The notes: generated from the sequence alone by a model not told the origin. A stretch of 64,000 nucleotides of DNA from Fistulifera solaris (GCA_030295235.1 AP026138.1:248001-312000), one strand, 5' to 3'. Positions 1 to 64,000 are shown, numbered from the stretch's first letter. Numbers and translations: made by a program.

Positions 1-8
1 CTTACGAT

Positions 9-3000
9 ATGATGGATTATGGAGAGGTATCTCCTGAACCTATCGAAAGTGAAGTAATTTATGACGCTCCATTCGTTGACGCCGGTTTGGATCCGCTGTT
101 TGAAGTGAGCGAAAATACGCTAAGTTACGACGAGGAAGGAACGACCGATCCCCAAACAATCCGGCCTAGTAGTCAACCTGGGAATTCGGCCGAACGAAAA
201 TTTGCATCCAGTTTTTCTGGGGGAGGTTCCGAGCCATTTTCAATTTTACCGGGGCGAAAAGGAGATAACTTGCAGTCATCTCGGCAAGAGCCGCGTCGCC
301 GGATAACTATATCGGGGCCTGGAAATAATGAAAGTGATCTTCCTTTACGATCGTCCCGACGTCGGAACCTTTACCGACCTTCTTTGACAGAATCTTTGGC
401 GGACTCTTCCGTATCTTCCGATGGGAACGACAGTTCACGTCCAAAGTCACGCAATGCGACAGTCTTTGCGGTGAGTCGCATTTCGACACGCCGAAATACC
501 TTGAAACGAGAAACGAGCAAAGACTCCTTAACAGCTGCTGTCGATCGTCTTGCGGAAAACAACAATGATTGGGAAAATGTGGCAGCGGCTGCCGCCGTCG
601 TGGCCGCATCTACCCATACACTGGCCAAGCGGAGTCTTGTTCAGTTTGGTCGAGGCGACCACGTTCTGGTCATGCTGACTCTTCTTAATATTACCAATCA
701 GCTCGATGATAAAGACATGTTTACGACAGATCCTGTCAACTGCTTCGGTTACGCCGCAGGCGAAGGCACCAATGAAGCTCAGAGACATGGGCCTTATAAG
801 TATCTACTCTGTCAAGTACAAACGGTTCATTTCGACGAAGACGAGCGATATTATACAGTGACTCGAATGGATACTGGATCTCAACAACGAGCCGATCCGG
901 GCTGGATGGAACCCATCAAGGACCCGCGGGCGATCGAAAGTGCCTTACGTGCCGCACGCCGGACTCCACGAACCCAAGACGCGCCGAAAGCAGAGACACC
1001 GGGGCTTTGTTTTTGGTTGGCCGTTTCACCGTTGCGCTTCTTGACCACAAAAGCGCTTCCTTTTTATAAGCACACGAAGCGATCCACGAAGCGGCTCGTG
1101 GAAAGTATTGTTCACGGCAAAGATGGATACGAACTTCGTTTCCGCTGTACGGCAATCAACTTTTTGGTTCTTTGCAGTTTGATTTATCTTTTCATCGACG
1201 TTGTTGCGCTGGCTTTCCTTTCTACTGAGACTGACTTTGCTGTCTCAGTTGTTGCATCGTAAGTTTTAGTGCGATGAATCTTTATTCCAGAAAAGAGTTA
1301 ACTGACTATTTTCAGGTTCGTTTGGGTCGTTCTACTTCTCGAACTCTTGTTTGAGTGCATGATCCGTCCTTCAAATTACTTTTCTCTTATAGAAACAGAC
1401 AAGGCCTATGCACCACTAACAGCGCGAAACATAAATAGGTTTCATCTTGGTTTTGAGCTCATTGCGTTGCTGATGTTCGTCCCATCAATGTTGTGCATCA
1501 TGACCGATTATTGTGAAGAGAATATATGGCTCAACGGTGTCGAGGCTGCTTTGAGCGCAGTCAAAAGTGAGAATGCTTGGCGAGCCGCAATAGGGAGATT
1601 TAATTTGAATCTGACATTTCTGCGATGCTTTGGGCTAGTAAGACATTGGAAACAAATGTGGATCGCACATACCCTCGAAGGCAAAGACAGCAGTCAAAAC
1701 AGTAAGTTGTCGATAGGCGAGATGGGCTACGTTCAATTCTTGACATCTAATGGCATTGTTGAAAGATTTTACTCGTAAATTGTTTCTCATGGACCATGAT
1801 CACGGTAAACGAGTTAAGAAACGCTTCAGCAAAGCGAAAGCGAACGAAGAGGTGAGTACAACCTTTTAATCTCTTGTGACTGTGCGACGCATAAGCAAAC
1901 TAAGTTTACGACATGTTGAAAAATAGGACGATGAGACAGAAATCACGGTTGATAAAGACGTCGAATTGAAATCACAATCGAAAGAAAATGATCAGCAGCT
2001 GAAGAACGCTGCAACCATCGGAACCGCCCTGACTGTCCTCAATTCACATAGGGCTTTATTCATATTGTAAGTGGCACAGAACGAGCACGCTGGTGAATTT
2101 CATGCGCAAGTATTAACCAGTTCGTACCAAAGACTTGCTGTTGTCGCCATTCTCCCATCCATCACCACGCTCTGGAAGCAAAATCCACTGGGGACCAAGT
2201 CTCTTGATCTCCTTATGGCTTATAACATCGCAGCGAATTCGACGGATGACTGTGAGTTTCTCCAACAGGCAGTTAGCTCATGGTTATCTTCAGTTGCAAT
2301 TGTCAGCGACAGCTATGTGAAAACTGGAAATTATAAGTTAGTCGAAGATGTTTACGTTCTTTGGGCAGAAATGCGCCCGGTTCGGTGTGATTGGCAAAGG
2401 AACGACGGCGTTATCACAAACTGTGATTCATTTGATGTACAAGTCCCTGGAATTGCTTTAGCTTGTGATTTGTGGAACTTAACTATGCGCGATTCACCAG
2501 ACGGTGTCACTAACAACTACTTGGCAAGTCAAATTGGTATCCGAACCGGGGAGGCATTAGACCTGGAGAAGCGTACATGGGGCATGTCCGATTTTGATGG
2601 GTCGATCGAGGAAAATGTTTATTACGTCAGAAGCGTATTCAACGAGTCTCATGCTGTTGCACTTGCGTAAGTTTTTGTCTGTGCGTAGCCGTAGTGCTCT
2701 CTGTTGAGCTTTGCGTTTCTCAAATTGCGAAAACAGGCACTTGTCGCTTTTCCTCCAATTATTCGGGCTGTTGATGCTATCACTGGTTGGATTAACTGTG
2801 TTGCGTGAAGATGCAGGACGACTAGTGCTCGGTCCATTACAGCGCATGTTGAAGATTGTTGTCAGATGTAAGTGCAAGTTGTCTGTTGGCATCTGCTCAA
2901 ACTGTGATAATCTAAATTGCGTATTTGTTTCGTCGCAAATGAAGATGCCGAAAACCCATTGTCGCAAAGTGCGCAAAGGTCCGGGCAACGTCTCGATGAG

Positions 3001-4391
3001 AAAGAAAACGAGTCTAAAGAAGAACTTGGTAACTACGAGACAGAGCAACTTATCAATGCGATCGCCAAGATCGCGGATTTGCTGAGAAAATGTTGGGGCG
3101 TTGCAGGAGCCGGTATCATTTCCTCGAACCTTGCCCGGACCAGGATGGGAAAACCGTCGTCTTCAACCCGACGGTTCCAGGGAAAAGCGTGTACGCTCTG
3201 TTTGGGTTTGTCGCAATTAATGACTTCAGCAAGCAATTACGTGTTCTCGGTGATGATGTCATGAAATTGATCAACGACGTGGCTCGTGTCGTTCATGATG
3301 AAGTCTTTCGATGGGCACTTAACGATAGCGGGCAATGCAACAAGAACTTGGGAGCAGCCTTCTTGATGGTCTTCCGCATTGGCGACTTTTCCGAGGTCCA
3401 CGAAAAGCAGAGAAGAGCTGCTGCGGTGGTTTTCAAAGGGCAACAGAAGAAATCAGTTAGATCGCGGAAACAGAGGTCGAAATATCGCAGAAGTAGCACA
3501 AAACAAATAGAGGGAGGACCAGCTTTGCAGCTTGCGAGTCTACCTGGGATTCAGTCGTTTGCCGATCGAGCCCTCTTGGGCCTTTTAAAATCGTTTGCCG
3601 GTATCCACAGAGATAAGCATCTTAGAGAATGGGAAGGAGATTGGCGGTTGGGTGCAGGGGTTGGGGCTTTTAAAGTGAGTGTGATTTATGGCATGGATGC
3701 GGGTTGGGCCGTGGAAGGAGCAGTAGGTAGTGAATACAAAATTGACGCAACCTACCTGTCACCTCATGTGAACATGGCTAGTCGCATGATGAGTGCTTGT
3801 AAGCAGTACGGGGTAACGATGCTGATGAGCCAAGCCGTTGAGGAGCTTTTATCAAGGACAGCGAGAAGTAAGCTTCGCCACTTGGATACTGTCTACGTGA
3901 AGGGTAGTAGCGTCGCGCAACGAATATACACATACGACTGCAGGTTTGATGGTGTGGACTATTTCTTGTACGAAAGAACCCCTGAACAAGCCGATGCTGA
4001 AGCTGCTGCATATACTCAATCCATTTGGGACACGGACCAAGATCTCCAAGGGATGAGACAGCACGTAGGCGATGACTTTATGGAAAAATTCAGTGACGGT
4101 GTGCAGCATTATCTTGACGGAAGATGGACTGAAGCCGTGGAGCTGCTTCAAGATGCTGACGATCTAATGCTCAGAAAAGTACTGGACGAGGGATATGTAG
4201 ATCACAAGGCCGACGACTTTGGAGGAAAACTATTTGATCGCAATGGTCAAAGTGAGTTTGACGACGAAATTAACAGAATCAGGAACGACTTTGGTGATGG
4301 TCCCTGCAAGTGCTTGGTACAATACATGCTAAGGAGAAAATGCAAGCCTCCTAGTGACTGGAACGGAGTCCGCGCATTGATGAGCAAATAA
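9..4391 (+). CDS. Membrane-bound class III adenylyl-cyclase-like protein of the ion-channel/AC fusion (Paramecium AC / Plasmodium ACalpha) type; catalytic Asp residues missing
   Basis: Multi-exon gene with predicted GT-AG introns at about 1259-1315, 1702-1765, 1852-1926, 2067-2132, 2667-2736 and 2868-2944, and a 1-nt frameshift near 3141. Several TM helices, including S4-like FLRCFGLVRHWK. Cyclase motifs ETEQL..IAKIADLL, PGKSVYALFGF, NKNLG, GWAVEGAVGSEYKIDATYLSPHVNMASR, KQYGV. TPR-like tail ends PPSDWNGVRALMSK. Confidence 0.85.
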
Positions 4392-4559
4392 TAAAAGTAT
4401 TTGTTTGAAACCGTTACGTTGCGCTGGTTCGTAGTTCTTACTAGAGTGAACGAATGTTTATGGTTATTGTTAACCACGCTATAAAAAGTATATACTCTTT
4501 TGTGTGATTTCATTTATATTTTATCGTTGTTATGAGAAGCAATTACTCCGTACTTCCTT

Positions 4560-6517
4560 TCACCGCTTCTTAATCGTCTCCAATTCGCGACGCAGGATCC
4601 CCGCAAGATAGGCCGTTTTATTGCGCATGGTGGTTTTGTCAATCGACACGAATCGCTGCAACGCGGCTACCGCCATGTTTTCGGGCAAGTCGTGAATCAT
4701 ACCCAGAATACCATCATCCAAAGGACCTTCGACCGCCCCACTCGTTTGAATGCTCTGGCAAAAGAGCAAAAATGTGAGATAAATCGTTTACAAGAACAAC
4801 AAGATATACCAGTACAAACCTGAACCAAATACCGGACAGAAGGAGTGAGCTGACCCAACGTCGCCGTCGTCCGCCGACCACTCCGACCCGAATGGTCCGT
4901 CGGCGGATATTGCTGCAGCATGCCTGGATTGTAGGGTGGAGGATTCATGCCGCCATAGTTGGACATTGTTTTCTGAGAGAACGATGGCTGTTGCATGCCA
5001 TTCTGATTCGCCAGAGCCTGAACGGCCGAGGCCGCCTTGTCCGCGAGTCCAAAAATGTCCAAGCCTGGAACCGAGGAAGACTGCTGTTGCTGCCAATTTC
5101 CATAATTCTGCTGCGACGTTGTAGCACCATACGGTGTCGGCTGTGAACTTATCATGTGCGGTGGTGGGTTCATCATTTGTTGTTGCGGCTGTGAGTGCAT
5201 CATTTGCTGAGCTGGTGGATTCATCATTTGTTGTTGCGGCTGTGGATGCATCATCATCGGTTGTTGCGGCTGTGCATGCATCATCGGCTGCTGCATTGGT
5301 GGATTCATTATGTGCGGCGGCGGCGGTGGAGGTCCTCCATACGGGTACACATTGGGACCTTGATTGTAACCGTAGGTGTCATTCCGACCGGCTGCTTGGT
5401 TCATCCCGTAGGCGTCATTCATCTTCCCAGCGTACGGAGGCATCATGTTGTTGTTGCTATTGTTCATTCCGGGCGGGTTGTACGTCATAGAATTGGAATA
5501 CATGGATTGCGGCGGTTGCGGCATCGGACGCGGTCGATGACGATCATCGTACGAAGGAGCATACTGCGTGTTGTTCTCATACCGTGGTTCCACACGATCA
5601 CGGGATCGTTCACGAGTATACGAAGACTTGTTGTTCTCACGATACGAAGGTTCTCGGCCACGCGGTGGTTTCGACGACGACGAAACATCTCCCCGCATGT
5701 AGCGATTGAGAATTCCCATGAAATAACTGCCAAAATTGCGAATGGACGTTCGTTCAACACTCGACAATTCCTCCAAAGCCAAGAGAGCATCCTTTTCGGA
5801 CAGCATACGAATTTTGGAACGTACTTTTTCGTCCATTTCGTCGCGGGTACAGAATCCTGTCGAAACCAACAATTCCAAACGATGATGCACGGCGGGTGTA
5901 ATGGCATGTCCCATGGGCAAAATTTCCAAATGCCCCGATTGTTGCGCCTTGGCCAATACACTTTGGTACCGTTTGACGACGCCGTACAAATAAGCCCCAT
6001 GATTGCGAATTCCGGATCCTTTGACATCGACGGCATCATCGTATTCCGTCAAAGCATCATTGATGGATTGTGTGGGGAGTGTTTGGAGCATTTCGAGGAG
6101 TTTGCCCTGCCGCAGGAGTGCTCCAGTAACGGATTTGGGTATTTTGACTCCCGGTGGAAGACCAAAGGATGCTGGATCGAGGAATGTGTGATTAGTTGAT
6201 GTATTCAAAGTAGTAGGTAAAGGAGGAGTTGTTAAAGCTGGAGGTTTCGATTGTCGTGCGGTGGGGGATTTGTGAGGAATGGGAATGTCGGCGAGCGATG
6301 GAGACGATAAGGGAGCAATACTAGCCGGAGGTTGATTAATTTTTACGGATGTGGAAGACACGGGCTCTTGATTATTTGTGGCAACAACATCATCATCTCC
6401 CGCTTCAAACAAATCTTCTTCTTCTTCCTCATCGTCTGGCTCTTTTTGCATGCTCGATGCGTTGACGGTCTCGTCCTTCTCGAGGGAGGACTGCTTCGCT
6501 GTTGTCTCGTCTGTCAT
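4560..6517 (-). CDS. Protein with three hnRNP-Q acidic-domain (AcD/NURR)-like repeats and a Q/P/M-rich low-complexity region
   Basis: Three copies of an AL..(F/Y/L)...(I/M)RN..(A/S)Y(L/F).G(V/I)..R motif ([42 protein letters not shown]). Intron 4755-4819 joins ORF 4697-6568 to ORF 4560-4769. ATG at 6517. Confidence 0.7.
5160..5310 (-). repeat. Coding imperfect tandem repeat encoding (P/Q)QQ(P/Q)MM(H/N)xx units
   Basis: Repeated catcatttgttgttgcggctgtg-like units, translating to MMNPP/MMHxQPQQ repeats. Confidence 0.8.
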
Positions 6518-6925
6518 TGCTAGCGTCGAAACGAATGAACAATTAAGATAGAAGAAATGACACTCCAAGGAATGAACTATAATAAATAATGAAGATCTCT
6601 TCAGGATGGACTGTTGCGTTTGTTGCTGTTTTCATTTCGTTGCTGCGGTCCTTTGCTATCGTCCGCAAAAGATCGTTCCACAATGGTCCTACACTAAATC
6701 GTAGAGTCACAGAATTATCGTACCGGTAACTGCTAAAGTACGTCTGTCCGTCCATCGTGAAGGCGCGAAACAGGATCGCGTGTGTGTTGAAAATAAAACG
6801 CCCCGACGACGACATCCGCAACAACAAAAACAAACAACCAAGCCGATTGCCGATAAATCTATCAGCTATTTCAAGTACCATTTCCCTTCTTCTTACTTTC
6901 ACTCCTTCTTATTTTCATTAAAGAA

Positions 6926-9900
6926 ATGGTTCAAGCCGAAATTCCTTTATGGATGTCCCACAATACGGTGTCAACGCAAGACGATCCTCCCCACCGGGCA
7001 CTCTCGTTGTGGCAAAACCAACAAAAATGTGCCATCTACAGCATTGACATGTTTGACAATCTCATAGCAACGGCCGGAGGCGATGGGACCGTCAAGTTAT
7101 GGAACAGTTCCGCTTTATTTGTTGCTGCGGAAGGAAAATCCCAATATACCGAAGCAGGAGAATACGCGAGTTCCGGATCGAGTGCCGAAGAAGACGAAGG
7201 CGAAACAAGTAGTAGTCCTCCTCTTTCGAATCATCACAGAAACGAGGAACCTGTACACGATTTAAATCAAGTTGTTCGTCGAAAAAGGACGGTTCACCTC
7301 GCAAACAACTATCATCGCCGCCCCGCATCGCTCGAGAAACCACTACATCGGCATCGGCATCTCACCGACTCGTCTGTACGCTCTCGGCACACACGGGTTC
7401 TTCCGTGTTATCGGTCCGCTTTGCACCATCCGGTCGGTATTTGGCTTCGGCCGGAGACGATGGCGCCGTGTGTATCTATGCTCCTTCTTCTGCCAAGCAA
7501 TGGTCCCGAATCCGTCTGTGTCGGGGACACAATCTCGATGTCGTCGATTTGGCGTGGGCCCCGGATGATTCGCACCTCGTATCGTGTTCGCTCGATTCAG
7601 AAACGCCCATTATTGTCTGGAAATTGACCGATTTATCGTCGACCACAAAATCCATGATTGGCAGTCCGTACAAAATACTGGGCAAGGACGTGCACACGAG
7701 TACCGTCAAGGGCGTCGATTTTGATCCGGCTGGATCGTATTTCGCGTCGTCCGGAGATGATCCGGCCGTCTGTATTTGGAGAGCGCACGATGATTGGGGT
7801 CTCGAACAACGTATCGATGCATCGTCCGGAATTTTCAAACAGTGGGATGGACAGTCATCATCCCATCAATCGCTGTTTCGGCGTTTGAGTTGGTCCACCG
7901 ATGGATCCTTTTTGTGTGCCACCAATGCCGTCGTTCGTCACAAAAATGTCGCGTCGACCATTGGACGGGAAGGATGGAATGTTGGAGCCGATTCGGCGAA
8001 TTTGGTGGGGCACAAACAACCCGTCGTCGTGAGTCGGCATGCGGCGTACTTGTTGGATGGGCGACGCCACAAAGACGAGGACGAAGAAGACAATGAGCCC
8101 GAAGCTGCGACACTGCTGGCATTGGGAGACCGACGAGGATTTGTGACCGTGTGGAGTACGAAAAAGTCACGTCCCATTTTCAAATTGCAATGCAGCGAAA
8201 GTCGTTGCACGGTGACCGATTTGGCGTGGGGCAAATTCGGTTCCGGCAAAGACATCCAAGCGATGGTCCTTTTAGTGTCGCTCTTGGATGGTCAAGTTGT
8301 GGCGATCAAATTTAGCGTACCGGACGAGCTGGGGCCATTTTTGAGTTCCGAGGATCAGGCTCGTGTGTTTCAACTCCGGTACGGCATTGAAATGGACTCC
8401 AGTAGTTTGGGTCAACGGCGAAAGATGCTGGTTGGAAAGGGCAACGGTGCCAGCGATCTGATCGAGAATGCTTTTCAAATGTCTTTGGAAGCATCAGTGG
8501 GTAAAACAGTTTCCGAATCAGAAAAGGACGATTCACCACAAGTTGCTCAAACTTCGGTGCTTTCTTCGAGCTTGGTTCGGAAAAAGAGCGACAACAATGC
8601 GGGACAAGACCGAAGAAAGCGAGCGCGATTAGTCCAGGTTGTGAACGACAACCCTACGCAAAACACAGAACGGCTAGAAAGCAGCACGCCACCGAAAGTA
8701 AACGAGCTCGATCCAATGCAAGCGGCATTGAATGCTGCCGAAAGGGCTACTGATATCCTGGAAGGCGCTACCTTATCAGGACAACCAGGGCAACCAAGTC
8801 GAACAATTCAGAATGAAAGAGGCCACACCGACAAGTCGTCACAGCACAATCAGTCCAATCACATTGTCAATAACATGACCTCCTCGGTCACCTCACCGGT
8901 TCTTCCTCATAATTCAAACCGTGTACACATTACAGCGCTCCCGATAACCACAGGAAGAAATGGCAACGGAGAACAATCCACAAAAGTAATCGTAGAGTGC
9001 ACAAATTCGTCAAAAATCCCCTCAGGATCCAAGGGCAATCCGGTTCCCTGCATCGACGTTGTGATAAAGAAAGACAGTACTGTAACATGGTCGGATCAGA
9101 TCGTCGGCACATCCTGTACGGCACTATCGGCATCGAATCGCCTTCTGGCCATCGGAACTGCCGACGGTTCCATCCAATTGTACGGGAACTCGCCCTCCAT
9201 TGGGTGGCTTGCGGCCAATGCTTTCCGCTCGCACCCTCCATTAATATTCAGTGGCGCTGTTGTGAGTTTGCGGCTAGAAGAGACCGATGCCTTGTTGCAG
9301 ATGCTGGTTGTCACCAGTGACGGTAGTTTCGGTCTTTACAGTGTGTTTCCACGACTATCCCTGATGAAAAAGGTTCCATTTTACCGCCCATGACTCACAT
9401 GGCGTTGTCGGCATCCAACAAGAACTTTGTTTATCCACAGCTATCTCGGATACAAATCACACGGAACAATCAGCTGCTGCTGCTTTTGTCATTTCCGAAC
9501 GGGGAAAGCCGGGGAGTCGGTGGCTCGATTCAATCCTTTGTGTACAACGACCTGTCCGAACTGTGGATGCGCCTGGCGGACAGTCGTTTTGTTCTTTCCG
9601 ATTTTTACAGCAGTTTGCCGTCCCGCTCTCCCGCCGGGCCTTTGACCGAAATGGACGATTCCGTGAAACTCGGTGCTCTGGAATCGACTCTCAAAGCCTC
9701 ACACCGCAACGCCAGTGCCATTTATTTACAAGGATCGGAAGGCAATTTTCTGGCCACGCGAGCGCATTGCGAAGATCGTTTGGCCTGTGCGGTCGCGTTC
9801 GAGTCGGGGCCCGAGTATCGTCTGTGGTTGGGTAAGCTGGTGAGAATCCTCTCCATGACCGGGGACGAAACGGGCTTGCGCCTTTGACGGAAATGATCCT

Positions 9901-10087
9901 TGGACGTGGGCCTACGAACGGTGCGGACGAGGATAACTCCTCTTGTTGGTGGTTATCCCTGTCGCCCGAAATACTGAAACAGGATCGCAAGGAACTCATT
10001 CGGTCGGTTGTACTGCCAGAAATGAGCAAGAACCGCTCGCTGCAGCGGCTCACGAACGAACTTTCTCTTGAAATAGAGCATTCATAG
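6926..10087 (+). CDS. HIRA: Histone H3.3 chaperone HIRA (WD40 + HIRA C-terminal domain)
   Basis: AIYSID, ATAGGDGTVKLWN, GHNLDVVDLAWAPD, VKGVDFDPAGSYFASSGDD, FRRLSWSTDG, LVGH, and C-terminal TRAHCEDRLACA...EYRLWL. Spread over four ORFs by frameshifts near 7285, 9385 and 9885. Confidence 0.92.
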
Positions 10088-10317
10088 AGGAATCCTAACG
10101 TGTTTCTAGCCGTACAACCTGATGTTTCCTTAAGCATTGACCATTTGCCTTTTCTTAACGTCCCCTTAGAGCAGTGTCATTGATGATTTTTCTTGGCTTT
10201 AGTCGAGTTTGATTAAACATCTTATCGGTACTAACTCGAATTGTGTTGATGTTGCGACGATGGCGGCATGCTCTTGCTTTCTTGATCGTACCTTTCTCTT
10301 GCAAAACCTCTATCACG

Positions 10318-11109
10318 ATGATACTCTTGCGCAGTCTCGTCGTATGGCTGCTGCTTTCGGTGCCCGTGGGCGCGTTTTTCGTTAGCCCGCAAAATACGAT
10401 CCCGCCCCGTCGTCCTCTTCATGCCAAACCCATCGGTGACATGCGCGTTTCCGAATTAAGGGACGAATTGCGAGAACGAGCGGTGGATTTTTCCGATTGT
10501 TTTGATAAAGAGAGTCTCTGTCAGCGATTAAAAGATGCGAGAAAAAATAATGGCAGCACAAAAATGCAGCAGGAAACGCCAAACACGACGACTCCCATCG
10601 ACAAAGATTTGTTATTGCAAGAAATTCGTAGCATGTCGGTACGAGCTTTGCGGGAAGATCTTGCACGTCGATCGATTCGGTGGGCGGGGCTGCTAGAGAA
10701 GGAAGATTTAGTGCAAGCGGTATATCAAGCACGCATTAAGGCGATGCAATTTTCCGTCACGGGTCAACTGATTCCAGGAACGGTGACTCAAGTGAGCGGC
10801 GCAACGTTACTACAAGAACTGCAAAAGGCCGATCCACCGATACTGCTCGATGTGTTCGCCTCGTGGTGTGGTCCTTGTCAGTTGGTTGCACCCCAATTGC
10901 AAGCCGTGGCCGCAAAAATGGGAACGAAACTGCGGGTGTGTAAAATGGACAGTGACCAGGAACCATCCACCGCGGCGCAATTCCGAATACAGGGTTTACC
11001 CACGTTAATTTTGTTTCAAGGAGGCAAAGAAGTCAATCGAGTAGAAGGTGCCATGATGGAACCGCAAATCATTGCTTGGATTGAGAAAGAATTAGGGATT
11101 GCCGTCTAA
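10318..11109 (+). CDS. Plastid-targeted thioredoxin with two N-terminal SAP/HeH-like helical repeats
   Basis: Signal peptide ending VGA|FFV; repeats MRVSELRDELRER..DKESL and MSVRALREDLARR..EKEDL; active site WCGPC; IQGLPTL cis-Pro motif. Confidence 0.85.
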   Translation: MILLRSLVVWLLLSVPVGAFFVSPQNTIPPRRPLHAKPIGDMRVSELRDELRERAVDFSDCFDKESLCQRLKDARKNNGSTKMQQETPNTTTPIDKDLLLQEIRSMSVRALREDLARRSIRWAGLLEKEDLVQAVYQARIKAMQFSVTGQLIPGTVTQVSGATLLQELQKADPPILLDVFASWCGPCQLVAPQLQAVAAKMGTKLRVCKMDSDQEPSTAAQFRIQGLPTLILFQGGKEVNRVEGAMMEPQIIAWIEKELGIAV

Positions 11110-11186
11110 ACAGGCTCAAGTAGTGTGTAGTAGTTTTCGTTAGTAGCTTTATAATTGCTTTCGACAAGAACTCGGAGTAATAAAAA

Positions 11187-12622
11187 CTAGAATATATTAC
11201 CCCAAATAGCAAGAGAGACAGATGATATTGACAAAAGAGGAGAATCCACAAAGAAATAAGTTCCGCGCGGTGACCTTGAATGAAGCCACAGTACACATCA
11301 ATGGAACCAGGAGCCGCCGTGGTTTGTTTTTCATGAATGGCCAATAGCAGTGGGAAAATAAAAACAATCAAACTCGTGAAAATAATGCCACCCCAACTCA
11401 ATAGCTTGGTGATGGCCGTTCCATCATTCAAAAACCAAGCCGCCGCGAACGGTAAATACACCGACAATAGATTCGCCGTTCGGCGCGAACAGGTGTGACT
11501 TCCCATCAAATTCAGCCGCGTCAACACGCTAAACAGCGGAGTCCCCAAGCCAATAATGGCAAATGCAAAAATAGACGCACCCAGTTCCATTGCCACTCCC
11601 ATGGTACCGGTCATCATCGACTGTAACATGTTCTCCGACACATTTGGCATGGTCAAACTTCCGAGGAGACCGAGCGCTATATACATGGCGGTGGATAACA
11701 AGCTACTGCCATAGATCACCGTAGGAACGTCGACGTGTGGTTCTCGTTCGTACAGCCAGGCCGGTATAGCAATGGTTAACGCAAAATTGAAGAGAACAAC
11801 ACCAAACAAGTCATCCCAATCGTATCCCCACAGACTGGTATTATCGAGTGACAGCTCGGGCCACAGAGAAAACTGGATCACAAACTGGATACTGGTAATG
11901 ACCAAAACCAAAAACCCAATAATTTGCCACAAAGCATTCTCTTTCAAATCGACCAAAGCCATGGGAAGAAAGACCATTGTCACGACGAGATTTCCCGCCG
12001 TAAACAAAATCCCATCTTGATCATCAAACGGTATGCAGTCTCCACTGGCCAGTTCCATATCGGAGCACATATCATAATTCCATCGCAACCACTCGGGACC
12101 GTGAGACGTAATTAACAAAGCCGCCGCACCACCATACATCCAGTGCGCCATGAAGGTATCGACGACTTGCGATGTATCGACAATGCTGCTGATATTCAAA
12201 CAGGTGATGCAGAAGAAAAACAAAACCTGCGTAATGACGAACCACTTTCGTCCCCAAAAAATTTGAAACGCGTCGGAATATTCGACTTCCTTTTGGTAAT
12301 CGGCATTCCCTTCGACTTTACTAATGGTATTGGCCAGGTGCGTCGAACAGAGCGATGACAAGAGTCCCACAAAAACGAGTGCCGCGCACGTGGGTATGAT
12401 GCCCGAACGAGTAAAAGTTGCTGGTAATGAAAGCATGGCGGGTCCCGTGAGTGAGTTGACCGCAATGGCGAGTGAACCCAACATACCGATGGATCCTGAT
12501 GTGAGTGAGAAAATGTGGTGAGAAGAGATGACAGGGATAAAAGTTTTTCAACGAACTTCTGAATTAACTGTACCTGTATGTTCTTCAATCAATGAATTCA
12601 GTCGAAAGGACGCTTTGGCCAT
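11187..12622 (-). CDS. Amino-acid transporter (Aa_trans/AAAP family)
   Basis: About 11 TM segments with GSIGMLGSLAIAVNSLTGPAMLSLP and FGVVLFNFA. Exon 1 ATG at 12622, intron 12496-12573. A frameshift near 11232 restores a C-terminus ending ..AIWGNIF* at 11187. Confidence 0.85.
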
Positions 12623-13612
12623 GGTAGAACGCAAACGCTGAGAAATGTTTTCATGATTGTCGGGCGGTTTTGCAAATTTCACTGTTGTATTTAGAAGTGG
12701 TGTATTTTCACCCGCCATTGCCGACGATTGAATGTCTTGATTTAGACCAGCTTTGATTCGATGAGTAGTTCAGCAGCAGTACGTTGTCTTGTAACGCTTT
12801 CTGGGTTTCAACAAAGCAATTCGGTTGATTATAATACTGTACCCCCAATTCCTATTATCTTGCAAAATAAATGGGCAAAATCTTCATCGAGATCGATGAT
12901 GGAGGGAGCCGCCCATCGAGAGGAGTGGACGGATGGACCGAAATGTACAGTCGCATCGTATAGTAGGTCCATTTCTTTCAGAACTCGTGACTTGATAATT
13001 CTCAGTCCTCGTAAGAAAGCGAATGATCTTTAGAACCTCAACCTTGTTGTGGATATTCGATGCCCATTGTCTGGAAACAGGGAGCAGAAAACAAGAACAG
13101 AAAACGAGCATGTCCGATGACGACATTTCTGAAAGTACAAAATCGAAGGCGTCCTTCAACTTTCTTGTTCTTCATGATTCTCTCCACACAAATGTCATAA
13201 GTGCAACAATATCTTGTTTGGAAAGTTGAACGTTCTTTGTTCTTCAACAGACTGTTTTCTGTAAATCGCAAGTACCACCACTTAATATGCGTATACTCCA
13301 TTCTAGAAGGAAGACGACTCTTCAGTACTTTTTGTTTTATACATTTCCCTCCGAAGGATGATGTAAGAATGACCTCGCGGACCTCCGACACATTCTTCCC
13401 TCTTCCTCATCCCAACACTCCGATTGTCACCACCTTTTTGCCATTACCATCGAAATTCGATTGCCGAAAACGATTAGTAACGATTACAGGAGCGCATTTT
13501 CCTTCATTGGCAGTTAAATAATCGTATTTTGTCTCTCACTTCATTGTTGAAAGGAGCGGCGAGTGCTGTGTGTAATTCTTAGCTACTGACGTGCATCCCC
13601 TTCAAGCGCTGA

Positions 13613-15429
13613 ATGCTGACACGATTTTTGGACGAACTTCCTGGCGATACGACATTTCGCGGAGAGGATACAATGGATCATGGGAATAACAACAATGAGG
13701 GTAACACTGGACTGGCATCCTTTGCACAAACCCCGCTCTTTACGGCAGACCAGTTACAAGCCATGTATCGGCAGTCGCAGCAGCGAAGCAGCCTATCTTC
13801 CGGCAGTAATGCCGCACAACAATCGTACTCCCCTATGAACGACACTTCGAATCAAAGCTGGATGCAGATGTTGCAACCAACACCGTTGGGTGGTTCGAAC
13901 CAGCCAATGGTAAATCAATCATCACAGAATAATTGGGAAATGCAACTCATGTTACAACAGCTCTTTCAGGGCCAGCGCCATCAAGAAGGGAACCATCCAG
14001 CAACATCCTTATTTACGCTGGGATCGACTGTGGAACCGATGCACCATCACAATGCACCGGCGAACGAATCGGAAACCGACTTTTTCAAAACGATGTGGGA
14101 TATGGAGGACACCACCGGCATTCTCGGAAAGCCATCTACTTCCCTTCCAGTCTACGAAAACAGCGACAAAACGAAAATGGACGGTAAGACGTGCGCTTGC
14201 TTTGTAACCATCCTTGTGATCTTTTCTCATTTAGCTTTCAACAGACAAACGGAGGCATGACGAGTTCGGCGAATGCAATCATGCCGAATCAAGCGTCTTC
14301 CAACAACTTTGGAAATCCTTCCTTGCCATCAGATCAAACGTTTTCCTTTCCACTTGACGCAATGGACGACTCGGAAGATTTCCCAATGCGGTATGGTTCT
14401 CGTACCATTCGAGAAGAATCACCAATGTCCATGTCGAGTGGTGTTGGTGTTCCTCCTGCCCAAGAATTGTTGCCCACCAGTCTGCTTTCATCATCTCGCG
14501 GGCTGTCCAATATCTTGGAGCAGCAGCCAGCTAGCGAACCGCTAAGCCGCATGGAAGAATCAAACACGGTGTCATTATCGGAAGAAGAGTATGCGTTTCT
14601 TTTGCCCTCGACGCTTTTGCCCCCTTCGGTCATGGCGAGTGTATTGCACCCGAGTCTTCCTACAGGTATGAGCACCAAAACTGCGGCAAGTTCTGGAGGT
14701 GGTAGATACAAGAAAAAGAAGGGAACCAAGTCAACTCGTTTGGAATCGCCTCTCGATGCGCTTCAACGCATTCTTTCACTCCAGGGTTATGGTCCGATCA
14801 CACGCATCCCCGCCGAATCAGCGCAATACGAAACAGTTCCCTCTCCTTTGCAATTAGCTTCGTTTGGGACTGAGTTGGTCAAAGCTATTCACGCTTCAGA
14901 TACTCAACATTTATCGAACTTGTTGGAAACCGGCTTGTCTCCGAATCCATGCAACAAATTTCGTGATTCAATGATTGATTTGGTATGCAAGCGAGCCAAT
15001 GGAGAAATATTTAAATGCCTTGTGAATCACGGTTGCGATTTGAGAGTTTGCGATGGTTTCGGTAGGACACCACTGCATCATTGCTGTTGGGCCAGCGAGT
15101 TCTCTCCGACCATTGCGGAGACTATTTTGGAAATCGATTGGCTTCAGCTCTTCATCGAGGACAAACGCGGTCAAATACCTTTGGAGTACATTCGACCTGA
15201 TCAAGCGGCGGAGTGGGTAGAGTTTCTTGAAGACAATCGTCAGCGCTTGTTTCCACCGGGGGGACGATCGCCGACCTTGCTTCCCGTAAAAGACTATCGT
15301 CCGGACAACGTTCTCCCCGATCCGCCGAATGCATTACCTATTGAGCTGGCTTCTGCTGTATCCTCGGGGCGCTTGACACCGGATGACCTAAACAACATGG
15401 ATCACGCGACAAGGGCGAAATTCAGATAA
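13613..15429 (+). CDS. Ankyrin-repeat protein with long low-complexity N-terminus (diatom type)
   Basis: GLSPNPCNKFRDS, CDGFGRTPLHHCCW and DKRGQIPLEY ankyrin motifs. Probable intron at about 14184-14244; the junction frame does not resolve cleanly, so an indel is possible. Confidence 0.75.
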
Positions 15430-15571
15430 AAAATGCAAGACAGCAAAAGATTACTCAGTTGAACAGGGAGGCAAAATGAATGACGCGCCTATTCAGCTAT
15501 AGCTCTAATATTTATTCATAATGAATATATCTTATCAAATACTGCTACAACGCACTCAAGATGATCCGTTT

Positions 15572-16762
15572 TTACAATGAATAAGGATTCACTTTCTGTT
15601 TCTTTGATACTGGAGCTGCGTTTTGTTCTGGTACAAAATGTTGCTTTACAGGCCGTCCAATGCACGAAGGAGGCGAATTGGAAGGCCAGAACGAATCATC
15701 TAGGTTGCCGTATGGATCTTGCACGCTGTGACTTGCGGGTAAGGTAGAGTTGGAAATGACTTCTCCGCTAGAGTGGGGCGCATGCTGAGCTCCGGTAGCA
15801 GTGACATTTCCACTGGTGTAACTGCTCGATGTCCCGCTTGCCATGGGAGGTACACTATTGGGTAAATCGCGCGTCGGCATAGATGACTGAGGGGCACTTT
15901 TTGCAATACGAGAAGCATTGGCTTTGATAGAATTCTGCATTTCATTCCAGGCGATATCAATTGTGGAGTTTGTTTCATGATAGCTGGACGACGGCGTTAT
16001 GACGGGTTTGACGGTGGTAAAGTCTTTCGATGACAGCGAGCCATAATGACGAGTGTAATCCTTGTCGTATTGTTCGAGTGCCTGCGTCGCGGTGGCGGGT
16101 GCTTCGTTGTATTTGAAATCGGTGCTGTAGAGTGAATTTCCCAGCTTGTCCCCAAAGTGTCGCGCGGCTCGTTTCATGGCATCCGTAATACTCCCTTTCA
16201 ATGCGTGTTGCACTGCGGTAGCCAAACTTTTATCCACGGAATCTCCAGCCCCAATGTCTTCTCGAAAGCTACCCGATCGAACGTGCGTGATCCGTACTTG
16301 AGCCAAGTACGCTACATGCCATTTCCCTGTCGCGGATTTGTCATTGCCGGATCGTTGTTGATCGCAAACAACTTGGTCCGTCTTGATGATAGACAAGTTC
16401 CAACCATCGTACCCAAATACTTGATTCAGTGTTCGTGTGACGGAGTCTCCCGAAAGATAGTGCAGCTTTTTGCCGTGAGGACCAGGGCGACTCGATATGT
16501 CGTGTTTGAGGGGTTTGCTGTGCAACCACCGATCGACCGTGATGGGTCGTTGTTTGCTATCATGCAGCACGGTTCGGTCGATGGGATCTAGAAGATAGTC
16601 AGGGACTGCTTGTCTTGAAAAAGGGTCACTAGAAACGACGGGAGTTGCTGTGGGGATGACGAATCCGCTTTGTGAATCGACGGGTAGTTCGCGCAAGCTC
16701 ATTCGCGAAGGTCGAGGATGGCAGTCGACCGAACGAGCGTCAACTTTCGCAAGGGGCTCCAT
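15572..16762 (-). CDS. RAD52: DNA repair/recombination protein Rad52/Rad22
   Basis: ISSRPGPHGKKLHYL, LNQVFGYDGWN, GSFREDIGAG, A.KGSITDAMKRAARHFGDKLGNSLY. ATG at 16762. Confidence 0.93.
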   Translation of the reverse strand: MEPLAKVDARSVDCHPRPSRMSLRELPVDSQSGFVIPTATPVVSSDPFSRQAVPDYLLDPIDRTVLHDSKQRPITVDRWLHSKPLKHDISSRPGPHGKKLHYLSGDSVTRTLNQVFGYDGWNLSIIKTDQVVCDQQRSGNDKSATGKWHVAYLAQVRITHVRSGSFREDIGAGDSVDKSLATAVQHALKGSITDAMKRAARHFGDKLGNSLYSTDFKYNEAPATATQALEQYDKDYTRHYGSLSSKDFTTVKPVITPSSSYHETNSTIDIAWNEMQNSIKANASRIAKSAPQSSMPTRDLPNSVPPMASGTSSSYTSGNVTATGAQHAPHSSGEVISNSTLPASHSVQDPYGNLDDSFWPSNSPPSCIGRPVKQHFVPEQNAAPVSKKQKVNPYSL

Positions 16763-17241
16763 TGTGTCAACTATATATGAACTAAGTATGATATACACCA
16801 AGATTGAAAATGATAAGAGCGGCTGACTTGTTATGCATCAAAGCAGGAGTTTTGTTGCATCGCATGATCCCTGGCATCAAATATTCGAAGTGACAAAGTG
16901 ACGAACATGTCGAAAACATGAAGAAACAGAAGAGCGCGGCGCGGGTTGATAAGGACGTTTACTACATAGACAGCAGCAGTCGTAAAAGAGACATTTCCGT
17001 AATGTAAAACGTCTTATTGCCGCGGAGTAGATAAGTCACAATTTTTGATTGGACACTATACGTAAATGAGTAGGGGATACCGGTACGTCATCTATTTGTT
17101 ATACTATAAAGATCCGATGAGAAACTGGGAAGCTTGGCAGCCGTCCGCTGTCATCAGATGCAATATTTTGCCCGCGCCGCATCTCGCAATGATTTATTTG
17201 CACATTGATGCGAACAATAGATACACTTTACACTTTGAGAG

Positions 17242-17419
17242 GTAAGGTTCGACTGATTTGCTCGCAATTGATAAGAAAACTGATACGGCACACCACGTCT
17301 CCTCCTTTTGAATTGGTTTTTGGAGTCTTCTATGAAAGAGTTTCTTGGAAGCCACGCTGTGTTCGATGACGAACGGAGTTATTGACTCTCATCTTCTTTG
17401 TGTTGTATCTCTTTTACAG
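17242..17419 (+). other. Probable 5'-UTR intron of the Man1/Src1-like gene
   Basis: Donor ag|GTAAGG at 17242; pyrimidine-rich acceptor CTTTTACAG ending 17419, shortly before ATG 17442. Confidence 0.55.
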
Positions 17420-17441
17420 GCAAATAAATCAAAGCTCCACT

Positions 17442-19287
17442 ATGCCATCATCAGCGCGTAAACGAAAGTCCGACGATGTTTCGGATACTAGCGACAGCGA
17501 GGCCTACTCGAAGGAGAGCAACGATAATGCAAAGAATAAGCGTGGATCGGGCCGCCAGGATCGTATGGAAGACCTCACTCCCCGACGTAAGAAGGCGCGA
17601 ACAGAACAGACAGGAAGCATGGGGATCGAGATTCCAGAGGGTATGACGAAGAAAGAATGGGTAGCGATGCGGAAAAAGAATTGCACAAGAAGTATGAAGC
17701 TGGAGGTATGTTCAGCAAGAACTTAATGCCGGCTGTCACCGCGCCTCCTGCTGCGAAGTCTCCTGCTACGAAAGCTTCTCCCAAGAGAGCGGTGCCTTCG
17801 AAAGCTCCGGTTGCTTCATCACGTCCGGTAAGCCGGCCCCCCGTCGCTGCCCCGGCCTCGCGGGGTAATCCTTTTCCTCGGCGTCCATCGGGCCCTTTCA
17901 ATTCTCCCGTTCCGAACATGCAGTTTTCCGCTTCAGCTAAGAACAACGGTCCGCATATTCCGGACTTTAGTAAAGCGAATGCAACGAAGTCTCCAACAGA
18001 ATATCTCTCTCCTCGTAGCAGCGCATCAGCGAAGGCTGAGTTCGTTGACGAAAGTCCTGCTGGGAGTGTCATCACCAACGACAACCTGGAGGAAGTGCCA
18101 GCACCAGAGGCACCGCCGACTTACTATGTTGCTCCAGTCGACCGCTCCGATCCAAGCTGGGGAAGATTCCTTTGCGCCATCATGTGCATCTTCGTCTTGG
18201 TTATTTCATTATTAATTGGTTTGATCATTGTGCCTGGAGGATCGGGTGGAAACTTCAAGATGGTGATTCCGACTGTCTCGCCGTCCTCTACGCGATGCTT
18301 TCATGATAACCCCAAGCCTGTTGTAGAATCCGACGAAGAACCTGTGGTTCCAATAATCGCGGAACGCTGCAAGGGGGTACCATTGTCCTCTTGGTCGAGC
18401 TGTCCGGAGGGAGCGGTGTGTTCGCAAGGGCTGTTAGAGCAATGTGCCCATCCCAAGTATTACGAGGTGAGCCCTGGGCATGACGAATGTATTTTGAGCA
18501 TATCCGCACAGAAAACGATTTCCGACATTGTGAGCTGGATGGAGCTAGCATCGGTGGTTCATGCGTGCCAACCTGGAGGTAATCCGTATGCCCTCGACAA
18601 AGATGGCGCAGGGCATCCTTCTTTGGCCTATCTCAAGTGTTGGGCGAGTTAGATATCGAATGGGATCCTATGTTGATTCGAATTTTACAGGATCTCGAAG
18701 GCGTGATCCAGCTTGAGCTGCAGCCCGACAACAACTATACAGTCGCGCTGGACGAAAAGCATACTCTTGTCCTACCTCGAAAATGCCGGGTCAAGAGAGT
18801 ACTTGTCGGGGTGATGAATGGCACTCTAGGAGCATTTTGGGGTGTCGCTCGCATGATCTTCGGCTGGTGCTTCCAAGTCAGTTCCATGTACATGGAATTA
18901 TTGTTCGAGATTCCGGCGCAAACACTTGCGTTTTCTGTCGTTTTACCAATTGTGGCATGGCTTGTTGTATCGTACCTGAAAATCCGCCGCCGCGAGGCGA
19001 TCGAAACGAGATTGCTGAACAATGACCGCGTCTTTGTCCGTCAAGAAGTGTACAAGGTGCTCCGCAGTGAACCCAACAAGAATCACGTCGTGTTGCAAGT
19101 GCGCGATCAGATTTTGTACGACCCCAATCTCAGTTATCACTCGGACTCGAAAGCCCGCAACCGCGTCATCAAAAAGGTGTGGAGTAAAGTGGTAGCCGAT
19201 CTGCAGAAAGACAACCGCATTGTGAAAGCTCGAATCAATACGAATAAGGGGGTATGTGACTCTTGGAAGTGGGGCAGCGACCTTTGA
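17442..19287 (+). CDS. Inner nuclear membrane protein, Man1/Src1(Heh1)-like (two TMs, Cys-containing luminal domain, C-terminal winged helix)
   Basis: Basic NLS-rich N-terminus; TM1 FLCAIMCIFVLVISLLIGLIIV; luminal CPEGAVCSQG..C; TM2; C-terminal VWSKVVADLQKDNRI...WKW. Frameshifts near 17680 and 18630. Confidence 0.7.
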
Positions 19288-19614
19288 GAGAGACATCTGT
19301 TTTTACGAATAATTATTTATCGAATAGATATGCTTATGAAAGTAACCTTACGGCACATAGTTTGAGTCTCGAATGTTGTTGCTAATAAAAGAAGTGGCGT
19401 AAGCTGCCGACCGGTACGACATAAAGAGGCTCGAAGGACAGACGGTGGACACGTACGTGTTTTTTGCTTCATTCTTTTTCTCGATGATGTCGTGCGTGAT
19501 GTCGGTAGCGGAAAGCAAAATGGTCGACGACAACAACGGCTACGGAAAGATAGTTCCTTGCAAGCATAATTACAAAAACCGAACTGCATCTCTAGTTGCT
19601 GAATAATAATAAAA

Positions 19615-21406
19615 ATGAGAATTCTTGTTACTAGTGTCATTGCCCTGGCTTCATCCGCGGCCGCCTTTTCGCCCATCACCACCTTCCGCTCGTCGGTCAC
19701 CGCGTTGGAGGCTTCCAAATGCGGTCAGTACGACTTTGATGTCGCCATCATCGGCTGCGGTGTCGGTGGTCACGGAGCGGCCTTGCACGCGCGTGCCCAG
19801 GGCTTAGAGACGGCCGTCTTTTCCGGAGCGGATATTGGTGGTACTTGCGTGAATCGGGGTTGTGTCCCCAGCAAGGCCTTGTTGGCGGCGTCGGGACGCG
19901 TAAGAGAAATGAAAAACGACGAACATTTGAAAAGTTTGGGAATTACTGTCGACGGGGAAGTCAAGTACGATCGACAGGGAATTGCGGATCATGCCACGAA
20001 TTTGGCGAATCGCGTCAAGGGGAACTTGGAAGCGAGTTTGGTCGGACTCGGTGTGCAAGTCATCGAAGGTCGAGGATCGTTGACCGGAAACGCTCACGAA
20101 GTCAAAGATGAAGCTACCGGAAAGATCTACACGTTCAAGGTGAGTGTATGGAGTGAAGTTAGCGTATGTCATTTGTTGAAGGTGCAAAAATCACTCACCA
20201 GTTTTTTTCTCTTCTCAGGATATCATTTTGGCACCCGGCAGCGTTCCATTTGTACCCCCTGGCATCACCGTCGATGAAAAGACAGTCTTTACTTCCGACG
20301 GTGCCTTGAAACTGCCCTACGTTCCCGAATGGGTGGCGATTGTCGGGTCCGGCTACATTGGATTGGAGTTTTCGGATGTTTACACGGCGTTGGGCAGTGA
20401 AGTCACGTTCATTGAAGCCATGGATAACATCATGCCGACCTTTGATCGCGAAATCGCCAAAATGGCGGAGCGTCTTCTCATCCGTGATCGTCCCATTGAT
20501 TACCGAACATCCGTCTTTGCGGCCGAGGTCATCCCCGGTATTCCGGGAGAAAAGCCCGTCACCATTAAAATGATTGACGCCAAGACCAAAGAGCACGTCG
20601 AAACGATCGAGGTAGATGCGGCCATGATCGCCACCGGACGTGTCCCCAACACCAAAAACATGGGATTGGAAAACCGCGGCATTACCGTCAACCGAGGATT
20701 TGTAGCGGTCAACGAGAAGATGGAGGTTTTGACCAGCCACGATGAAGGTGCCACCGTGATCCCCAACTTGTACTGCATTGGAGACGCCAATGGTAAAATG
20801 ATGTTGGCTCATGCTGCTTCGGCTCAAGGTATTTCTGCGGTCGAGAATATTGTCGGACGTGAACACGTTGTCAATCACGAAGCCATGTAAGTGCGGATTT
20901 CACGGAAGGAGAAGATTATCAGGATGATACACTCACACTGTAGTTCTTTTTCGCAGTCCCGCTGCTTGCTTTACACACCCCGAAATCGCCATGGTCGGAC
21001 CCACGGAAGAACAGTGCATCGAACGAGCCAAGGCCGAGGGCTGGACTTTGGGAAAGAGTCAGGGAAATTTCCGTGCCAACTCCAAGGCGCTCGCGGAAGG
21101 AGAGGGACAAGGTATTGCCAAAGTTCTGTTTAACAAGGATACCGGAAAAGTTGTGGCAGTCCACATTATCGGATTGCACGCTGCTGATTTGATTCAAGAA
21201 TGCGCGAATGCTGTGGCCGCCGGAACGACGGTTCAAGAGTTGAGCATGATGGTGGTACGTATAAAGTGGTTTATGTTGCAGTGGAAGCAGTTTAACACAT
21301 TTTAATTTCTCACCATATTTATTTCTTTGTTCAGCACACTCACCCCACTCTTTCCGAAGTCATGGACGAAGCATTCAAAGGAGCCGTCGGTATGTCTTCC
21401 CATTAA
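19615..21406 (+). CDS. LPD: Plastid dihydrolipoamide dehydrogenase (pyruvate dehydrogenase E3)
   Basis: Leader ..[62 protein letters not shown]. Introns 20140-20218, 20887-20956 and 21255-21334. Confidence 0.95.
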
Positions 21407-21521
21407 GTGACTTCAGAGTTTTAACTTCATTAATCTAGATAATTTTTCGAATTAAGCTTGTAGAATGCGCTCAGGACAACTCGTACGCGTAGACGCACCA
21501 CGACGCCTTCACCTCTCGGTA

Positions 21522-23214
21522 TCATGTTTGTGCAAGTTCCTTTGGAGAAAATAGTAGCTGAATGATATCGTCCATGAGAACTATTACCATATTGGGAATG
21601 CAGTCGTTCACACCGTAGCTGATGATCACTTCACTGTGATTGTGAGCAGCGTAGGTCATCCCACTCACAAAATGTACCCTCGGGCAGTTGTATCGTAAGC
21701 TACCAACCTTTAAATCGGAGCGACTCAAACTGCTGTAGAGAGTGTCATTTGTGTTTGGAAAGCCAAAGCAGAAATTCCCAGTACGGGCAACAGTCCTGTA
21801 AGGTGCATTTCGCTGAAAAGCGTAGAAAGTAGAGAAGTAGTGATTTGACACGATCCCGTTTTTCGACATGGCTTGCCCGTCGCTTTTCTTAAACACTGTT
21901 TTGCGATGAGCGATCCCTAGAAGAAGTGGCAAACCATTGTGTTCAAAGTGAAGACAACAGGCTCCTCCTCTTTCATAGGTATACGGAGGTAAATTGGTGA
22001 GACCGCGTCGGACAAATTCGAGCTCATCCGTTGTCCCGAAGGAGGGGAACGGCAAGCGGCTATCGTATCGAATCAAAAATTCGGATTGCTGGTCTCTGGG
22101 CTTTTTTGATACAAGGGGAATCCAGATCCACAACTTCCCTTGCGCCCATGGGCTCTAATTCTAACACAGTTCTATTCTGCGCATCGACAAAATAATTCAA
22201 ATTCTTTCCGCGACTTTGCGTTCTGCCATCGCGCGTGCACGAAGCCATTTCTCGAATCGCCACAGTAAAGTCCGACCGATTCTGACGAATCGAACGTAAA
22301 TATACCACTTTCTCGGATGCGGGAGGTATGATCCAAAGAGGATGTATGCTAGCAAAGCTACTGATGAACATTTGATCATGGAGTACCGAGACTCGTACAT
22401 CTTCCATTTTGTAAATAACATCTTTGGTACCCACCACCGTCTCGGCTACTATATTCAGCTCTCTATCCAAGAGTGCTATTCCCAAATACTCGACACTCTT
22501 CTTTGGTCGATTCTCCCAACTGCCACCCAGCATTTGCAACGTAATATCTGGATCATCGAAGCAAGCGTGGGCGCTACTAACTCGGTATGTTGCGATGTAA
22601 ATTGCATTCGTATGGCTGGAAGGTACCTGCGATACGGGCAGTATGGCGATGCTTGGGTTGAACTCAAATAACAATGGTTTTGTTAGAGCCTCATTCGCTA
22701 ACCTCGAGGTATATGCTGTAATGTTAGAAAGAGCCTCTGCAGGTAGTCTCCAGTCACTCGGAATCGAATGTAAAAGATGTGCTCGAGATAAAAGGACCTT
22801 GGGTGCAACTTTATCAACATCCCAATAGCGATGACTACAGCCTACTGAGTTGGGATCACAGAAATCACAATAATCAGGCTTCTGTTTCGCCACCCATCGA
22901 GCTGCATCCAACAAAGTCATATTTTCCTTTCTCTGTCTTCGCTTCATCAAGAAGTAGCAAGTGAAATGCTCCAAAGTGGGACCCGAGAGAACGTATCGGC
23001 AGTTGTTACAGAGATCATCCGTTTCAAATCGTGGTGAGGCATTACGATTGCTAACTCGACTTCCTCGAATAGCACTTGTCTGTCGATCTATTTCTCTAAC
23101 AACGTTAGGCATCTGGGAGAGTCGGTGATGCGACCAGAAAAACGTCATCACAGAGAAAACGAGGACAGCCAACGAAGCGCTGTTCAAACATCTTCTACCG
23201 TGGATGTTTATCAT
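21522..23214 (-). CDS. Type II membrane protein with a GH130/GT108/GT91-like five-bladed beta-propeller (putative mannoside-active enzyme)
   Basis: N-terminal TM anchor, Cys-rich stem, then motifs in order FNPS, EDVR, GKN, RGG, GIAH, FYAF, HFVSG, ISYGVND. Extra base in a homopolymer near 22105. Confidence 0.55.
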
Positions 23215-23594
23215 CTGACAGAAACCATTCGCACTTTTATTGCCCAGCCATTTACTAGTCAAAGCCGTTCTCGGCAACTCATTGCAATAGCTCTCGTCTG
23301 CAGCAAAAAAATGAAAGGAGGTGGCGGTCATCACACTAATTTTTTTTTGCGGGCTGCCACTCGTGACTCACTTCTCCCTCCACTATGTCCGTTGAAGCAA
23401 TACGGTACTGAAGCAATAAGTAAATGGGTACCGGTTATGACACAATTACTGATGATGAGAAACAAAAATGGGAAATGTGCGAAAAAAGAAAATGCGCAAA
23501 TGTTGGAATGAACTTTTCGCATTGCTTCTATTAACAATGATGAGAACGTTCATGACATCCGCAGCTCCTCCTTCACATCACAACGAAAGTCAAA

Positions 23595-24675
23595 ATGTCT
23601 CTGCAAAACCATGTTTTCTTCCGCTGCAATCGCTGCAGTAAGCCCATGACGGCAACGCTGTTTGTGTGCTCTTGCGACTGCATTTTTTGCGAAGGTACGT
23701 TTCGACTCGTCATTGCTGATCTGCCCTCTTTCTTTGCTCAAAGCTCCGTCATGCTGTCGATTCATTTCATAAATAGAATGTACCTACGAGCATTTCGGTT
23801 CTAATGAAACATGTCCCTCCTGTAATAAGAAACTGGGTCAGAACGATTTCCTTGAGCTTGTCATTTCCGAGCCCACCGCAGCTTCGCAGCAAACCACGAA
23901 AACAATGTTTCAGAATCTATTCACTAAAATAACTCCAGGGACCGAAGCAGTGATATGTAGAGACAACGTGTCACGCGGATTACGAGTGCTAGATGATGGT
24001 CGTCGAGCGATGCGCTTTCTGTTTAACCAGTTTTTGAAAGAGACAAACACATTACGACGTGATCTAGCGGAAGCGAATAGCAAAGTCGGTCAAATGGCTA
24101 CACAAATTCAACTTCTACAGAGTAAATTGAACGAGCGCGACAGCGAAGTCGCTCGTCTGCGACACATTGCCGCATCCGCGAGTCCCCTGCCCCCGTCCTC
24201 GTCGCACAGTGCCAGCTCGGGCGGAGGGCGCCGCGGCCGCTACACTCCCGTCATTGAAATTGCGAGCGCCCGCGGCTCCATTCCACCTCCACTGCAAGGC
24301 TTTATGCAAAATCACGATCCGAGAGGAAAAGAAAACAATATCTATGTGCCTGGAAAAGAACACTCACAGAATGCAATGATTACTACTCGACGAACTACTC
24401 AAGCACCAGCCATCGGAGTGACACCTATTCAAACCCAGCGGCCTTTGTCATCGATTTCAGTCAACCATAATATGCATCGTCAGTCTCAGCGACCTCTCGG
24501 ACCCGATATCTCTGTCGGGCGACCCCAATCACTCAACAATCATGCATTTTCTTCGTCTTCGGGGTATCGGTTTTCCTCCGGAGTAGGAAATCAAGGTCAA
24601 GCTTCCTCTCTTCAAGTAAACCGTAGCATGTCCTTTCCAGGAAGTCAACAAGGAGGCGTCTTTGGAAGACGCTAA
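23595..24675 (+). CDS. HEI10: RING-finger + coiled-coil E3 ligase, HEI10/CCNB1IP1 (Zip3/RNF212 superfamily)-like
   Basis: Splicing intron 23695-23776 gives FRCNRCSK..LFVCSCDCIFCEECTYEHF..NETCPSCNKKLGQNDF, in frame with ORF 23905-24675 (coiled coil, then S/P-rich tail). Confidence 0.7.
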
Positions 24676-24798
24676 CTTGCGGTTGACTTTGGTGGAAACA
24701 AATCCGTTGCGCCTCAATACAGAAAAGCGCACTTTTACTAGGATTATTGTTGACAAACTACTACGCCATTTCACTAAATTTACAAACACAAAATAGCA

Positions 24799-26315
24799 CT
24801 ACGGTTCCATTTCAAAAATATCGTGGTCTTTCGCCTCGCCCAGATCCAACGCCATGAGCGACTCGGACAAATCGGATAAAATAGAACCTGGCAAGGATGC
24901 CGGCAATGAATGAACCGAGTCGTTATCTCTCGGTAAGAAACTTTCATCGCACGAATCAGACGTTCTAGTTCTACTACGCCCCGAACCATAACTTCGACTG
25001 CGTTTCCCTTGTGACTTTGACAAGTCACGCCCGCGAGTTTCTGTAGTACTTTCCTGTAAGAAACTCATAAGCAATGCTTCTTGAACACTATCCGGACTTC
25101 CTGGTACAATGGCATTTTGTATATCACCTTCCGATCCGTCAGGATTCGAGAGTCGAGGACTAAAACAGATAAAATTCTTGTCGTTCCACAGATGTTGCGG
25201 AGACCGCTCGGGAGTACTCTGGGACTCCTGCTGCTGCTGCTGCTGATTCGACCGCCACGGCGATCCAAAGGATGTTGGAGGAACATTGGGATGAGACCAG
25301 TCGGAAAGACTCGACATACCCGATATCAATGACGGTTCCGCCGGTGGCATCTCTGCTGGTTGCAAATCATTTTGTGCGGGATGAAAGGGACGTCCGAAAG
25401 CCTCCTCTGCAACGTCATTCATGGCGGCCACGGCTGCAGTCGACACACCGTTCGCCTGCAGTGATCCTGATCCCCTTCCTCGGAACATGTTGCGAATACT
25501 TTTCTTCAAGGATGAGCTCGAACTACTTTTGCTCTCTTCTTTTTCACTGGAGCCGGTGCAGGAAACGAAAAATCCGATCCACTCTTCTTTGCATACGTCA
25601 AGGGCTCGAACGGAACCGATGACGCCGCCTCGGCTGCTTCCATGCTTCGTGTTGTGTTAATTACTCGCTTGGCACCGCGACTCGATACGGCAACGATACG
25701 TTGCGGTTGCACCAGCGGCGAAGCCTTGGTTGGGTTTACTTCGGATTCAGGCTTTTGCACGAGTGTGTTGCTCTCGCCTTTTGGGCATTCCTTCAAACTG
25801 CTTTCTTTGCTTTTAACGTCGTCAACAGCTTTTTGCTTGGCAAGTATAGCATCTTCACGTAACGCTTGCCCCACCTTTTTGATAGCCTTCTCATCTCCGA
25901 TATCATACCAAGAACCATCCGGATCTTCCTTCAAAAATCTCCCCGGCGGATCCATACTACGTATCAAATATACGATTTCGGCCGCAATGTGCGCTTTCTC
26001 TAATTTCTTGGTCGAATGCGCGCGATAATCGTCTCGGCGCTGGGCGACAATTTCACGAAATTGCACATTCCCGACGTGCGCATTGATCCGGCCTCCGCGG
26101 CCCGAAATGACATCGTTTTTGTTGAGTCGGGTGACCGGTCCCATGTAACGAGGCGGAATGACGGCGAGCGGCCTTCGATGGTTGTGAATTGTTGGAGGCG
26201 GTCCACCAAAGACCACGGAAGCAAACGCGCCCGCCGTTAACCGGCGCTGTCGTTTGCGGTCTTGATCCACATAAAGTGATTTATGAGGAAAAAATGCATT
26301 GTGTGGGTAACTCAT
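24799..26315 (-). CDS. DUF6824-domain protein, paralogue A
   Basis: NDVISGRGGRINAHVGNVQFR..KKLEKAHIAAEIV..PPGRFLK..WYDIGDEKAIKKVGQALRE. A frameshift near 25520 joins ORF 24799-25509. Confidence 0.8.
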
Positions 26316-26984
26316 GGTTATTTTTTGGTTATATGAATCAAAAGTCAAGCAACAATGTTGTTGCAATGCAACACGGCCGCGAAGAAATAATAAGGGCACC
26401 TATTTATTTGTGTGTTTGTCGATCTACCCAGTTTTGGCGTACGAAGATGCCGTAGAATAGCTACGGCTACGGCGGCATCCCAACCACGAGCCAAAGCGGG
26501 AAGTCTTTTTTATCGACTTCCGAAATCCATTCGCAAGTTCGGGTGGTCGTTGGTCGTGCCGCCATCTTTCCAGAAGAAGGATTGTGTTTAAACGGAAACT
26601 AAAGATACGGTATCCAAGCACATAGTGTGACTTGTGTTAATTAGACTATTGATTGATAGTGTGGTCGCAACGTTACCAGGTACAAGCATGCCCGCGCCGT
26701 CCTTTGTCTTGAACATCCCTCGCTATTCCTAACTCTAAAAGCAAGACAACGATGATGATTGAAGTAAATTTTCAAATATGTGTCGCACCAGTAATCTTTG
26801 GTAGTAACGAAAAAACACAACGGAGAAATTTTTCACTTCACTGGGTCACGCGTCAGAACACGCACATGCACTCCGCCCCTCTTTAGCGAAAACAGCATAG
26901 CGATGTGATCATTCGCTCGTGCATGTTCCTTGTCATTCATTAGCATTCAATTCTCGATATCACATTGCAGATATATACATATTC

Positions 26985-28516
26985 ATGGTAAGTCAATGAA
27001 ATTGAATGACTTGCCGTAGAGGAAGGACCAACAATGGAGAATGCACGTAGAGAACTTATTCTTTTCGGACGACTGAATTGCCGATAAGTGCATTTCTTTG
27101 TTTCTTTCTACAATTCACTTCTCTCACACACACGTACACAGGACCGTCAACGCCAGAAACGACAGACGGCGGGTACGCTAGTACAAAAGCTATGGGGAAA
27201 GACGAAAAGAAAACATCGACGGCGCAACCGCGACCCGAGATTACGATTCCTCCGAGAGGAATCGGCCCGGTATCGATGCAAGAAATTAATGAAAATGATG
27301 TCCTCGCTGGCCGAGGCGGACGAATCAATGCGCACATTGGGAATGTTCAGTTCCGTGACATGGTGGCGGCACGGAAAAAGGAATATTTGGCCAAATCAAC
27401 CAAAAAGTTGGAAAAGGCCCACATTGCCGCCGAAGTGGTGCGGATCATCCGAAACATGACACCCCCGGGACGATTTCTCAAAGCCGATCCGGATGGGTTG
27501 TGGTACGATATTGGGGATCAGAAAGCGATCAAAAAAGTAGGACAAGCGTTGCGAGAAGATGCACCGGATGTACGAGATTCGGATGACGAAGATGACAACA
27601 ATAGTAACAATTATGAGCCGTTCGTCCAGTCCAGTAACACCATCACCCCGAAAGCTGTGATACAATTACCATCGGACCATCCGATGCAAGACGACGCAGC
27701 TTTTCATATACTTCCTTTGGTGACCGAAAGCACGCGACAACCGACTCCAACTACCACTGGATTCCGTTCGACACCGCCCATTGCGAAAGCCTTCGGTGAC
27801 TTGCTTCCGTACGCGGCGGGGACATCGGGGCGGCGGCCGCCGCGATGCAAGATGCTGACTTGGCAAGGAGATCCGACGAAGCGTTTGGACGTCCCTTTCA
27901 TCATGCCGACAAGGACATGTCCTTCATTTCTGGGTTTTCGGCCAGCGACATGGTATCGGATATTTCGGGTTTGACGGACCCCATGTCGACACTTTCGGCT
28001 CGCATGAGTCAACAGCGGCCCACTATGCGACAATCGAACAATACGGCTACCACGTACTCGTCCACATTCACTGGCACACGACAATTTTTATCCGCATCGG
28101 GGGCGGGTTTGAATCGGAGTAACTCGTGGAGTAGTCTATTTGATAACAACTCTTTGAGGGGTGGAGGGATCCGGGATAGTTCTCAGTTGGCAGGAAGTGG
28201 AATTTCGGGAATGCAATCCGTGGCGATGAGCGACGCGGAACAAAGGCGTGCCCAACGAAATGAGATACACCAATTTTACCAACAGCAGCAACAGCAGTAT
28301 TCTTCTCAGCAGCAACAGTTTCAACAACAAATGGCCCCTCCACCGCCCCAACCAATGTCTTCTTACCATCAACAATCATCACACCATGGCGGGTTACCGA
28401 CCGACATGTCGGTCGCTAGTATGTCCATGAACTCGGTGGCTTCTATCCCAGCATCCATCATGTCGGGATTATCTGATACATTACAAGCGCTCGACTTGGC
28501 GGAGCCAAGAATATAA
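26985..28516 (+). CDS. DUF6824-domain protein, paralogue B (first coding exon is the ATG only)
   Basis: ATG|GTAAGT at 26985-26993 and intron 26988-27141. Exon 2 begins DRQRQKRQTAG (cf. DRKRQRRLTAG in paralogue A). Same DUF6824 core. Frameshifts near 27195 and 27840. Confidence 0.8.
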
Positions 28517-28617
28517 TGAAATGTACATTAATGACACATGAGGCTGACACATAATTACACTAATTTAACTTTTGACATTTGTTACTGTTCATCGATCGGA
28601 GTGCATGCGTGAAGGTC

Positions 28618-29664
28618 TCATAACAAGGAATCGATCGGAAGAGGCTCGCCAATATCCATCGCGGTAAATGTCTCTGAAAGATCGGACAAGATCGATGCAG
28701 GGAATGAGACCGATCCGGAATTGATCGACATGCTTGCCACGCTACTGGGAGCTTGAAACGATGCTCTGCTCATGTATTCTGCCGAGTATGTATGTTGTCG
28801 GTACGGCTGTTGTCGTTGATCAAGAATCGAACATGTCAGATGACTGGACAGTCCTGAAATGAGAGAAGCATCCTTGGTTGTAGAGATTTCCATATCATCC
28901 AAAGTAGGAGGCGGATAAAAGACGCGACCGAACGCGATTTCTCCCGAGCCCTCAAGAGCGGCCGTGGCGGCTGCGCTTCTACTTTTTCGGTACCACCAAG
29001 CTGCTCCATTTTCGTTGAGTAGGAGGGACTTTCCGTACTTTCTTCCCGGAGGGAAGGGCGACGAATGGTCACCACAATCGGCTGACATGATTTTGGAGTA
29101 TTGCCTTCTTGCTTCACTGCTCCTTTTTCATGCTGTTGACACGATTTGTCGTCGGACTTTTTACTGCTCGACTCCAACTCTTCCCGCACATCGGGCGCGT
29201 CTTCCCGCAAGGCCTGTCCGACCTTTTTGATGGCTTTGTGGTCACCAATTTCGAACCAGGAGCCATCGGGATCTTCCTTCAAAAAACCTTCCGGGGGGAT
29301 TCAAATGTCGGATATGCTGAACAATACTGGCCGCAATGTGTGCTTTCTCGAATTTCTTGGTTGATTTCGAAATATAATCGGCCTTGTGCATGGCAACGAG
29401 TTTTCGGAATCGAACATTTCCAATGTGCGAATTGATACGTCCCCCTCGTCCCGCGAGAACGTCATTCTCCGACGGATGGTAAATGGGACCAATGCTTCTG
29501 GGCAGCACAGTGATTTCTGGTCGGGGAGGACCCGAAGGCGATTTTTTCTTCGAAAACATGGACTGCATCATCATAGGTCTCTTTCCGTAATAAGGGTAGT
29601 AACTGGGAGGCATTGCTTGAAAGAAATGAGCATTCGATTCTGGGTACCATGCGTAGTAGTTCAT
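28618..29664 (-). CDS. DUF6824-domain protein, paralogue C
   Basis: NDVLAGRGGRINSHIGNVRFR..KKFEKAHIAASIV..PPGRF/KEDPDGSWFEIGDHKAIKKVGQALRE. Frameshifts near 29283 and about 29090. Confidence 0.78.
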
Positions 29665-30293
29665 GCTTTGTTGTTTGCGACTGATTTCCAGGAATTGTGA
29701 CGATTGGTTGGAGATTGTGTTTGAATTTGAATTGGTTTGTTTTTTGTGATTCGTTTTGTTGCCATGCGGTTTTTGTGCGTAGTCGTTCGTAATAAGTCGT
29801 GATAGGACGGACGAGAATACAGAATACAAATACAGACCTGTTCTTCAATGCCGTTTCGGAGGAAAATAGTCATTACTATGAGTGAAAGTGTACGTTTTCG
29901 AGTTTTCACACGAACGATGAGATCACGACAGTACCGGACGTGCAAACGTGCTTCCTTTCAGACTTAACGGTTCAACTTTATCATCGTGTCGTACCGTGTC
30001 CGACGTGCATGCTACTATCGTACCGGTACCAAATAGTTACAGCAATTTCCACCACACAGCATTTGCGCGTGGATGACATCATCGATCCTTTGCACTGACG
30101 AAGAGACGCGAAAAAAAGCAGTCCGATGACGAATGACGGTCCTCAAAGCAAACCAAAATTGAACCAACAACAGCACAACAACAGCCTTGTATCTTTGAGT
30201 CTATCGTGACCTTTCAGTCATTGAATTATCTGAAACTTTGATCACTTTCCTTCATTTCTTAGTTCGAGCATTCCGGTTATCCTATTTGTCACA

Positions 30294-31494
30294 ATGAGAC
30301 TTATTGTACCTCTTTCTCTGTTGCTGCCGATGGCACAGTCATTCGTCGTCCAACGAGAGTCTGTATCTGCTGCTTCCAAACTGCATATGGCTTCTCCTTT
30401 CGACGAATGGCAACAACAAACACAGCGATTGGCTGCCTCTTTCGTCGCCGGTTCGGTTCTTTCGGCTGGCCTCATGTTGAACACGCCCACCGAAGCAATT
30501 GCGTTCGATTCGGCTGTTTTGGATACCACACCATCCCTCGTCGTATCGGTTGCGTCACCGGCTGCTCCTACGAAATCCGCTGCTCCTACGAAGGCCACGG
30601 CTCCCACCAAACCGGTGGATCCGTACAAGCAGGCCCTCGACAATGCCAAGTTCGCTTTGGAAGGAGCGCGTTCGGCCGAAAAGGCGGCCGTCGCTTCGGT
30701 CAAAACCGCCAAGCAAGGTTTGAGTTTGCAGAAAGCCGAGCTGCAAAAAGCCGAGAGTACCAGTCAGAATGCCAAAAAAGCTTTTCTTGACGCTAACGAC
30801 AAGCTAGCCAAGACACCGGCCGATCGAAGTACGAAGGAAATCAACGCCGCCAAGGAAAAAGTTGGTACGTAGAGAATCGTCAGTTGAAAAGTTTTTGATT
30901 GCGTTAGAGCCGACCGATTGCTGAGCTTTAACAAAACTTGCACTAACACTTCTTTTGATTGTTTCGAATATCAGCTGCCACAAAGACTGCCTCACAAAAC
31001 GCCGAAAAAGTAGTTGCCGAGAAAAAGTCGCAATATAAGGTTGCATCTCTAAAGTACAGTGCTGCGGAAAAGAGTTGGAAAAAATTCAAAAGATCAAGGA
31101 CGGATACCAAAAGAAGCTAAAATCAGCGGAGAAGAACTACGAAAAGGCACAGAAAGCGAAAGCCAAGGCCGACAAGATTGCGGCGGAAAAAGCCAAGGCC
31201 GCCGCCGAGGCCAAGAAGAAGGCGGAGAAAGCCGCCGCAGAGAAAGCGAAGCAATTAGAACGCAAGAAGCAAGCAGCTGAAAAGGAGCAAAAGAAGCAGG
31301 CGGAACTTCGAGCCAAGAAGCAAGCGGAAGAAAAGGCGAAGCAAAAGGCTGCACTAGAAAAGGAAATTAAAATGCTTCAAGAGGCTAAGAAAGAGGCAGA
31401 GAAACTCAAGAATGAGTCAGCCAAGCGTATCGCTGAACGCGAAGCCAAAATAGCTGCGGATCAAAAAGCACTGCAATCACTTAGCAAGAAATAA
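30294..31494 (+). CDS. Plastid (probably thylakoid-lumen) targeted Lys/Ala/Glu-rich coiled-coil protein
   Basis: Signal peptide ..AQS|FVV, transit peptide, then a second hydrophobic segment ending P.EAIA. Intron 30865-30974; frameshift near 31070. Confidence 0.65.
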
Positions 31495-31746
31495 GGTGGG
31501 TAGCAGGTTTCCATGTTTCTGTGTTTGACAATCGAACAAAATACTACGAAGTATAGCTTCCTTTAGTTTCTCAAGTTCCATAATACTGCTACTAAATTAT
31601 TCCAACAAGCCGGGGCAGATAAAGTTATCGTGAATCTATTTTAAGTATTTTTGTAATTAGGAGTGTTTGAAATGATGTAAAATGGAGGTAACAAGTTATG
31701 AACGTCGTGTTATTAATTATAAAAATATGGCCTCAAACTCGAGGTC

Positions 31747-33938
31747 CTACTCTGTCTTTTCCAAGGAGAACCAAAGAAAGTTCCAACCAGCTTCCAGTGC
31801 ACGGATCTGCAATGGAGAGGAGCCGGCAGGTAATTTGATTTCAGTTGAAATCGTTGTATATATTTGCCACCAGCCCGTGAGGGGAACACTGATAGTTCCG
31901 TAGACACTTTGAGTTCTGCCATTGACGAGTTCTAGTGCCCCTAATCCCATGTGACTAGCGACACGCATCTCTACTTTGTAGTTTCCACCACTGGGTAGGT
32001 CGACTTGATAGGTGACCCAATCGCCGACGTCGATATGACCCACGTTTTCACCACCCTCGGAAGATGGCTCCAATTCGATGCCTTTCATGCCGTCATACGC
32101 ACTGGCCGGAAAGAAGAATTTGGAGGTAGGAATACTTGCAGCTACTGATGTTTGGTTGGAGTCTGCAGTTAGGGGTTCAAGAGACAGCCAATTCAAATTC
32201 CATCCACCAACAACGGCCACAACTCGCAAAGGAACCATGCCCTCCGGCAAGTCAACGGATCCAATGCTGACTTTCTCCCACGTGTGCCAGTCACCCGTAT
32301 TCGGCACCGAGTCTAGCTGTCCATAAACCTCCTGTGTATCTCTGTCAATCACCATGAGCGACCCTTCAGACAGAGGACTGGCAACGCCAAGATCGAGCCT
32401 ATAGCGTCCGGCAGAAGGAACGGTGATGTTGTAGTCAATGGTATCTCCTGTGTCGATAGAGCCAATAGTCTTCGTACCGTTAACTGGAGATTCGTTCACA
32501 ATGCCATCGGAGCCGACGTTGTCGGTAGCAAGAATCATGGAATTGCCAGAAGTGAGATTCGCTGAAGTGGTATTTCCAGACTGATCACCGGCCGAGTTAT
32601 TTGCAAGTTCGTTGAGCTCGAGCGACATGAAGAGCAAGTTGAAGCTTCCTTCCATGACCACAATCTCTAAAGGAACGATACCGCTTTCGAGGTCGATGTC
32701 ATCGACGCTCACTGTGGTCCAATTCTCCCATCCTCCCGTTGCCGGAATCGAATCAATCGATCCGTAAATTTCTTGAGTGTCACTATTCGTGACAAGGAAT
32801 GAACCTGAACCATTCATACTAGCAACCTCGAGATCGAGCCTGTAGTTACCGGTGACAGGGACTTCCAAGTTGTACTTCATAAAGGCGGTATTGCTAATGT
32901 TGCCAATAATCTGCGGTGCTTCTGTCTCGACGCCAGCAGAGCTATTCATACTTGTGGAAGGAATCAAAATATGAACATCATCCGTCGTGTTAGTAGAATT
33001 GACGGAGGCAGAAGGAATCGATGTTCGTTCAATAATGAAATTCATCATGTTCCATCCACCTTCCACCACAAGGATTTCAAATGGCAAAAACCAGCTTCAA
33101 GAGTAACGTTTTCCACGCTTACAGTAGTCCATGAGTGCCATCCATCCGTTTGCGGAATGTTGTTTACCCGCCCATAGATTTGTTGAGTTTCGCTGTTCTT
33201 TACAACAAAGGAACCGTGTCCATACAAACTAGCAACTTGTACGCGAATCGCGTAGACTCCAAGGGCAGGGATGTTGATTTCGTACTTGACATAATCACCG
33301 GAGCTGGACTCGCCCAGGTTCCCATTGATTGGATCCACTGTTAACCCTTCCGCCCACGCAAATGCAGTTGCCGGAACCAAAAGTTTGCCGGGTGATGTGT
33401 CGATGCTAGCAGCAACGGTGCCATCTGACACTTGATTGAGCGAGAACCAACCGAGATTGAAACCTCCATTGATGATGAGAATTTCGAGCGTGTGGACTCC
33501 TGCAGGAATGTTGGCGTCACCGACTCGTACCGTGGCCCATTGCTCCCAAGATCCAGTTGGCGGGAGCGCATTGACTTCTCCGTAAATTTCAAAAGTTTCC
33601 GAATTAATCACAGAAAATGAACCCACATTATCCGCATTGGAGATGCGAGCTTGCAGTCGAAAGCGGCCTCCCATTTTGACGTCGACAGTGAATTTCAGTC
33701 GGTCCCCAGTGACAATCTTCGCCAAATTTTGTGTCCCTTCCGACGACTCGTCGATTACAACGCCATTGGGTACGATAAAATCGCCAGCATTGATCTTTAT
33801 TGTTTCAGATGCTGAACTTGATAATTCCGACTCTATTTGCCTCGTGTCATACCCGCTGCTTACTAGACCTCGCAACCGCCATGGAGCAGCGGTAGCAACA
33901 GGAAATAAAAGCGCTATCGTCAGAAGTCGTTTTAGCAT
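31747..33938 (-). CDS. Secreted non-catalytic protein with five CBM6-like modules
   Basis: Signal peptide MLKRLLTIALLFPVATA; five repeats of GD...Y.V.V...G.Y.L..RVAS..G.G.F....P.TG.W..W.TV....GGWN..W. Frameshift near 33085; no introns. Confidence 0.85.
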
Positions 33939-34427
33939 TACTTCGCTGCTTTTACAATGAAAAGAACTGGAAAATGAAAACATGCACTCGAAGCGAAGGA
34001 TCCCGAGAGCCGACTGGTAGACTTCTTGGACTTCGACGTTGCGGAATTTTCATGTAAACCTTATGATATTTTTTTTAGTACTTCTATGAAGAGTTCACAA
34101 AACTCGATGTCTTTGTCCTCGAAGTTCCGCTTTGAAAAAGACATTTCGGGGTTTTTAGTCAAGTATCAATAAGCAAGTGACATATCGCCCTTTCCACTTT
34201 CTGCTTCTCTCGTCAACAAACAATAGCAATCAGTGGTCATTGTCATTGGTCATTAATCAGTATTCAGTATTCTTTAGACTTCGACGTTCTTCTACTTTCT
34301 ACTATTAGAGACATTCACACATACTACTAAAAGTCAGATCTCAGTTATTAACTTACGGGGATTTTTTATTGTTATTAGACATTAATTAGGCTATATAATT
34401 TGATTTTTTCCCCGTTGTTAACGTTGT

Positions 34428-34499
34428 GCTGATGTGGCGCAGTGGTAACGCATTTGACTTGTAATCAAAAGATCCCCAGTTCAATCCTGGGCATCAGCT
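34428..34499 (+). tRNA. tRNA-Thr(TGT)
   Basis: Acceptor stem GCTGATG/CATCAGC; anticodon arm TTTGA-CT TGT AA-TCAAA; T arm CCCAG-TTCAATC-CTGGG; followed by a T-run. Confidence 0.95.
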
Positions 34500-34780
34500 T
34501 TTGCTAAGTTATCGTTTGTTCATTTTTTATACTCCGTACCAGTAATGCTGTCGTCTCCCTAGATTACCCGTCTTTGATATTTGACATGAAGTTTGAGCAT
34601 CATAAAACAATTTCAAAACCGTGATTATTACTTTTCAGAATGCCCATCTCCATAGGACACAAAATCAATACCTCAGTTCAAATCGCTTTATTATTAAATA
34701 TAAAGGTCGCCATTTAAAAAATGTGTTTGTTGACGGTGGCACAGAGCTACGCATGGGCGAGATGCCAGAAGTGGACTTGT

Positions 34781-35967
34781 TCATTCGAATGATGGTTCTT
34801 CCCTTTGCTGAGATCCAACCTCCACTTGTTGTTTCGACGAGTCATCTTGTAAGAGCTGTGTATTTTCTGTTACGTCTCTTCTTTCATTCGTGACACGTTT
34901 CTTCTCGGATTCTTCGGCAGCAACAACTTTCTCATAAGCCTTCCCGCTCAGCCAATCGTCTAGATCTTCAACATTCTTTCCAGTCGCGCCGTATTTGCCC
35001 ACAACAGTGGAAAATGTCATGGTGAAATCGCGAGGATCTTTGTAAACTCGTGCAGGGTGATAGACCATTACAGATACCTTGTCCGTTTCACCAACGACAC
35101 CATCAATTGGGTGCCAAACTTTGTGAGCTCCGTGCATCGCGATCATTTGAATGGGCGTAGTCTTGCGTGCCATACTGAACGCTCCATTGAAGACCTCAAG
35201 TAACCCATTTTCGGGTGTAGGATTGCACTGTCCCTCCGGTAAGATTCCCAAGTCGCACCCCGAGTTCAGCGCGTTTTTACAGGCCACCAACATCGCCTTG
35301 AAGGACTGTTTGTCGTACTCATTCGGCGTGCCGTGCCCGTTGGCTGCCATTCCGACAGGAATGAATCCAGCTTGCCGAAAAAATATCCGCGTCACCAAAT
35401 GGTCTTCGAGCTGCTTCCAGTACATGATTGTCATCCGACGACCGTTCATTTTCAATTGCGAATGTGCCGCTAGCAGCAAAAACACATCTAACAAACTCGT
35501 GTGATTGCACACCCAAATGCGCGGTTCGTCAATTGTCGGTATATCACCATAGTGCTGCACTTGTAGTTTGCAAAAGGAATCCATTTCATCAACCATCGAC
35601 TACAAAAGGCTGCGGTCGGTACGGCCCAGTTGTGAAGCTGCTTCTCGTTGATTAGTTTGAGGCGAAACAAAATTTGCTGCGGCAAAAGCGTCAGCGGCAA
35701 GGCGAGACACATGGCGACAATATAAAGGCACATTCCGATTTGTCTCAGTGTTTTTTTGACTTTCGGAAGAAAAGCTGTTTTAGTTGCGGTTGCTCCATTG
35801 ATTGCAGTTGAAGCGTTCAAAACGGCTGCATCCTGCTTAATGATTCTTAACTCTTTGCTGACCAATGGCTGTTCTCTGAAAGACACAGAGCGGAACTTGG
35901 GCGTTACAAACGCATTTGCTGGGCAAGCATAAGTGCACAAAAGAAAGAAGGAATAAAGGAACTTCAT
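34781..35967 (-). CDS. Plastid-targeted 1-acyl-sn-glycerol-3-phosphate acyltransferase (LPAAT, PlsC family)
   Basis: Leader ..ANA|FVTP; catalytic NHTSLLD; ILPEG motif; F.GAF. One T missing in a homopolymer near 35575. Confidence 0.88.
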
Positions 35968-36247
35968 CGTATCTTGTAACAATTTTAATGACGATCTTTG
36001 ACGACACAACAATTTTCTCGTCTGTCGCGATTATTATTATTTCATCTTCACGTTCGTAATTCATTCAAACGATGTCGCTAAGAAGAAGTTTTGCGCTATC
36101 ACAGATCAGTGGGATTGATAACCAGTCCGTCACTAGGAGTTGACCCCATGCTATGTGCTATGTGCTGTGTACCTCAAAAAAAATTAGCGAAGGCAACTTA
36201 TATTTATTTATGAACCTAAATTATACAAGAACACAACTATACCACAT

Positions 36248-37866
36248 TTAGCTCTCTTTCAGGGTTAGAGAGATCCACTGCAAGTCCCATCCTCCTTCAT
36301 TCACAAGAACTTCTAGCGGTACCACTCTACCGGCTTGTAAGTTGATATCGGATACTCGGGCTGAACGAGCTGTGGCCCAATCGCCAGTGGAAGGTAGATC
36401 GGAGAGTCCTCCGTAGGACTGAAGCGTATCTGCGTCGCGAAGAATAAACGATCCGTCGCCGGAGGGACTGCTAAGTCTCACCTCAATCGCATATGTACCG
36501 CTGACAGGAGGATTTACATCGAAGAGTAACCAGTCGCCCGCATCCAAATAGGCCATTGTTTGTGTTCGACCGTTGTCTCCTTGTAAGATCACCCCTGTGC
36601 ATCTACCAAATCGTCTCCTTGCAGTAATATGACAGTAGGAGCCGCTGGAGCGCGTCCTCTTCCGTTGCTAGTACTGCTCTGCGTGGATCCTCGAATCGGT
36701 TGCACCAATTCGAAATGCAACCATCGTATATTGAATCCACCCTCAGGGATCAAAACCGTTACATCGTGCTGACCCCTCGTCATTTCGACATTCGATGAAA
36801 CGACGACTGTTTCCCATGTTTGCCACCACCCAGTTGAAGGCATATTCGTCAAATCACCCAACAAAGCTTTCGAATCACTGTCAATGACGAGAAAGGATCC
36901 GTCTCCAGCGAGACTGGCGACGCGCACACTCATTTCGTATACGCCCGTGGAGGGAATGTCAGCCGTGAATTGTAAGCGGTCGCCATTCCCAATGTAACTC
37001 AAGTTCTCTCCGCCCTCACTACAAGGCTCGGTTACGATATCACCCGAGACTTCGAAATCCCCTGCTTCAATCATTACAACACTGTGGAAGGCTCCATTGG
37101 CGACGGTTGTCCATGAAGCCTCACCTGTACCGTCCGTTGGAGTACTATCAACTGTATCCCACCAGGTGGAGCCACCGGATGACTCCGTAGTGGCGGAGTC
37201 GGTAGTTGGGGCTCTGTCATTATCTTCATTTGCAGACGATTCTGCAGCAGTCGTATCGGTCGGGTCGTCCGGATTGAAAAAGGAGCCGCTATTATCTGTC
37301 GTGGAAGTACTCGTGCTTCCCACTGTAAACTGAGGCGACACCTTCATCCCATTGTAATTCCATCCTCCACTCGTCGCTTTCAATGATAATGTTAATGATC
37401 CTCTTGGTAACACAACGGATCCTCTGACTGACTCATAAACCTCCCAAGATCCTGTTGCCGGGAAATCTTTCATTTCTAAATATATTTCTCCCGTGGCGTA
37501 ATTCAGCAACTGAAAGCTTCCATCACCATCGGGAGATGCTATTTGAAATACAATGCTGTAATATCCATCTCCATGATAGACTGTCACATCATACGACATG
37601 CTATCGTCTGCGTCAATGAAAGCAATATTTTGTCCTCCCGCCGGATTGTTTTGTAATTCAACACCCTTCATATCACAAAATTCGTTAGCGGCGATGATGG
37701 ATTCCGCTTTGACGAAGCCGGCTTGACTCATTATACGGCCACAGCTGATTGTTGGCGTGGGCGGTTCTCCCCAGCCCGGTGCATCGGTCGGTGCCCCCGT
37801 CTCCTGTGCATGGACCGTTGAGTGATATATTATTGTAAATATGAAGGAAAGGAGCGTTTGCCTCAT
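36248..37866 (-). CDS. Secreted non-catalytic protein with three CBM6-like modules and a T/S/D-rich linker
   Basis: Signal peptide MRQTLLSFIFTIIYHSTVHA; modules with PATGSWE, PSTGWWQTWETV and PSTGDWA. Frameshift near 36592; no introns. Confidence 0.85.
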
Positions 37867-38472
37867 TATTTGATTGTACGGGTGCGGATAGAAACGAGAG
37901 GCTTCGAGATGCAGCATTCAGCATGCTTCCAGGTTCGATGAGAAGCGCGTATAGAACAAAAACGACAAACGACAACGACAAGCGTTTTTGTCGGAGGGAC
38001 TTTTCGTTTTTCAAATACAACACTACCCGCAAACACTCCCCTTGGTAAACGTCAGCATGTCCGATGTACGTATAAAATGTACTATGTAGTACGTCAGACG
38101 TAAGTCACCGACCACCGACGGTGACTGGGACCTACTTACTGCTGGACATGCTCTCAGAGACTCGAGCTGTAATGTACACCATCTTCAATGACCATTGGTT
38201 GACACTTATGGGCCTTTTCGATACATGTGATCGTGAAACGTGAAACTGATGGATCGTGCATCGTAGGCAAACCGCGAACCTTAATGGACGGGGTCAACGA
38301 ATTTTCACCTAAAAACCTCATAAAACTGGAAGCCTAAGCATCAAGAGCTTCGAGCAGTGAATTAAGTTCGCAACGAAAAGTGACATGCAAAGCGAAAACT
38401 ATATTATTGAAAGTATGGCTTTCTTTGGTAATTGATTGTACAGGAAAGCTATAAAAGACGTAGTGACCGCTC

Positions 38473-39795
38473 TTAGAGCCTGAAGGTTAGTGAGAGAAGG
38501 TTCCAGCCCTCACCGGTCACCGTTAACTTGAATTTTGAAGATCCTGCCGGTAGGGTTGCAGGAAAATCTACGCTCATTCCTTCAAACCAGCTGCCAGAAG
38601 CCGGAAGCGTCGAGGCTGAACCCATGAGCTGACCCGTCGCGGCATTTTCTAACCTGAAGCCACCGGATCCGTCGGGACTGGCAACTCTTACGCCGATATC
38701 ATAAGCGCCTGCCACTGGCACGTCGACGGTGTATTCCACAAAGTCACCAATAGCTAGTTGACCGAGCAACTTTCCATCTACAACGGCACCTTGGTTGCTA
38801 CTGAACTCTGTAGCGGGTACAATAAAGAAAGTTCCCTGAGGCTCAGGAGCCGTGCCATTCGCAGCGTTAAAGGCCACAAACATCAAGTTCCAGCCGCCTT
38901 CTACCACCAAAAACTGTAATGGCACGGTACCGGCCGTAAGTCCAATGGTTCCAAGATCCACCATAATCCAATCATCCCATCCCGCTGTTGCCGGAATGGA
39001 GGTTACCTCTGCCAAAATTTCGGAACTATCCCTGTTGGTGATGAAAAAACTTCCCAGAGCCGATGGGTTTGCAATTCGTATCCACATTTGGTAGGCACCT
39101 GTCGTATCAACCGGCACATCAAAGGCAAGCTTGTCACCCGAAAATAGGAAGGCGAGGTTCTGGTCGACTTCATTCGCTCGATCGACGACCACACCCGTCG
39201 GGACAGTGAACTCTTCAGCACGAACCATAATGTCATAGTCCTCATAAGCCTGCACATAGCCGTAGCCTTCCAGTAACGTGAGCTTCATCCATTGAAGGTT
39301 CCAGCCGCTTTCCAAGGAAACTAGTTGAATGATAGAATATCCTTCATCGAGTGCAACTTTTCCGAGAGACACCGTCTCCCAAGTCTGCCACTCCGAAGTT
39401 GCGGGGATATCTTGAAAGACCCCGTAAACTGTTCCAGTATCTTTATTCCGAAACTCAAACGCACCGTCGCCATCGGGGCTCGCGACTCGTACTTCTACGT
39501 CGAAATAGCCACCCGTCGACAGAGCCACATCGAAGGCCACAAAATGGCCCGCCTGCAGCCAACCAATATTCTTGCCCCCTTCCGAGCTATCTTCAAGCAA
39601 GACACCATAATAGTCACAAAGCGCAGCGACGTCTATGAAAATCTCGGATCCTATTATGAGTTTCTCGGGGGGAATTCCACTCGAGTAACATTGATTGGCA
39701 TTGGGTTCTTCGCCGTTGACTCGCCAAGGATCATCAATTTGTTGGGCGGCAGCTGCGTGAAACAGAGCGAGAATGATGGATATAAACAACCTCAT
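38473..39795 (-). CDS. Secreted non-catalytic protein with three CBM6-like modules
   Basis: Signal peptide MRLFISIILALFHAAAA; SSEGGKNIGW, RVASPDG, PATSEWQTWETV, GWNL repeated three times; intact intronless ORF. Confidence 0.88.
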   Translation of the reverse strand: MRLFISIILALFHAAAAQQIDDPWRVNGEEPNANQCYSSGIPPEKLIIGSEIFIDVAALCDYYGVLLEDSSEGGKNIGWLQAGHFVAFDVALSTGGYFDVEVRVASPDGDGAFEFRNKDTGTVYGVFQDIPATSEWQTWETVSLGKVALDEGYSIIQLVSLESGWNLQWMKLTLLEGYGYVQAYEDYDIMVRAEEFTVPTGVVVDRANEVDQNLAFLFSGDKLAFDVPVDTTGAYQMWIRIANPSALGSFFITNRDSSEILAEVTSIPATAGWDDWIMVDLGTIGLTAGTVPLQFLVVEGGWNLMFVAFNAANGTAPEPQGTFFIVPATEFSSNQGAVVDGKLLGQLAIGDFVEYTVDVPVAGAYDIGVRVASPDGSGGFRLENAATGQLMGSASTLPASGSWFEGMSVDFPATLPAGSSKFKLTVTGEGWNLLSLTFRL

Positions 39796-40396
39796 CTTAC
39801 AATATACTCAAAACACAAGCCTCTCTTTGATGCAGGGAATTTTTACAAGTCTTAATGGCAATGTACCAGTCGTTCAAGCGCGAAGCCTATTCTTGCAACC
39901 AGATGGATGAAAGATGATGAAAAAAAGGACGAGAAAATTTTGCGGACTTGTTGGGAATGATCAATTTCGAAATAAGTCCTTTCGTTTCGTCTCTAGCGCA
40001 AACAGTAAGCCCTACTGAAAACGCTGGCCTTCATTTAGGTAGCACTGGACGAATGTGCAGTGTGCAGAGAAAAAGTAGTGATAGGTGACACTTTGTTTTT
40101 GACGACTTACAAGTACCGGTACCTGGTGTGACTTATCGCTTATCGCCGCGCAGTCATTGAAACTAGAGAGACTACGACGACTTGTTAAGGATTGAAGTTT
40201 TGGAACTTGAATCCTGTCACGAGTCGTATCGTCGGGAGCAAGGATTTAAGTCGGGAGACACTGTCTAGAGACTAATTTGCAAATTTGCTTCTCAACACGA
40301 ATGAATCATCATGTGCTCAAAGTAGCGGGAGCTTTCGATTAGTACTCCTAAATAAGTTAAAATCTACGTGTGATCGCTAAAACTAGTACATAATAT

Positions 40397-41197
40397 CTAC
40401 TGCTGTTGTTGCCGTGCAGCAAATTTGCCGCAAGGAACCATTTTGGTACCCGCGCCTAATAAACCCATGCTTTGTTCTACTTTCAATACGCCCTCAAGTT
40501 TCTTGGGGTTGTTGTTTATTTTTCCTTCAAAATACAGCCATCCTTCCGGGACCGTGTACGATGTCGACGTCTGCGTTGTTTTAGCTTCCTCGTTGGACCA
40601 AAACACATTTTGAATTGTGCCCGTCGTCTGAACTGTTCGCGTATAGCCAGTCACTCGCAAACGAAACCGAAAATTGTCATCCTTTACAATCCAGTCGCCT
40701 TCATCTGTTGAGCAGAACCCATCTTCATCGGGCTTATCAACAGCACATTTAGCCGAATTAAGAAAATCCACAACGATGTTTTCACAAGTCGGCTTTTCGG
40801 GAAGGTTTAGTCCAATATCCTTGTCACGCGTAGTGATAGTAGTACGGGCGGCAAATAGATCATTCGATGGATCTCTCGAAGAAATTCCGGCAAGATACAA
40901 TTCCAGAGAATATTTTCCTTCCAGTTGTGTCAATTGTTGTTGTTGTCGCCACTTCTCTTGTGTTTCTGTTAGACGACCGGATCTGGTGGTGGTTGTGTCT
41001 GATAGGCCCGAATCTATACTACCTGTTCGTTTATCAGCGCTCAAATCGGGAGAATTCTCGAATGCTTTTTTGAAAAGATCATTGAACAGTTGCAAGGAAG
41101 TTGATGACGACATTGACCTTTTAGTGCCAAGAAGCGGCGGGCTGAATGCAGAAGCCGGTACAAACAGCAGAAGCAGAGATAATATATGCAACTTCAT
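40397..41197 (-). CDS. Plastid-targeted protein of unknown function
   Basis: Intact 266-aa ORF with a canonical diatom bipartite leader ..VPASA|FSP. Confidence 0.7.
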   Translation of the reverse strand: MKLHILSLLLLFVPASAFSPPLLGTKRSMSSSTSLQLFNDLFKKAFENSPDLSADKRTGSIDSGLSDTTTTRSGRLTETQEKWRQQQQLTQLEGKYSLELYLAGISSRDPSNDLFAARTTITTRDKDIGLNLPEKPTCENIVVDFLNSAKCAVDKPDEDGFCSTDEGDWIVKDDNFRFRLRVTGYTRTVQTTGTIQNVFWSNEEAKTTQTSTSYTVPEGWLYFEGKINNNPKKLEGVLKVEQSMGLLGAGTKMVPCGKFAARQQQQ

Positions 41198-41644
41198 TGT
41201 AAATTGATCATAGCATCCAAGATTAATCGCCTTTGTCTTACAATTTGCAATAGTCTATTTGCATTTTCGCATTCTTCTTGAGTTTTGCGTTCGCAAAGAT
41301 CATCATCGAGAAAGCTTTGTTTTTCATGCTGACGTCGTTGAGTACCGCTGTGCGACCTCAACTATGCTGACGCAAGATTGTTGTTAGTAAAACACTTGAC
41401 TGATCTAAAATGGCATTAGCCATCTTTTACAATAGGCTTGATCCATGATTTTGTTTTGACATCTGACCCAACAGCATTGTGGTCACTCCTTACGTCGTTT
41501 TACAAGCAGTGAGCGATCGTAACCATCGCTTTGTTTAGCAAAATGCGTTCTGTTCGCTGATCTTTTATAGAAAAAGATAAATAATGTTGCCAAATCTATT
41601 ACATGTTTTATACATAGCTCAAAAAATATTTTATTGCACAAAAC

Positions 41645-42343
41645 TCAGCTCAAAAAAGTGTTTTGAGCTTCTTCCGCATCGAACAAAGCAAGCTCGATTG
41701 CTTCTTTAGATGAAACAGCTGATAAACTTTCCGACAGCTGCGACAGATAACCTTGATTTTGGTGTGAGAGAATCGTTTGCCGATACTGCTTCGCCTTATT
41801 CTGTTTCTGCTGCGCTAGGCCCGAGTAAGCGCGAAATTCAACCCCGCGAATGGTGTCCGTGATGGGATTTAAGAACCCGTTACGAAACAAGAAAATTACT
41901 TCACACAACCGTTTTTTTGACCAAGATATGTTCCAAAGGAGACATCCAAGCAGCATATAGGTCTTTTTCTGACGACTTGCTTTCGTATACCTGATTCGCT
42001 TCCAAATCAAAGCGAACGACTCGTCTTGAGTCGCTTCTTCACATCGCTGACGTTTTGAAGCTACCAAGCTTCTCAGATCATCAAGTGGAGAAACTTGGTT
42101 TCTGCGCTTGCAATACGAGCGGAGGCGAATCAATGAATCTTGTGCCGGTAGAATTGGCAGACGACCTCCTTGCACGGCGGATGCTGCTGAGGTGGGCTTA
42201 GGTGTAAGTAGAGATGTGAGGCTGAGGGATACATCCGGCTGGGAGGACACGGCGAGTGTGGATTTCAAGGAATAAGCGGGCGAATCGCCTGCCATGGTAG
42301 GATTCACTATTATAGGCGACATAGCTGACGATGGTGATAGCAT
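41645..42343 (-). CDS. Uncharacterised diatom-type protein (RG[LV]E...A..DA.EA family)
   Basis: C-terminal IRGVE...ILSHQ...LSQLSESLS..S.EAIELALFDAEEA resembles a motif common in diatom hypothetical proteins; start uncertain. Confidence 0.45.
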   Translation of the reverse strand: MLSPSSAMSPIIVNPTMAGDSPAYSLKSTLAVSSQPDVSLSLTSLLTPKPTSAASAVQGGRLPILPAQDSLIRLRSYCKRRNQVSPLDDLRSLVASKRQRCEEATQDESFALIWKRIRYTKASRQKKTYMLLGCLLWNISWSKKRLCEVIFLFRNGFLNPITDTIRGVEFRAYSGLAQQKQNKAKQYRQTILSHQNQGYLSQLSESLSAVSSKEAIELALFDAEEAQNTFLS

Positions 42344-42780
42344 TTGAAAAATGTGCCATCGACTGGAAGCGGAGGAATTGCGAGTTGCGAGGGAAGCGAA
42401 AAGTCCAGAACTACAGATCAGACACAAATCGCCCAATCGCGGCCGCTCAATCATCGATCATCTTCGAGAAGCTCGCAATCAACAATCAAGGCGAAAAAGG
42501 CACTCCGAGCTTCGAATGCAACCATAGTACCACGGCTACGTGAAAATTCGTAGGATACAAAAATCCACAATGTGGATTGTGGATTTTATTCGCTGGTGTT
42601 CTTTATGTTCTTTATGAAGATCTTTCTGCTAACGTATTTCCTATTCCCATTTCCTTTCGGACTAATTACAAGGTTCTACGTTTCTACGTATCAATTACAA
42701 CGTACTACCGCTACCGTACTCGTACTTACTATGAAGTACAAACTATAACATAAAACAATAGGGAGGCATACATAAGACGA

Positions 42781-42945
42781 GACGACTGACGACTGACGAC
42801 TGACGACTGACTCCTTATTCTGACATTATTACTCCGTGTCGTGTCTCCTGTCTCCTGTCTCCGGTCTCGTGCAATAAGCTCCGTGACTTCGGACTTTGGA
42901 CCCTGAACTTCAACGCTCATCGCCCACAAACCACAAACCACAAAC
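42781..42945. repeat. Cluster of heptamer tandem repeats
   Basis: (GACGACT)x4 at 42781, (TGTCTCC)x3 at 42842, (CCACAAA)x3 at 42924. Confidence 0.9.
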
Positions 42946-43279
42946 GAGCCTTTTATATTCATTCTCCCTCTACTTGGTAGAGGTTTAGCTAGGGTCTACG
43001 AACTAAGAATTCTTTTACGTAGCCCGCACGCAGAAGCTATTAAGAGAAACTAGGCTAATCTAAATAACACGATGCTGAGGAGGCTTATGACGTGGGAGTA
43101 AAGTTAGTTTGAGGAGTGAGGGGTGTGATTCGTCATTTTCTTTTTTGATCCCGTAAAAGCCCGGATGTTGGATTCCTGATCTTTCGTGAGAATATTGAAG
43201 CCAGCTATTTATGAAACAAATCTTATTGAAACATGCTAAATCGATAAACCAATAACTTCAGGCTACATTGTAAATAGCT

Positions 43280-45814
43280 TTATAGTCCCCAAGGGGAAAT
43301 GGGTGTTGAAGTGGTGGCATTGGTAGTTCCTGTACACATGCTGATAGTCGACCCCCCGTAGATTGTTGATGCGAAGTCGTCGTCACTGCTAGCACAACCG
43401 TCATTCGTTGAGGAATTACCTAACTCTTCCTTTTCCATCTTAAGTCGAAAGCAAAGAGCACTAAAACCTTCGAGTAAGACTTTGCACAAATCAGTGGAAA
43501 GCGCACTCATGTCTAGCGTTCGCTTATGGAAGATCAGACTGAGGCTCTTATTGGCCATGTTTTCTTTCGCATGCGTTCGCAATACACTTGTTCCTGTTAA
43601 TTTTCGTCTTGAGGGATCCTTGGTCCAAGCATGTCGGACTTCAATGCATTTCGTTAGATCTAGAATTGGACGCTTGCCTTTCACTTTTTCTCCTTCCAAC
43701 GGTTTCCATGTTAAAGATTTGCCATCAGGAAGAAGGTAAAGAACCCTGTACTGGGATTTGGACCATCGGTTTCGGTTGTGTTTCATTATTGTTATTCCGT
43801 GTCGAAGACGAGCGACGAAGCACCGAACAATGAAATCAGATGCAATCTTGCAGCCTTCAGCGGGGGTAAAGTTCGCAATTTTTTTCAGTTTCGGGTTCTT
43901 TTTAGGAGAGTCAAGAATTTCTCTCATGTCAATGCAGCCCGCTTCTAAAGATGCCCGACGCCGTGCACGTTGCTGAAAGCAATCAACTTCTTGTTGAATC
44001 GGCTCTTCGTACAAACTTGAACCATAACTACGTTCAGAATCTTCGGAATCGTCAGATTCGGATTCAGATTCGCTCGCACTATTCGAGTCAGATTCTGAAT
44101 TGTTGAAATCCAATTCGGCCCAACTACGGTGAATGGAATCTTTCAAGGCATTCGACGATCGTCTAATTGCGGGTTTCGTTGGAAGTGCCGTCGTGAAAGG
44201 CTTCTGACGGAAACTTGTAGAAACGTTAACCGTTGCTTTCTCAACGGGCTTCGAGTTTTCAAGCAGAAGCTCTGAGTCTTCTTCTTCCTCATGTTTCTGC
44301 GCAAGAGCATCTTCACGACGAACCAAGCCTAACGAGTTTCGTACGGGCTCTTTTGCTTTCCCGGGCTTGCTTGTCTTGGGCTGCTTGCTGTAAAAGCCGC
44401 TGCGACTAAGTAAGCTGTCAGGATCATCCAAATCGTCTTGAGCTTTCGCGTCGCTGTCTTTCTCGGATTCTACGATGCAGCAGGAGTTGCGTCGAGAAAC
44501 CCGATTGCTGGCGATACTAACGTCATCATCCCGGACCGAACTACTATCGGCATCCGATTCATACAACTCTGCTTTCATCTTGGCTTTGTTACTGATCAAA
44601 TGGTCCGGGCGGATGATACAGCTATTGCGGCGGCGAGACGCACGCGAAGAAGCTTGACTTCTGGCGTCCGATTCGTAGCCCAGTGCAGCTTGACTGTCAT
44701 AATTCGCGAAACTGCGACTACTTTTACCTCCGTATCCGTAGCCGTAGTCCAGGCCTACCCTGTTTGTGCTTGCGTTACCGGCGTCCTTGTCGTAGTAAAG
44801 ATCATCCGATTCCGATTCGGAGTTTTCCAAGTCGGATTCGATGTCAATTGGGGACGAGGCGATCTCGTTCGGCAATCGCTGACTTAGGCGTCTTGATCTG
44901 TGAGACGAAGCGCGAGACGAGGTAGAAGGTCGTCTACTATAGGCCGCTGCATGAGGCAGTTGTGGTGTAGCGTACCCATAGCCATAACCAAGATTTTGGA
45001 AGGAGTCTTGACGTGAGTCTTCATCATCTTGGTGAAACTGACCGCTCATTCGACGATTCATGCGAGCCAAAGCATCTTGATTAATTCCTTTGTTCGCAAC
45101 AGGAGATAGAGCGGCCTTAATTTCTTCTGCGGACATCGCTGGTAGACATGACTTGACAGTTTCTGGGCTTTGAGGGTGACCTGCGTACGGATCGATGTTG
45201 TACGGATCACCGGAAAAGGAAGCTCGACGTCCAGCCTTCGGCTTTGTGTACTTCACTTTATCCAACTGAAATCCATTCGCATTGATGCCTCCCGACAAGC
45301 TGGCTCGCCGGCCACTGTAAGCTGAGCCTAGATCAGCGCTACGCATCCCACCGGAAGCACTGGCTCTCCGACCTGTAGGGTGCACACCACTCGACAAACT
45401 GACACGTCTCGTTACCTGCGCCGAGGACATGTTTAGGCTGGCGCGGCGCGGTCGCGAATCGAAGCCCGAATCTCCCGAAAGACTCGATCGGCGCTTGCTG
45501 CTCCCCATCGACGCTCTTCGGCTCGACTTCAAGGACGCTCTTCTTTGCGCACGCGCTAGAGCTTTCGATTCTCCGACATCGTCATCGTCGTCGTATCCGT
45601 CCTGGTAATCCTCGCAGCGTCGTTTGTGACTACGCGTCGATTTGATCGATGCAACGCTCCGGTCATCCAGACTCCGGCCTGGGAGGCGTGTGGAACGAGT
45701 AGCTCCGTATCCGTACATCATGTTTCCAGCTAGCGGGTCAGATTCCGAAGCTTCGGTTGTATCTTCGTCATCTTCTAACGATCTTAAAGCGTGTAAACCT
45801 GTAGCAGTTCTCAT
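43280..45814 (-). CDS. Ser/Arg-rich disordered protein with a C-terminal PH-like domain
   Basis: Intact 844-aa ORF; C-terminal GITIMKH..SKSQYRVLYL.PDGKSLTWK..LDL..CIEVR..LSLIF..RTLD PH-domain pattern. Confidence 0.75.
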   Translation of the reverse strand: MRTATGLHALRSLEDDEDTTEASESDPLAGNMMYGYGATRSTRLPGRSLDDRSVASIKSTRSHKRRCEDYQDGYDDDDDVGESKALARAQRRASLKSSRRASMGSSKRRSSLSGDSGFDSRPRRASLNMSSAQVTRRVSLSSGVHPTGRRASASGGMRSADLGSAYSGRRASLSGGINANGFQLDKVKYTKPKAGRRASFSGDPYNIDPYAGHPQSPETVKSCLPAMSAEEIKAALSPVANKGINQDALARMNRRMSGQFHQDDEDSRQDSFQNLGYGYGYATPQLPHAAAYSRRPSTSSRASSHRSRRLSQRLPNEIASSPIDIESDLENSESESDDLYYDKDAGNASTNRVGLDYGYGYGGKSSRSFANYDSQAALGYESDARSQASSRASRRRNSCIIRPDHLISNKAKMKAELYESDADSSSVRDDDVSIASNRVSRRNSCCIVESEKDSDAKAQDDLDDPDSLLSRSGFYSKQPKTSKPGKAKEPVRNSLGLVRREDALAQKHEEEEDSELLLENSKPVEKATVNVSTSFRQKPFTTALPTKPAIRRSSNALKDSIHRSWAELDFNNSESDSNSASESESESDDSEDSERSYGSSLYEEPIQQEVDCFQQRARRRASLEAGCIDMREILDSPKKNPKLKKIANFTPAEGCKIASDFIVRCFVARLRHGITIMKHNRNRWSKSQYRVLYLLPDGKSLTWKPLEGEKVKGKRPILDLTKCIEVRHAWTKDPSRRKLTGTSVLRTHAKENMANKSLSLIFHKRTLDMSALSTDLCKVLLEGFSALCFRLKMEKEELGNSSTNDGCASSDDDFASTIYGGSTISMCTGTTNATTSTPISPWGL

Positions 45815-46610
45815 TGTTGCTTTTCACTTTGGCTCAAAAAGGATACTTCCATGTGACTCGTAATCCTCTTTTCTTGTCTAATAATAAACGGGTGTGACTT
45901 GTTGTCGTCCAAAGAGCGTTTTGCCTGCTCCTTATTTATGCTCCGCTTCTTGCTTCGTGGCTTCGTGGTCTTGCCCTTGTCTTCACGGAAGTCTCCCTTC
46001 CAATTTCAAAAAATCTCACCACCCCTTTCCCATAGTACAACAGACGAAATGGAGGCCAAAGAAGCTCGTAGGGTCTAATTCTGTTTTTACTATAAGAACT
46101 CAGTACGTATGTCCAGAGTCCAGAACATCTTTAATCGGGGTTGCGTTTTGCGTTGCGTTGCGGTGATTCGGTGATCGGTGGATCGGTGATCTCGTAAATA
46201 CAAGTCATTACGTACTGTAATACTGACATACGGAGTAGTCATTGGTCATTAGGTGAGAAGTGGTAGCAAGTTAATGCGACACTAGGAAGAAGTGTACAAC
46301 AGCTGACAAATGACCGATGACCAATGACCGCAATAGGTACTGATGTTAATACAGAATGTACTCTAAACGTAGCCAGTGACACTGTTACAAAGAACAGAGG
46401 GCAAAGGGCTTGTGCGTCCGTCATCCGATGTCTCGTCACGACCTTTTTTGTGCATCACAACACCGTCTTCAAGTTGCGAGTCATGAAGGTCAAGTCAATC
46501 GTTGCTATGATGGCGACCTTGAAAATCTGACATATTCTTATATAACGGACTAAACAGAAGATTGGTGATATGATATTCGACAGAGATCTAAAGAATACTC
46601 AATAGATTAT

Positions 46611-48774
<2,164 letters not shown>

Positions 48775-49589
48775 GTTTTTTGTTTGTTGTGATGTATGCG
48801 TGAGCTATGTCAAAGATTCGCTTTGAGGTCGCAAAAGTAAAGCAGTTGTTGGCGACCTTGGTTGGCGATGCTGATGCCGAAAAAGAAGACTTTTTTTCGC
48901 GAAGATGGATGAACGGTCGGTCGGCCATCGAGAAAGCAAAAAAAGACGCATGAGCCGAGATGACGTAAGCCTATGACGTACGTATGCGAATGAGAAGACG
49001 GACGATGTCGCAGGTCGCAGCACCAATGAAAGATGTACCGGTACGATAGGGAATTTTAAAATCGTCTAGCTCCTCTCTCTAGATCTCTAGATAGCCATTT
49101 CGTCATCCGGAGCGTAACCTCATTATTTCGATGTAAAAGATTCTCCATAACTTGGCGTGAAAAGCTACATGAGCAATTTGATTCAGATGAATTGCTTATC
49201 TTCTCTTTTTCCTCAGCAATGATACTTTGTACCTGGTAATATCCACGCTATCGTCGTTAACAGTACCAAATATATTATAAAAATCATAAAACCCGAGGCC
49301 ACGCGGATGCAGAAGCTAGGCATTTAGATACCTTTTAGCTTTATTAATTCGTGGACTTGGAACTACGCTCTCTGTGGCCGACAAACAGACGAAGATAGCG
49401 GCACGACTCTTTTCCACTCGTCGGAGTATCAGCGGGACATAGTTTGAGTGTCCATCAGTGTGTAGCATCGCACGTTTGACCAAAGATTTTTGGCACGCCT
49501 CTCCGCATCCCGGTTCACAAGTGCCTTTTGGCCCATCAAATCAAAACCATCATTACCTTTCATTCCAAAACAAAAGCCAACATCTCCTC

Positions 49590-49841
49590 ATGAAAACGTT
49601 CAACATTCTTTTGCTGTTTGCTGTCTTGGGAACATCCAGCGCGAGCGTGAAGAGCGATGAGTCGATACGAATGTTTCAAAAGAGCGGATACGTTGAAACA
49701 TCCACCCCAGGACGGATTGTCAGCTTGAGTCGTCGATCCATTGCCTTTTATTCGGAAGCTGCATTGCCAGAACGTTTAGAGAGGGGCGTTTTGGTAGGAT
49801 CTGCCTTTGTACAAAAGCCGAAAAAGTCAGCATCGCACTAG
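49590..49841 (+). CDS. Small (83 aa) putative secreted protein
   Basis: ATG in an A/C-rich context; signal peptide MKTFNILLLFAVLGTSSA; no recognisable domain. Confidence 0.5.
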   Translation: MKTFNILLLFAVLGTSSASVKSDESIRMFQKSGYVETSTPGRIVSLSRRSIAFYSEAALPERLERGVLVGSAFVQKPKKSASH

Positions 49842-50184
49842 AAGCTGGAAAATCGGTATGCTATGCAGATAGAATAGATCACACATAGAGAGAAAAACAT
49901 AAATATAATTGTATGCACCGTTTTTGCGATAACGCCATGAGCAATGCGCGGCTATTATTGAGACTAATACAACTGTTCGTGCACTGGTAAAAGTTGTAGA
50001 AGGGCGCTAGTCGAGTATTCTGTGTTGAAAAAGCAAGAATTCTGTCTAGGTTGGCTGAACGAAAGGTAGATCGCATATCGCATGCGTTGCGGCAGAGTTC
50101 ATCATCAAACAATATAGCCTTAAAATTTTAATACGCCGGCAAATGATATGAATTATAGCTTTCTGATAGAAAATAATAGCAGCT

Positions 50185-53098
50185 TCAACGGTTGCTTTTC
50201 TTCAATCCCCCCAAAACTATTTTCATCGAGCTGGATTTCTTTTTCACTAGCAGATTCAAGTCCCTGCATGCAAACTGCTTTCGTAGAACTCCGTTGAACC
50301 CTGTTGGTGGTTGCACGACGGATGATAGGTCAAGTGGGTCGGGAATCTCCCAGTCACACAAGAGAAACACATTCCTTTGTTCATTGACGCGATTCTTGCT
50401 TTCCCAGTCACGAAAGTCGGCGATACACTTCGATGCTGTGACACCCGATAGGTCTTCATCGATAAGAACAGCATCCCAGTTGCGCATCTTCAATAACCGA
50501 ATCGCATCTTGACCACTGTCTATGGAAACGACTTTCCAGCCTGTAGACTCTAACACCTTAACCGCGTCGGTCGTCATGGGCGATTCGCTGTCCACTGCAA
50601 TAAGACATACCGGCAACGATGGGCTGACTTTCTGTTCTCCGTCTGTTTTGGGCCTTTTATTTGTACTTGCGGTAGTTTTGCTCTTTTCAAAAGCGCGCTT
50701 AGCAGAATTTTTTACGTCGTTCGTCGGCGCGGGGCCATCTAGATGAGCTGACTGGCTACTTTCCTTCTTTGTTTCCTTTCGGCGTTGCGTCTCCGATTCC
50801 GTGGATAGCCCGTCCACGAGCCTGGTACTTGCTATAACTGCTTCACAATCTTGCAATTCAATCAATGTTTTGATGCTGATCGGCTTCGGCCGAAAATCGT
50901 CCATTCCGGCGTCGATTCCCTGATCGCTGTCTTTCACACTCACATGGGCACTTATACCAATTATTGGCTGTCGGTGAGTTGGGCGATTCTCCTTTTCCCA
51001 CTCTCGATATTGCTTGACACAATCCAACCCATCCATAACGGGCATCAGAAAGTCACAGAGAACCATATCAAACATCGTTTCTTTCATCGCTTCCAAACCC
51101 TCCAATCCGTTGACTGCCTGCTTCACTTCGTCGTATCCCAGCTTACTAAGAGCGCGCACCAGGCCTTTCCTAACCACAAGACTGTCTTCGATTACTAATG
51201 CTCGCTTTTGACGAGGGCCGGAATCGGTTTGTTCGGGAGCGGCGCAGGCTGGTGTTGGGATTGGATCAATCGCGGACTTCCTTGGAGGAACCATGTTCAC
51301 GTTCCGAACGAACAAAGAAGGCATTCCATCGCTATGCGGTTTTGCCTGTGCATACTCCATATCGAATACGGCATTAGCATAGCTTTCAGCCGGGCGATGG
51401 TATTGCATTTGAGTTCCAAAAGAATGCCACGATGCTGCTCTTGGTGCTGCCACACCGACTGCTGGTACCATTCCTCGTCGCGCGTAAAATGATGGTTCCG
51501 GATCTTGTGCTGAATACAAGCTGTTGTGTGATGAATATATGCTGCTATTGCTTCCACTCCGTAGCATTAATGGAACAAAAAGTTATGATTTGAAGAGGCA
51601 CGCTTGGTTCGCTTACGAGATGCAACGAAACTGCGACTGCTGTTGGAACCACTTTTTCGTAACCCACCGTTCTTGAGGCGTACACTATGCACGTCTTGTT
51701 CGAGATCAAGGTCTGAGAAATCTTCGTTGAGATGAAGAGAAAAGGAAAAAACGCTTCCGTTTTTCGGCTTGCCGTCATCGTCGGTTAGTGACATGCTTCG
51801 TGGTCTAAAATTGTATTCTCCGTCCATTGACTTAATTAAACTCGCCACACTACTCAGGGCTAAGAGCAAAGCGTGGTGCTCATCCTTGTCGGAGGGGCTG
51901 TTGGTGGCTTGAAAGAGATACGGGTAAAGTTCGACGGGTACATCGGGCGCAGTATCCTCGCACTCAAAAACAAGCAATGTCTTCTCGAAATCATCGGTGC
52001 ATTCTTTGAGGAAAATACGCAAATGAACGCTGCCCCGTTGTGTTCTTTCAGTGGCACTGGATAGCAAGTTCAGCGCAGCGCGGAATAACCTCAGATCATC
52101 GCAGCGGATCGTAGCTGGAACGGCAGGATCGAGTGATATAACCAAGGGAACTGACTTCGGGATGGGCTCCATGATAAGCTTGAGATTCTTCACTAAATCC
52201 ACTATGTTGGTGAGTGACGCAGCACCTTTCGTTTGTGAATCAGCGAGAGGACTGGCCAAGTCTATTTTATCATGTGAAAGTGTTTGTTGACGCAAACTGT
52301 CAATGGCCGTTTCACAAATACGTATTGTCAAGTCGGAACACGAAGTTGCTGTTGTCAATAGTTCCATTTGGTGATCATTCAGTAAAGAACACACTTGTTC
52401 GTCGTCGGCTAATAGAGATAGCGATAGCTGAACTCCCGACAAGGGAGTCATGAGATCATGAGCAGCATATGCAATTAGTTTTGCAGGGTCTTCTTTATGA
52501 ATGTGTTGCTGAAGTCGCCGTTGATCGACGACGGCTTGGATCGCAATAGCCGCTAGATCCGCCAGATGCTCGACTTGTGAATCCATTAGCAAATGTTCCC
52601 GAGGGTTTGGATCCATAAGACAAAAAGTGCCGAGCTGCATTGGTGAAGAAAAAGAACACGTGTCAGGAGAAGAACGGACGAAACGCGAGCGCTGTTTCAG
52701 ATACCTACTTTGTATCCTTCGGGTGATATCAGGGCCGCAGCTGCGTAGAAGCCTACATCCGTTCTCCCGGAATACTCAGGATGCTCGGCGACATTCTTTA
52801 ATTGTAGCGTGTTGAGAGTTGGGGACTGCACAAGATACGTGCAGATGGGAAGCGCTGTCATGGGTCTAGCCTTATCGTGCCGTGCTAAAAAATACTGCTT
52901 GCCGAGATCAACCAAAGATATCACAGCAGTAGACACGTCAAACATTCGAGTCGCAAGTTGCACCATTCTTTCTAAATGCGGATGATGATCGATATCCAGG
53001 TAGCTCTTCATCACTTTGAGGCGATGCAGCTCATCTTTCATCGACTGAACTCCTCCTTCCCCTTCCCCGTCAGCTTTTGAGATATTTGAGTTACTCAT
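50185..53098 (-). CDS. Hybrid histidine kinase-like protein: GAF-HisKA-degenerate HATPase-REC-REC
   Basis: GAF (RL....SY..LERMVQLATRMFDVSTAVISLVD..FYAAAALISPEGYKLGTFCLMD across intron 52635-52708); H-box AAHDLMTPL; REC1 VIEDS..LCDFLMPVMDG..ISAH..KP; second REC. Frameshift near 51580. Confidence 0.88.
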
Positions 53099-53892
53099 CC
53101 TTTTTCTGTGTCGGTTTCATGTTTCCTTCCGTTTACAATTGGATTATAATGTCGACCTTTCACGTCATTTGAGTTTTGAGGTCGGCTCTATCGTCGCCTG
53201 AGCACCTTTTGTCTTTCGGAGAAGAATGAGCGGGTCGAAGAAAGGACCGCCGCCCTGTCTTTGAGGAAAGGGAGCTTGAAGCGGTATTGGTCGTATACGT
53301 CCGAAAAGTAAAGAGGGCATTTGGCCTAAACCAACTTACTGAGGAAATGACTGTGAACTAAAATTGGTCAATCTACTCTTCACGAAATAGTAAGGTATTA
53401 ACCCCCGGAGTCATAACTACTCTTCAGGCCAAAGCAAAAAATCCCAAATAATAAGAGTAACAAATAAAGAGTACAGAGTTACTCCGTACTCCGTACCTGG
53501 AACTCGTTTGAAGAAGCTAAAAACTAAAAACACTCTAATCTGTAATCTTCATCGTTTATCGTTTATCGCTTACCTTTATCGAACTTCAAGTTGAAGTTTT
53601 GGTTAAGCACTACAGTACGTAGTATACAGTACTGCGAGACAAGCGACAAGCGAATACAGTAAACCTTACAGTGCCAGGTACAGGTACGTACTTTGTACTT
53701 TGTACTTACGTAGTAAGTAAACGTAGTAGTAATGCAAAAAAATGGGGGAGTTTTGAGTTTTGAGTTCGGAGTTCGGATTGTGACGTTGTGACTTATGACT
53801 GCTGACATCAGTCACGGATAATTGCCTTATATTTTATAATTTATTTGATGTTCGTACTCTTATTCTCTACAAACAAATACCATTTTTGTAAT

Positions 53893-53922
53893 AACGCGAA
53901 ACGCGAAACGCGAAACGCGAAA
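53893..53922. repeat. (AACGCGA)x4 heptamer tandem repeat
   Basis: Four perfect copies plus AA. Confidence 0.9.
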
Positions 53923-54303
53923 TCGGGAAAACTTCAACATCGTAAAATCATGCGAAAACACGAAAAGCGAAACAAAAAAAATAAATTTGCCAACGTGCGT
54001 CATACTGTAGCTTCTAAAGGCTGGCGTGTCGTCCTATCGTGTCAATTTCATTATTACAAGTACTCCGTATTATGAATCAAATCATCAATCATCAAGAATC
54101 TAGAATCTAGACTGATGGTCTATAGAGTAGATTCTAGAGAGAGAGCCTATTGAGCAACACTCTTAGACTAGTCTACTAATCTTACTCTTAGAAACTTTTC
54201 CTAAGCACTCTTAATAGTCTAGTTTCGTTGTTTAAAGTCGTGGACATCGGGTTTGCTAACCCAAACACCGAGAACACAGCCGATGTCGAATGACTACAAC
54301 TTA

Positions 54304-55201
54304 CTAATTCTTTCGCAAAAGGGACAGCAGAAGATCCTGTGTCGAAAGCTGCTGCGAAATGGGGTCGATGGGCTGCTGGCCCTGTAAGCGATTAGCCAAC
54401 GCCTGCAACTGCAATTGATTTTGTTGATATCTTAGCTGTTGATCGAGTTGTAGTTGGTTGATGGCATTGTGCTGCTGACGTAGATTCATAACCATGATGC
54501 TATTTGACTGCTGCTCGTGCAATTGTCGTAGAAGCGCTTCGTTTTGCAGCTGCTGAAGGGTGACGTCGTTCGAAACCATGCCGATGTTAGCGAGCTGGAC
54601 CGGAGGAGGGTTAGGTAACCCGGGAAGTCCTACGGGTCGCACAAGGGATTGAAGATCCTGCGAGGCTTCGAAGACTTGCTGAGAAGACACTTGCGTGGTA
54701 TCGGGGCTTACCGTGTCTTCCAAACGATTCGGCAGTGCGCCGTCGAGCGCGGCGCGTCCGATTCTTGTAGAGCGGATAATGCTTTCATTATACTCTTCCA
54801 TAGCTTTACGATATCGTTTGTTATCCTCGCGAGCGATCTCTTCGTACTTGGACCTGTCTTTGAGCGCCTTCCATTTCGAGGCAATGGCGTCTGACATTTG
54901 CAGAAACTTTGACTTGCCACTGAAAATCGAAATAGATTTGAGAAATAGTGGGTGATAAGAATAGCGATTAATTCATGTTTGATCTTACCTTGCGTTTGCT
55001 TGATTATTTCCTTGACCTTTCTCTTCCTCATTCAGCCATCGCAAACGCTCTTCCTTAAAAAAACACGTTGTAAGCGCTCATCGGCCGCTTTGGTAAACCT
55101 TCCCTTTTGACCTTTTTGACTCGATTGGCTTTGGCCGGAGGTTTTTTCTCTGATTTCGATGCATCTAATTGGGGATGCATATCGTCGTTTGTGGCGTTCA
55201 T
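54304..55201 (-). CDS. HMG-box protein with Gln-rich C-terminus (probable transcription factor)
   Basis: PKRPMSAYNVFF-KEER (one extra T in a 7-T run at 55057-55063); intron 54920-54988; then F.QMSDAIASKWKAL..RSKYEEIAREDNKRY..AMEEY. Confidence 0.88.
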
Positions 55202-55853
55202 TATTTCTTTTGTGAGAATTGAGGGCCGCTGACTTGGAAGTAGAAGCGCAGAAAACTTCCTGTTGTGTTGTGTGATTTCGGCCCTGGATAAATAATTGAG
55301 CAGATGTTTGGTTCTCTGAATGGATGGTGTCGTCGATTGTCTTGTTGCAAAAGAATACAGCTCTATGCTGTATGTGCCCGGAATGCTGTAGTCATCTCCT
55401 TTCGAACGATGACGAAGCCGCCGCAGACCTCGTACGTAGCGAGAAGCGTAACGAAAGCAATCAGGTGGCTGTGCGCCGCTCAACGATAGCCTATAATGTA
55501 GGCCCTTGAGATGAAGGCAGTAGGTACTCTGCAGCAGAGTGTAAATAATGACCACCTGTGGTCCGCTCAACACACTTACTTTCTTTAGCATTCTTCCGGA
55601 GTTTGTTATTTAAGGCTATTTTTTCGAACTGCAACAACGTATAATATCATTTCGGATGTCCGATCCTGCGTCAGAACGAAACAGAAATGTTGAAGTTAGC
55701 CGCGAATGCGGTAGAAATTAGGAATCCGGGACTGGTCATTCGTCGTTCCGATTGAAACAATGGTTAATGGTCGTGCTTTGAGCTTTGTGCTTGGAGCTTT
55801 GACGCTTTGACCTTTGACTTTAGCATTTACAGTACCAGAATGAGCTGAGCAAA

Positions 55854-55934
55854 GGAAAGGACGTTAAAATTCTGCCTCTCAGTACAAGTTTCTACGTAGA
55901 GCCTACGGCGAGGCAGAATTTTAACGTCGTTTCC
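55854..55934. repeat. 25-bp inverted repeat (24/25 match) with 31-nt spacer
   Basis: GGAAAGGACGTTAAAATTCTGCCTC (55854-55878) and GAGGCAGAATTTTAACGTCGTTTCC (55910-55934). Confidence 0.9.
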
Positions 55935-56397
55935 AGGCTACAGTAAGAGCTACGCGCTACTTGTAAGCCCAATATTTTAAAACGCATCACCGCTACCGCA
56001 AATGCAATTTGCAATACGAACAATAGCAAAAAAATCTTTGTCTTGCTGTTTTCTACTCCGTGCCCCGTAAATCTTGAATTATGTATTCTCTAGATGATTC
56101 TAGATTCTAGCTAGGTGAAGCTATTTTAGAAAACAACATTCTACATCTATCATCTGTCATCTACTATGTTGTCGTAAAATAGTCAAAAATAATCGATCGT
56201 GCCTGGTTGCTGGTTGATCATCTCTACTAGGTAGTTAGATCGTACAATACATGGTAAATGGTTGCAGCGAGGAGAGCAGAGAGCAAAGTGCAGAGAAACT
56301 CGCTCTCTTTGCACGTGAAAGGGCGCGTTTTATTGTGTCAACCAGTCAACACATCAACACTCGTATCAAAGCACGTCTTATTCTATTTATCCCTTCG

Positions 56398-57808
56398 ATG
56401 CTACCAGGTAAGCGTGCTGATCCTCTCTCTCCTTAGCAGAAGTGCAACTACGAACTATCGTGACGCGTCCTGAGTCACGAGACCTAACCTTATTGGGTTC
56501 TAGACAGGACGAGAGTGTGAACGCGTTTCATTTCGAGCGCGGAGACGAGGACGAGATAAAGCGGATAGCTAAGCAATACCCATCGTTCTTCTTGTATTCC
56601 TTCATTCATTGTTCTCTACGTCATATTTTTCCTCAGTTCAAATGAAGGTTTCCTGGGCGAATCAGTTTGAAGCGAAACTAGCAACGTTGGGACCGTTGTC
56701 TTCGAAGGAAACGATTTTGACTGTCGCGCAATGGGTAGCGTTCAATCGCAAACGCATCAGCCATTTCGTTCCCGTCCTTGAAGACCAATTACGCAAACAA
56801 CCAGATCTTGCACTCAACTTGATGCACGAGATTTTGCTAATGTATCAGAATACGGGTCGATGGGAAAGTATGGAGGAAGTTCGAGTGGCGTTGGGGGATC
56901 AAGTTCTCTTGAAGAATGTACCGTCGCATATTCCCGCCGAAAAATTAGCCGCGTGGGACGATTTGAATGTGTTCGGTAATCCCATGATAGTCAATCAATT
57001 GCGAAAGAAAATGAAAGAAAAAGAAGCGAGTCTTTCCGCCGCTGACTCTTCCCAGGAAGTGAATTTAGGGGACACGGCGACGCCCGCATCTCCTCAAGTA
57101 GTCAAAGCTGCTGCGCCGATTGTTGCAAAAGAAAGTCCATTACCAGAAACAGCATCTGCTTTAGCATCGACTGCAGATCACGTTGCAAAGGAGAGTAAGC
57201 GCGAAGAAGTAGTCTATGATTTCGAAAGTTCCGGTATCCCCGCGTCCGCGGTCGATGCTACGCAATTCCAAGAACCTTGTCGAAAGATTGTGACTCTCCA
57301 GATTGCTCGAGATCTCCGCAATGACAGTGCGGTGCAATTGTCATCCGCATTGTCGGGTATGCCGGAAGATATCCGCTCGGCATGTGCAAAAGCTGCGGAA
57401 GACCCTGAGTATACTATCGATGCGGCTACCGCCAAACACTTTTCGATGCGCATCAGCAACACGTTGCTCGACACAAATCTCGAAGAACAACTTGAGAACA
57501 TCAAAGTATTCCGCGGTGTCGTTGATTCCCAGCGACAAGCCCGCAGTGAACTCATCCGACTACTCGTTCAGTCTCGCTGCAATTTCGGGGCAGATGATGC
57601 GGCAAAGGCCTTTTATCAAGCGGATCGCGCCAAAGCGGACTTGCAGCATCGAAAAATAATATTACTGGATGCCATGGAACTCGAAGGTTTGGATGTGGGT
57701 GTGGACGAGCAGGGCGATCAAGCCCCGACGAGTGATCTAGCTCCGTTGGATTGGTACAAGGCTTCCGACGATGAACCGCCTGTCAAGAGAGTAAAAGTGG
57801 ATTTTTAA
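56398..57808 (+). CDS. RNA polymerase II CTD-interacting domain (CID) protein, RPRD1/Rtt103-like
   Basis: FEAKLATL..SKETILTVAQWVAFNRK..LNLMHEIL..W...NVF CID pattern and a C-terminal coiled coil. A probable 10-nt first exon (ATGCTACCAG) plus intron 56408-56636 splices in frame to ATG 56642. Confidence 0.65.
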
Positions 57809-58094
57809 ATCGCTGTAGTCTGTTCTTTAATTTTTCGCGTTGTTGACTGGTTTTTAGTTGTTGCCTATGACGTTGCTAGATTAATTAATTCTGAGGGCCG
57901 TCGCGCTAGTGCTAAACATAGCTATGTCTGTCCGTAGTACGTCGTGACGCCGAGCCGCATAATAACTCGCAGAGACAAGTTTCTCGGCCATTTTGTTTGT
58001 TGCTATAGTATATATTCAACAAACCCAATCCATTAACTATCTTCTTCTGTTCATTAGACATTTTGTTCTTGTATCGACTGCTTAAAGTGCCCGG

Positions 58095-58905
58095 ATGAGG
58101 ATAACGGCGGAGTTACTGGCTCAAGCCGAACAGAGAACGAATCCTCTGGGAGAACGTGAACTCGTGCTGCAGGGGCTGGGTATCCCTGCAATAGAAAATG
58201 CAGCGGCCACCAGAGATGCTTTTGATTGCTGGGACATTTCGAACAATAGAATAGCAAGGCTTGACAACTTTCCGAAACTAACAAGGCTGAGTAATCTCCT
58301 CTGTTCCGGTAACCTTATCGAATCAATCGACGCAAAAAACCTGGCTTCCAATCTGCCAAATATCAAATACTTGACTCTCTCTTTCAACAACATCTCTTCG
58401 CTAGCAGAAATAGCTAATCTTGGGAAAGCGTTGCCGAAACTTGAATACCTTGATTTGGGGGGAAATCCTGTTACACGTAAGTCATTGTTGCGAGTGATTT
58501 ACCTATTTGCATTTTGCTCGATGCTTTACTTACCCGTTCGTATCTTTTTCTCTGAAAAGGGCGTCAATATTATCGGTTATACGCAATCAACAATCTGCCA
58601 TCACTGAGAGTCCTTGATTTTGTTAAAATTAAGCCGCCGGAGCGAGATCGAGCACGGCGACTTGCGAGCAGTGCCGCGGGGGCCGCACTCGAGAGTGATG
58701 TACAATCGGATCGAGCCAAAACGTTTGAACCTGGGGAAGGAATGGGCGGTAAATCCTTTGTAGCCGCCAATTTTACAGCCGAGCAAAAGATAAAATTCGC
58801 GACTTACTTGCCAAGGCGTCGTCGGTACAAGAAGTGGAAGAGATTGAAAGCGCTGTTCGACGGGGAGTTTTGCCTGCAGCATTACAACATCTTGCGAGTA
58901 GATAA
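58095..58905 (+). CDS. SNRPA1: U2 snRNP protein A'
   Basis: MRITAELL..A..TNPLGERELVLQGLGIPAIEN; LRRs; GNPV; intron 58477-58559; YRLY.I..LPSLRVLDF. One A missing near 58790 restores ..ASSVQEVEEIESAVRRG. Confidence 0.93.
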
Positions 58906-59179
58906 TAGCATCATGATTTACGAGAAGTTTGCCCTTATAAATATTTGGAGATACACTTGTGTCAGATTGATAAGGCAACATCTATCTATATTAACTGAAA
59001 GAAGATCGTCTCGGCCTTTGACTACAAAAGGCAGCCACAAACTTATTTCTGATAATAATCACTCGTTTTAGAACCTTAACAAACTGGGAAGGTCTATAGT
59101 TGCGATGCAAAAAAATATACGGAGTATATCATAAAAAAAAAGGTAGAGGTCTAAATATTGCTGTTAGCTTTTGCAAAAA

Positions 59180-59261
59180 CGACATCGACAGGACTCGAAC
59201 CTGCGCGGGTGAAACCCAAATGATTTCGAATCATTCTCCTTAACCACTCGGACACGATGTC
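59180..59261 (-). tRNA. tRNA-Ser(CGA)
   Basis: Acceptor stem GACATCG/CGATGTC; anticodon arm AATGA-TT CGA AA-TCATT; long variable arm GGGT-TTC-ACCC; T arm GCAGG-TTCGAGT-CCTGT; discriminator G. Confidence 0.95.
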
Positions 59262-59419
59262 TCATCCCTATGTGGTAGTTGCATCATACACAACCCGTAC
59301 GTTGGAATACTACTTAACCGATGAAAAAACATGTCTTGAATCTAGTCTAGGATCAATGCATTGATTGATAAAAGGTAATTGACTACTTTGTAGATGGTGA
59401 TTATAGTCATTGGTATGAT

Positions 59420-62400
59420 CTATACTTCCGTTAGGTCAGGCTGATCAGTGAGCTGAGTCATCATGTCCGAGAGACTGTACTTCGTGTTCTGGAAAACCTT
59501 ACGGAACAGTGGTTCAAGAGCGGTATACTTGCTATGGGGTTGTTGGATATTGTTGTGCATAATTTGGCATATTTTCGCCAGACGCACAATGCGATTCTTG
59601 AGTTCGTTACGGCGGTCAGTATCTTGATCCTCTGTAAAGCCCTTTTGTTTCGAAACAAGCATCTCGTATACGCCTTTATCCAACGGCGGACCGATGTCAC
59701 CTTCTTCCGATGCAGCAGGGAGAACCAAAACGACTTTAGCTTTCTCTTCATTAGGCAAGTCGAGGCTATTTAGGAGTTCTGTATGACTGTGAAGAATCTT
59801 CTCCGTTTCCAACCATAGTTCCTTGGCATCTTCGTTCGTAGCTTTGCCGTCAGCGACGTCAATACGGATGAGTTGCTGAAGACTCGTGTCTCCCTCTTTG
59901 GCTGGGCAGCGGTCGACGGCGTGCAACAAAACGGTGAGGAACTCATTCTGAGTCGAGTCACTTTCCTTGTAACTCTTCGTCTTGTTGAAGCAGAATCTCA
60001 AGTACATGAGCTCAAGCAGAGCAGTGAGATAGATGCCTTCTGGCAAAAAATCGTGCATTTCCCAAATCGCTGACAACACATTGTGATCCATCGCAAGACG
60101 ATTGTCCTCATCGATGTAACCAAGTTGAACCAAGAAATTGCGAGAAAGTTCAAAGTAGTCCTCGTAGATCTTCGTTTTATTGCAAAACTCTTCGAGAGTT
60201 GTCCCGCACATCCAACGCATCTGTTCCTCAGTAACGGTAGGAAAGATGTTCTTCGTCTTCTTCATTCTTCTTAGGGCAGTGGCGAAGGGTGAGGGTGCGG
60301 ACGCATCGTCGGTGTCGTGAATGAAATGCTTCGTGTCGTCGGGATCATTCGATGCAGCGAGTGCTTGTTGAAGACACATGGTAGGGTAACGGGGTTCCTT
60401 GCCAGTGACGATGCTGATCTGACCGAGCATAAGGTTTTCGATATAAGGCCAGTCCATACCGAGATAGATAATGTTTCCTTGGACATCCAAACCACGGCGA
60501 CCGGCGCGCCCTTGCATCTGCTGAGCAATAAGTGGCGTCAAATCGTCACCCATGTCACCACAGAAGATGCAGGAACGGAAGGGCATATTGACTCCATAAG
60601 CAAGGGCGTCATCTGAGAAGACTACCGCCAAACGACCTTTCTGGGCAAGCATTTGCACTTGTCGGCGATAGCAAGAGAAACCAATTTCATTCGTGTAAAT
60701 AGCGATACCTCGGCGCAAACCACGAATCAGAGCATGATTGACATCAACATTCTCTCCAGCCTTCTTCATATCGGCTATGATGCCCTCTATTTCGTTGTAG
60801 CTCAATCTCTTTCCTGCAGCAGCGTAGACGTACTTGTCATGGGGCTTCGTGGTATCTTCTTGGATGAGCGATTCGTCGACGAACCCAGCCTTGGCTTCTT
60901 CTTCGGCTTCAGCGGCGTTCTCGCGGCTGGCTTTTCCCGCGGCAACCTTTCGCATGTGTGCTTTCTCCCTTGCAACTTTGATCAAGTCCTTACGGTAATT
61001 CGGGAACTCGATCATCTGTTCACTTTCCAAGCGCGCTAAAAGAGTCTTGAACATATTGAAAGCACCGTACGTGTTCAGCTGGAAAGCAACAGCCGGAAGC
61101 AGGTCGCTCTGCTTCAGCTGGTCGACGACGCCGTAGATCGTATCGCTAACGTCGGTTTTCGCAGTCAATGGCGGAGGAAGCTGGGCTTTCTGTAAACGCG
61201 CATAGAGATCCGGATGGGACTGAGAAAGCTGCGTCAATCGCTTTTTGAGATGCACCTCGTAATCCTTGGTTTGGCCTAAAGTGACGCGCTTGCTTTCGCT
61301 CACGCGCTGAGCGAAAAAGTTATCCGGGTCGTCAAGCTCCTCCAAAACCGTCGATGGAAAGATGGCTCTCATTCGTTTCCACAAATCCATGAGATCCGTG
61401 GGGGTCATGCTCAAGGACTCGATAAGCTCGGGTTGCTCCCGAAGGCGATCAGGCGTCATTGCAGCAAGAGGATGAAGTTTCACGAGCTTCTCCTTCACCT
61501 TTCCGTCTTTTCCTTCGGCTTCCACCACAACATATCTCTGCAAGTTAATGAATCTAGCGAAATGCTCTGTGAGTAGAACATCGGCCTTGACCGGGCCATC
61601 GATAACAGTTGCCTCCAAATGCTGTTGTCGAACCGACTCAAACCAGTCTTTCAACTGGGTGGCATTTCCAATGGTAGCACTCAACGCCAAAACGGGACAG
61701 TTGCAAGCCTTGATGATACGCTGTAATGCATCGCCTTCTGGTCCGTTGAGGGTGTGCACTTCATCCAAGACGAGATACTCGAACTGGTTGTATCCACCGT
61801 CCAAGACCATGAACTCTCGTTCTCCTTTCGTCATTTCCTCACCGGCAGCACCGCGTACTTTGCTGAGACTCTTTTCGAGAGCCTTGGGGGTACCAATGTA
61901 GACTTGCGCTTCGCCAGTAACTTCCTGGAACGTAATGAGGTCGGTACAAACTGTCACATTACCCTTAAAGAATTGGTAGTAGGTGGATGCGACCTGCCAG
62001 ACAAGAACCTCACTGGGTAAGACGAAAAGAACGGTGCCTTTCGCATTCTTACAGGTGTAAGTACTAAGAAGCGTCTTTCCCGAAGAGGTAGGAGCGCAAA
62101 CGACAGCCGACTTGCGTTCATCAATGGCCTCCAAAACATTGCACTGCCAGTCTTCAAGCTGGAAACGACGATTATACTTGGAAAGAGGGGGGAAGACGAT
62201 CGGGCATATCCGTGAGCTGGAACGAAATCAGACTTTCCTTGCCATTCATAATCTTGCGGGCGTACTTGAGAGAATCTTTGTAACTACCACGAGCGTCTCC
62301 TCCGTCCTTGTAAAGACTCTTCAGAGTCTGCGCTTCATGGCTAAGCACCACCTTGGTGGGTTCCTTCGTGTCTTTTTCCTTCTTATCTTTCTTACTGCTC

Positions 62401-63238
62401 TTCTTGGGATCCTTCTTGTCCTTCTTAGAATCTTTCTTATCTTGATCTTTGGCTTCTTTCTTGGCCGCCTTATCCAAATTGACTTCGTCATCGGCACTTT
62501 TAAACGAAGGCATTTCTTCCAAGGCCCACAAGATATCCAAAATCTCCGCTTCACTGGAGTTAACGGATCCCTGCTGGTGATCACAGACCGCCAAATGCAA
62601 CATCTTGATCATGCGATGAATCTTTCCCGACGTCGTCTCGCACTGCGTTTCCTGTAATGCCTTGAGTGTCTTGAGGTTGGATAGTTTTTGCAAATCACGT
62701 TCCAAATCTTTCTTGTGTTTTTCCGCCGCATTGGACTCTTTGATGGACTCGGCGGCCGATTTCTTCTTTTCGACACCCTTCTTATTTCCCGCCTTTTTCT
62801 TCAAATCTTCCTCAATCTTCTCTTCGGCGGGCACGGACCGACGGCGTTCCTTTTCTTCTTCCCATTTGCGGGCCGGATCGAAGATGGAGCCTTCCGGCGG
62901 AGCCATATCACGAAGAATGATAGGAATCGAAGATCTTTGTTTGATGGTGGTAATCGCTTTGCGCGTTTCCTTATCGAATACCTAAAAGAAAGCATGGGTA
63001 AGTGAAACGTTGCGCTTTGAAGCGATATACGGAGCAACATTCGTTTTTGATTCTGACTCACCTTCGCGTATCCATCTCGATACATCAAAGACTGGCGATC
63101 AATAAAGAAAAGATCAAAGGTACGGATATTGAAAATGAGCTCCGCATCATCCACCGGGGCGGAGGAAGCCCCCGTGGTCACGGCATTTGCATTGTTGGCA
63201 TTCGTTTGCCTCTGATGAGGCTGAGGAACCAAGGACAT
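59420..63238 (-). CDS. Ski2-like DExH RNA helicase, DDX60-like
   Basis: F.LEDWQ Q-motif; APTSSGKT; DEVH; LSATIGN; HPL; LAYGVNMPFRS; QMQGRAGRRG. Intron 62982-63061; frameshift near 62185. Confidence 0.85.
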
Positions 63239-63722
63239 AAAACGTGGAACGGTTTTGTTTGTTTTCTGGTTTCTCAATGAAAGATATCGAAAGGCTTGAA
63301 TAGATTGTTGGTGAGTGCAGCTACAACTACAACAACAGCAATCCACGCGTTTGCTTCTCGATCAGATGTGATTGATCCACAAAATAGGCGGTCAACGGAA
63401 CATCTGCTGTTTTGCTGCGTTTCGCCTTCACACGATAACTCCCTCCACACGGACGGCGGAGGAACGAACGAAGTTTCAGCCTTCCAAAAAAGCGTTGTTG
63501 ATTGGCTCCTTCAACATGGCTACTGAAACGTGTCGCTGCGGTTTTGTATTCCCGCGGATGGACTTTCTGATGGATGGACAGACGATGCCATCGTTTCGTA
63601 TCTTTACGTGCCGCTCGCATCCACTCAAAAAAATAGCAATCGTTCATAAAAACGCATCGCAACATGACGGTGGCTGTCCTTACAAAATAAACTACTGCAT
63701 ATTATGGCAATATGAGTCAACC

Positions 63723-64000
63723 ATGGCTTCGAAATCGCAATCATTTGTTCGCTTTATGCAACTTACGAACCGACGGGCGCAAAGCCAGCGAAATTCGTCG
63801 CATGCGTTTCCAAATGGGCGTCGTCGAGCAAGTCGCCGGAAGTGCCTTGGTGGAAATGGGTTTGACGGCCGTCTTGGCGACAGTGACGGGACCCACCGAA
63901 TGCCTGCGTCGGGCCGATGAACTTCCCGATCGCGCTGTCTTACAGGTACACTTTGCGGCGGCCCCATTTTGTACGGCCGATCGCAAGCACGTCCCGACGA
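63723..64000 (+). CDS. RRP41: Exosome complex component RRP41/EXOSC4 (5' part; runs off the window)
   Basis: After a frameshift near 63750 the frame reads LRTDGRKASEIRRM..GSALVEMGLTAVLATVTGP.E..DRAVLQV.F..APF..DRK (RNase PH fold). Not present in the ORF track. Confidence 0.85.

Follow-up and report, generated by a model that had tools for sequence, protein, structure and literature searches.

In the CBM6 modules of glucanases, a cleft-A triad accommodates beta-glucan chains or chain ends. The nearest solved relatives of the modules described here, CmCBM6-2 of Cellvibrio mixtus Cel5B/lichenase 5A (PDB 1uxz and 1uy0) and the CBM6 of the Zobellia galactanivorans laminarinase LamC (5fui), are laminarin and beta-glucan binders, and each is a single module on a bacterial GH5 or GH16 enzyme. 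AaCel5A of Acetivibrio alkalicellulosi (8zvk) is a catalytic cellulosomal endoglucanase made of a GH5_2 domain, two tandem CBM6 modules and a dockerin; its description (PMC11926323) reports Pro/Thr linkers between the tandem modules, which were unresolved in the crystal. Eukaryote-like proteins that join a GH5 catalytic domain to CBM6 modules (P0132, P0044, P0054, P0041 and P0172) have Ser/Thr/Pro-rich linkers and retain the canonical residues in their modules. Laminarin-binding SGBPs of marine Bacteroidota are CBM-only proteins with up to eight CBM repeats that capture laminarin (bioRxiv 10.1101/2023.09.07.556657). The SGBPs use CBMs of other families; encoded in polysaccharide utilisation loci, they reside at the cell surface and supply an uptake system.

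Subgenome H of the oil-producing diatom Fistulifera solaris contains three genes, here called A, B and C, that follow the same logic as the SGBPs, non-catalytic tandem CBM repeats. Unlike in CmCBM6-2 and LamC, three to five CBM6 modules make up the whole protein. The genes were analysed in a window of 64,000 nucleotides (AP026138.1:248001-312000), from whose first letter all positions are counted (Table 1). As originally predicted, they lie on the same strand within about 8 kb (31747-39795, all minus) and are interrupted by a tRNA-Thr gene and an LPAAT-like acyltransferase gene, both between A and B. The tRNA gene lies outside the CBM6 family, and the acyltransferase gene is a neighbour unrelated to the CBM6 genes.

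Table 1. Genes, frame changes and CBM6 modules of the cluster (window positions; position 33 and triad residues in 1uxz numbering).
Feature	Position	Strand	Details
Gene A	31747..33938	-	Signal peptide + 5 CBM6; public FisN_8Hh121, 730 aa; frame broken in window
Module A5	31750..32136	-	Position 33 = H; cleft-B Trp retained
Module A4	32164..32559	-	Position 33 = S
Module A3	32605..32991	-	Position 33 = N
Module A2	33028..33398	-	Spans frame break; position 33 = E
Frame change, gene A	33086..33090	-	T5 run, one base short
Module A1	33423..33818	-	Position 33 = K
tRNA-Thr(TGT)	34428..34499	+	ARAGORN; Rfam RF00005, 68.1 bits; between A and acyltransferase gene
Acyltransferase (LPAAT-like) gene	34781..36012	-	PF01553, E 6.8e-13
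Gene B	36248..37866	-	Signal peptide, module, Ser/Thr-rich linker, 2 modules; frame broken in window
Module B3	36251..36595	-	Y/W/D (Asn replaced); first strand upstream of frame break
Frame change, gene B	36592..36595	-	G4 run, one base short
Module B2	36697..37095	-	Triad Y/W/N; most bacterial-looking of the modules
Module B1	37324..37719	-	Triad F/W/N
Gene C	38473..39795	-	Intact 440-aa ORF; signal peptide + 3 CBM6
Module C3	38476..38853	-	Position 33 = Q
Module C2	38854..39249	-	Triad F/W/N; sole module with N-terminal Glu
Module C1	39265..39660	-	Triad W/W/N

All 11 modules (5 + 3 + 3 in A, B and C) match Pfam CBM_6 (PF03422). The CBM_6 stretches fall on five ORF pieces (three and two in A, two and one in B, three in C) with E-values from 2.4e-51 to 1.7e-7 (A, 1.6e-25 and 2.4e-51; B, 5.5e-33 and 1.7e-7; C, 6.2e-39) and scores of 32.0 to 173.7 bits, each above the gathering score of 28.9; the CBM_35_2 and CBM_35 profiles score lower on the same pieces. 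Searching 862 six-frame window ORFs with a profile made from the modules themselves recovers the same 11, with no further match at E < 0.7. Against PDB chains, a profile of 10 window modules matches AaCel5A best (8zvk, 1.2e-62 over two modules), and also CmCBM6-2 (1uxz, 1.8e-30), ZgLamC (5fui, 1e-28) and BhCBM6 (1w9s, 1.1e-16). The predicted identity of the modules, their 5, 3, 3 tandem arrangement and the likeness of their pattern to bacterial CBM6 all hold, the module family being overwhelmingly bacterial. The suggestion of an undescribed system does not, as the UniRef name is already 'CBM6 domain-containing protein'. The three genes are real and belong to a module family that is well known, but they are themselves uncharacterised: a literature search found no paper on these three proteins, and the 11 supplementary files of PMC5935921 make no mention of six cluster gene ids.

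The modules fill the three proteins, leaving no room for a catalytic domain. Only CBM families matched in A, B and C, as had been predicted, and neither the 10 ORFs surrounding the cluster nor 30 further window ORFs matched a glycoside hydrolase family. The eukaryote-like GH5 proteins differ in this respect, as does AaCel5A. The claim of a signal peptide on each protein is likewise upheld by hydrophobic, signal-peptide-like N-termini in all three; A, B and C have no other membrane-helix-like stretch, no C-terminal anchor and no Pfam match to Por_Secre_tail or CHU_C. In contrast to the SGBPs, they have eukaryotic signal peptides and neither a secretion tail nor a lipid anchor, and the cluster has no linked transporter or hydrolase genes. 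The proteins are very acidic (pI 4.05-4.27), A has 14 N-X-S/T sequons, and B has a long Ser/Thr-rich linker after its first module.

In AlphaFold (AF2) models, the modules have the CBM6 beta-sandwich (jelly-roll) fold. The model of C, a sequence present letter for letter in the Atlas, has a mean pLDDT of 83.3, and one of its modules superposes in Foldseek on 5fui with a TM of 0.90 and rmsd of 1.6 A, and on 1uy0/1uxz with a TM of 0.84 and rmsd of 1.8 A, at 30-31% identity to 1uy0 and 5fui. The model of A consists of five all-beta modules with low-confidence linkers (mean pLDDT 70.9).

Binding sites were compared at positions 33, 39, 92, 121 and 9 of 1uxz, a numbering checked against the profile-PDB alignment; the binding or structural roles of these positions follow the CBM6 literature. 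We take cleft A, on the loop side, to comprise two aromatics and an Asn (Y33, W92 and N121) and cleft B to be represented by position 39, while the conserved N-terminal Glu presumably ligates a structural calcium. All 11 window modules have the Trp-92 equivalent and all but one the Asn-121 equivalent, so that nearly all share the loop-side Trp and Asn with CmCBM6-2 and the LamC module. An aromatic occupies position 33 in five of the 11, and the canonical residue is absent there from all five modules of A. The full triad is found in four modules (B1, B2, C1 and C2) and in none of A; unlike in CmCBM6-2 and the LamC module, the second aromatic or the Asn is missing from seven, and the N-terminal Glu from 10. 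Elsewhere the triad is kept by 588 of 693 modules from bacteria, 12 of 14 in the GH5-linked grade and 30 of 71 in the CBM6-only clade. The N-terminal Glu, which is typical of CBM6 and not defining, is found in one window module (C2) as against 519/693 bacterial ones. The original prediction that aromatic site residues differ between modules therefore fails for the motif Trp, which is W92 and invariant, and stands for position 33 and for cleft B. This variation, together with the noncanonical state of all of gene A, weakens the reading of the cluster as a simple 11-valent beta-glucan lectin. With four triads and a single N-terminal Glu, a large part of the array may not bind sugar in the manner known for CBM6.

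On balance, the cluster is likely to consist of three old paralogues in a diatom nuclear genome that encode acidic, non-catalytic, secretory, glycan-binding strings of CBM6, partly re-tooled, in which the linkers between modules are short or rich in Ser/Thr. Such proteins would bind glycans multivalently, either extracellularly or in the lumen of the endomembrane or vacuolar system, and the several modules per chain could provide avidity or cross-link polymers. For B1, B2, C1 and C2, a beta-glucan-type ligand, such as a laminarin/chrysolaminarin-like or mixed-linkage glucan, is most likely by analogy with the closest solved structures, which share about 30% identity. The remaining seven, among them every module of A, have probably changed their ligand or binding mode and not decayed, since the substituted site residues are conserved among orthologues (for example A1, K/K/K/R; A2, E in 4/4; A4, S in 4/4).

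The same residues could also be read as those of structural or matrix proteins that use the CBM6 fold as no more than a scaffold. Most modules would have ceased to bind carbohydrate, and the proteins would serve as spacers, adhesive material, or components of the cell covering that bind protein or mineral. The seven modules without the triad and the 10 without the Glu fit this explanation, as do the lower frequency of the triad in the CBM6-only clade than in bacteria, the strong acidity, the sequons of A and the linker of B. Against it, the Trp is invariant and the Asn nearly so, and four whole triads are maintained and conserved in orthologues; the substitutions are fixed and not scattered, as for a changed specificity, and a literature search found no localisation or proteome evidence for these proteins. 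We regard a purely structural role as unlikely, if well short of negligible.

A bolder version of the glycan-binding reading, which we consider doubtful, is that of a eukaryote-specific, probably diatom-lineage family of secreted CBM6-only proteins. Its modules, of bacterial type, would have come from algal GH5 glucanases, lost the enzyme, multiplied, and had their clefts re-tooled, giving lectins that recognise extracellular or wall polymers of the diatom itself in place of the classical CBM6 ligands. The aromatic platform would have given way to Lys/Arg, Glu, Asn, Ser, His or Gln, with loss of the N-terminal Glu. If this were true, the proteins might, for instance, cross-link the matrix when raphid diatoms adhere, or protect against glucanases of bacteria.

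The genes were predicted to be intronless, and no introns are present in A, B or C, but A and B are not continuous frames in the window. Gene A is divided between ORFs 33045-33983 and 31747-33087. Across the break the public protein reads G-F-L-P-F-E, which requires six T; public P0169 is 100% identical to ORF 31747-33087 and by eye agrees with the upstream ORF too, and the homoeologue P0170 and the relatives P0006 and P0005 are intact there. Gene B is divided between ORFs 36589-37917 and 36248-36592; public P0014 reads D-A-Q-G-V-I-L-Q across the break and is 100% identical on both sides, where orthologues P0157 and P0158 are continuous. Genes A and B correspond at 100% identity to FisN_8Hh121 and FisN_8Hh123, respectively. 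The annotation of FisN_8Hh123 begins at an internal Met and gives 494 aa; its orthologues P0157 and P0158, of 557 and 569 aa, are both intact and have a signal peptide at the start. The acyltransferase gene also has an apparent one-base frame break, at a T4 run (35572-35575; three-frame translation and sequence), which makes three one-base homopolymer shortfalls, given as lying within 2.6 kb. Pyrosequencing and nanopore sequencing miscount homopolymers. Both were used for F. solaris, pyrosequencing before nanopore (10.1101/2021.11.10.468027). The breaks in A and B are most likely homopolymer-length assembly errors, because public proteins and orthologues read through both. The two interruptions might otherwise suggest pseudogenes, relics of an old gene transfer decaying by frameshifts. 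This is very unlikely: both breaks come down to one base of a homopolymer, a third such break lies in the neighbouring acyltransferase gene, no further stops occur, fold-defining residues are conserved, and the homoeologue and orthologues are intact.

The window modules are only 22-41% identical to one another, no DNA-level repeat is present beyond a 48-nt motif, and each paralogue has orthologues of its own. Thus, the triplication is old, and the original prediction of a local expansion is right in that three paralogues are adjacent and wrong if a recent duplication was meant. Both subgenomes and a third genome have copies: for A, the homoeologue P0170 is 90% identical and the third-genome relative P0006 85-88%. 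More distant orthologues are intact, namely P0005 for A (69%), P0157 and P0158 for B (65% and 56%) and P0010 for C (40%).

A module tree of 126 columns, rooted by hand on one bacterial module, places 10 of the 11 window modules in one eukaryote-like clade of 44 modules (98/96), the label 'eukaryote-like' being deduced from Ser/Thr/Pro linkers, the absence of bacterial domains and the placement in the tree, in several cases after the first tree. The clade is nested among GH5-linked eukaryote-like modules, and its closest relatives in the tree are the five GH5 + CBM6 proteins named above; fusion to a catalytic domain is thus a feature of other organisms and not of the window. Next outward are modules of the bacterial GH5-CBM6 endoglucanases P0185 and P0180 (97/86), both 70% identical to a Roseateles protein over their whole length. 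In this hand-rooted tree 55 of the 57 eukaryote-like modules group together (77/83), adjoining bacterial GH5-CBM6 (97/86). Module B2 is placed with five bacterial modules at 99/91, but an AU test does not reject its placement in the core clade (p 0.397). The GH5 domain of P0132 is weakly similar to that of P0185, so whole-gene transfer of a GH5-CBM6 enzyme is not demonstrated; among solved structures, the eukaryote-like GH5 domain matches 9ku5 ('Glycoside hydrolase | Putative beta-xylosidase GE32', 2.5e-24) and glucan 1,3-beta-glucosidases (1.5e-15 to 1e-7). In the most likely line of descent of the family, bacterial-type CBM6 first became attached to GH5 enzymes in algae and the enzyme part was lost later. 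A bacterial derivation, as proposed, is plausible, if an ancient and indirect one.

A recent bacterial transfer into F. solaris, or contamination of the assembly, would account for the bacterial identity of the best named relatives outside the family, for the Bacteroidota source of 10 of the 15 loci examined, at 33-44% identity, and for the type IX secretion tails (Por_Secre_tail or CHU_C) of 14 of the 30 representatives scanned. It is nevertheless highly improbable: the cluster lies among ordinary diatom genes (TPI-GAPDH fusion, DUF6824, HIRA and Rad52) with the same GC and GC3, its signal peptides are eukaryote-like, its copies span both subgenomes and a third genome, and each paralogue has orthologues at 40-69% while bacterial modules come no closer than about 44%. 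Equally hard to credit is that real transcripts splice the modules to a glycoside hydrolase exon, as the GH5 pairing in close relatives (P0041, P0054, P0132, P0044 and P0172) might suggest, given that all three genes carry a signal peptide and a stop codon of their own, that orthologues P0005, P0010, P0157 and P0158 share the same ends, and that the 40 window ORFs scanned contain no hydrolase family.

In a published 13-alga table from which F. solaris is absent (PMC11960938 S2 Data), CBM6-labelled genes appear only in Aureococcus and Nitzschia sing1. CBM6-only relatives also occur in bacteria, as P0035 (three modules) and as P0037 and P0055, whose modules are followed by a type IX secretion tail.

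Genes A, B and C consist of five long open reading frame (ORF) pieces on the minus strand, from 31.7 to 39.8 kb of the window, and all five score above the gathering threshold of the Pfam CBM_6 profile. Together they contain 11 matched CBM_6 stretches, here called modules A1-A5, B1-B3 and C1-C3; the CBM_35_2 and CBM_35 profiles score more weakly on the same pieces. A profile made from the window's own modules and run against its 862 six-frame ORFs returns the identical set of 11, and no further CBM6 module elsewhere in the window falls below E 0.7. The original prediction of eleven modules in three same-strand genes, interrupted only by a tRNA-Thr and an acyltransferase gene, thus agrees with the ORFs, with both profiles and with the positions of the two intervening genes; an Rfam scan finds two tRNAs and nothing more. 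Going by the coordinates, modules take up the whole of the three proteins except the signal peptides and the linkers, of which one in B is Ser/Thr-rich and the others are short; no space is therefore left for an enzyme domain. Both the family and its modules-only architecture are established.

Positions of the CBM6 genes, their frame changes and other features of the window
Feature	Position	Strand	Profile match	Remarks
Gene A, ORF piece	31747-33087	minus	CBM_6, E 2.4e-51	3 matched stretches
Gene A, ORF piece	33045-33983	minus	CBM_6, E 1.6e-25	2 matched stretches
Gene A, frame change	33086-33090	minus		T5 run
Gene B, ORF piece	36248-36592	minus	CBM_6, E 1.7e-7	1 matched stretch
Gene B, ORF piece	36589-37917	minus	CBM_6, E 5.5e-33	2 matched stretches
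Gene B, frame change	36592-36595	minus		G4 run
Gene C, ORF piece	38473-39795	minus	CBM_6, E 6.2e-39	3 matched stretches
tRNA-Thr(TGT)	34428-34499	plus		
Acyltransferase gene (LPAAT-like)	34781-36012	minus	PF01553, E 6.8e-13	ORFs 35488-36012 and 34781-35596
Acyltransferase, one-base shortfall	35572-35575	minus		T4 run
ORF pair	7405-9887			HIRA WD40 and Hira domain
ORF pair	24799-26399			ORF and DUF6824
ORF pair	46611-48596	minus		TPI and GAPDH
ORF pair	50185-52640			His-kinase and receiver
DUF6824 gene	25506-26399	minus	E 2e-28	
DUF6824 gene	27078-27974	plus	E 6e-29	
DUF6824 gene	29242-29829	minus	E 2e-18	
ORF with Lys/Ala/Glu-rich sequence	30294-30872	plus		no Pfam family
ORF with Lys/Ala/Glu-rich sequence	31075-31494	plus		no Pfam family
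ORF of 266 amino acids	40397-41197	minus		no Pfam family

To our knowledge, nearly all described CBM6 modules assist bacterial enzymes that degrade polysaccharides. Neither the module family nor tandem CBM6 arrays nor CBM-only proteins are new, and the F. solaris proteins are themselves public, automatically annotated as CBM6 and uncharacterised: the hypothetical protein FisN_8Hh123 (P0014, 494 amino acids) matches gene B in both its pieces at 100% identity, FisN_8Hh121 (P0169, 730 amino acids) matches the piece of gene A that was compared, again at 100%, and both bear the UniRef name 'CBM6 domain-containing protein'. A search by title and abstract start, with most subscription journals outside it, finds no paper on diatom-encoded CBM6 proteins among those listed. 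The papers matched for carbohydrate binding in F. solaris contain nothing relevant, the listed papers on Fistulifera frustule proteomics do not mention the three proteins in title or abstract start, and the gene ids of the cluster do not occur in the supplements of PMC5935921. The points of interest are the existence of a eukaryotic, enzyme-free CBM6 family, its apparent GH5-linked descent and the fixed loss of canonical binding residues.

A profile of ten window modules matches 35 distinct PDB sequences, the best being two modules of AaCel5A (8zvk, E 1.2e-62), with CmCBM6-2 of Cellvibrio mixtus (1uxz, E 1.8e-30), the CBM6 of the Zobellia laminarinase LamC (5fui, E 1e-28) and BhCBM6 (1w9s, E 1.1e-16) also among them; the CBM6s of agarases and xylanases are far weaker matches. 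In AaCel5A, a GH5_2 endoglucanase, two CBM6 modules stand in tandem alongside a dockerin (PMC11926323). The AlphaFold model of the gene C product (10-row alignment, mean pLDDT 83.3, pTM 0.58) consists of three beta-sandwiches; Foldseek aligns one C module with the CBM6 structures 5fui (TM 0.90, rmsd 1.6 A, 30% identity) and 1uy0/1uxz (TM 0.84, rmsd 1.8 A), and the fold is established. The model of the gene A product (5-row alignment, mean pLDDT 70.9, pTM 0.39) has five beta-rich modules with low-confidence linkers, a beads-on-a-string picture.

Binding positions were tabulated by aligning the window modules to 1uxz, in which we take Y33, W92 and N121 to form cleft A, W39 to belong to cleft B and E9 to the calcium site. 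Trp occupies position 92 in 11 of 11 modules and Asn position 121 in ten, with Asp in B3. Position 33 is aromatic only in B1, B2, B3, C1 and C2, being Lys in A1, Glu in A2, Asn in A3, Ser in A4, His in A5 and Gln in C3. The full triad of cleft A is present in four of the 11 modules and in none of gene A, the cleft-B Trp in A5 and B3 only, and the N-terminal Glu in C2 only. The triad and the N-terminal Glu are found in 588 and 519, respectively, of 693 bacterial modules, in 12 and 11 of the 14 modules of a GH5-linked eukaryote-like grade, and in 30 and 6 of the 71 modules of the CBM6-only clade, in which orthologues are counted separately. Because the substitutions are identical across orthologues of 40-90% identity, they point to fixed change rather than decay. 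The diversification of modules that the original prediction had read from a variable aromatic motif is real, although that motif holds the invariant Trp and the variation lies elsewhere. The fixed replacements define a set of modules in which to seek new specificities.

On balance, A, B and C are likely to be non-catalytic, secreted glycan binders. Such proteins would attach to glycans but not cleave them, and the presence of several modules in one chain could provide avidity or cross-linking. In B1, B2, C1 and C2 the classical cleft A would be the binding site, with a beta-glucan-type ligand as the probable partner, since their nearest solved relatives bind laminarin and beta-1,3/1,4-glucans; the seven re-tooled modules may have another ligand or another binding mode. 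The nearest analogue in function is a laminarin-binding protein of marine Bacteroidota, which is likewise CBM-only and multi-repeat but is built from other CBM families and belongs to a bacterial uptake context (bioRxiv 10.1101/2023.09.07.556657). Use of the CBM6 fold as a scaffold with little sugar binding, a reading for which the triad-free gene A speaks and against which the four modules with the full triad speak, is unlikely. As a maintained enzyme-free, multi-module CBM6 family in a benthic, oil-producing diatom, the putative glycan binders would be candidates for two roles, namely organising the diatom's own extracellular glycans and handling beta-glucan where the diatom meets bacteria that consume it.

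The N-termini of A, B and C are established as of secretory type. Each opens with a short stretch of charged residues, followed by a hydrophobic core (mean Kyte-Doolittle 2.1-2.6 over 11 residues) and by small residues ahead of a likely cleavage site; that of C is modelled as a low-confidence helix. A hydrophobicity scan detects neither a second hydrophobic segment of membrane-helix type nor a C-terminal anchor, and such N-termini would fit export or vacuolar delivery alike. The public model P0014 begins at an internal Met 62 residues into the B ORF and hence lacks the signal peptide, which is present in the ORF itself and in the orthologues P0157 and P0158. All three proteins are acidic (pI 4.05-4.27). 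Gene A encodes 14 N-X-S/T sequons, B and C one each, and A may be glycosylated very differently from its paralogues. Cysteines are absent from A and number two each in the P0014 (B) and C sequences.

Gene C is a single intact ORF of 440 amino acids, and genes A and B each contain one frame change within conserved module sequence. The public proteins read through these sites, for which one extra T is required in A and one extra G in B, and the L-subgenome homoeologue of A (P0170) and the relatives P0005, P0006, P0157 and P0158 are unbroken there. The one-base shortfall in the acyltransferase gene has the same signature. Homopolymer lengths are miscounted by pyrosequencing and nanopore sequencing alike. 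The F. solaris genome was obtained by pyrosequencing and then re-assembled from nanopore reads, according to bioRxiv 10.1101/2021.11.10.468027. The breaks in A and B are most likely assembly errors, and the three genes are intronless and, as far as sequence can tell, most likely intact in the organism; that A and B are pseudogenes, each carrying one break here and continuous in the public proteins, is very improbable. Introns at the two ORF junctions are ruled out, as both fall within conserved module sequence and the public proteins call for a single additional base, not a splice; 'intronless', as originally described, holds for all three genes given this read-through and the continuous homoeologue and orthologues. 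Hidden enzyme exons can be given hardly any credence. The frame breaks are a caution on homopolymer errors in this assembly, and the abutting or overlapping ORF pairs elsewhere in the window may be short introns or further errors of this kind.

An exhaustive search with C finds 4197 proteins at E <=1e-3 and 90 at E <=1e-30. Signal-peptide-bearing, CBM6-only proteins rank highest: P0005 (A-type), P0010 (C-type, 40% identical to C over the full length), P0157 and P0158 (B-type), P0009, P0011 and P0012. Long bacterial proteins rank next; among 30 scanned representatives, 14 have a type IX secretion tail, often together with PKD domains, esterases, lyases or GH26. Bacteria named among the relatives are, for example, Abyssalbus, Rufibacter, Microbulbifer, Roseateles, Massilia, Cohnella and Thalassocella. 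A prokaryotic scan (one genome per species) yields 15 loci with 29-44% identity to module A5, 10 of them in Bacteroidota, a biased sample because the search used only two peptide patterns from a 3-module alignment. A protein atlas search returns only large bacterial CBM6 clusters. A GH5 catalytic domain is joined to CBM6 modules of the same lineage as those of the window in five eukaryote-like proteins (P0041, P0054, P0132, P0044 and P0172), which are possible algal beta-glucan-active enzymes; the nearest solved relatives of the GH5 part of P0132 are 9ku5 (deposited as 'Glycoside hydrolase | Putative beta-xylosidase GE32', E 2.5e-24) and glucan 1,3-beta-glucosidases (E 1.5e-15 to 1e-7). P0023, a truncated close relative of P0172, matches CBM families only in Pfam. 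A table of 13 algae, F. solaris not among them, in which each protein is given a single family, has CBM6-labelled genes in Aureococcus and Nitzschia sing1 only, CBM35-labelled genes in T. pseudonana and four Nitzschia, and neither label in P. tricornutum, F. cylindrus and S. robusta (S2 Data of PMC11960938), which suggests a patchy distribution of CBM6 among algae.

In a FastTree phylogeny of 778 modules from 299 proteins or locus ORFs, 56 of the 59 modules of 16 pre-labelled diatom-like proteins fall in one 68-tip clade (support 0.97), which also takes in modules of six further proteins; these and their neighbours have Ser/Thr/Pro-rich linkers and no bacterial domains. A more careful IQ-TREE analysis used 125 modules, 57 eukaryote-like (a label that is itself inferred, partly after the first tree) and 68 bacterial (every 16th tip, forced neighbours and locus modules); the 653 left out were near-duplicate orthologues and most bacterial modules. 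The tree (LG+G4) is based on a short alignment of 126 columns, its bootstrap is not fully settled and its root was chosen rather than inferred. It recovers a core clade of 44 eukaryote-like modules with 10 of the 11 window modules (98/96), which, with a bacterial module as root, lies within a grade of GH5-linked modules (55 rows, 77/83). Adjoining next (97/86) are modules of P0185 and P0180, GH5-CBM6x2 endoglucanases which across their full length share 70% identity with a Roseateles protein. The remaining module, B2, groups with bacterial modules in the FastTree, quick and careful trees, in the last with five of them (99/91); AU tests, in which the groups were named after the trees, do not reject B2 inside the core clade, either against the careful tree (p 0.397) or against the quick one (p 0.898), for which the free search had overlooked a tree better by 51 log-likelihood units. 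The suggested bacterial origin is plausible but would be ancient and indirect: the direct relatives are GH5-linked eukaryote-like modules, through which the family has apparently descended, and the bacterial GH5-CBM6 modules adjoin next. Whole-gene transfer of a GH5-CBM6 enzyme is not claimed, the GH5 parts of P0132 and P0185 being weakly alike, and CBM6 modules and GH5 enzyme need not have travelled together.

Within the core clade, the same module types appear in different genes: B1 clusters with C1, A1 with C2 (99/94), C3 with the third module of P0010, and A2-A4 with B3 (94/98). Every window module pairs with its own orthologue at 100%, mutual identity among window modules is 22-41%, and no DNA repeat common to A, B and C exceeds a 48-nt motif of 60-75% identity. 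A, B and C are therefore old paralogues which, on this sequence evidence, arose before the species that carry P0005, P0010 and P0158 split off; the local expansion originally proposed is not a recent burst.

F. solaris is an allodiploid diatom in which genome editing is reported (PMC13276009), and intact copies of the genes are kept in three genomes or more and also in relatives further removed. P0170 (FisN_8Lh121) is 90% identical to gene A and 87% identical to P0006; in a third genome, copies of A (P0006, 85-88%) and C (P0001, 96%) share one contig. The CBM6 genes have a GC content of 0.475-0.507 and a GC3 of 0.457-0.508, similar to eight other genes measured (0.477-0.516 and 0.471-0.61), and around them lie genes usual for a diatom (HIRA, thioredoxin, Rad52, three DUF6824 genes, a TPI-GAPDH fusion and a hybrid histidine kinase). 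Recent transfer or contamination, with this setting, composition and conservation against it, is most improbable.

The triosephosphate isomerase domain and the glyceraldehyde-3-phosphate dehydrogenase domains following it lie in adjacent ORFs; this fusion is typical of stramenopiles. The DUF6824 trio is a second small local gene family, adjoining the CBM6 cluster. The 266-amino-acid ORF has a signal-peptide-like start followed by A-S-A-F-S-P, which we take to resemble the diatom plastid-targeting motif. Directly downstream of gene A, two ORFs start in the manner of signal peptides and continue as a long stretch rich in Lys, Ala and Glu, probably a coiled coil, that includes a 34-nt direct repeat.
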